Shown in pieces: positions 1 to 37,866 of a stretch of DNA of 37,866 nt. Every line of letters begins with the position of its first letter. Position 1 is the stretch's first letter. Where the stretch lies: NCBI GenBank assembly GCA_008080735.1, contig SHMW01000038.1, positions 1 to 37,866 of the forward strand, written 5' to 3'. Source of the stretch: Promethearchaeota archaeon (GTDB lineage: Archaea > Asgardarchaeota > Lokiarchaeia > Sigyniarchaeales > SOKP01). The notes beneath the pieces are model-generated. The model ran no database searches and was not told the origin of the DNA. It saw nothing but the letters and a program-made list of their open reading frames with translations. The position numbers were made by a program, and so were the translations under genes.

Positions 1-327
1 GGAAGATTTCCACCATCTATCGCTACTAGATTTTCGGAGGAATTTTTAGAATTGATTAAACCTTTGGATTCATACTCCGTGATCGTGGATCTACTTGATG
101 CTGTTTTCTTAAAGTTAAGCTCCATTGAGATTATCCTAAAATTACTTAAAGAAACAAGTAGAAATCTGGAAAAATCAGCTTTCGTAATACCTTTTAATCC
201 CCCTTTAAAGGAAGAAATAAAATATGTTTTGGAAAAAGCTAAATCTTCAAAAAGAAAAATTGTCCAAACCTTAGACGAGGCAAAGGAGTGGACTGGAATT
301 AGCCAAATTATTATAAAAAAAGATTAA
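1..327 (+). CDS. 5'-truncated hypothetical protein, STAS/SpoIIAA-like
   Basis: Frame 1 is open from base 1 (GRFPPSIATRFSEEFLELIKP...), so the ORF runs off the window edge. The pattern VIVDL...KSAFVI...IVQTLDEAKEW resembles SpoIIAA-like domains. Confidence 0.5.
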   Translation, partial: GRFPPSIATRFSEEFLELIKPLDSYSVIVDLLDAVFLKLSSIEIILKLLKETSRNLEKSAFVIPFNPPLKEEIKYVLEKAKSSKRKIVQTLDEAKEWTGISQIIIKKD

Positions 328-1145
328 ATTTCTGTTTCTTTTCTAAAAGCGGTCAATAAAAAAACACCGATAATAATGACTGCGATTCCGCCTATCTGAA
401 TTAATAAAATTTCTTCACTAAGAGAAATTACCCCTAAAATAATTGAGAGTATTATACTCACTGATGTGAAACAAGGAATAACGCGGTTAGCTTTAGATTT
501 TGCAAACGCAAATTGCGTGAGAAGTAAGGTAAGCGTAGCCAGTATTAATGTTAGAATCCCAAATACGATCGTGAGAGTAATGTCTGGGGCAGAAGTTATC
601 CGCTTTGATACGGTTTGAAACGCCATTAAAGATCCCGCGGCGCCTCCTATTATTAATCCAGACGCAATATAGTCATTTGCCCGTGAAAATAATATTAGAA
701 CAATCTCAATACCTAATATTACAATAGAAATTATTAAAAGACTTAAAGCGTTAAAATCAGTCGATTGGAACGTACCCGTATTGGGATTGAAAGCGGTAAT
801 TAAGACTACACCAATAATAATTCCGATAATTCCTAATATTTCTATCATAGAGATATCTTCTTTCAAGATAAAATATGAGAATAATATAAAAATAACTAAG
901 CCATAACCCTCTAACGGTGCTATAATATTAATCGGGGCGAAAAGAAGGGCAACCCACTGAATAAACATATAAATTGAAGTTAAAATTGTGCCGAAAATCC
1001 ATATACCTGAACTTTTGCTTTTTATCTTTTTATCAACTTTTAATCCTTCAATTGCATACTTTTGAATTCCTTTCCCAATATTTTGTATAGTGTAGGCTAT
1101 AATTCCAATAATAAGACCAATAAGTATATCTTGATTAAGCGCCAT
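324..1145 (-). CDS. DMT-superfamily membrane transporter, NIPA Mg2+ transporter-like
   Basis: About 9 hydrophobic helices; G-x-x-IQK in TM1 and ALLFAPINIIAPLEGYGLV...FILKE match the DMT/NIPA pattern. Confidence 0.75.
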   Translation of the reverse strand: MALNQDILIGLIIGIIAYTIQNIGKGIQKYAIEGLKVDKKIKSKSSGIWIFGTILTSIYMFIQWVALLFAPINIIAPLEGYGLVIFILFSYFILKEDISMIEILGIIGIIIGVVLITAFNPNTGTFQSTDFNALSLLIISIVILGIEIVLILFSRANDYIASGLIIGGAAGSLMAFQTVSKRITSAPDITLTIVFGILTLILATLTLLLTQFAFAKSKANRVIPCFTSVSIILSIILGVISLSEEILLIQIGGIAVIIIGVFLLTAFRKETEI

Positions 1146-1178
1146 AGTAATTTCACTCTCCTTTTTATTATACTTAAG

Positions 1179-1532
1179 CTAAAATGTTATTATTGTGTAT
1201 CCTTGCTCAATATATTTTCCAATACTTGGATGACCACTCATCTCGTCGCAGGTTGGAAAACCCATTTCATTTACTTTTTCCAAAGTCTCCATTTTATTAG
1301 AACAAGCTTTGCAGAAGCAATCAATCAATCCCGAATCTTTGAGCTTTTTATAAAAACTATACATTGGATTTGACTCGTTTTCAAACTCTCCCGCAAGTTT
1401 ACAAGCCGAGCCTTCAATAATAACCTTCACATCATAGCCTTTCTCATCCATATCAAGCGCATTCAATATAACATGAATAAAACACATAGGATCACCATTA
1501 AACGCATACAGAGCAAATTTTTTATCTGCCAT
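1179..1532 (-). CDS. DsrE/DsrF-like small cytoplasmic protein
   Basis: FAFNGDPMCFIHVILNALDM-type N-terminus, VIIEG, CKACS, and GHPS...GY-x-IITF C-terminus. Confidence 0.8.
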   Translation of the reverse strand: MADKKFALYAFNGDPMCFIHVILNALDMDEKGYDVKVIIEGSACKLAGEFENESNPMYSFYKKLKDSGLIDCFCKACSNKMETLEKVNEMGFPTCDEMSGHPSIGKYIEQGYTIITF

Positions 1533-1688
1533 ATAATTCTAACCTTTTTAGAAGTTTTAATCTATATTTATTTGAGCTTGTATATAATCTTTATTTTTGT
1601 ATTTCACTCTATTTAATCTTGTAATCTTTATGTGAATATATTCCAGTAAATTGAAAGATTTAAACTTGAATGAAAAATTGTTGTATCT

Positions 1689-2072
1689 ATGAAGAAGAAA
1701 CGCTTGACACCATCATTTTTGGAGAAATATGAGATATACGACTTTTCGAGAATTAAGGAAGAGAAAGTCTTTTTAGTGGGTTCAATAACGAAGGCAAAGG
1801 AATATTTTATTGAAATCGAATCCATCCTTCAAATTTCGCATCAAAAATTAGTTTCTATATGTTCGGTAGATGGACTTCTGAATAAAGAAAAATTTTCCGA
1901 GGATGAATGGGATCAACTCCAGTCGATAGCTCTGCGAAAATTACAGCAAGAAGATGCGATATTGGTATTGGATGCGGAGCAATATATTGGAGAACAATCT
2001 AAAGAGGAAATACAATATTTTGCCAATATTCTAAAAAGACCGATATATTACCTTTCAAATTTAAAAAGATGA
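1689..2072 (+). CDS. Nucleoside 2-deoxyribosyltransferase-like fold protein
   Basis: VFLVGS, RKL...DAILVLD...YIGEQSKEEIQY and RPIYYL follow the NDT/DUF4406-like pattern. Confidence 0.55.
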   Translation: MKKKRLTPSFLEKYEIYDFSRIKEEKVFLVGSITKAKEYFIEIESILQISHQKLVSICSVDGLLNKEKFSEDEWDQLQSIALRKLQQEDAILVLDAEQYIGEQSKEEIQYFANILKRPIYYLSNLKR

Positions 2073-2486
2073 TATTTTATTAATTTTTGACTCCACTAAT
2101 TTTATCACTTTTTCTGCCAACAAACTAGCATCAAGTGCCTCCTCAGGATCATCATAAAATTTAGATGGAATTCCCCCTGGTAATCCACTTGGATATCGAG
2201 TGGATATATAATATTGATCCAATTTTTTTGATTTTTGAACGGTTTCAAAATCTTTATCAAATTTAATAACAGAATCTAATAATTCGGCTATGGAATGTGT
2301 ATATAATATCTTAATTGATTTGATATGTAAATAGAGAAATGCTTTTAATGCTTTTTCTGCTGCTTGTTGAAAATGAAAGAGCGCTAAGTAATACCTCTCC
2401 ATCTTTCTCAAGGTATCCGCATCTCGAAACTCATCTTTAGCTTGGATGAACCATCTTTCAGCTTCTTCTTCACTCGGTCGTTTCAT
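2061..2486 (-). CDS. HEPN domain protein (COG2250-type), partner of the upstream MNT
   Basis: W-x-x-QA-x-DE, FHFQQAAEKALKA, THSI-x-EL and YISTRYP. ATG at 2486 (MKRPSEE) is chosen as start; it overlaps the MNT stop. Confidence 0.9.
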   Translation of the reverse strand: MKRPSEEEAERWFIQAKDEFRDADTLRKMERYYLALFHFQQAAEKALKAFLYLHIKSIKILYTHSIAELLDSVIKFDKDFETVQKSKKLDQYYISTRYPSGLPGGIPSKFYDDPEEALDASLLAEKVIKLVESKINKISSF

Positions 2487-2826
2487 AAATTTTTTTTCCA
2501 TTTTTTATTATATTATCTAAAAAAGAACTTTTAGGAAGCATATTTCCGAAATCCTCTTCGTTAAATATTACCAAATCTGTAGCGATTCTTCTCTCTAGAT
2601 TACTATAAATCAAATTTATCCACTCTTTCGTAGTTTTTGAATTTGGCATAATAACCAATAAATCAAGATCGCTATAAAGATCAATATTATCTTCATTAAA
2701 AGAGCCAAAAAAAAATACCTTTATAACTCCAATTTTTTTAAGCTGATTCAGAATATTATTAAGTGCTTTTTGGAGGTTTTTTTTTCTCGTTTTTTTTGCT
2801 TTTCTTATCGATGCAAGATTTACCAT
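2470..2826 (-). CDS. Minimal nucleotidyltransferase (MNT) of an MNT-HEPN pair
   Basis: FFFGS-x10-DLD polymerase-beta motif, a third Asp in TDLVI and a C-terminal GKKIYE; overlaps the HEPN gene. Confidence 0.9.
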   Translation of the reverse strand: MVNLASIRKAKKTRKKNLQKALNNILNQLKKIGVIKVFFFGSFNEDNIDLYSDLDLLVIMPNSKTTKEWINLIYSNLERRIATDLVIFNEEDFGNMLPKSSFLDNIIKNGKKIYETTE

Positions 2827-3007
2827 AGAAATGTACCATTGAATGTTCTGGAGGATTAATCCTAATGATTAAATATTTATCAACTATTAAAATTTATATA
2901 TTCTATTCAGATTTGCTTTCGGATTCTAGGAAAATTTTTTTTGATTATGAGTATTAATTTGCATAAGATAGGCTAAATCAAAAATTAGCTTTTGATTAAA
3001 CTAAATT

Positions 3008-3784
3008 ATGTTATTAAATTACTTCATAGGCACGGCGGGTTCTGGAAAGTCCTCTCTAACCGCAAATCTTAAAAATTATATTCTAAATCGAAATCCTGAA
3101 GTTTCGGTTGTGACTCTTAATTTGGACCCGGGAGTTAAAAATATGCCTTATATACCCGATGTTGATATACGAGATTATCTCGTGCTTGAGGAAGTTATGG
3201 CAGAATATAATTTGGGTCCAAACGGAGCTATGATTCTCTCCTCTGATCTAATGATAAACTATATCGACGATCTTAAGTATGAAATCGATCAGTATAATCC
3301 CGATTGGGTTTTAGTGGACACAGCAGGTCAACTGGAATTATTTTCTTTTCGAGAAACGGGACCCTTAATTGCCAGCTCATTAGGAATTGGAGATGTGCAA
3401 AAATCCGTCTCATTTTTATTTGATTCCAACTTCGTGAAGAGACCTAACGGATTTGTATCAACTTTATTGTTGGCTGCTTCAGTCCAATTTCGATTTAAAG
3501 ATATTCCGCAGATTAATCTCCTTTCGAAATCCGATTTACTAGACGAGGATCAGATTGATATGATCCTTAATTGGAGTCAAGATTTCCTTGCTTTAGAAGA
3601 TTCTACAAATGAGCGTGAAAAAGGATTAATAAGAGAATTATCATTGTTGATATCTGATATTTTCATTCAGATGGGCTCAACAGCAGAACTGATTCCGTGC
3701 TCTACGGTGGATGAACATGCTCTCGATTTATTATTCGGATATTTACAGAGGGTTTTTAATTCGGATCAATCACAATTTTATTGA
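3008..3784 (+). CDS. GPN-loop GTPase
   Basis: GTAGSGKS P-loop, NLDPG, LGPNGA (GPN loop), DTAGQLELF and SKSD. Confidence 0.95.
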   Translation: MLLNYFIGTAGSGKSSLTANLKNYILNRNPEVSVVTLNLDPGVKNMPYIPDVDIRDYLVLEEVMAEYNLGPNGAMILSSDLMINYIDDLKYEIDQYNPDWVLVDTAGQLELFSFRETGPLIASSLGIGDVQKSVSFLFDSNFVKRPNGFVSTLLLAASVQFRFKDIPQINLLSKSDLLDEDQIDMILNWSQDFLALEDSTNEREKGLIRELSLLISDIFIQMGSTAELIPCSTVDEHALDLLFGYLQRVFNSDQSQFY

Positions 3785-3842
3785 ATGAATAATTAGTATC
3801 TATAATTATTTATTAAAGCATAACTGCATTTCAATCGTATAT

Positions 3843-4940
3843 ATGAAGATTATTGGACCTATTGCGGGCATTGGTTCACGACTTCGCCCTTTTACATTAA
3901 GCAAACCAAAAGCTTTTATAAACGTAGCAGGAAAGACGGTTTTAGATCACATTTTAACCAAATTTCTAAATACATTCGATTCTAATACTGAACTTATCTT
4001 AATTGTAGGATATAAAAAACGCCAAATCATTGATTATGTAAAAAAACATTATTCTGATAAATTTCAGCTTACTTTTATTGAACAGATACCTCGAGGGTTT
4101 CAAGATAACGTGCCATTCTATTGGGGGCTCGGAGAGGCAGTATATTTAGCCCATAAGCGTTTTAAAAACGTAGAAATTAGAAATCCAGAAGATGACAAGC
4201 GGGAAGGATGCTTAATTTTCTTGGGAGATATGATCCTTTTAGATGAATATTCATATTTAATGTATCGTTATTATGAGTCTGATGTGGACGGAATAATCAC
4301 CGTAATGAAAGTTCCTAAGCAGGATGCGAGTTCTTATGGGATCGTTGATGTAGATGAGGATGGAATAATCAAGAAATTAATTGAAAAACCCAAAAGCTAT
4401 ATTTCCAATCTCGCTATCGCGGGAATTTATGCTTTTTCTTACCATGCATCCCAATCTCTGTTTAACCATCTCAAAAATAAATTAGAGACACGAAAAAAAG
4501 AAAATAAAGAGATATATTTAACCGAAAGTTTGCAAGATTTAGTTGATGAGGGATACAAAATCGCTGCGGTGGAACTTAAAAAGGGTATTTTGGATTTTGG
4601 AAAACCGGTATCATTATTGAAAGGAAATAAATACCTCTTAGAACAACAATCATATGATATAGAATATTTTCAGAACCGCGATGTTAAAATTGAGAAATCC
4701 TTAGTAAAAAATCCTTCTTATATTGGAAAAAATACTCAGATTGTTAACAGCATAATTGGACCCTTTGCGTCTATTGGCAAAAATTGTAACATCAAAAATT
4801 CAATCATAGAGAATTGTGTAATTGAAAAGAACACGCAACTTACCAATATTATTACCGAAAACTCCATTATTGGGAGCAACGTCTGTATTGATAGTATCTC
4901 CAAAAAAAATTTAATTATTGGAGATAAATGTGTTTACTAG
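3843..4940 (+). CDS. Sugar-1-phosphate nucleotidyltransferase with C-terminal left-handed beta-helix
   Basis: AGIGSRLRPFT...PK, LGD, YGIV, IEKP, AGIY and DFGK, followed by hexapeptide repeats (NSIIGPFASIGKNCNIKNSII). Confidence 0.9.
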   Translation: MKIIGPIAGIGSRLRPFTLSKPKAFINVAGKTVLDHILTKFLNTFDSNTELILIVGYKKRQIIDYVKKHYSDKFQLTFIEQIPRGFQDNVPFYWGLGEAVYLAHKRFKNVEIRNPEDDKREGCLIFLGDMILLDEYSYLMYRYYESDVDGIITVMKVPKQDASSYGIVDVDEDGIIKKLIEKPKSYISNLAIAGIYAFSYHASQSLFNHLKNKLETRKKENKEIYLTESLQDLVDEGYKIAAVELKKGILDFGKPVSLLKGNKYLLEQQSYDIEYFQNRDVKIEKSLVKNPSYIGKNTQIVNSIIGPFASIGKNCNIKNSIIENCVIEKNTQLTNIITENSIIGSNVCIDSISKKNLIIGDKCVY

Positions 4941-5060
4941 TTTTTTCTTTACTATTTTTATAAATATCATAGATATTTTAATATCTAAAACCTCTTAGTA
5001 ACATTAATATAATTTTTTTAAATTATTGAATCCTTAATAGTTCTTAAAAAGGGAATAAAT

Positions 5061-6455
5061 ATGAAAACATTTATAGCATTTGATACTGGTCATAAGGAAC
5101 GCGGAAAACTCACCGAAAATTATACTCAACTCAAGGAATTATTAGAAGCAAATGATTTTGCCTGTCATGAATATTTTGAGACTTCGATAACTCAAGAGTC
5201 TCTGGAAGGGTATGATATTTTGGTGTTTGCATGTCCTGATTTTGCTAAAATTTCTAACAATGAGATGGTCGAAATAGAAAATTGGGTCAAACAAGATGGC
5301 GGTGGGCTACTCCTTTTATCTCACGCAGGCGGAGATAAGGGAAGAAGTAGCAATTTAAGTGAAATGAGTGAAATTTTTGGTATAACCTTTGAGAATGACC
5401 AAGTACTTGATAAACAACAAAATATTGGATTGGAAAATTTACCGATTATTACGAATTTTACTCCGCCTCATCCAATTACTACTGGACTTTCTAAGATTTG
5501 TTATAGGGCAGGCTGTTCTCTTTCTGTGATTGGTGCGGCGATTCCAGTTGCAATTTCTAATGAATCTTCGGACCCATTCTCTTCACCCCTTATATGCGTC
5601 TCTGAACCGGAAAAAGGGAGGGTATGTTGCAGCGGAAGCTATGAGATGTTTCGCGATAAGATTGGTGGCGGACTTCAATATGAAACACACACAGATCTGG
5701 CATTAAATATATTCAGCTGGTTAGTTTCGGAATATAGGGCAGATATGAAAACATTAGGTGAGTATGAAGCACCGGAAACTCAAGATTCGGAATTTGGTAC
5801 TTCAGAGATGGATTTAGGATCAACCTTAAGGGAAAAGGCATTAGGAGAAGTTCCAGCTATAAAGTTGAAAACTGAGATAAGGATATCAGACAAAAGCGAT
5901 TTAATGAAACTTTTACATGAATATCTTGCTCAGATAAACCATATGAAAAATACCATAGAAAAGCTTATAGAACTAGCATCGGTTTCTGAGGATGATATTG
6001 TGGAACTTCATAAGGAAAAAGAAGAAGAAACTGTAGAAATTGAATCTAAAGAAGAAGAAGTATCTGAGGATATGGCACAACCTATGTTTAGTGATGAGGA
6101 TTTCGAATCATTAAAGAAGGAAAAAAAGCCAGCAACTAGCACCGAGGAAAAAAAGAAAACTAAGGATAAATCAGGACTAGAAGAGGAACTGACTGAAGAA
6201 ATAGAAGAGGAAATCGAGGAAGAAGAGGAAGATATAGATATTGAAAATCGGCGGGAAGAATTAGAAGCGGAAGTAGGAAGCTTGGAGAAAAAATTAAAAT
6301 CGGTATTAAATCTCTTGGAATTTATTGAGAAAAACTACATCTCGGGTAAAATGGACGAGGATACCTACAATAAACAAAAGAAGAAACTCAATAAAGAAAT
6401 ACAAAAAATCAGAAAAAGAATAGGAAAGATTACCTCAGCCTTAGAAAAGGATTAA
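5061..6455 (+). CDS. GIFT (GldG/IFT52-like, DUF4350-like) domain protein with acidic linker and C-terminal helical hairpin
   Basis: N-terminus IAFD-x-GH-x-E, ITQESLEGYDILVFACP, WVKQDGGGLLLL, NLSEM-x-x-x-FGITFEND-x-V and HPITTG; Glu-rich low-complexity middle; coiled-coil C-terminus. Confidence 0.7.
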   Translation: MKTFIAFDTGHKERGKLTENYTQLKELLEANDFACHEYFETSITQESLEGYDILVFACPDFAKISNNEMVEIENWVKQDGGGLLLLSHAGGDKGRSSNLSEMSEIFGITFENDQVLDKQQNIGLENLPIITNFTPPHPITTGLSKICYRAGCSLSVIGAAIPVAISNESSDPFSSPLICVSEPEKGRVCCSGSYEMFRDKIGGGLQYETHTDLALNIFSWLVSEYRADMKTLGEYEAPETQDSEFGTSEMDLGSTLREKALGEVPAIKLKTEIRISDKSDLMKLLHEYLAQINHMKNTIEKLIELASVSEDDIVELHKEKEEETVEIESKEEEVSEDMAQPMFSDEDFESLKKEKKPATSTEEKKKTKDKSGLEEELTEEIEEEIEEEEEDIDIENRREELEAEVGSLEKKLKSVLNLLEFIEKNYISGKMDEDTYNKQKKKLNKEIQKIRKRIGKITSALEKD

Positions 6456-7795
6456 CTTTTATTTTCATTCTGTTTTTTACTCTTGGGCCGAAATTCTTCC
6501 GGAACAAAAGGTTGAGCATATTTATTTACAATATTAAAGAATTCTTTATCACTTAATCCTTTTGTAATATTATCCAATTCATCCTTAATAATATGAAATG
6601 ATTTTCTGATTTCTTCTTTTGATTTTGATTCATGCTTTTGCTTGACTTCAGTAACGATTTTTTTGATGATCTCATCTGGAATACATTCCAAATCGAGCAC
6701 TTTTAGTTTTTGTTTTAATGCGTGCATAATTGATTTCGAACCAGAAAACTTTCCTAGATAAAATTTTCTCCTCCTTCCGACCATCTTCGGATTAATAGGT
6801 TCATATGTTAACGGATGTGCAAGAATTGCCGCAATATGGAGCCCACTTTCATGACTAAATGCATAATCCCCTACGATTGGCTTGTATTGAGAAATTGGTT
6901 GGCAAAAATATTCTTCACATACAGTACTTAATTCAGGTAATTTAGTCAAATCTATTCCTGTGCTAACTCCCATACGCTCCAAGATGGTCACAACTTCCTC
7001 GAGAGCCGCATTTCCCGCTCTTTCTCCATAACCATTTATACAGGTATGAGGATATTGACATCCTTCAAACACGCCCATCACTGTATTAGCAACTGCTAAA
7101 CCAAAATCATTGTGAGTGTGAATACCCATCGGAATATCTTTTTTCATAGGTTTGACTACCTCATCCCGGATTTTGCTAATTAGATAGCTTGCGGATGGTG
7201 GTGTGAGTACCCCTACAGTATCTCCAATAACGATGCGCTCAGCACCCGCCTTAATTGCAGTTTGAAAAACATTTTTAAGGTGATCGAATTCTGCTCTTGT
7301 GCCGTCTTCAGAAACCCAGTTGACTTTAAACCCATTATCTTTCGCATAGTTAATTGCGGAAGTGATTTGTTGAAGCTCATCTTCTTTGCTTAATTTCAAG
7401 GTTTTCATAAAGATTGGAGATACGGGCATAAATACAACGATTTCTTTCAAATCCGCATCAATACACGCATCAATATCTTCCTTTTTAGGACGAGCTATTC
7501 CCACGATGGATGAATTTTTACAGTCCTCATTTACGATAGTCTTTACAATATTTTTCTCGCTTTCGGATACTGCTGGAAACCCTACTGCGATAATTTTTAC
7601 CCCGATTTCGTCCATCATTTTTGCTAAATGTATCTTTTCATCAAGAGTTAGATACACTGTAGGGCTTTGTTCTCCATCTCTTAAGGTTTCATCCCATATA
7701 CATACCTTCTTAGGAAGATCATATTCTTTAAGGGCAATTTCATTATAATCTACTAAAAGTTCTTTCAATTCTTCTTTACTGAACTTGTAAGACAT
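6452..7795 (-). CDS. DRE-TIM acyl-CoA condensing enzyme (AksA/homocitrate, citramalate or isopropylmalate synthase family)
   Basis: DETLRDGEQ, GFPAVS, DTVG, HTHNDFGLA, GYGERAGNA and AFSHESGLH; no obvious LeuA regulatory domain. ATG at 7795 is chosen as start. Confidence 0.88.
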   Translation of the reverse strand: MSYKFSKEELKELLVDYNEIALKEYDLPKKVCIWDETLRDGEQSPTVYLTLDEKIHLAKMMDEIGVKIIAVGFPAVSESEKNIVKTIVNEDCKNSSIVGIARPKKEDIDACIDADLKEIVVFMPVSPIFMKTLKLSKEDELQQITSAINYAKDNGFKVNWVSEDGTRAEFDHLKNVFQTAIKAGAERIVIGDTVGVLTPPSASYLISKIRDEVVKPMKKDIPMGIHTHNDFGLAVANTVMGVFEGCQYPHTCINGYGERAGNAALEEVVTILERMGVSTGIDLTKLPELSTVCEEYFCQPISQYKPIVGDYAFSHESGLHIAAILAHPLTYEPINPKMVGRRRKFYLGKFSGSKSIMHALKQKLKVLDLECIPDEIIKKIVTEVKQKHESKSKEEIRKSFHIIKDELDNITKGLSDKEFFNIVNKYAQPFVPEEFRPKSKKQNENKS

Positions 7796-8004
7796 AGTTA
7801 GAACCAATTAGGTTGAGAATGATATTTATATGAATAATTGACATTAAATAAATTAACTCATTTTAGCTAGTTTTTGAATGATTTTAAAAATTCCTACGTA
7901 GAAACATAATCATTTGGTTGAGTTTGGTTTTATCCTAACGATTAAGGTTATTTAATGAAGAAGAATGTGGGACTAAATCAAATTCATCTCTCATCTCAGA
8001 ATTC

Positions 8005-8415
8005 TCAAATAAAAAAAGAACAAAGATAAGAATTTTCATTGGATGTAATCACTTCGATGGTAAAAACTAAGAAAGTTATAAAGAAAAATAGATATCCTGC
8101 TGACAAACAAAGACTAGCTATTGTTGTCCATATAAGAGGGATCCATCCCTTCGGATCTAAAGTCCCAATTAGCGCATAATCTATAATTAGTGCGATATAG
8201 TATATTAAAGCGACCAGCAACACGGCAAAAATTAACACAGAGAGAAACGTTTTTCGATAAGTTTTTCCTGACAGTAAAATTTTATCCAATCCTAACAACC
8301 AAAAAATCAAAGCAACTGTGGATCCCCCTTGAACTGCATATGATAGCGTTAGATCTATTGCTATTCCTAATAATGCTAGAAGAATAAAGGATTGATAGAA
8401 ATTTAGGTTAAGAAA
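8005..8415 (-). CDS. Membrane protein, possibly a 5'-truncated remnant
   Basis: Hydrophobic ORF whose frame stays open upstream of the called TTG (8310) to 8415 (FLNLNFYQSFILLALLGIAIDLTLSYAVQGGSTVA...) without any ATG/GTG/TTG. Confidence 0.45.
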   Translation of the reverse strand, partial: FLNLNFYQSFILLALLGIAIDLTLSYAVQGGSTVALIFWLLGLDKILLSGKTYRKTFLSVLIFAVLLVALIYYIALIIDYALIGTLDPKGWIPLIWTTIASLCLSAGYLFFFITFLVFTIEVITSNENSYLCSFFI

Positions 8416-8430
8416 TTAATTTAACCTAAA
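8402..8430. repeat. Perfect 10-bp inverted repeat (possible hairpin/terminator) over the nucleoside hydrolase stop codon
   Basis: tttaggttaa (8402-8411) and ttaacctaaa (8421-8430) with a 9-nt spacer. Confidence 0.5.
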
Positions 8431-9374
8431 ATATGTTCAAGATACCAATTCATAAAGGAATTTGCGTCCACTTGCCATGCGATATTATGCGATGAATTTG
8501 GATCATAACTTACTATGGTTGCCCCACTTTCTTCAATAGCAATATTTATAGGTGTTTTTTGTGTAAAATCTTTTCCCAATGCTTCAGCAACCGTTAACGC
8601 GTCATGAAGACATGTAAAATTAATTTCGCGGTCTAATCTCCGAGATCTATAGGTTAGCCAAATATCCATCATATCTATTATGGCTTTATTGAGACCAGAA
8701 TAATAATCTCTTAAGGGTTCAATATCCTCATTGAATAAAACCACTTGAGTAGTCACATCATTTCCGATAAACGTGATTGGGATGTCTGCATCAAGTACTA
8801 CTTTAGCCGCTTCTACATCACTTCTGATATTATGACTGGGTATGGCGTGATATGTTTCATTAGGCTCAGGAAAACCTTCCGGAATGGGATCTAAAAATGT
8901 TATACCCGCGGACATGGACCAAATTCTCTTTATATGATCTTTAAAATGGGGATCTTCTTGAATTGCTGCTGCAATATTAGTAAATTGTCCTATGGAAATA
9001 ATTTCTAATTTTCCGGTATATTGCTTTGCTTTATCGATGATAAAATCGATTCCATTATCAATAATCCCCATATCGCCCGGGTCTATGCGAAATTCCTCTT
9101 CAGTAAGCACACCAAAGCCCTCTAATCCTGTTTTCCACATATATCCTCGCTTATCTATAGTTTTATCCCTCCCAATTGCAACTGGAATATCTTCATTTGC
9201 TAATAGAAGCATTTTCTTTGCAATTTTTGCTCGCAACGCAGCAATCGAATACATTGTGGTGATTCCTATCAATGGAACATTTTCAAGTCGAAGGTATAAC
9301 AATAGGGCCATAGCATCATCAATATCAGAACCTATGTCTGTGTCTAACAGAAAAAAGCGATTATTATTTTCCAT
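8421..9374 (-). CDS. Nucleoside hydrolase (inosine/uridine-preferring family)
   Basis: DTDIGSDIDDA Ca-binding motif, IGQFTNIA, HNIRSDVEAA and LHDAL. Confidence 0.9.
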   Translation of the reverse strand: MENNNRFFLLDTDIGSDIDDAMALLLYLRLENVPLIGITTMYSIAALRAKIAKKMLLLANEDIPVAIGRDKTIDKRGYMWKTGLEGFGVLTEEEFRIDPGDMGIIDNGIDFIIDKAKQYTGKLEIISIGQFTNIAAAIQEDPHFKDHIKRIWSMSAGITFLDPIPEGFPEPNETYHAIPSHNIRSDVEAAKVVLDADIPITFIGNDVTTQVVLFNEDIEPLRDYYSGLNKAIIDMMDIWLTYRSRRLDREINFTCLHDALTVAEALGKDFTQKTPINIAIEESGATIVSYDPNSSHNIAWQVDANSFMNWYLEHILG

Positions 9375-9542
9375 AATATTTTAATATTAGATTATAAGTT
9401 TTATCCGCTATGAATTCTGAATAAATAAAACAGTTTACACAATCCTAAGGAAAGGGGGAAATCTAAATTTAATCCTTTTAAAATGAAAGAGAGTTTGATT
9501 AAAATGATAAGATAAAAAAATAGAGAGCCTTTCGGAAAAAAT

Positions 9543-9962
9543 CTATTTAATTATATCTGTTATAAAGCAAGTTTCAATTATCTTTATTCCATTAATACGT
9601 GAAATTTTCTCCTCTATTAATGGATTAAAATCTTCAATCGAGGGGATTTCAACTTTGATAAATAATCCACAATCCCCGCTCAATCGCCAAATGTCCGTGA
9701 TTTCATCAATTCCTTTTAATTCTTTCAAAATATTCTTTATTTCCTTAAAGTCAGGCTCAATTTTTACGGTTGCTTTTGTCTTCGGTTTTGAATTTATCTC
9801 ATAATCAATGGTAAATTTTTTAATAATTCCAGTTTTAATCATTTTTTTTACACGTCTTCTAACGGTAGCTTCCGTCTTGCCCACATTTTCGGAGATTTCA
9901 TTATAAGACTTACGTCCATCCTTCTTAAGCTCTTCCAAAATTTTTATATCAATTACGTCCAG
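9543..9962 (-). CDS. Lrp/AsnC family transcriptional regulator, probable CTG start
   Basis: (M)DVIDIKILEELKKDGRKSY-x-EI...TVRRRV...GIIKKFT HTH plus a RAM domain (LSGDCGL). In-frame CTG at 9962 follows a GAGGT SD-like motif. Confidence 0.88.
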   Translation of the reverse strand: MDVIDIKILEELKKDGRKSYNEISENVGKTEATVRRRVKKMIKTGIIKKFTIDYEINSKPKTKATVKIEPDFKEIKNILKELKGIDEITDIWRLSGDCGLFIKVEIPSIEDFNPLIEEKISRINGIKIIETCFITDIIK

Positions 9963-10347
9963 TGTTCAAACCTCTTTTTAACTTGTAGAAATTTAATGTA
10001 TTTAATTCAATATTAGAATAGTATTATTATGATTATCAAAAAATAAAAAATAGTAATAAAATTTACCTTTTTTCTAGCAATTTAAGAACATAATTTACCG
10101 AAAAATAAAATTTTTGATCATATATAAAAATTTATGTATGAATTATTACTTATTCTAAAACAAATTTAGTCAAGGAAAACGATATTTCCACACTTATTTG
10201 TGCCTCATTTTCACGACCTTTTGCTAAACTCTTCAAAGAATTTAATATAAACTTGACATAATGGAATGAGATTCAAATTATTCATTCTGATTATATTAAA
10301 CCGCAAAAAATAATAAAATTCATTAAACCCAAAATTAAAAATAAATT

Positions 10348-11976
10348 ATGAGCAACTTGTTTCTTGGATTGGATTGCTCCACGCAGAGTTTAACTGGAAT
10401 AATTATCGATTCTGAGTCAAAAGAAATTATCTATCGAAACAGTATCCAATATGGAAAAGATCTTATTTTCCATAAGACTAAAGATGGGATTATTCTGGAT
10501 AAGGATGAGCAAAAAGTACATTCAAATCCTCTAATGTGGCTTGAGGCGCTGGAAATTCTTTTTCAAGAAATTTTACAATCAGAAGTGAATGTAAGTAAAA
10601 TAAAAGCTGTTTCTGGCTCCGGACAACAACACGGAACAGTGTATTTGAACAGTTCATTCCAAATGAAAATAAAGAACTTAGATCCAGAGAAAACACTAAT
10701 CTCACAACTGAAAGGAAGCTTTTCGCGAAAAACAAGTCCCATTTGGATGGATTCTAGTACCACAAGTCAATGTGAAGAAATCCGGAAACATTTAGGTGGA
10801 AAAGAAGAGGTAATTCGAAAAACGGGGTCCGATACATTTGAAAGATTCTCTGGTCCCCAAATTAGAAAATTCTATCAAGAACAGCCGGAGGCATATGAAA
10901 ACACAGACAAAATCCATCTCGTAAGTTCATTCATCGCTTCTCTATTGCTTGGTGATCACGCTCCCATAGATTACGGGGACGGGGCGGGGATGAATTTAAT
11001 GAATATTGAGAAGAAAGCATGGTCTCAAGAAGCAATAGAAGCAACGGCTCCAAATTTACAAGAAAAATTACCTCCCTTGGTTCCCTCCTATGAGATAATT
11101 GGGTCCCTCTCGAACTATTTTGTTGAGAGATATGGATTTTCTCCTGAGACTAGATTAATTGCATGGTCAGGAGATAATCCAAACAGTCTTATTGGGATTG
11201 GCTTAACCAAAAAAGGACGTTTTGCTATGAGCTTGGGCACCAGTGATACCTATTTTGGATATTTAAAGGATTTACACATCGATCTTAAAGGTGAGGGACA
11301 CATATTTGGTGCACCCACGGGGGATTATATGAGTCTCATATGCTATAAGAACGCATCACTAGCAAGAGAGAAAATAAGAGCTCAGTTCAAATTAAAATGG
11401 GAGGATTTTTCTGACATCTTACGATCAACTCCACCCGGGAACTATGGTAAAATTATGTTACCCTATTTCTTCCCAGAAATTGTGCCTTTAGTCTTAGAAC
11501 CACGAGTGTATAGATTTGGATTTGACGAAACTGATTTGGAAGGGAATATTCGAGCGATAATTGAAGCACAATTTCTTTCGATGAGATTACATTCTGATTG
11601 GATTACAGAGACACCAAAAGAGATATTTGCCACAGGAGGAGCTTCCATCAATAGAGAAATATTACAAGTCGCTTCAGATATTTTTGATGCTCCTATTCAT
11701 AGATTTGAAATCACCGACTCAGCAGCATTAGGGGCTGCTTTTCGCGCGGCTTATTCTTATCATAATCAACAAAATTCCGAAATGAAATGGATGGAATTAA
11801 TAGAGGATTTTTTAAAATCCCAAATTATAGAGAAGATTAAACCAAATCGTGATAATAAGGAACTCTATGATGATATGCTTGAGTTATATGAAAAGTTTGA
11901 GGATTTCGCAATTCGAGTTGCTGATAATCCAGAACAAGAGCGTCAAGAATTTATTCATAAATATTTTGCATTATAA
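10348..11976 (+). CDS. xylB: FGGY-family carbohydrate kinase, D-xylulokinase of the eukaryote-like subfamily
   Basis: FLGLDCSTQS, SGSGQQHGTVY, PIWMDSST, ERFSGPQIRK, GDNPNSL, SLGTSDT and TGGAS-x-N. Confidence 0.85.
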   Translation: MSNLFLGLDCSTQSLTGIIIDSESKEIIYRNSIQYGKDLIFHKTKDGIILDKDEQKVHSNPLMWLEALEILFQEILQSEVNVSKIKAVSGSGQQHGTVYLNSSFQMKIKNLDPEKTLISQLKGSFSRKTSPIWMDSSTTSQCEEIRKHLGGKEEVIRKTGSDTFERFSGPQIRKFYQEQPEAYENTDKIHLVSSFIASLLLGDHAPIDYGDGAGMNLMNIEKKAWSQEAIEATAPNLQEKLPPLVPSYEIIGSLSNYFVERYGFSPETRLIAWSGDNPNSLIGIGLTKKGRFAMSLGTSDTYFGYLKDLHIDLKGEGHIFGAPTGDYMSLICYKNASLAREKIRAQFKLKWEDFSDILRSTPPGNYGKIMLPYFFPEIVPLVLEPRVYRFGFDETDLEGNIRAIIEAQFLSMRLHSDWITETPKEIFATGGASINREILQVASDIFDAPIHRFEITDSAALGAAFRAAYSYHNQQNSEMKWMELIEDFLKSQIIEKIKPNRDNKELYDDMLELYEKFEDFAIRVADNPEQERQEFIHKYFAL

Positions 11977-11999
11977 TTTCCATTCTACATCTAAAATTT

Positions 12000-12038
12000 T
12001 TTAATAAAATCTTCCCCGAAATTTAATAAAAATCTTCC
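12000..12038. repeat. Short direct repeat in the xylB-trmB intergenic region
   Basis: tttaataaaatcttcc (12000-12015) and tttaataaaaatcttcc (12022-12038). Confidence 0.45.
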
Positions 12039-12283
12039 ACACGCAAAAAAGAGAAAATTCTAAAAGTTTAAATAGGAATTCAACACAATATATTTCAAAC
12101 ATAAAAGATTTCATTACACATACATTATCTTTTATTGAAATACCGATTTTGTTTAAAGTATAAAAAACCAAAATTTAATATTAATCACAAGATTAGTTAT
12201 CTTATCTATTTTAATTTTAAACTATATATCGTTTCAAAAAGCAAATATTTTGCTATATAAAATTACTAAACTGAAGATTTATT

Positions 12284-13081
12284 ATGTCGAATGAAATTCC
12301 TGATAATGTAAAAGAAAGTCTACGCGAAATTGGCTTGACTGATTATGAAATCTCCATATATTTAACATTAATCTCAAAGGGACCGATGGATGCTCGAGAA
12401 TTGTCTGATGCTTCGGGAGTTCCGTACTCACGTATATATAATATCCTTACGCAATTGGAAAAGGATAAAAAGTGGATAATTAAAGAGGAAGAGAGTCGCC
12501 CAAGTCGTTATTTTGCAAAAAGCCCCGATGAAGCGTTGATTATCGCAAAAAAACAGTATAATGATAATTTCGACGACCATTCAAATCTAATCATACACCA
12601 ATTAACTCCAATATATCAAAGCCATGATACTCCTATCAAAATTGCGCTTTATATTCACAGAGGACGTGATGTATGCTTAAATCGAGCACTCTCTCTTATT
12701 AATCTGTCCAAAACAGCTATATATTTGGTTTCGACCGACTTTGAATTTCTGGATATTTTCTATGAAGACATACGGAAAGCGAGAGCGCGTGGAGTAACGG
12801 ACATTCGACTCCTCATCGAGGAAGAAACACTTGAGGATCAGAAATTTTCTAAATTACTGAAAAAATACGAAGAAATCGCCGAAATTAAATACCGCGACCA
12901 ATTATTTGGCACCTCTATTATAATTGACGAGGGAGAAGATGCCTTCATCATTCTTTCCCAGAAATTCTTCGAGAAACAGTCTTATTTTGGTGTAGTTACC
13001 GATCACATCGCATTTGGTCCCGCGGCGAATTATTATTTCAATTATCTTTATGAGACCGCAAAATTAGCCAAATTCAACTAA
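12284..13081 (+). CDS. TrmB-family transcriptional regulator
   Basis: LREIGLTDYEISIY, ELSDASGVPYSRIYNIL and RPSRY winged HTH, plus a C-terminal PLD-like effector domain. Confidence 0.9.
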   Translation: MSNEIPDNVKESLREIGLTDYEISIYLTLISKGPMDARELSDASGVPYSRIYNILTQLEKDKKWIIKEEESRPSRYFAKSPDEALIIAKKQYNDNFDDHSNLIIHQLTPIYQSHDTPIKIALYIHRGRDVCLNRALSLINLSKTAIYLVSTDFEFLDIFYEDIRKARARGVTDIRLLIEEETLEDQKFSKLLKKYEEIAEIKYRDQLFGTSIIIDEGEDAFIILSQKFFEKQSYFGVVTDHIAFGPAANYYFNYLYETAKLAKFN

Positions 13082-13162
13082 GTAGTTCAATATTTTGCAG
13101 TTAAAAAGTTTTCTTACTGGTTTTCTAAAAACTTATCTAATTCTGTTTCTTATTGTTTAAAT

Positions 13163-13954
13163 ATGGAATATACGAAAGTTGCTCTGGTTACTGGGAGTAC
13201 AAGTGGCATCGGGAAAGCAATCGCATTAGAATTAGCAAAATTATCTTATCGTGTGATCATAAACGGAGCATCAACCAAAGAGCTTTCAGATAAATATAGA
13301 AAAATATTAGAGCACCTATATAATGAAAATTTTAGCGCGAAATATTTATATGTGCAAGCAGACATTTCAAAACGTTCTGATCGGGAAGTAATGCTGACTA
13401 AAATTAAACAAGCGTTCGGCAGAATAGATATATTAGTCAATAATGCAGGGATACCTCCCACAGAACGTAAAGATCTATTGGAAGCCTCTGAGGAATCATT
13501 TGAAAGAGTGATGAAGGTAAATTTGCAGGGTCCATATTTTTTAACGCGTGATATCGCCAAATGGATGATTAAACTCAAAAAGAATCTCAATCAATATAAT
13601 CCTATAATTATCAATATATCTTCGATTTCCAGTTTTACCTCATCACCTAATAGAGGGGAATATTGTATTTCGAAAGCTGGAATGACAATGATGACGAAAT
13701 TATATGCAGATAGACTCGCAGAATATGAAATTCCCGTTTATGAGATACAACCTGGCATTATAAAGACGAGAATGACTAAAGTAGTTGAGGAAAAATACAA
13801 TAAACTCTTTGAGCAAGGGATTACCCCCATAAAGCGTTGGGGTCTCCCCGAGGATGTTGCAAAAGCCGTGAAGGCGATTGTTTTAGGATATATTCCATAT
13901 TCGACAGGAGATATTATTCACATCGATGGAGGATTCCATCTTAAACGACTATAA
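13163..13954 (+). CDS. Classical short-chain dehydrogenase/reductase
   Basis: TGSTSGIG, LVNNAG, catalytic S and YCISK, PGII-x-T-x-M and IDGG. Confidence 0.92.
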   Translation: MEYTKVALVTGSTSGIGKAIALELAKLSYRVIINGASTKELSDKYRKILEHLYNENFSAKYLYVQADISKRSDREVMLTKIKQAFGRIDILVNNAGIPPTERKDLLEASEESFERVMKVNLQGPYFLTRDIAKWMIKLKKNLNQYNPIIINISSISSFTSSPNRGEYCISKAGMTMMTKLYADRLAEYEIPVYEIQPGIIKTRMTKVVEEKYNKLFEQGITPIKRWGLPEDVAKAVKAIVLGYIPYSTGDIIHIDGGFHLKRL

Positions 13955-13965
13955 AGTGAAATAAT

Positions 13966-15987
13966 ATGGCAAACATAAGAGTCAAGTCCCATAATATTGA
14001 AATTCATTCCAATTATTGCATCATTGTAGGCTCTGGGGCTGCGGGATTGAATTGTGCTCTCCATCTTGTTGATGAAGGAGTGCCCGCAGAAAAGATCGCC
14101 ATTCTTACCGAGAAACTTGGGGGTGGAACCTCCTTCAATACCGGTTCAGATAAACAAACATACTACAAATTATCTATTATCGGAAATCAAGATGATAGTC
14201 CCTATCAAATGGCAAAGGATTTTTTACGAGGTGGGGCAATGCATGGAGATATTGCATTGATTGAATCGACAAATTCTGTCCGAGAATTCTTCCATTTAGT
14301 TGAATTAGGAGTTCCTTTTCCGCAAGATGAGTTTGGTGGGTATGTTGGATATAAAACAGACAATGATCCCAAACAGAGAGCGACCTCTATCGGCCCTCTT
14401 ACTTCACAAAAAATGTGTGAATGTCTTTTAAAATCAATAAGAGATACAGATATTAACATAATTGATAACCATTACGTAATCCACCTTATAACTGATGATA
14501 ATCAAGCCCCTCGTAAAGCAATTGGCTTAATTGCCTTAGATATTGTGAATCTCAAACAAGAAAGAGATATAAAAAACTTTATAGAAAGTCTTAAGATTTA
14601 CCTTGCAGATAATATTATCCTTGCTACGGGAGGTCCTGCTGCTCTCTATAAAAATTCCGTATATCCTCCCTCCCAATGTGGTAGTTTAGGGCTTGCGATA
14701 AATGCGGGGTGTAAGCTTCAAAACCTCACTGAATCCCAGTTTGGTCTAGCTTCTACACATTTTCGCTGGAATCTGTCGGGTTCTTATCAACAAGTTATAC
14801 CTAGGTATATATCACGAGATATGAAGGGGAAAGAAACGAAATTTTTAGACCAGTATTTTTCCTCTTTTGAATTATTATCTAGAGCAATCTTTCTGAAGGG
14901 GTATCAATGGCCGTTTAATTCAGAACGAATTGAGAAATTTGGTTCATCGTTGATAGATCTGGCGGTATATTATGAATCCGAAATATTAGGAAAGGATGTT
15001 TTTTTAGATTTTAGAAATAATCCAAATGAATATAATGAATCGAAATTACACCCGATCGCATATGAATATTTAAAAAACTCTGAAGCATTGGCTGATTCAC
15101 CAATTAAACGCCTCGAGAAATTAAATCCTGATGCGATTCATTTATATAAAAATCATGATATTGACCTTTGGAAGGAGCCCCTGCAAATAGCAGTATGTAA
15201 TCAGCACCTCAATGGAGGAATCTCGGGTGATATGTGGTGGGAAACAAATATCCAGAATCTTTTTGCTATTGGGGAGGTAAATGGGAGTCATGGAATACAC
15301 CGTCCAGGAGGAGCAGCACTTAATTCAGGACAAGTAGGTGGCCTAAGAGCAGCGCAAAAAATTGCCCATAAATCACGAAATATGCTTAGGCCAAAATTAA
15401 CCCAAACACCAGAAATTATTAAACCTATAATAACCTCATACATTAATCAGGTAAGTTCCCTCCTTGATAATAAAGATGAGTCACTCTATACCCCGAATAA
15501 GTTACTAGATCAAATAAGAAATAGGATGTCCCGATATGGGTCAATTATTAGACCACTAAAATCTCTTTCAAATAAATTGAAATCTCTCAAGCAGAACCTC
15601 CAAAACCTTCACTATAGATGCATTATCAATAATAATACCGAAATTCTAAAATATTTCAAAGTTAAGGATGCGCTCCTCACGCAATATTTTATCTTAAGCT
15701 CGATTTTAAATTATCACAAAATGTATGGAAGAAGCCGAGACTCCTATTTAGTCATAAGAGATAAACTTAAAGGGTCATTCAATGAAAGGTATATTGAACC
15801 TCCAGGTGCTCTTAATCAACTAAGATTTATTAGCAGCGAGAGTGATTTAAGCAATAAAATTCAGACCATCCAAGAGATTGATGGAAAAGTTATAATTGAA
15901 TGGGAAGATGTGAGACCGATTCCCACTGATTTTGGATGGTTTGAAAAAACCTGGAAACGATTTAAAAACGGAGATATCTTCAAATGA
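13966..15987 (+). CDS. SdhA/FrdA/NadB-fold FAD-dependent oxidoreductase of unknown substrate
   Basis: GSGAAG dinucleotide motif, LATGG, QHLNGG and GE-x-x-G-x-HG-x-x-RPGG-x-AL; GSDKQTYYK lies where SdhA has its covalent-FAD His segment. Confidence 0.8.
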   Translation: MANIRVKSHNIEIHSNYCIIVGSGAAGLNCALHLVDEGVPAEKIAILTEKLGGGTSFNTGSDKQTYYKLSIIGNQDDSPYQMAKDFLRGGAMHGDIALIESTNSVREFFHLVELGVPFPQDEFGGYVGYKTDNDPKQRATSIGPLTSQKMCECLLKSIRDTDINIIDNHYVIHLITDDNQAPRKAIGLIALDIVNLKQERDIKNFIESLKIYLADNIILATGGPAALYKNSVYPPSQCGSLGLAINAGCKLQNLTESQFGLASTHFRWNLSGSYQQVIPRYISRDMKGKETKFLDQYFSSFELLSRAIFLKGYQWPFNSERIEKFGSSLIDLAVYYESEILGKDVFLDFRNNPNEYNESKLHPIAYEYLKNSEALADSPIKRLEKLNPDAIHLYKNHDIDLWKEPLQIAVCNQHLNGGISGDMWWETNIQNLFAIGEVNGSHGIHRPGGAALNSGQVGGLRAAQKIAHKSRNMLRPKLTQTPEIIKPIITSYINQVSSLLDNKDESLYTPNKLLDQIRNRMSRYGSIIRPLKSLSNKLKSLKQNLQNLHYRCIINNNTEILKYFKVKDALLTQYFILSSILNYHKMYGRSRDSYLVIRDKLKGSFNERYIEPPGALNQLRFISSESDLSNKIQTIQEIDGKVIIEWEDVRPIPTDFGWFEKTWKRFKNGDIFK

Positions 15988-15993
15988 AAATTA

Positions 15994-17376
15994 CTAGCTT
16001 TTCACTTCATATGCGGGGTCTCGAATAACACAGCCGGTACTTTTTCCATTTTTCATAAGCTGAGAACATTGCGAGCACCCCACGCAAACCTTTTTGGGAT
16101 TAATCTCATCTTGTTGAAAAATTTGTCTGGGAAATTCGGGATTAGCAAAGGCCATTCTTCCGAATCCGCATATATCCACCTCATTATTCTTAATCAGATC
16201 TGCGCAGATATACGGGGAAAATTGCCGTAGGTAAGAATAGCCAGATCCCATAATTTTTATCTCTTCGGAAATCGATTTTTTAATTTCCGATGTCATTTTT
16301 ATTAATCTATAGACGCCACATAAGGGATGTTCAGAAGGTAGATTTGCCCCTTTTACGGGAATATCATAAGGTCTCGTAATATGTGGTTTATAGTGGGGAT
16401 TTCCCGCAGAAATATTGATTAATTTTATTCCTAAATTATCCAGCTCATTAATCAACTTAATTGGCTCAGTTAAATCGATGGATGCTGGAAATTCTTCTCC
16501 TTCAAGAGGTGCGACTCCAAATCCATTTGGATATGGAATTCCATCATAAATCCCTAATCGGGTTGTTATGATAAAATCCCCATTCTTAAAACAGCGTTTT
16601 TTAAGCTTTTTTATGACGTTCAAAAAAAATCGAGATCTATTTGCGAAATCATATCCTCCATAAAGAGAATCATTCCTTTCACGCGCGCCCAATAGTTCGC
16701 TTATCAAGTATCCGTGACACGCCTTAATATCCACTCCATCAAATCCTGCATCTCGAGCTAGAAGAGCTTTTTCGCCCCATTTCTCCTCTAATGCTATTAG
16801 TTCACTATCCTCAATAATTTTCCCGTCTTGTTCGGAAACATTGATTGCCTTATCTAATTGATAATTATGGTACGCCCGAATCGGATATTTAGTGTCCCCT
16901 TTTTTGCAGTATCGTCCCGAGTGATTTAACTGTAGAATGAATAGGCATTGCCCTGAAAACCCTAACTGTTCTAATGCGCTTTTACTAATTTTTTTAATAT
17001 GACTGACAAATTTACGATATTCATCCACATTTTCTTTGGTTATTGCTAATTGATGTTGATTTGATTTATATCCTTCAGAAATAGAAGTCGCCTCACACCA
17101 AATCAACCCCGCTCCTCCTTTCGCATACCGCGAATATCGCCGAACTGTCAGAAAACTCGGCCTGCCATCTCTTTTTGCGTCAAAACCTTCCATAGGTTGA
17201 ATCGCTAATCTGTTTGGGATTGATTTATTCCCAATAGATAGCGACCGTTTAAGAACTGCAAGATCATCGTTAAAATCTAATGCTAAATTTAATTCCGACA
17301 GTTTCTGCTTTAATTGAGTAAGTATTTTGTATTTGAATGGTTCAAAATGTTTACATTCTTTTCCCAATACTTTCAA
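15994..17376 (-). CDS. NADH:flavin oxidoreductase (old yellow enzyme family) with C-terminal Fe-S motif
   Basis: NRLAIQPME, GGAGLIW-x-E, QLNHSGR, AGFDGVDIKACHGYL, YGG-x-x-F-x-NR-x-RF and CVGCSQC-x11-C. Confidence 0.88.
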   Translation of the reverse strand: MKVLGKECKHFEPFKYKILTQLKQKLSELNLALDFNDDLAVLKRSLSIGNKSIPNRLAIQPMEGFDAKRDGRPSFLTVRRYSRYAKGGAGLIWCEATSISEGYKSNQHQLAITKENVDEYRKFVSHIKKISKSALEQLGFSGQCLFILQLNHSGRYCKKGDTKYPIRAYHNYQLDKAINVSEQDGKIIEDSELIALEEKWGEKALLARDAGFDGVDIKACHGYLISELLGARERNDSLYGGYDFANRSRFFLNVIKKLKKRCFKNGDFIITTRLGIYDGIPYPNGFGVAPLEGEEFPASIDLTEPIKLINELDNLGIKLINISAGNPHYKPHITRPYDIPVKGANLPSEHPLCGVYRLIKMTSEIKKSISEEIKIMGSGYSYLRQFSPYICADLIKNNEVDICGFGRMAFANPEFPRQIFQQDEINPKKVCVGCSQCSQLMKNGKSTGCVIRDPAYEVKS

Positions 17377-17482
17377 TGAGAGACTCCTTTTGTTTGAAAA
17401 TATGTTATAAAGAGTAAGTTAGGTAAAGGAATAAGTTTTTTGCCAAGAGATGAAAAATTGAATTAGGGAAATTGTCCAATTT

Positions 17483-18511
17483 TTACTTCTCCTTATTAAT
17501 TTCAAGAATTATTTTCAGGTTTTCTTCCTTATTGAAGGCTTGTTCAAATGCCTGTTGGGCTTTTTTCAGGGGTATTATTTTACTGATAAACAACTCTGGA
17601 GAAATTTCCTTATTAGCTAACATTTTTACCGCCTCTGTAAAGTCTCTCCTAATATACATTAGCGACCCGATCAATTCTAATTCTCTATCTTGGACATACG
17701 CCATTTGAACTTCAGTCTCTTCCCCAAACACACCAACCACAATTATTTTCCCACCCTTTCGCACAATCTCAATTGCATCACGGATACTTTGTTCGACTCC
17801 TACACACTCAAATACGACATCGATACCCTCATACGGTTGATTCTGTTTCATCTCTTCCATAGCATCTGTTTTAGTGGCATTAATTGTTTGGGTGGCTCCC
17901 AATATTTCTGCCTTTTTAAGTCTGGAGTCTGATAAATCAATTACAGTAATATTTTCTGCTCCACCCTTTACCACATTTGCTAATACAGAAAGGCCTATCA
18001 TCCCTGAACCTATGATGACTACGTTTTTATTTAGTAATACCCCCGCTTTTTTTGCTGCGTGGACTCCAACCGCGATTGGTTCACTTAGTACGGCATCCAA
18101 GAGAGACAAATCATCGGGGATGGGAATTACCTTTTCTGATGGAACGATTAAATAATCTGCCATTGCCCCGTCCCCTTGACATCCCATAACTCGTAAATTT
18201 TCGCAAATATTATATCTGCCAATACGACAATTATAACATTCTCCACAAGTCAGACTGGGCTCAACCGTTACTCTATCACCCTTTTTAAAATTTGATACCT
18301 CTTTTCCTACTTGTTCAATTATGGCTGAAAATTCATGCCCTGGTGTTGCGGGTAAGGGAATAAAAGGATGTTTTCCCTGGAACGCATGAAGATCTGACCC
18401 ACAAATTCCGCAATATGCAATCTCCAATAGAATTTCGCTGGGTTCTGGTTCTGGCATTTTTGGTTCCTTAATAACAATCTTATTTGGTTTTTGAATTACA
18501 ACTCTTCTCAT
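17483..18511 (-). CDS. Zn-dependent (MDR) polyol/sugar-acid dehydrogenase
   Basis: GICGSD, GHE, CGECYNC-x7-C and GSGMIG. ATG at 18511 (MRRVVI) follows GGAGG. Confidence 0.92.
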   Translation of the reverse strand: MRRVVIQKPNKIVIKEPKMPEPEPSEILLEIAYCGICGSDLHAFQGKHPFIPLPATPGHEFSAIIEQVGKEVSNFKKGDRVTVEPSLTCGECYNCRIGRYNICENLRVMGCQGDGAMADYLIVPSEKVIPIPDDLSLLDAVLSEPIAVGVHAAKKAGVLLNKNVVIIGSGMIGLSVLANVVKGGAENITVIDLSDSRLKKAEILGATQTINATKTDAMEEMKQNQPYEGIDVVFECVGVEQSIRDAIEIVRKGGKIIVVGVFGEETEVQMAYVQDRELELIGSLMYIRRDFTEAVKMLANKEISPELFISKIIPLKKAQQAFEQAFNKEENLKIILEINKEK

Positions 18512-18662
18512 TATATTCGCCTCCACACGTTTTTTGTATTTAATAGTGAAATTATGAATTTTAATAATTAGTTTATTAATTATCATAAATGGGGGTTTAT
18601 AATTTCAGAAAAAAATTGCGATGTAAAAAATCTTTAAAAAGAAAGAGATAAAAACTAAATTT

Positions 18663-18923
18663 TTACCACTTAACTGTTATAGCTTGCTCGGGACATATAT
18701 CGACGCATTTTAGGCACCGATTGCATAGAGATCCCCAGATCGGAGTAATACGCCAATCTTGAGGATCATAAGGATTTTCTTGCTTATCTTCGGTTCCGAT
18801 AGTCTCGTGCATCAAAAAGACCGCGGGATCACATGTTCGTAAACATTTGGCGCACTCTCTTGGGTCCACCTTTCCATTCTCCCCACAGAGAGAATACTCA
18901 ATTTCGATTTTTGTTCTTCCCAT
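18663..18923 (-). CDS. Small ferredoxin-like 4Fe-4S protein
   Basis: C-x9-CAKCLRTC and CNRCLKCVDICP. ATG at 18923 follows GAGGTG. Confidence 0.8.
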   Translation of the reverse strand: MGRTKIEIEYSLCGENGKVDPRECAKCLRTCDPAVFLMHETIGTEDKQENPYDPQDWRITPIWGSLCNRCLKCVDICPEQAITVKW

Positions 18924-18941
18924 TATTTTTTTACACCTCAA

Positions 18942-19814
18942 TTAATATTCTCCGTCAAATCCGGGGAATTCTTCTCGTGGAATTAATTTTAACGCATCAT
19001 TATTACAAGCATGACGGCACACTCCACAGCCAAAACATTTATCATAATCAATAATGACTCTGTCCATGGAAGGAATATAGCGAATCGCATTAAATTGACA
19101 CATCGCAACACATTGTTTACAGCCTTGGCATTTGTCTTGATCCAAATCAATAATATATTCTGCCTTGTAGAATGCTTTTAAGTCAAAATTGGTCCGAAGC
19201 GTAAGACCTCCGCATTCAGGACTCTCACAAGAGCAGATTGCATTAATATATGGAACGGGTTGAAACCATACAGATGCGATATATCCTTTTTTATTATTCT
19301 GTTCTAAAATTTCAATAGCTTCTTCCCTACTGATGGGATTTGTTCGCTCTTTGGGCATAAATCGGGGCATTTTTTCAAGAACACCAGATAATGCACCGAA
19401 ATTCAGACAGACTGCTTCTTTTTCACCTCGCTGCATCCACCTACACATACAATAATTACACAAAATAGGTTCTGCTGCGAGCTCGGAAAGAATTGCTTTT
19501 CCGTCCTCTAAGGGTATTGCTTGACCAAAATGACCATCCGCTCGTTGTGCATTCCTTCCCTCCTTTTCACTATGGATCATATTTTCGGCTTTCCAGCGTA
19601 GTAACCGCCCTATAATTGGCATTTGAAGTTTATATCCTAAATTTTTTGAAGAGAAACCCATAATTTTTCTGATAAAAACTGTTTCAAAATTCATCCATTG
19701 CTCTTCGAGATAATTCTTAAAATCCTCCTCATCTCCAAGCTGATCGGCTTGATAATTCTTCGCGTTCATATACCATTTCTTCCCAGCGCCGTGCTTTAAG
19801 CACCATTGACACAT
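18942..19814 (-). CDS. Multi-cluster 4Fe-4S binding protein
   Basis: N-terminal CQWC-x-x-HG, central CMC...C...ICSC...C, and C-terminal CQGCKQCVAMC and CFGCGVCRHAC. Confidence 0.85.
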   Translation of the reverse strand: MCQWCLKHGAGKKWYMNAKNYQADQLGDEEDFKNYLEEQWMNFETVFIRKIMGFSSKNLGYKLQMPIIGRLLRWKAENMIHSEKEGRNAQRADGHFGQAIPLEDGKAILSELAAEPILCNYCMCRWMQRGEKEAVCLNFGALSGVLEKMPRFMPKERTNPISREEAIEILEQNNKKGYIASVWFQPVPYINAICSCESPECGGLTLRTNFDLKAFYKAEYIIDLDQDKCQGCKQCVAMCQFNAIRYIPSMDRVIIDYDKCFGCGVCRHACNNDALKLIPREEFPGFDGEY

Positions 19815-20143
19815 AATCTCAATATCTCCTAATTTTTCTAAAAATAGTCTTGTATGTAATAGTGTTTGTAGTGAAAGTATTTAAAATTTAAAGCTTTTTG
19901 AGATAACTTCGAATATTAAAAGGTGAAAAAAATGAGGTAAAAGTTATTTCACTAAGAACAGTCAGATGAGGGAAAATGATTCTGATTTCATATAGTATTA
20001 TCTTGGTAAGCGAAGAACCTTAGAGAATGTAATGATTAATGCTCCTCTCATGTCAAAATTTGGTCTATATGCATTTAAATAAGGTAAATAGATCAAGAGC
20101 GTTAACATACAATTTAAAAAAAACCTAATTATGTGAATATACT

Positions 20144-23100
20144 GTGAAAAAATTATCAAGAGCGAAATCCGATAATATAGTTCTATTACTGGTGCTTCTA
20201 TTAATTTTTAGCGGATTTTCATATTTTACGTTAATTTCTAAAAATACAGTCCCGCCGAGAACCCCAATAGAAGATACTCCCGATGTGATAATAGATGAAA
20301 GAGATCCCCCTAAAACATCACAAACAGTGGTAGAATTTGATGAAGCGAATAGGACTATTATTCAAGGGATAGAGGAGAATGAATGGAATGAAGATCTCAT
20401 CAAATCTTATGATGATAGCTATGACAGTATACAATTTGCTTATAGTAGTGACATATTTTTCTGGTTTGAAGATACTGCTAACCCTAAAACAGTTACACAA
20501 TATTCATACCGTTGGGGAAGTACTGATGGTGGATTGTGGGATTTTACTGACGCTTACAAGGATGATGATGGAAAATATTTATATCTTGAAACACAACGGG
20601 GACATGGATTCCCAGGAACAATCTCTCTGAAATGGGGAGAATATAACGACTTCGCAGACTTTTGTGCATGGAATGTATACGCAATTTGGGTTAAATTCGA
20701 AATCTGGCCCGATACTAGCTCTCTAGATGGATTTGATGGTTCTAGTGACCTTAAATTAAGGGTTTATGCGGATGATGGTTCATACCAAGAAAAATTGATC
20801 GCTGCATCCCCCGTTGATGAACATCATTATGTTCAATTATGGAATATTCAAGGAGGACCGGTATTCGATCGCGTTAAAGCGGGAGGATATATTAAATACG
20901 CCCGAGTATCAATGTACGTAGATGAGGAGATATTTACATGGTGTTGGATAAATATTGATTATCTAGATATTTACTATTGGTATCGGAGATTCAATTTAGA
21001 AGTTGATTATGAGCTAGATTATGGAAGCCTCGGACTTGAAACAGTTGATAAGTTCGACTTGAAGATAAAAATGAACGAGACAAAACCGGGAACACAACTC
21101 TATCTATGGGATTATAATAATGAACAATGGGATTATATCCGCAACCTTGAAACATCAAACTCAACCATGATAATCCCAATACTTACAGATGGTGATAATT
21201 ATACGAGTGCTTCTAAAAAAATTAAAATACGCTTTCAAAACCTGAATTATCTCCCTTTTACTGATCCTTTGGAATGTGAATTAAAAATAGATATGATAAA
21301 ATTGGAATTATACCCACCAGAGACCCCCATGAATTTTATAGCAGAGAATGCAATGCAACAAGTCAGATTAACCTGGGATCCGCCAGCTTCCAATGGTCCG
21401 CCAATAGACCACTATAACGTGTACCGTGGAGAAACGCCTGGAGGAGGTAAAACTCTCATAGCAACGCCCAATACCACTAGTTATGATGATTATGGAATAA
21501 ATATCGGAAAAAGATATTATTATACGGTAAGTGCCACCAATTTCGCAGGTACAAGTGGAAACTCAACAGAAGATTCTGGATTGGGATTTGATGAACCTTT
21601 TATATCTTGGGTCACACCTCATGAGAATGAACAACTTGTCCTTCCTTTCATTGATCAATTTGCAACCTATACCACTTTCGGTTTTGAATATGAATGGACT
21701 GAATTAGATGATGCGATTTTAGAACTTGATTATGGAGTATTCCAGAAGAATTATACAGTGTGGGAAAACAACTCGATTGATATTGAATTTGATGATTATT
21801 ACGACGGCGCTGTAAATGCAACATTATATGGATTTAACCAAACTAAGGTAGTAGCTACAGATATCAGACATTTGAATTTTGTAAGAATTGACCTTGAAGC
21901 AATTGAAAACATTAATTCCAGCACAGAAGTATTAGGTGACCAGTTATATTTAATCCTTCACGACCCTAACGGAGATAATAGTTATTCTAGCTTTTCTCAA
22001 ACTACTCGAATATCAATGGGCGTGGGTTGCGAAATAACTACAGAAACTGGTATGAACGTGGAAATGGGTGACTATGGAGGACTTTTTGGAGTTGAAGTAG
22101 GCGCTTCCTTATTATTAGAACGCAAAGAAACATCAATAGAAGGATTTGATTTTCGATATGAAGTATCCGATACTATCATGCTGACTTCAAGTCAAGTGGA
22201 TGATAATGCAGACTATATTGGTCCCGGCTACGGAGATACTTATTGGGGTGAAGCATGGATTTTTAAATGGGTTCTAAATGCCACACGTAGACATTATACC
22301 AATGGAACTGAACGTTGGGAAGATCCTCAATTCTACTATGGAATAATTAGAGATCTACAAACGATTGTCAATCATGCAGATGCTCCTCTGGAATGGAGAA
22401 TCCAAAATGCAGTATTTAATGAGTCCTTACCCATTAGTTATATTATCCCTTTCGCTGAGAGTGGAGGGCAACCCTATACTTATGAGCATGAAGTTAGTAC
22501 AACTATAACAAGATCAAAGAGCTTTGAAGTTGATTTTGGAGTGGAGGCCAATACAAAAATTCCTGGTCTACGGACACAAAATACTTTTCAAATTAATACC
22601 AGAAATTACGCTGAAACCGAATCAGGGCATTCTCATACGGTTTCCTATGAAATTTATGATAATGATCCCGATGATTTCCTTGTTATGGAAATAGGGATAG
22701 ATCATAGATTTGGTACCTTTATTTTTAATACCTCATCATTTTTCTGTGAAACCTCCAATCCATACGAACATAATACCTATGATTATTTACCTCCTGTGAT
22801 TGAATTCCCCGAGATAGATTTGGATTCTGATGGTGATTCGTTTGCTCCCTCTCCAGAGGATTCTCCAATAGTGACTACAGAAATTTTTGAAGAGGACGAC
22901 ATACAACTAGCGGTGATATGGTATTCTACAAATAATGGTTCTTCTTGGCAAGTGGCATATCTTACAGAACTAATTGGAGATCCAGACAAATGGCGTGGTA
23001 GCATTCCGGCACAACCAAGTGATACTAAGATCCTGTGGTATATCGAAGCATGGGATCAGCACGGTAATAACGCAACACGATTCAATGAGATATTGGAACC

Positions 23101-23245
23101 GTATGAATACACAGTAAAATCAAAACCCCCTCCCGAAATACCAAATATTCCGGGATTTCCAATGATTCTAATGAGTTTAGTTTGTTTGATTTCGCTCGCA
23201 GCTGTGGTAGTTGTATTTCAGAAAAGGTTTAATAAAAATATTTAA
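20144..23245 (+). CDS. Large exported surface glycoprotein with FN3 domain and C-terminal IPGF-TM-basic anchor (PGF/Loki-CTERM-like)
   Basis: N-terminal hydrophobic signal segment; FN3 (VRLTWDPP...YNVYRG...YYYTVSA-x-N-x-AG) at about 21314-21566; many N-x-S/T sequons; C-terminus IPGFP+TM+KRFNKNI. Confidence 0.85.
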   Translation: MKKLSRAKSDNIVLLLVLLLIFSGFSYFTLISKNTVPPRTPIEDTPDVIIDERDPPKTSQTVVEFDEANRTIIQGIEENEWNEDLIKSYDDSYDSIQFAYSSDIFFWFEDTANPKTVTQYSYRWGSTDGGLWDFTDAYKDDDGKYLYLETQRGHGFPGTISLKWGEYNDFADFCAWNVYAIWVKFEIWPDTSSLDGFDGSSDLKLRVYADDGSYQEKLIAASPVDEHHYVQLWNIQGGPVFDRVKAGGYIKYARVSMYVDEEIFTWCWINIDYLDIYYWYRRFNLEVDYELDYGSLGLETVDKFDLKIKMNETKPGTQLYLWDYNNEQWDYIRNLETSNSTMIIPILTDGDNYTSASKKIKIRFQNLNYLPFTDPLECELKIDMIKLELYPPETPMNFIAENAMQQVRLTWDPPASNGPPIDHYNVYRGETPGGGKTLIATPNTTSYDDYGINIGKRYYYTVSATNFAGTSGNSTEDSGLGFDEPFISWVTPHENEQLVLPFIDQFATYTTFGFEYEWTELDDAILELDYGVFQKNYTVWENNSIDIEFDDYYDGAVNATLYGFNQTKVVATDIRHLNFVRIDLEAIENINSSTEVLGDQLYLILHDPNGDNSYSSFSQTTRISMGVGCEITTETGMNVEMGDYGGLFGVEVGASLLLERKETSIEGFDFRYEVSDTIMLTSSQVDDNADYIGPGYGDTYWGEAWIFKWVLNATRRHYTNGTERWEDPQFYYGIIRDLQTIVNHADAPLEWRIQNAVFNESLPISYIIPFAESGGQPYTYEHEVSTTITRSKSFEVDFGVEANTKIPGLRTQNTFQINTRNYAETESGHSHTVSYEIYDNDPDDFLVMEIGIDHRFGTFIFNTSSFFCETSNPYEHNTYDYLPPVIEFPEIDLDSDGDSFAPSPEDSPIVTTEIFEEDDIQLAVIWYSTNNGSSWQVAYLTELIGDPDKWRGSIPAQPSDTKILWYIEAWDQHGNNATRFNEILEPYEYTVKSKPPPEIPNIPGFPMILMSLVCLISLAAVVVVFQKRFNKNI

Positions 23246-23377
23246 CTTTTCTTTTTTTTCCTTATTAGATTTGTACAATGGATTTTCATTGAAGAGTTAT
23301 ACTCTTCTCTGCTGAAAAGAGAATAATATATTTTCTGATTGGGATTAATTTTTCACTCTTGTAAGTTTTAAGACCTA

Positions 23378-23917
23378 TTATGTTAAAAAGGAAGAGATTT
23401 TTTTAGCTGATTCATCGATTCCCTTTTTATCTGTTTTTATGATAAGATCAGGCTCCTTTGGTTCTTCATATTCTGCTTGAATGCCCGGAACATTGTCAGC
23501 TTTTCCCTCCAGGGCTTTTTTATAAATATTTTCAGGTGCTCCCTTAGTGTCTGCTCGTTTCATCTCTCTCTTCATAGCGACCTTTAAGGGACATTTTAAA
23601 TATACCTCGTAATAATTAGGAATTATTTCTCGTGCTAATGCTCGATATTTTCGGCGATTACCTGTGGCGTCCATTATCACATTAATACCGTTTTCAACTA
23701 ATAATTTTGCAATATACGAAAAAGCGTTATAGACCATTTGTCTTTCTTCATCAGTATATTTAGGCTCTGGAGTAATGTAACTTCGCAATTCATCCGTCTT
23801 GAGAATTTGGGATTCAATACCCTTCTCATGTAATTGTGTCTGTAAGGCTTTAGCAATAACAGATTTACCTGCTCCGGGGAGTCCTGTTAACCAAACCGCA
23901 AAAAAGTTGTTTTTCAT
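23378..23917 (-). CDS. Adenylyl-sulfate kinase-like P-loop kinase
   Basis: VWLTGLPGAGKS, EVYLKCPL, IYKKAL-x-G-x-x-x-NVPGI-x-x-x-YEEP-x-x-PDL; TDELR replaces the usual DGD-x-x-R. Confidence 0.75.
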   Translation of the reverse strand: MKNNFFAVWLTGLPGAGKSVIAKALQTQLHEKGIESQILKTDELRSYITPEPKYTDEERQMVYNAFSYIAKLLVENGINVIMDATGNRRKYRALAREIIPNYYEVYLKCPLKVAMKREMKRADTKGAPENIYKKALEGKADNVPGIQAEYEEPKEPDLIIKTDKKGIDESAKKISSFLT

Positions 23918-23923
23918 TAAAAA

Positions 23924-25015
23924 TCACTTAAAATATCGCTTTAAGTCTTTAATTGATATTTTTTCTGTAGAGAGAATCCCATGAATAAACTTGAAAATTT
24001 TCCTTCTTATAGTAGAATCCAAATCGGGATACCATATAGGAGATCCGATTACTAATCCTCTCCACGCATAAAAAGGAGCAGCTAGAGTTAGGATTTGTTT
24101 ATCGCTTGTATTCTCTAAATATGTATTCCAGAATATCTTAAAAAGTTCGAAAAACTCATTCATAAGCTTACCTTCTGTTTGCAATGAATAGAATAGATAA
24201 TTTATACTCAACGCGGTCACATCATCAGCTGCTTCTCCCCATTCACCCCTACTTCGGTCAATCACCGAAAAATCGAGACCTTCCCGAAAAAGGATATTCC
24301 ATGGATGAAAATCCCCGTGAACTTGACATAATCGCCCTTTTTTGTTTTTTATCTTGTATCTCCAATCAACACATTTTTTTTCAATCGATTTAAGTTCTTC
24401 TTGAGTGGGAAAATCCAAGTTATTTGGGTAGCTATCAGTCAATCCCATAATACACTCCCCATGCCCTAGCAACTCTCTGATTCTTCTCTTGTATAGCGCA
24501 TCAGTATCCTCTTTCTTAGTATGTATTGTAGCTAAATAGTCCGCCAAAGTGTTGGCTCTTTCCTTATCTAAAAGGGAAATTGATTCAGTTTCTACAATCT
24601 TTTCCAAATCCGCAAAATAAAGCGTTCCATCGATCTTTTCTCTTACTAAAAACAGTTCTTTACAATCTCCCGCCGATTTGAACTCATCGTTGGTAGTAAA
24701 TGAGCCTACATCGATTGATTTTGCATGTGCTGGCAATTTATTATAAGATGAATGGGCCAACAATAATGATTTCGCCCGATCATAGAAGAACTGATGTCCG
24801 AACTCATTTTTATTCATAGTAGACATTATATAACTTTTTTTGTCTTCGTTTGCAATGAATTCTATGAGCAAATTTTTTCCATAACCAAATTCCTTTAAAT
24901 CCTCATCGGAAGCTTTACTTTTGTCTATTGGACCAATATATTGAATAGTGATTTTTGTGTCTAAGACTTCTTCTAAATAGGTTTGTATTTTAACTCTAAA
25001 ATCGGTTTCCGGCAT
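23924..25015 (-). CDS. APH/choline kinase-like phosphotransferase
   Basis: Brenner motif HGDFHPWNIL, then ID-RSRG and G-x-x-x-DD; LA-x-IH. Confidence 0.85.
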   Translation of the reverse strand: MPETDFRVKIQTYLEEVLDTKITIQYIGPIDKSKASDEDLKEFGYGKNLLIEFIANEDKKSYIMSTMNKNEFGHQFFYDRAKSLLLAHSSYNKLPAHAKSIDVGSFTTNDEFKSAGDCKELFLVREKIDGTLYFADLEKIVETESISLLDKERANTLADYLATIHTKKEDTDALYKRRIRELLGHGECIMGLTDSYPNNLDFPTQEELKSIEKKCVDWRYKIKNKKGRLCQVHGDFHPWNILFREGLDFSVIDRSRGEWGEAADDVTALSINYLFYSLQTEGKLMNEFFELFKIFWNTYLENTSDKQILTLAAPFYAWRGLVIGSPIWYPDLDSTIRRKIFKFIHGILSTEKISIKDLKRYFK

Positions 25016-25204
25016 TTGTACTCCTCTTATATAAACTTCTCAAATTAGAAGGTTTTAGTTAAATAGCATTTCAGAAAATTACAGAATTTTATTTAAGCGT
25101 TTTGCTTAAGAATTATTAGACATATTACCAATAACAAGATGGACAAAAGTAAATAAGTTATAAACTGAATTTTTTTAAAATCATACAAACTTTCAAAAAT
25201 TGTC

Positions 25205-25549
25205 ATGAAGTCAAAATTCATCGAAGATTATCAGTTCGGAAGAATAGAGATTAAAAAAAATACCTATACTAATGATGTCATTCTTCTTGGAAAAGAGGTC
25301 TTGCCTGAATGGTGGAGGGAAAGAGGGCATAGTCTAACCAAGAAAGATTTGGAAAAGGTTATAAATTATAATCCAGATGTACTTATCGTGGGTACCGGGA
25401 ATTCTGGAAGAATGACCGTTCCGAGAGACTTGCCAAAGAAATTGGATTTTAAAGTGAAATCATATCCCACCAAGACCGCAGTAAAGGAATATAATAAAAG
25501 ACTTGAGAATGGAAAAAAAATAGCCGGTGCTTTTCATCTGACGTGTTGA
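25205..25549 (+). CDS. Mth938-like domain protein (DUF498; AAMDC/NDUFAF3 family)
   Basis: FG-x-I-x-I, WWR-x-x-GH, LIVGTG-x-x-G, T-x-x-AV-x-x-YN and C-terminal FHLTC. Confidence 0.92.
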   Translation: MKSKFIEDYQFGRIEIKKNTYTNDVILLGKEVLPEWWRERGHSLTKKDLEKVINYNPDVLIVGTGNSGRMTVPRDLPKKLDFKVKSYPTKTAVKEYNKRLENGKKIAGAFHLTC

Positions 25550-25579
25550 TTTCTGTCTCTCTTATTTCCTAATATCTCA

Positions 25580-27175
25580 TTAAAAAGCTACCACTTGACC
25601 GTCTTTCCTGGTCTCTGAGGCAGCTATATAACCATTCTGTAACTTACAAATGATTTGGGCTCCCCCAAAACTTAAGTAATGGCCTTTGGAAATATGATGT
25701 CCTTTTTTGTTCAGTTTTTCTAAAGTTTGTTTTGCAAAGCCATTCTCCATACTTATATTCATTCCACTCATATATCTCCAGCGTGGGGCGTCAATCGCTG
25801 CTTGTGGATTTTCTTTGTAATCAAACATGCGAATGATCATCTGGACATGTCCTTGAGGTTGCATAGCACCTCCCATCACTCCAAAACTCACTAAGGGTTT
25901 TCCATCTTTGGTAACAAATGCGGGAATGATGGTATGGTATGGCCGTTTATTTGGACCCACCTGATTCGGATGTCCTTTTTCTAAGGTAAAACAATTCCCT
26001 CTATTCTGAAGGCTAATTCCAGTATTTGGAATAACAATTCCAGAACCGAAGCCGAAGTAATTTGATTGGATGTAGGATACCATCATTCCATTCTTATCTG
26101 CAGCGGTTAAATATACTGTGTCTGATTTGTCACTAGGGTGCCCCGGTCTAAATGACTTGGCCGTTTCCAAATCAATTAAATTCGCTCGCTCTTTGAGATA
26201 ATCCTCTTTTAACAAACCTGAAGGGGGGATTTCTAAACTTTCGGGGTCCGAAATATATCGATGAGCGTCCGCAAATCCCAATTTCATAGCCTCAATTTGA
26301 AAATGAAGAGATTCATGTGAATTTTTCTTATAGTTTTCTAATCCAAATTCTCTTAAAATTCCCAATGTGATTAACGCTGTGAGACCTTGCCCATTTGGAG
26401 GTAATTCATGTAATCTAATTCCGTTATAATTTATATGTAGCGGGTCTTGCCAAAGAACTTTATGATTCTTTAAATCCTTAATCAAGATGTTTCCACCAGT
26501 TTCTTTCGCATACTCTACAATTTTTTCCGCTAATTCACCGTTGTAAAAAGATGCTCCTTTTGTCTGGGCAATTTTTTGTAAGGATTTGGCTTGTTCAGGA
26601 GATTTGAATAATTCACTCGCTTTTGGACTTTTTCCGTTTGGTAAGAATACTCTATGGAATTCTGGAAATCGCTTTTTTTTATATACTCTGCTTGCATTTT
26701 TCCATATATCCGCAATAATAGGAGGAACTAAGAAGCCTTTTCTCGCATAATTTAGAGCGGGTTCAAATAATTGCTCAAATTCTAATTTCCCGAACTTTTT
26801 CCATAGTTCGACCCACGCGGATACTGCCCCTGGAATAGTCACGGTATCCCATCCTAAAAACGGCATCTTTTTGTATTGAGAAAAATATTCTTCAGTCCAA
26901 TGTGATGGAGATTTTCCACTTGCATTAAGACCGTGTAATTTCTTTCCATCCCAAACTATCGCAAACGCATCTGATCCCAGACCGTTGTTGACGGGTTCTA
27001 CAACAGTCAGCGTTATCGCAGTACAAACTGCGGCATCTACCGCATTTCCACCTAATAATAACATTTTAAGACCTGCTTGAGCTGCTAAAGGATGAGAGGT
27101 AGAGACCATATTCTCTCCCAATACAGGCATCCGTTTGGATTGATAAGGAAAATTCCATCTAAATTTTGGGTACAT
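25580..27175 (-). CDS. ggt: Gamma-glutamyltransferase family Ntn-hydrolase (YwrD/HpxW-like)
   Basis: GGNAVDAA, GLGSDAFA, PPNGQG, nucleophile Thr in SDTVY, LQNRG, KRPYHTI and GVMGG-x-MQPQGH. Confidence 0.9.
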   Translation of the reverse strand: MYPKFRWNFPYQSKRMPVLGENMVSTSHPLAAQAGLKMLLLGGNAVDAAVCTAITLTVVEPVNNGLGSDAFAIVWDGKKLHGLNASGKSPSHWTEEYFSQYKKMPFLGWDTVTIPGAVSAWVELWKKFGKLEFEQLFEPALNYARKGFLVPPIIADIWKNASRVYKKKRFPEFHRVFLPNGKSPKASELFKSPEQAKSLQKIAQTKGASFYNGELAEKIVEYAKETGGNILIKDLKNHKVLWQDPLHINYNGIRLHELPPNGQGLTALITLGILREFGLENYKKNSHESLHFQIEAMKLGFADAHRYISDPESLEIPPSGLLKEDYLKERANLIDLETAKSFRPGHPSDKSDTVYLTAADKNGMMVSYIQSNYFGFGSGIVIPNTGISLQNRGNCFTLEKGHPNQVGPNKRPYHTIIPAFVTKDGKPLVSFGVMGGAMQPQGHVQMIIRMFDYKENPQAAIDAPRWRYMSGMNISMENGFAKQTLEKLNKKGHHISKGHYLSFGGAQIICKLQNGYIAASETRKDGQVVAF

Positions 27176-27257
27176 TCTTAAACCTAATAAATTGATATTT
27201 GTATAAAATTAGGAGTATTAAGATTAAAATCTTATATATGGATAAATTATGGTCAAT

Positions 27258-28178
27258 TTAGGAAAGTTGCGTTCTTAATTCTTCTGACATTCCAGATCCC
27301 ACATTTCCATTGGTTTTATCTTCCATTATAACCATTTGTTCAAATAATTCAGTATACCCATCTTCATAATCCCGTGCGAATCTCATAAAGCTATTGTTAG
27401 ATATACGCTTAGCCAATACATTATATCTATTGTTGTTTTTATCGATTAGTGTATATTCAGTAATTATCGGACTATTAAACGCATCATTACCATATGTTGG
27501 GCTGACTTCCACTTCTTCGAGAGGGGTTGTTTCATTTCCATCCCAAATATATCCCGAAACTTCCACTCCATCGTTTCGATAATCTTTTCGAAACCCCGAT
27601 GCCCAGTTCTTGAATTGGAAATGTCCAGCATACCATTTTTCAAATCCGTGCCAATCTCTATATCCCCAACTCTTATCGCGTTGTCCATACCCGTTTAATT
27701 GGATTTTTCTCCCACTTTTTTTTGTCAAAGTTCCTGTGACTATACCGGAAGATTCAAAATGTCGATGCCAAGAAGCCGAAGAATCTTTTCCGAAATAATA
27801 GATTGGATGTCGATTTGAAAAGGTTAGTTCGAATGTATACTTTCGTGAAACATATTTGATTTTCCACTCTTCTAATGGTTTGATTATTTGATAAGTCAGT
27901 TTCTTGTCTGAAAGCATCTCATCAATATCATTTTGGATATATTCAGTAAGCTCTGGTTCACGATAATAAACATCTCGCTTATTATCTCTAAAAAGAATAA
28001 AGACAAATTCTCTTTTATGTTCATTAGGAACAATTCCTAACGTTGTAAAGCCCGATATCTTATTTTCTGAATCTATCCAATTAAAATAATACGATTCTCT
28101 CCATTTTTCTCTCTCATCAGGTTTATGAAGATAGTCATCAGAGAGATTTACGTTCTCTATTCGCTTTCTTTCACCCAT
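27258..28178 (-). CDS. Beta-rich tocopherol cyclase/CrtC/AttH-like hypothetical protein
   Basis: H...WRESYYFNW, PL-x-x-W-x-I, HFE-x-x-G-x-V-x-G and G-x-GQRDKSWG-x-R-x-W, typical of double beta-barrel cyclase/hydratase-like proteins. Confidence 0.6.
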   Translation of the reverse strand: MGERKRIENVNLSDDYLHKPDEREKWRESYYFNWIDSENKISGFTTLGIVPNEHKREFVFILFRDNKRDVYYREPELTEYIQNDIDEMLSDKKLTYQIIKPLEEWKIKYVSRKYTFELTFSNRHPIYYFGKDSSASWHRHFESSGIVTGTLTKKSGRKIQLNGYGQRDKSWGYRDWHGFEKWYAGHFQFKNWASGFRKDYRNDGVEVSGYIWDGNETTPLEEVEVSPTYGNDAFNSPIITEYTLIDKNNNRYNVLAKRISNNSFMRFARDYEDGYTELFEQMVIMEDKTNGNVGSGMSEELRTQLS

Positions 28179-28181
28179 TTT

Positions 28182-29339
28182 CTATTCCTCAGCCATTAGG
28201 TATAGTGATGGACCTTCTTTTTTTTTCTTTCGAGGGGTTCGAAAATGTCGTGTGATACCAGCATCAAAATCAGTTTCCATAAATTCGGGAACATATTTAT
28301 TCATTGTCCGTTCAGTAAGATCCCACTCAATTTGATCGGTTATTCCCACGAAGTTCGTGTATCTCGCATATCCATAGCAATAGGCATAAGCTCCCGCAAT
28401 TAGTTTTTGTTTTCTATCCCATTGGGAAAACTTTACATATAATTCCTTTTGTGCGTTTTTCGCGTAATTATTATATGCATCTAAAACATCTAAGTCCATA
28501 GGTAATATTTTATCCCCCTCTCGTCGCAGTAACGCAACTCCGGTTATCCGCTCGGTAAACGTTTTCGGTTCGGTGTCCATAGTCGCAAAATTATCAAATT
28601 CTGCCTTTACATTCTTCAATCGAAACGCAAACGCAATATTGGAGTGCGGTGCTGTTGCTTTTGTCTCTGACCATGGAAAATGTGGTTTACCTCCATCATA
28701 TAAATGCATAATTTCTCTAAACACTAGAATTTCATCCTCATTAATTTGATATGGTCCATGATCACACAGTTTCGCTCGAGCCTCACATTCATCCAAAAAT
28801 GCAATTACTTCGATGTTTGCCATCACTCTCTTAATCTTTTTAACCTCTTCGGTTTCAATCTCTTGGAGTTGATCCAGAGTCCAATTAATATCCTTTTGAT
28901 CAATAGCGGGATATTTTCCACCTAAATCACTTACAAATAGTTCATTATCAGGATAATAGGAAGAGGCAAGCCTTTTCCAGAAATCAAGCACAAAAAGGGT
29001 TTCTTCCCTTTTTTCTTGGCTTACCTTCTTTGGATCTCCGCCCATTCGATGGATCTCTCCCATCCTCCCCTCCATATAATATAAAGGAATATAGTTTATT
29101 GTTAAAGAATTTAATTCAGACAAAATTTTCCTACTTGCTTTTCCCATATTTTCGGGAGTTGTTTTTTCTGCGACTTTCTTTAAAATATTATATAGCATAT
29201 CATAGGCATTATAAAAGGACACGCATATATAGGCAGTAACAGGGAATAATTGGGACTCCAACAATCCTCGTTTGTTAATCTGAGCGTCTAATGTCTCAGA
29301 AATATGTGCAATTAACTCGTTAGCTTCTTTTACATTCAT
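28182..29339 (-). CDS. Hypothetical soluble protein (385 aa); candidate substrate-binding subunit of a split dikinase
   Basis: Long intact ORF with no TM segment and no motif I can name; 3 nt from the next gene and divergent from the PEP-utilizer genes. Confidence 0.6.
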   Translation of the reverse strand: MNVKEANELIAHISETLDAQINKRGLLESQLFPVTAYICVSFYNAYDMLYNILKKVAEKTTPENMGKASRKILSELNSLTINYIPLYYMEGRMGEIHRMGGDPKKVSQEKREETLFVLDFWKRLASSYYPDNELFVSDLGGKYPAIDQKDINWTLDQLQEIETEEVKKIKRVMANIEVIAFLDECEARAKLCDHGPYQINEDEILVFREIMHLYDGGKPHFPWSETKATAPHSNIAFAFRLKNVKAEFDNFATMDTEPKTFTERITGVALLRREGDKILPMDLDVLDAYNNYAKNAQKELYVKFSQWDRKQKLIAGAYAYCYGYARYTNFVGITDQIEWDLTERTMNKYVPEFMETDFDAGITRHFRTPRKKKKEGPSLYLMAEE

Positions 29340-29454
29340 AATGATAAAGTGAATAAATTTTAATTCTAATAAAATCTTACTAATGTTAACTGGTTGCTAA
29401 GTTTTACCGAAGCATATTATAAAATCACAAAAAAATTGGAATTTAGGAAATTTT

Positions 29455-29808
29455 ATGAAGATCTTAGGGAAGGGATTATCTTGCTCCTCTAAGGAAGTGG
29501 CTACGGGTGAACTAGTATATATTAAAAATGTGCAGGATGTAATCGCTTTATTTGATAATGCTCAAGGAAAAATCTGTTTAGTTGAAGATGCGGGAACCAC
29601 CACATTAGGACCGATCTTGTCTGATATCGAGGGAGTAGTGTGTACGACTGGTGGTCCGGGGTCTCATCTTGCGATTGTTTCACGGGAGTTTGACATCCCA
29701 TGTATTATGGCGATTAATATCAAATCCGAAAACCTTCCTAAATTAGATGGATTGCAAGCTAAAATAATAACCAAAAATGAAGACGATGGAATATTAGCCT
29801 CTTTATAG
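29455..29808 (+). CDS. Stand-alone PEP-utilizing enzyme mobile (swivel phospho-His) domain
   Basis: G-x-G-x-S...ATG, GVVCTTGGPGSHLAIVSREFDIPCI with His71; the ORF ends after the domain. Confidence 0.9.
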   Translation: MKILGKGLSCSSKEVATGELVYIKNVQDVIALFDNAQGKICLVEDAGTTTLGPILSDIEGVVCTTGGPGSHLAIVSREFDIPCIMAINIKSENLPKLDGLQAKIITKNEDDGILASL

Positions 29809-29847
29809 TAAAAAAACATATAAAATTAAAGAAAAACCTCATGATCT

Positions 29848-30819
29848 ATGAAATACATTCGACAATTCTATGAGAATCTTCATGATATTACACTTTTAGG
29901 TGGGAAAGGTTTAAATCTGGTTAAATTATTCAACGAAAATTTTAATGTCCCACCAGGATTTATTTTAACAACTAAAGCTCAGAAAGACTTTATGAATAAT
30001 TCTGAGCATAAAGAGAAATTATTTAGCTTGATTTCAAAAGACATCCAGCTGGGGAATCTCCTGTCCGACTCGGAGAAAATTCAGAACTTAATTTTAGATT
30101 CTACAATTCCAGTTGAAATATTAAATGAAATAAAAAATGCATATATTTCCTTAAAGAGACACCTAAAGCGAGGTAAAAGATATGCTGTAAGGTCGTCGGC
30201 GACTATAGAAGATTCTCAAATAGCTTCTTTTGCGGGCCAAGCAGATACCTATCTCTTTCGAGAAAGCCTCGAAGAAATTATATATTCAATTAAAAAATGT
30301 TGGACATCTCTTTATTCTCCACGTTCAATCTTATATATCACTCAATTGAATAAAATGGGCAAGAATATATCTCTTGATCAAGTATATATGGCGGTTGTTG
30401 TCCAAGAAATGATTCACTCGGACATTTCGGGAGTTCTCTTTACAGCAAATGTGTTGAATAATAATCGAGATCAAATTCTTATTAATTCTTGTTGGGGGTT
30501 GGGGGAAGCTTTAGCAAATAATATTGTCATCCCCGATACCATTATCTTGGATAAGGATTCTTCTCAAGTAGTGCGGCAGATTATTGGAAAAAAGGAAAAA
30601 ATGGTGGTTCCAGATATGGAACATTCTTGTACTAAAATTACCGAAACAAGAAAAAATCAAAGAAAAAATATTTGCATCAGCCAAGACCAAATTAAAAATC
30701 TTCATCGTTGTGCTGTAGATATCGAATCTTTATATGAGTACCCCCAAGATATCGAATGGGCGATTAAAGATAACGAAATTTTTATCTTACAGACTCGACC
30801 TATCACTACATTAAATTAA
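29848..30819 (+). CDS. Stand-alone PPDK/PEP-synthase N-terminal ATP-grasp domain
   Basis: GGKG-x-NL, VPPGF, AVRSSA-x-x-ED...SFAGQ, MAVVVQEM, SGVLFT, WGLGE, PQDIEWA and LQTRPIT; stop immediately after the domain. Confidence 0.92.
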   Translation: MKYIRQFYENLHDITLLGGKGLNLVKLFNENFNVPPGFILTTKAQKDFMNNSEHKEKLFSLISKDIQLGNLLSDSEKIQNLILDSTIPVEILNEIKNAYISLKRHLKRGKRYAVRSSATIEDSQIASFAGQADTYLFRESLEEIIYSIKKCWTSLYSPRSILYITQLNKMGKNISLDQVYMAVVVQEMIHSDISGVLFTANVLNNNRDQILINSCWGLGEALANNIVIPDTIILDKDSSQVVRQIIGKKEKMVVPDMEHSCTKITETRKNQRKNICISQDQIKNLHRCAVDIESLYEYPQDIEWAIKDNEIFILQTRPITTLN

Positions 30820-30867
30820 TACCTACACGATGAGAAAAGAAAAGGATTGGGTGATAAGCTGAGAATT

Positions 30868-31323
30868 TTAAGGCTTTAAAAACGCCTTTTTTCCGAGGAA
30901 TATAAATAATTCTCCTAATTCAAAAAGAGTAAGCGGTTGGATAAGCATTGCCATCTTATTTCTTAGTTCTTGTTTGTCTAACCCTGCTGTAATTAACTTT
31001 TCTATGTCTTGAATGTAATCTTCCATATTTAAAAACAGGATCTCAATTTTTGCAACACCCGTCAGTTCTTCAATATCTTTATCCAAATGCTCTTCAATTT
31101 GGTTTAAAAGACCGATTTTCACTTTAGGTATTAGTTCATATTTTTTAATTAACCGATTGATCTCTTCCAATATAATATTTAAGGATAAATTCCAATCTGC
31201 TGTTTCCTTATATTTCGGGATTAAAATCTCGCTTATCATTATTTCATAAAGCGTTTTTGGAGCTTTTTCGTCAAATTCTACTTCTGTTCCGGTACTCAAT
31301 TCTAATTTTGTAGTTTCAGCCAT
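30868..31323 (-). CDS. Hypothetical helical protein
   Basis: 151-aa ORF filling the gap between neighbours, with typical composition and no recognisable motif. Confidence 0.6.
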   Translation of the reverse strand: MAETTKLELSTGTEVEFDEKAPKTLYEIMISEILIPKYKETADWNLSLNIILEEINRLIKKYELIPKVKIGLLNQIEEHLDKDIEELTGVAKIEILFLNMEDYIQDIEKLITAGLDKQELRNKMAMLIQPLTLFELGELFIFLGKKAFLKP

Positions 31324-31431
31324 CTTTACTCGTTAAATAAGGATTAAATTCGATTTCTATTCTACTTAATAATTAATCGATTTCGCAATAAAAAATGTTT
31401 TCATTAAAAATAGTATGACGAAGCTAATAAA

Positions 31432-32568
31432 TTAATAATAAAATTTTTCCGTCTCTGTTAGCGATTGAAATCCGTTCTCACGGATTACTATAAGATCTTC
31501 CGTCCTCGCCCCTCCCAAACCTGGTATATATAATCCGGGCTCCACTGTGACACACATCCCTTCCCTAAGAGTTTCATCTGATATCGGAGAGAGATATGGA
31601 TTTTCATGAATATCTATACCAACTCCGTGACCTAAACTGTGAATGAAACGAGATCCCCATTCTTGGTTTTCTTCTTCAAAAAATTTGCGAACGATGGAAT
31701 CCATTTCCGAGCCCTTTTTCCCTGCTTTGATATGTTCTAATCCACATTTTTGACCTTCGTTTACCAAATTTACCAATTCTTTTTTATTATTTTCTTTATC
31801 TGAATTATCGGGTTCAAAAATGAACGTTCTCGTCATATCAGAACAATAACCGTTATATTTCGCTCCAATATCCACGATTATAATATCCCCTTTTTCAACT
31901 TTCTTATCTGAAGTTTTTGCATGCGGGTAGGCTGAACGCTTACCAGAAGCAACAATCGTATCAAATGACGTACCATCTGCGCCAGCCTTTCTCATCTCAA
32001 ATTCTGCAATGGCGGCTAATTCCTTTTCGCTTCTTCCCTCCTCAATACTCTCGTATATCGCTTCAAATCCTTTTATTCCCAGCTCTGCGGCTTTCTTCAT
32101 TCGCTCAATTTCTTGCTCAGTTTTTAAAACCCTTGAATCATCAAGGATTTCAGAGGCGCCGATAAATTCTATTTTATTGTATTTTTCTTTCCACGTCTTA
32201 TATTTTTTCACGTTCACGTAAGCATCTTCGAAACCTAATGTGGAGAGGTTGAGATCTTTAATTTCTTTTTCAATAAAGTGTTCTTGCCCTTGCGGATGTC
32301 TTATCAATTCAAACTCTTCGGCAAATTTCGGAGTTGATTCGATTCTTTCCTTCACTTGATCATATTCCAATGCGCTTAAAAAGACTTTGCTCTTTTGGGA
32401 TACTTCTTGTGCAATTGGTGAAGGGATTAGTATGGTAGTATCGCTCTCAATCCGAAAACCCAATAGATATATTATGCTTTCATGCTTCGTAACTAAGAGA
32501 GCGTCGATCTCATCAAATTTATCATGGGATTTCACTTTCTTCAATATTTCAACACTCATTATGTTCAT
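31432..32568 (-). CDS. pepQ: Xaa-Pro peptidase (M24B, prolidase/aminopeptidase P)
   Basis: PHA, DIGAKYNGYCSDMTRT, HSLGHGVG-x-x-IHE, TVEPGLY and GG-x-R-x-ED. Confidence 0.92.
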   Translation of the reverse strand: MNIMSVEILKKVKSHDKFDEIDALLVTKHESIIYLLGFRIESDTTILIPSPIAQEVSQKSKVFLSALEYDQVKERIESTPKFAEEFELIRHPQGQEHFIEKEIKDLNLSTLGFEDAYVNVKKYKTWKEKYNKIEFIGASEILDDSRVLKTEQEIERMKKAAELGIKGFEAIYESIEEGRSEKELAAIAEFEMRKAGADGTSFDTIVASGKRSAYPHAKTSDKKVEKGDIIIVDIGAKYNGYCSDMTRTFIFEPDNSDKENNKKELVNLVNEGQKCGLEHIKAGKKGSEMDSIVRKFFEEENQEWGSRFIHSLGHGVGIDIHENPYLSPISDETLREGMCVTVEPGLYIPGLGGARTEDLIVIRENGFQSLTETEKFYY

Positions 32569-32778
32569 ATTAAAAAATATTAGAAAAAATTTATGCTTTC
32601 TCTCTAATATTTATGATCTATTCATTCTCGAAAAATTAGAACTCAATCAATCTAATATCATTTTAAATTCAATTATATATCAAATTGCTCAAGATTCTGG
32701 AAATCTTAGATGATTAAAATTAATAAACCCCATCTTATTTAATAATTCTGCTTTCCATAAAAGGTAAAGAAAGAGAAA

Positions 32779-32955
32779 AGGGAATATCGGAACCCATGAC
32801 GCTAAAAATTTAAAAAAAGAGGAGACGTATTTATCTAATAACAGGGTTAAGGGTTGAGGTATTAAGCCGATCTGTATCGACTTTAGGTTTTCTCAGAACT
32901 TTGGATGCCAAACTTCTCATAAGAATATATTTTATCATGGTTTTCCGATTTCCTT
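32779..32955. repeat. Imperfect long-range inverted repeat enclosing a small ORF
   Basis: agggaatatcggaacccatga (32779-32799) can pair with tcatggttttccgatttcctt (32935-32955): about 18 Watson-Crick pairs with two single-base bulges. Confidence 0.6.
32831..32938 (-). CDS. Candidate 35-aa small protein MIKYILMRSLASKVLRKPKVDTDRLNTSTLNPVIR
   Basis: ATG at 32938 (alternative ATG at 32920) to TAA at 32831; TATA-like box upstream and pyrimidine/T-rich tracts downstream; below the ORF-track size cutoff. Confidence 0.45.
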   Translation of the reverse strand: MIKYILMRSLASKVLRKPKVDTDRLNTSTLNPVIR

Positions 32956-32978
32956 ATTTAATTAAATGGAAACCTTCC

Positions 32979-32999
32979 TATATAAATCCTATCTTTTCC
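32979..32999 (-). promoter_or_regulatory. Archaeal BRE/TATA-like promoter for the small-ORF unit
   Basis: Minus strand reads ggaaaagatagga-TTTATATA, 40 nt upstream of the ATG at 32938. Confidence 0.45.
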
Positions 33000-33387
33000 T
33001 ATGAATAAAAGGAAAATCTAATTTAGAGATGGCAGAGAAGATTTAAAGTATATATATCTCGATAATGATATATTTAGGGATCTAAGCTGCGGAGGAATCT
33101 ATTTAGTTCGATAAAACACTTGAAAGGTCTAAAAAACGGACATTTTCAATTTTAGAATATTCTCTTCTTTACATTTATGTCAACTAAAAATCGCCTCTTT
33201 TCAATGGTTTTCTCTTATTTCATCCATAAAAGTCAAAGTTGATAGTTTTTGAATTATTCTTTTAATAATATTTTTGAAATTAATTGATGATTTTTCAGAG
33301 AGAATAATTTAATTTTTTAATGAGGCCCCATCCTCAAATAAGTAATTACTATGTATAAAAAATTGATTCAGATGGAACTTTTAGCAT

Positions 33388-34284
33388 TTATTTTTCAAAA
33401 TATTTAGCATAACCTTTTTTTATGTATTTCCTATTTATCCCGATATCCTTATCCTCAGCAATCCGATAAAGCGCATCAAGTATTATTGAAGGTCCATATA
33501 CGTCCCCAAATTGTTCAAATATTAGTTTTAATAACTTCTTATCTCGGAATGATTTAAAACTGCAATTATTTTCCACAGAACATCTCCTAAAAATCTTAAA
33601 TCGTTTCTGACAATTCTTGCATTTTCGTTTTCCAATTTTTTCAAGGAACATATCTAAGCGCTCTATTAGACTATTCACCGCACTCTGGTCGTAAAATCGA
33701 CCAATCTTGAACCTATAGTCAATGCATAAGAGGTCCCAACTAGGAATAGGCATATAATTCACATCTCTAATAAAATAATATCCAAAGGTGTCTTTGTAAA
33801 TGTCCCTTGGTTTCTTTTCTGAAGGAGAGAAATGAAGAGCATAGGGAGTGGTCACAGCGTATTTATTGGTGTATTCATTCACATTTACATAATACACTCG
33901 CCCACCATATAAACTATGGAGAATATTTTCTACGGGACTGATTCGCATATCCCTTCTATTTTCAGGATATTTACTGGCTCCGACCGCATTTCCTTTGCCA
34001 TTTAATATCCAGAGCACGTAAACCCCTTTTTTGTTGTAATCAATAGTCCTATCCATTACCTCCTTTACAGAGATGTAAGAGTTTTGGATTTCGACCGCGA
34101 CTTCCTCTCCCGAATGGAGCTTGAAATATACATCGGCCCTTCTTGAACCAAAATGTTTTTCCAGACTGCTTTCTTTGATATTCGAGCAATTTTTCGTGAT
34201 ATATTTGAAAATGAGTCGTTTGATAGCTTTATGCATAAACGATTCGGAACTATTCCCAGCATAGAGGCATAAATACATCTTCAT
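33388..34284 (-). CDS. CoiA-like PD-(D/E)xK nuclease family protein
   Basis: ES-x-x-H-x-x-x-K, RRADV, VAVEIQ-x-S and RT-x-x-Y-x-x-x-G-x-x-VLWIL; C-terminal CKNC...C...C. Confidence 0.7.
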   Translation of the reverse strand: MKMYLCLYAGNSSESFMHKAIKRLIFKYITKNCSNIKESSLEKHFGSRRADVYFKLHSGEEVAVEIQNSYISVKEVMDRTIDYNKKGVYVLWILNGKGNAVGASKYPENRRDMRISPVENILHSLYGGRVYYVNVNEYTNKYAVTTPYALHFSPSEKKPRDIYKDTFGYYFIRDVNYMPIPSWDLLCIDYRFKIGRFYDQSAVNSLIERLDMFLEKIGKRKCKNCQKRFKIFRRCSVENNCSFKSFRDKKLLKLIFEQFGDVYGPSIILDALYRIAEDKDIGINRKYIKKGYAKYFEK

Positions 34285-34534
34285 TTTAGAGGATTATAGT
34301 TATCATTTAAATTATCACGGGTGTGTTGATTTTTAGTTTATTAGATAAATTTATATCCTATATCACCAAATTTTACCAAATGGTAGCTAATAAAAATCTA
34401 AAAATGCAAACTATATATTTAGTCTTTCAGAATACAAATTATTGCATTTAAGCTATCTAAATAAATATTGAGAAAATAAAATAGCATCGAGAGTGAACAA
34501 AATGGGTGGAACTGGTAATATAATTAATTGGTTT

Positions 34535-34885
34535 ATGGCTTTAGAAATCTTTGAAATAATTATTATCGTTGTGGCGTTTATTATTATTACACTAATAATC
34601 GAAACAATCTTTTTATATATGGCATTAAAAGTAGCGAATGCGCGTAATACAGATTTCGGAGATGTATTTGTCACAGCTTTGGTAATGGCTTTAGTGGGGT
34701 GGATTCCAATTCTTGGCTGCATTTTACATTGGATAATAATCTCAAGCCGTCACGACACCGGATTTATCACTGCGATAGGAGTATGGATATTTGCTGGATT
34801 ACTTCCTATAATCGTGGCAATCTTCGTTATTGCGTTGGTATTGTTACCCATATTGGCGGTATCGTTGCCCGCAGCAATATTTTAA
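34535..34885 (+). CDS. Small membrane protein (3-4 TM)
   Basis: Hydrophobic ORF with a WIPILG hairpin; ATG at 34535 (MALEIF) preferred over the upstream GTG. Confidence 0.7.
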   Translation: MALEIFEIIIIVVAFIIITLIIETIFLYMALKVANARNTDFGDVFVTALVMALVGWIPILGCILHWIIISSRHDTGFITAIGVWIFAGLLPIIVAIFVIALVLLPILAVSLPAAIF

Positions 34886-34963
34886 ATAATTTTTTCCAAT
34901 TCTTAATTTTTCTTTCTTTTTTTCTTTTTATAATTAGAACCATTGAATAAGCTTATTCTATCC

Positions 34964-35608
34964 TTATTCTTCTGCCGATCGAACTAAGTTAACCTGTTTG
35001 AAAAGATTTGGGAGATTATTTTCCTCACAATAACGGAAAATATCCTGAAAACCAGGGCACACTTCCCACTGCAAATGATATTCACATTCACGACAAGTGG
35101 CGTATAATCCATAGGAATGATATGCATTAACTAAACCAAACAAAATACTAAATAATCCGATAAATAATAACAGATTAAAGATAAATGAACTAGTAATGCT
35201 CCAAGCCCACCAAAATAAAAATGCTCCTCCGATATTGAATAAGATCTTTTGCCCTATTTTAATAGGTTTATGTCTAGTCAATTTTAATGGACTTAATATA
35301 AAACTTGTCATAAAGCCAACTCCCATCCAAAATAAAAAAGTGGGATCAATCTCGTATAAGTTCAGTAGGAAATAGAGAACTACTATACTGATAATTGCGA
35401 CTGGATATCCGATAAAACAACCAATACAGAACCTATATTTTCTTATTCTAAATATATGTTTTTCAAATCTTTGACAGTCGGGATGATGAGACAAGAATAG
35501 CGGCTTTAGACTTCTTACATAAGCCCAACTTCTCGAAAAAATATTTGTCCCATAGTGTTCAATATCGTTTTTTGCAGAACTAGAGTTTTTAGTAGGAATG
35601 TTTTTCAC
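34964..35608 (-). CDS. Cys/His-rich membrane protein (DUF2085-like)
   Basis: LSHHPDC...H...FCIGC before about 4 TM helices, and CREC...W-x-x-CPG after them. Confidence 0.65.
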   Translation of the reverse strand: MKNIPTKNSSSAKNDIEHYGTNIFSRSWAYVRSLKPLFLSHHPDCQRFEKHIFRIRKYRFCIGCFIGYPVAIISIVVLYFLLNLYEIDPTFLFWMGVGFMTSFILSPLKLTRHKPIKIGQKILFNIGGAFLFWWAWSITSSFIFNLLLFIGLFSILFGLVNAYHSYGLYATCRECEYHLQWEVCPGFQDIFRYCEENNLPNLFKQVNLVRSAEE

Positions 35609-35853
35609 ATAACGGTTTATAATTAGTAGATCTTTTTTCCTAATTTAAAATGCTTGTTTTTAATAATTTAATATTTCGACTTAGGATTAAAACTACTTTT
35701 GAAAATAATTTTGAGCAATCTATATAAAAGTCATCTTGATGAAGAACACGTTTCTCATGATCTTTTACTAAAAAATATTAAAAATTCAATAAATTGCCTA
35801 TCTGTTTTATATTAAATAGATTCGAAAATTATGTTTTTTGAGGTGAGGAAAAG

Positions 35854-36675
35854 ATAACTGATTCACATAATAAGAGTTTTTTTGGTCAAGCTACAGGTCT
35901 GATTCTGCAAAGCTCTTCGAAAACAGACTCTTTCATATTTTTTCAATGCATCAAACGTAAACCAAATGGAAAATGGGAAAAACCTTCAAAAGGGGAAGGA
36001 AAAAACATTAAATGCTCTATGGAAGAAATTGTTATGATTTTACAAGTGTTAAATCGGGATGAGGATTCTTGGGCCACCTATCATAGCTATAATGACTCCA
36101 ACACCCAAATCTCATTCAATTGGGATCCAAATGATAAAAAGAAAATATGGGTGCATATTGGAGAATATTCGAAAATGCTTGATATTGCCCAAATAGAGAT
36201 TTTACGTTTATTGCTTACCCATATTCTGAAAGAAAAGATTGAATTTGCGACCTCCTCTAATGGTTCTGGCTCATCAGGAAATAGTTCCTATTCTCCAAAA
36301 TCCGCAGATGAGCAGTGGAATAACAAGGAAGTCCAATCCCCTCAAATAAAACAATCTTCTCAAAGTGATTCGATCCCAAAAAGAATGGTGGATTTAAGAG
36401 TGGAAGAATCGATAGAATCGATAAATTTACCCAAAAGCAGAAGAAATAAAGTTCAGAAAATGGATGAACCCATCGAGAGTGAAAAATTGACAAAGGTTAT
36501 GGGAATTATTAAACGGGAAACGAAAAAAGCATTGCTCATCCAGTTCAGATCAGGAAATGAGATTTGGATACCAAAATCTAGTATTAAATCACAATATATT
36601 TCAAATAATGAGATATCTCAAACATTTCTAATTGACACATGGGTTCTGGCTAAAAATGAAGTTGTATCGGGATAA
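35854..36675 (+). CDS. Two-domain hypothetical protein (Whirly-like N-domain, Ser-rich linker, small beta domain); probable ATA start
   Basis: Frame is open from 35842. GAGGTGAGG (35840-35848) lies 5 nt before ATA at 35854, adding 55 codons (TDSHNKSFFGQATG...WEKPSKGEGK) to the ORF called at 36019. Confidence 0.7.
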   Translation: MTDSHNKSFFGQATGLILQSSSKTDSFIFFQCIKRKPNGKWEKPSKGEGKNIKCSMEEIVMILQVLNRDEDSWATYHSYNDSNTQISFNWDPNDKKKIWVHIGEYSKMLDIAQIEILRLLLTHILKEKIEFATSSNGSGSSGNSSYSPKSADEQWNNKEVQSPQIKQSSQSDSIPKRMVDLRVEESIESINLPKSRRNKVQKMDEPIESEKLTKVMGIIKRETKKALLIQFRSGNEIWIPKSSIKSQYISNNEISQTFLIDTWVLAKNEVVSG

Positions 36676-36684
36676 CCAAGCGAT

Positions 36685-37866
36685 TTATGGACCCTTTATA
36701 TTCGGCAAATATTTTTCATCGCAAGTATGGATGAGCTTGTCGACATAATTATACATTTTCGCGGCTAATTCTGGATGGGATAAGAGCTGCACTTCTATTT
36801 TATCATCGTGATCCCACATATTATGCGGAGTTTCTTCATGAGATACTTTTTGCCTCACTTCTTCAACCCACTTATCGGGTAGATGATTCTCAAGGCTGAT
36901 TCCTAACATTTGGGCTAAAAACAAAGTCCAAGCTCGGGGTACTACTGTCATTAGATATCCACCCCCGCCAAATGCGAGCCATTTATCATTACAATAATCC
37001 TCGGCATATTGATTAATATGTTCAGCAAGCTTTTTATGCAATTTGATTGATACTCCCAATTGTGTTAAAGGATCGTTATAATGTGTATCAACTCCGAGTT
37101 GTGTCGCTAAAATATCTGGTTGATATTTTTTCAGTATCTTTGGGACGCATTCCGTAAAGATTTTTAAATACATCTTATTATTTGTGCCAGGAATCAGTGG
37201 AAAATTGATTGAATGTCCTTCTCCTTCTCCTTTACCCGTCTCTTCTGTTCCTCCCGAACCGGGGAACAAGTACTTACCGCTTTCATGTAGTGAAATAGTC
37301 AAAACGTTAGGATCGTCATAAAATAACCACTGTACACCATCTCCATGGTGGCAATCAATGTCTAAATATGCTATTCGGATGTCCCGCTTTAATGATTTTA
37401 AATGTTTGAATGCCACTGCGATGTCGTTAAAAATACAGAATCCCGAGGCTCTGTCTCTTAATGCGTGATGTAATCCTCCAGCAGGGTTGAAAGCATAATT
37501 AAAATCATCATTTGTCCAGATCGTGTCTGCCGCTGTAATACTTGCACCACAAACCAATGCTGACGCTTCATACATTCCTTTAAAGATAGGATTATCCCCA
37601 GGCCCTAAGCCATAGATGAAGGGTTTCGTACTGTTATCATCTGGATTCTTGCTCAACTTTTTGACGATATTAATATAATCAGAGGAATGAACTCGTGCAA
37701 TTTCCTTTTCTGTAGCGTGCCGAGGAGTAAATATTTCAATACTTTCATGATTAAGAAGCCCTATTTTTTCCATAAGGCTATAGGTTAACTCTAAGCGAAG
37801 TGGTCTTAGCGGGTGAGATGCTCCAAAATTATACTTGGAGTACTCCTCAGTATAGATCAATCCCAC
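36685..37866 (-). CDS. acuC: Zn-dependent deacetylase, AcuC/class I HDAC-like; probably 5'-truncated at the window edge
   Basis: HP-x-x-P-x-R, GGLHHA, SGFCIFND, DIDCHHGDG, SLHE, GVDTH-x-x-DPL and GGGGY. Confidence 0.9.
   Translation of the reverse strand: MGLIYTEEYSKYNFGASHPLRPLRLELTYSLMEKIGLLNHESIEIFTPRHATEKEIARVHSSDYINIVKKLSKNPDDNSTKPFIYGLGPGDNPIFKGMYEASALVCGASITAADTIWTNDDFNYAFNPAGGLHHALRDRASGFCIFNDIAVAFKHLKSLKRDIRIAYLDIDCHHGDGVQWLFYDDPNVLTISLHESGKYLFPGSGGTEETGKGEGEGHSINFPLIPGTNNKMYLKIFTECVPKILKKYQPDILATQLGVDTHYNDPLTQLGVSIKLHKKLAEHINQYAEDYCNDKWLAFGGGGYLMTVVPRAWTLFLAQMLGISLENHLPDKWVEEVRQKVSHEETPHNMWDHDDKIEVQLLSHPELAAKMYNYVDKLIHTCDEKYLPNIKGP

What the first reader, a model, noticed from the sequence alone, without database searches (positions are those of the whole stretch)
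27258..30819. Candidate undescribed split dikinase system: free ATP-grasp, free phospho-His carrier, unknown 385-aa subunit and cyclase-like protein
Seen: a 117-aa swivel His domain and a 323-aa PPDK-type ATP-grasp domain are separate, intact genes. They are in the reverse order of PEP synthase domains, and no pyruvate/PEP-binding barrel is present in the window. A 115-bp gap separates them from a divergent, tightly coupled pair (385 aa unknown; 306 aa beta-rich; 3 nt apart). Established: PPDK, PEP synthase, rifampin phosphotransferase (RPH), glucan water dikinase and phenylphosphate synthase all use ATP-grasp -> phospho-His -> a variable acceptor-binding domain, and phenylphosphate synthase spreads these over several subunits. 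Inference: the 385-aa protein is a new acceptor-binding subunit, making a three-polypeptide dikinase with a diffusible phosphocarrier that phosphorylates a non-pyruvate hydroxyl compound, with the 306-aa protein acting on the substrate or product.
Basis: partly seen in the sequence, partly recalled or inferred. Interest (0 to 1): 0.82.

Follow-up and report, generated by a model that had tools for sequence, protein, structure and literature searches.

The report
Split dikinase feeding a phosphate lyase
An Asgard archaeon carries a conserved four-gene set that most likely removes water from a hard-to-activate alcohol at the cost of ATP: an ATP-binding protein, a free phospho-histidine carrier, an acceptor protein with no known fold, and a relative of 25-phosphosteroid lyase; no such multi-part enzyme was found in the literature searched.

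Summary
Observation confirmed. All four ORFs, the 115-nt divergent gap, the 3-nt gap and His71 are as described. The genome has full-length PEP synthase and PPDK but no free PEP/pyruvate barrel.

- In 36 loci fetched from other Asgard genomes, the 385-aa and 306-aa genes are present together in 36/36. The free His gene is present in 33/36 and the free ATP-grasp in 30/36, despite rearrangements.
- In bacteria the 385-aa family is fused to, or adjacent to, PF00391 swivel-His domains.
- The 385-aa protein folds confidently (pLDDT 96) and matches no solved structure.
- The 306-aa protein is a homologue of 25-phosphosteroid lyase (Foldseek E 4e-14; profile E 9e-12). The shared RDxSWGxR motif is invariant.
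- Five genomes have one His/grasp pair but two 385/306 pairs, which points to a shared carrier.

Best reading: a three-part dikinase (ATP to AMP + Pi) phosphorylates an alcohol, and the lyase then expels the phosphate. The substrate is unknown.

This scan reached the same reading on other Asgard genomes (e1-5561490, e1-5584943, e1-5555371). I rate it a new variant of a known kind.

The parts
29848..30819 (+). Free PPDK/PEPS-type ATP-grasp (nucleotide-binding) subunit, 323 aa
   Evidence: PF01326 at 290 bits, covering positions 2-312 of 328. The best solved relative is archaeal PEP synthase 8A8E (E 1.6e-58), followed by RPH. Present in 30/36 related loci.
29455..29808 (+). Free swivel phospho-histidine carrier, 117 aa, catalytic His71
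   Evidence: PF00391 E 1.7e-10. Aligns to the swivel domain of 8A8E across the GG..SH/AIVSRE motif. His71 is invariant in 35/35 sequences, and the gene is present in 33/36 loci.
29340..29454 (.). 115-nt AT-rich divergent intergenic region, presumed to hold both promoters
   Evidence: Sequence read. The divergent arrangement is conserved in most orthologous loci. The promoters are inferred and were not tested.
28182..29339 (-). 385-aa protein of unmatched fold, the proposed phospho-acceptor (substrate-binding) subunit
   Evidence: No Pfam or NCBIfam hit. The AF2 model has pLDDT 96.3 and pTM 0.93. Best Foldseek E against the PDB is 0.21, best VIA Z is 4.5, and the profile search of PDB sequences gives nothing below E 0.55. 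The top 120 hits are 65-93% identical across Lokiarchaeia. R188 and G195 are invariant family-wide; R24, R92, P196, Y197 and G316 are nearly so. Fused or adjacent to PF00391 in bacteria.
27258..28178 (-). 306-aa homologue of 25-phosphosteroid lyase (DUF7065 + DUF7064, AttH-like double beta-barrel), the proposed phosphate-eliminating lyase
   Evidence: The AF2 model has pLDDT 89.8. Foldseek hits 9G4C/9FZN/9G2I at E 4e-14 to 3e-12 with TM 0.70-0.73. VIA gives Z 24.5 (rmsd 3.2 over 270 residues) to 9FZN, tied with AttH, kievitone hydratase and the Diels-Alderases. With profile A4, 25-PSL is the only significant PDB hit (E 9.3e-12), aligned through RDxSWGxR. H18, E28, H140, D168, S170, G172 and R174 are each conserved in 37 of the 38 aligned sequences, the 38th having a gap there, and W171 in all 38. 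The gene lies 3 nt after the 385-aa gene.
30868..31323 (-). 151-aa protein of unknown function, a lineage-restricted neighbour of the grasp gene
   Evidence: No Pfam, NCBIfam or PADLOC hit. Next to the grasp gene in 9-10 closer loci and absent from the distant orthologue loci. Membership of the system is uncertain.
18942..19814 (-). 290-aa Fe-S protein (C-terminal 2x[4Fe-4S]), a possible accessory redox partner that is displaced about 7.4 kb from the module in this window
   Evidence: Fer4 domains at residues 222-280, N-terminal 215 aa unassigned. Its family occurs in 19 of 37 loci. It usually lies directly beside the 306-aa gene or the grasp gene and is often followed by a ~95-aa ferredoxin.

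Best explanation
The cluster encodes an ATP-dependent 'phosphorylate, then eliminate' system built from four separate proteins.

Proposed steps, all inferred from homology and gene context:
1. The 323-aa ATP-grasp binds ATP and pyrophosphorylates or phosphorylates His71 of the free 117-aa swivel protein, as in PEP synthase, RPH and PpsAB (ATP to AMP + Pi).
2. The phospho-His protein docks on the 385-aa protein, a new acceptor module that replaces the PEP/pyruvate barrel or the rifampin-binding domain. It passes the phosphate to a hydroxyl group of a small, probably hydrophobic molecule.
3. The 306-aa 25-phosphosteroid-lyase homologue, whose gene lies 3 nt downstream of the 385-aa gene, eliminates the phosphate. 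The product would be an alkene or another carbocation-derived compound.

The net result is dehydration of an alcohol that is hard to activate. Spending two anhydride bonds makes sense if the phosphoester is as energy-rich as the tertiary C25 steroid phosphate. For that compound, an ordinary ADP-forming kinase reaches equilibrium with a constant below 1.

The substrate is unknown.
For: His71 is invariant.

The four families stay together in Asgard genomes across deep divergence (385-aa identity down to 30%) and across changes of gene order and strand. The 385 and 306 genes co-occur in 36/36 fetched loci.

There are natural fusions of PF00391 to the 385 domain. Free His genes lie next to 385-like genes in Rhodococcus, Methylibium and Paraburkholderia. 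DUF7065/7064 genes sit in the same clusters in Methylibium and Paraburkholderia, and a PPDK_N gene sits there in Paraburkholderia and Rhodococcus.

An HMM built from the Asgard His proteins scores the 385-linked bacterial His domains at 1e-17 to 1e-23, but scores the His domain of PPDK_N-His proteins at only about 1e-4. This points to a dedicated carrier clade.

The 306-aa family is homologous to 25-PSL by fold and by profile. The invariant Asp of RDxSWGxR aligns with the only position in the aligned region where the phosphate-plus-product complex 9G4C differs from 9FZN (D to N).

Five f12 genomes each hold one free His and one free grasp but two 385+306 pairs, one of them on another contig.

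The genome has its own complete PEPS and PPDK and no free barrel. The energetics of tertiary phosphoesters are from PMC8449060.
Against: There is no biochemical evidence, and no substrate hint that holds across loci.

The role of the 385-aa protein rests on context and fusion alone. Its fold matches nothing, so a scaffold, regulator or different catalytic role is not excluded.

The fold group of the 306-aa protein also contains hydratases and pericyclases with similar VIA Z-scores. The narrow profile A3 found no PDB hit.

That the 9G4C Asp-to-Asn change marks a catalytic residue is my inference; I could not read the structure paper.

In one locus (L031) the main-type 385 gene has neither partner beside it. 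The f12 MAGs are only 83-89% complete.

The known 25-PSL works with an APH-type kinase, not a dikinase.
Confidence: 0.62

Rival explanations
1. The same three-part dikinase, but the 306-aa protein acts first. It would be a hydratase of the kievitone hydratase / CrtC type that adds water to an alkene. The dikinase would then phosphorylate the resulting alcohol to make an activated phosphate ester, which is kept as the product.
For: By VIA, the 306-aa model is as close to AttH (Z 26.8) and kievitone hydratase (Z 23.9) as to 25-PSL (Z 24.5). Gene order says nothing about reaction order.
Against: At sequence level 25-PSL is the only significant PDB hit (E 9.3e-12), and it shares the invariant RDxSWGxR motif. 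The hydratases and Diels-Alderases do not appear in that search. 25-PSL also ranks first by Foldseek.
Confidence: 0.12
2. The dikinase phosphorylates a ketone to an enol phosphate, as with pyruvate to PEP. The enol phosphate would then feed a carboxylase or another enzyme, and the 306-aa protein would process it differently.
For: In Novosphingobium and Rhodococcus plasmids, 385-family genes lie beside biotin carboxyl carrier, biotin carboxylase and PYC-type carboxyltransferase genes. This recalls the kinase-then-carboxylase logic of the Hpe pathway.
Against: No carboxylase genes recur in the 37 Asgard loci. The universal Asgard partner is the 25-PSL homologue. The bacterial clusters with carboxylase genes either lack a DUF7065/7064 gene within the flanks examined (L032, L033) or have only a weak, below-threshold DUF7065 hit (L062).
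Confidence: 0.1
3. The 385-aa protein is not a substrate-binding catalytic subunit. It could be a scaffold, regulator or protein target of the phospho-His relay, with the 306-aa protein working independently.
For: The fold has no known relative, so no catalytic analogy can be drawn. No active site could be inspected.
Against: It is the most conserved of the four proteins. Three Arg residues (R24, R92, R188) are invariant or nearly so across a family with 27% mean identity. It has been fused repeatedly to the swivel domain at the place where dikinases carry their acceptor domain. Several paralogous copies occur per genome or plasmid, each with its own downstream enzyme. That pattern suggests specificity modules.
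Confidence: 0.1
4. The split genes are remnants or spare parts of PEP synthase and reconstitute ordinary PEP synthase activity.
For: The ATP-grasp is closest to archaeal PEP synthase.
Against: The genome has an intact 786-aa PEP synthase and a 925-aa PPDK, and no free barrel. Both split genes are intact and conserved, with an invariant His, across at least 30 loci. The f12 genomes have the split pair but no PEP synthase and no free barrel.
Confidence: 0.02

Closest known systems
25-hydroxysteroid kinase (25-HSK) + 25-phosphosteroid lyase (25-PSL), the ATP-dependent dehydratase of Sterolibacterium denitrificans (PMC8449060, PMC7411048; PDB 9FZN/9G2I/9G4C)
   Same: The logic is the same: a kinase followed by a phosphate-eliminating lyase. 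The 306-aa protein is homologous to 25-PSL by fold and by profile, and it shares the RDxSWGxR motif.
   Different: There the kinase is a single 40-kDa APH-type, ADP-forming, freely reversible enzyme, and its gene is not linked to the lyase gene. Here the kinase is a three-protein His-swivel dikinase encoded next to the lyase gene. Identity to 25-PSL is only 16-18%, so the substrate need not be a steroid.
Two-component small-molecule dikinases HpeHI, CreHI, PpsAB and AcvAB, and single-chain rifampin phosphotransferase RPH (PMC12167813, PMC4844700)
   Same: The PPDK_N-type ATP-grasp is a separate polypeptide. Phosphate passes through a swivel His to a non-pyruvate hydroxyl group. The proposed stoichiometry is ATP to AMP + Pi.
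   Different: In those enzymes the swivel is fused to the C-terminus of a rifampin-binding-type acceptor domain. Here the swivel is a free 117-aa protein, and in the bacterial fusions it is N-terminal. The 385-aa acceptor shows no detectable similarity to RPH by Foldseek, VIA or profile. The known enzymes feed carboxylases, not a lyase.
PEP synthase / pyruvate phosphate dikinase
   Same: The ATP-grasp and swivel-His domains are homologous. The grasp is closest to archaeal PEP synthase 8A8E.
   Different: There is no PF02896 barrel in the cluster. The regulatory Thr two residues before the His is absent (GGPGSH, against GGxTxH in PEP synthase as quoted). The polypeptides are separate.
Bacterial PTS (enzyme I to HPr to enzyme II)
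   Same: Conceptually similar: a small free phospho-His protein carries phosphate between a donor enzyme and interchangeable acceptor modules. In the f12 genomes one carrier appears to serve two acceptor pairs.
   Different: HPr has a different fold. Here the carrier is the swivel domain itself, and the donor is ATP through an ATP-grasp rather than PEP.

Membership tests
His-swivel dikinases (PEPS/PPDK/RPH superfamily) | Full-length PPDK_N (PF01326) ATP-grasp nucleotide-binding domain | tested here: met
   290 bits over positions 2-312 of 328. E 1.6e-58 to PEP synthase 8A8E.
His-swivel dikinases (PEPS/PPDK/RPH superfamily) | PF00391 swivel domain with the catalytic His in a GGxxxH motif | tested here: met
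   PF00391 E 1.7e-10. GGPGSH with His71, invariant in 35/35. Aligned to the 8A8E swivel.
His-swivel dikinases (PEPS/PPDK/RPH superfamily) | ATP converted to AMP + Pi through a phospho-His intermediate | not testable with these tools
   Needs an enzyme assay.
PEP synthase / PPDK proper | C-terminal PEP/pyruvate-binding TIM barrel (PF02896) | tested here: not met
   No PF02896 on this contig. All three genomic matches lie in full-length 786-978-aa frames elsewhere.
RPH / HpeHI / PpsAB-type small-molecule dikinases | Acceptor domain homologous to the rifampin-binding domain of RPH | tested here: inconclusive
   No RPH chain appears among the Foldseek hits (best E 0.21) or the VIA hits (best Z 4.5). 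The profile search of PDB sequences finds no RPH at E up to 10. Absence from these lists does not prove that the folds differ.
RPH / HpeHI / PpsAB-type small-molecule dikinases | Swivel domain fused C-terminally to the acceptor domain | tested here: not met
   The swivel is a separate 117-aa gene here. In the bacterial fusions of this family it is N-terminal.
25-phosphosteroid lyase family (DUF7065 + DUF7064) | Pfam DUF7065 and DUF7064 domains | tested here: met
   DUF7065 scores 64.4 bits (cut-off 27). DUF7064 scores 24.2 bits, just under its 24.7 cut-off. Relatives are annotated with PF23213 and PF23212.
25-phosphosteroid lyase family (DUF7065 + DUF7064) | Structural and sequence homology to solved 25-PSL, including the RDxSWGxR motif | tested here: met
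   Foldseek E 3.9e-14, TM 0.73. VIA Z 24.5. Profile A4 hits 9FZN at E 9.3e-12 as the only significant PDB hit. The motif is invariant.
25-phosphosteroid lyase family (DUF7065 + DUF7064) | Phosphate elimination from a phosphorylated alcohol | not testable with these tools
   Needs an enzyme assay with the unknown substrate.
25-HSK/25-PSL ATP-dependent dehydratase system | APH-type ADP-forming kinase as the partner of the lyase | tested here: not met
   The conserved partners are the dikinase parts. A weakly APH-like 363-aa gene at 23924-25015 recurs in only one close relative (L016) and is not among the recurrent neighbours.

The most novel reading that the evidence does not exclude
This would be a widespread but unrecognised class of modular dikinase, found in Asgard archaea, Nitrososphaerota, Actinomycetota and Proteobacteria. 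In it, the swivel-His domain has become a free, shared phosphocarrier, analogous to HPr of the PTS. It shuttles phosphate from an ATP-grasp to interchangeable acceptor subunits of a new fold. In Asgard archaea it would drive AMP-forming dehydration of tertiary, isoprenoid-like or sterol-like alcohols through a 25-PSL-type lyase. That would be oxygen-independent chemistry so far known only from bacterial steroid degradation.
Probability: 0.3. Interest if true: 0.85.

Novelty: new variant of a known kind. Interest (0 to 1): 0.72.

Why it matters
If correct, it matters in four ways.
- It adds a third acceptor architecture to the His-swivel dikinases, beside the PEP barrel and the rifampin-binding type.
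- It would be the first case in which the swivel domain itself works as a free carrier.
- It extends the recently discovered kinase-plus-phosphate-lyase route for ATP-dependent dehydration from one betaproteobacterial steroid pathway to a conserved module of Asgard archaea and several bacterial catabolic plasmids.
- It gives a testable function to a highly conserved Asgard protein family that has no annotation and to the DUF7065/7064 (Rv3169-type) proteins, and it offers a thermodynamic reason for pairing a dikinase with such a lyase.

Tried and rejected
Neighbourhoods came instead from `search for related loci`, `genome search`/`fetch from genomes` and the plasmid collection.
- The metagenome scan with alignment A2 failed because A2 has no conserved stretch long enough. 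I did not repeat it.
- Foldseek and VIA searches of the 385-aa model found no credible relative. The profile search of PDB sequences and the ESM Atlas found none either.
- The narrow 306-aa profile A3 found nothing in the PDB. Only the wider profile A4 did. The single Methylibium sequence found nothing.
- The idea that the 151-aa neighbour equals the 153-aa Methylibium protein was rejected (E 22).
- The idea that the long 385-family proteins carry a fused 306-like domain was rejected.
- Anti-phage defence was rejected: no PADLOC hit for any of the five proteins.
- I looked for the ATP-grasp partner on the Methylibium plasmid and found only two full-length PPDK-like genes about 25 kb away, which is uninformative.
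- Jacoby 2020 did not identify the dehydratase genes.
- Literature searches for DUF7064/7065 or Rv3169 function and for three-component or free-swivel dikinases found nothing relevant.
- The N-terminal domain of the recurrent Fe-S protein stayed unassigned.


Full report
**1. Observation**

The window is contig C38 of a 4.1-Mb Asgard (Lokiarchaeia/Promethearchaeota) MAG with about 34% GC.
- The 117-aa protein is a PF00391 swivel domain with His71 in GGPGSHLAIVSRE.
- The 323-aa protein is a complete PF01326 ATP-grasp (290 bits).
- The 385-aa protein matches no Pfam or NCBIfam model.
- The 306-aa protein matches DUF7065 (64 bits) and DUF7064 (24.2 bits, just under the cut-off), and weakly the Rv3169 family.

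The divergent gap is 115 nt and the 385/306 gap is 3 nt.

The genome separately encodes a 786-aa PEP synthase, a 925-aa PPDK, a 978-aa three-domain paralogue and a 917-aa RPH-like protein. Every PF02896 barrel lies inside one of the full-length frames. So the split pair is not needed for, and cannot simply rebuild, PEP synthase.

**2. Conservation in Asgard archaea**

The 385-aa protein is very well conserved. The best 120 database hits are 65-93% identical and almost all are 384-393 aa long. A search of 1.8 billion representative proteins found 195 clusters at E up to 0.001.

In a sample of 201 Asgard genomes, 52 carry the gene. They fall in five families, often with 2-3 paralogues per genome.

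I fetched 36 loci from other genomes. They include orthologues at 40-45% identity and paralogues at 30-38%. I scanned them with my own HMMs.
- 385-like gene: present in 36/36 loci.
- 306-like gene: present in 36/36 loci.
- Free His gene: present in 33/36 loci.
- Free ATP-grasp gene: present in 30/36 loci.

Two of the loci without a grasp gene stop at contig ends. L031 is a real exception: its main-type 385 copy has no partner beside it.

Gene order and strand differ between subfamilies. Some are divergent as in this window. In a 457-aa subfamily the His gene precedes the 385 gene on the same strand. In family f12 the His-grasp pair lies 4-5 kb upstream. The set nevertheless stays together. His71 is invariant (35/35).

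**3. Linkage outside Asgard archaea**

They do.
- Fusions: a Gordonia otitidis 575-aa protein, a metagenomic 516-aa cluster and a Rhodococcus opacus 793-aa protein each have an N-terminal PF00391 domain followed by the 385 domain.
- Rhodococcus plasmids pA and pRB98 each carry three 385-family copies. Every copy directly follows, or is fused to, a PF00391 domain. A 579-aa PPDK_N+PF00391 protein lies nearby.
- Methylibium petroleiphilum PM1 has the order DUF7065/7064, then 385-like, then a small ORF, then a free PF00391 gene.
- Paraburkholderia PGU19 has the order DUF7065/7064, then a free PF00391 gene, then 385-like, then a PPDK_N+PF00391 gene.
- Novosphingobium has a 385-like gene followed by genes for a biotin-dependent carboxylase set.

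The Asgard-derived His HMM scores the 385-linked bacterial His domains at 1e-17 to 1e-23. It scores the His domain of PPDK_N-His proteins at only about 1e-4. This suggests a dedicated carrier lineage. The family also occurs in Nitrososphaerota and in Gaiella-type Actinobacteria.

**4. The 385-aa protein**

AlphaFold2 with a 74-sequence alignment gives pLDDT 96.3 and pTM 0.93. The model has helical bundles around a seven-stranded sheet.

None of the searches finds a credible relative. Foldseek against the PDB gives a best E of 0.21. VIA against 48,161 representative chains gives a best Z of 4.5. A profile search of PDB sequences gives a best E of 0.55. In particular, no RPH chain appears. The rifampin-binding domain of RPH is the acceptor domain of HpeH, PpsA and CreH. 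I treat this absence as inconclusive rather than as proof of a new fold.

Across the whole family (27% mean identity), R188 and G195 are invariant, and R24, R92, P196, Y197 and G316 are nearly so. Three conserved arginines would suit a phosphate site. That is inference, because I could not inspect the model's coordinates.

**5. The 306-aa protein**

The model (pLDDT 89.8) is an all-beta double barrel.
- Foldseek's top five chains are 25-phosphosteroid lyase (9G4C, 9FZN, 9G2I; E 4e-14 to 3e-12; TM 0.70-0.73).
- VIA gives Z 24.5 to 9FZN. This is tied with AttH (26.8), kievitone hydratase (23.9) and the Fsa2/CghA/Phm7 Diels-Alderases.
- A profile that includes the paralogues and the Methylibium member (A4) finds 25-PSL as the only significant PDB sequence (E 9.3e-12). 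The alignment runs through the motif RDxSWGxR.
- In the aligned region, the 9G4C chain (phosphate plus product complex) differs from 9FZN only by Asn at that Asp.

In the Asgard family H18, E28, H140, D168, S170, G172 and R174 are each conserved in 37 of the 38 aligned sequences, the 38th having a gap there, and W171 in all 38.

In Sterolibacterium, 25-PSL works after 25-HSK. 25-HSK is an APH-type, ADP-forming kinase whose reaction is fully reversible, because the tertiary phosphoester is about as energy-rich as the beta-gamma bond of ATP.

**6. Mechanism proposed**

The proposed sequence is as follows.
1. ATP-grasp plus ATP loads phosphate onto His71 of the free carrier.
2. The 385-aa acceptor subunit takes the phosphate onto a substrate hydroxyl.
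3. The 306-aa lyase eliminates the phosphate.

A dikinase spends two anhydride bonds. That would pull an otherwise unfavourable phosphorylation forward, which is a plausible reason to pair it with a 25-PSL-type lyase. This last point is inference.

There is support for a carrier that acts in trans. Five f12 genomes each contain exactly one free His frame (129-133 aa), one free grasp frame (338-369 aa) and one PPDK. Each also contains two 385+306 pairs, one of them on another contig. The caveat is that these MAGs are 83-89% complete.

In the bacterial clusters the ATP-grasp carries its own His domain in addition to the 385-linked one. This raises the possibility of a His-to-His relay there, which I did not test.

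**7. Rivals**

I considered four rivals.
- A hydratase-first order of reactions.
- Formation of an enol phosphate from a ketone, suggested by the bacterial carboxylase contexts.
- A non-catalytic role for the 385-aa protein.
- PEP synthase spare parts.

The last is contradicted. The others remain possible at low probability.

**8. Context and substrate**

The immediate neighbours in this window (gamma-glutamyltransferase, DUF498, PepQ) are not conserved with the module.

The recurrent neighbours are a 290-aa Fe-S protein plus a ~95-aa ferredoxin (19 and 13 of 37 loci), an alpha/beta hydrolase (9 loci), an HDAC-type deacetylase (10 loci) and a 151-aa unknown protein (9 loci). The bacterial contexts are catabolic plasmids carrying CoA ligases, acyl-CoA dehydrogenases, a P450 and alcohol and aldehyde dehydrogenases.

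These point to catabolism or salvage of a hydrophobic oxygenated compound. They do not identify it.

**9. Novelty**

Two-component dikinases and the kinase-plus-lyase dehydratase are each known. Three things were not found in the papers I could search.
- A free swivel carrier.
- This acceptor family.
- The pairing of a dikinase with a 25-PSL homologue.

I could not read the 25-PSL structure paper.

This scan has already reached the same reading on other Asgard genomes (e1-5561490, e1-5584943, e1-5555371). I derived mine before seeing those notes.

What this report adds:
- the bacterial fusions and clusters;
- the one-carrier, two-acceptor genomes;
- the Fe-S neighbours;
- the alignment of the invariant Asp with the 9G4C variant.

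Noticed in passing
window 18942-19814 (-); also L024:3859-4992, L041:3475-4622, L028:12180-13361: A 290-aa protein with a C-terminal 2x[4Fe-4S] domain and an unassigned 215-aa N-terminal part recurs in 19 of 37 loci, often followed by a ~95-aa ferredoxin. The pair lies directly beside the dikinase/lyase module, next to the 306 gene in one orthologue group and next to the grasp gene in another. In this window about 7.4 kb of other genes separate it from the module.
   Followed up: partly
L036-L044 (e.g. L041:8288-11120); window 36685-37866 (-): An alpha/beta hydrolase (S9/S33-like, ~560 aa) and an HDAC-type deacetylase (~396 aa) recur next to the module (9 and 10 loci). This hints at a longer pathway acting on an acylated or acetylated compound.
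   Followed up: partly
L032 (R. pyridinivorans pA) 7157-19725; L062 (R. oxybenzonivorans pRB98) 8410-21608: Each Rhodococcus plasmid carries three His+385 modules (one fused) in about 12 kb. With them are an acyl-CoA synthetase, an AMP-binding protein, a 579-aa PPDK_N+His protein that lacks a barrel, and biotin carboxylase genes. An ATP-grasp with its own His domain plus extra His carriers suggests a possible His-to-His relay.
   Followed up: partly
L034 (Methylibium petroleiphilum PM1 plasmid) 6126-9917 and 14029-16813: The DUF7065/7064, 385-like and free-His cluster lies a few kb from genes for a B12-binding domain protein, an AMP-binding ligase and MeaB. From memory, these resemble the 2-hydroxyisobutyryl-CoA mutase genes of tertiary-alcohol (MTBE/TBA) degradation. 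That identification is unverified.
   Followed up: no
G011, G096, G122, G073, G052 (family f12 genomes): These Asgard genomes show a PPDK but no PEP synthase-type frame. Their only other PF01326 and PF00391 matches are the free grasp and free His genes.
   Followed up: partly
window 23924-25015 (-): A 363-aa protein has weak APH/kinase-like hits (PF01636 E 1.7e-4) and lies 2.2 kb from the lyase gene. 25-HSK, the known partner of 25-PSL, is APH-type. This gene, however, recurs only in the closest relative (L016).
   Followed up: partly
L031:46-2528 and 7803-8957: One contig carries a diverged 385/306 paralogue pair on opposite strands. It also carries a main-type 385 gene with no 306, His or grasp gene beside it, the only such exception seen.
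   Followed up: no
G000:C1:114033-116678 (own genome, other contig): A 917-aa protein has an N-terminal PPDK_N domain and a C-terminal PF00391 domain, which is the RPH/PRK06241-like architecture. It is a single-chain non-pyruvate dikinase candidate in the same genome.
   Followed up: no
P0182 / P0167 (Burkholderia ambifaria 726 aa; metagenomic 728 aa): These 385-family proteins have an unassigned C-terminal extension of about 350 aa. It is neither a His domain nor a 306-like domain.
   Followed up: partly
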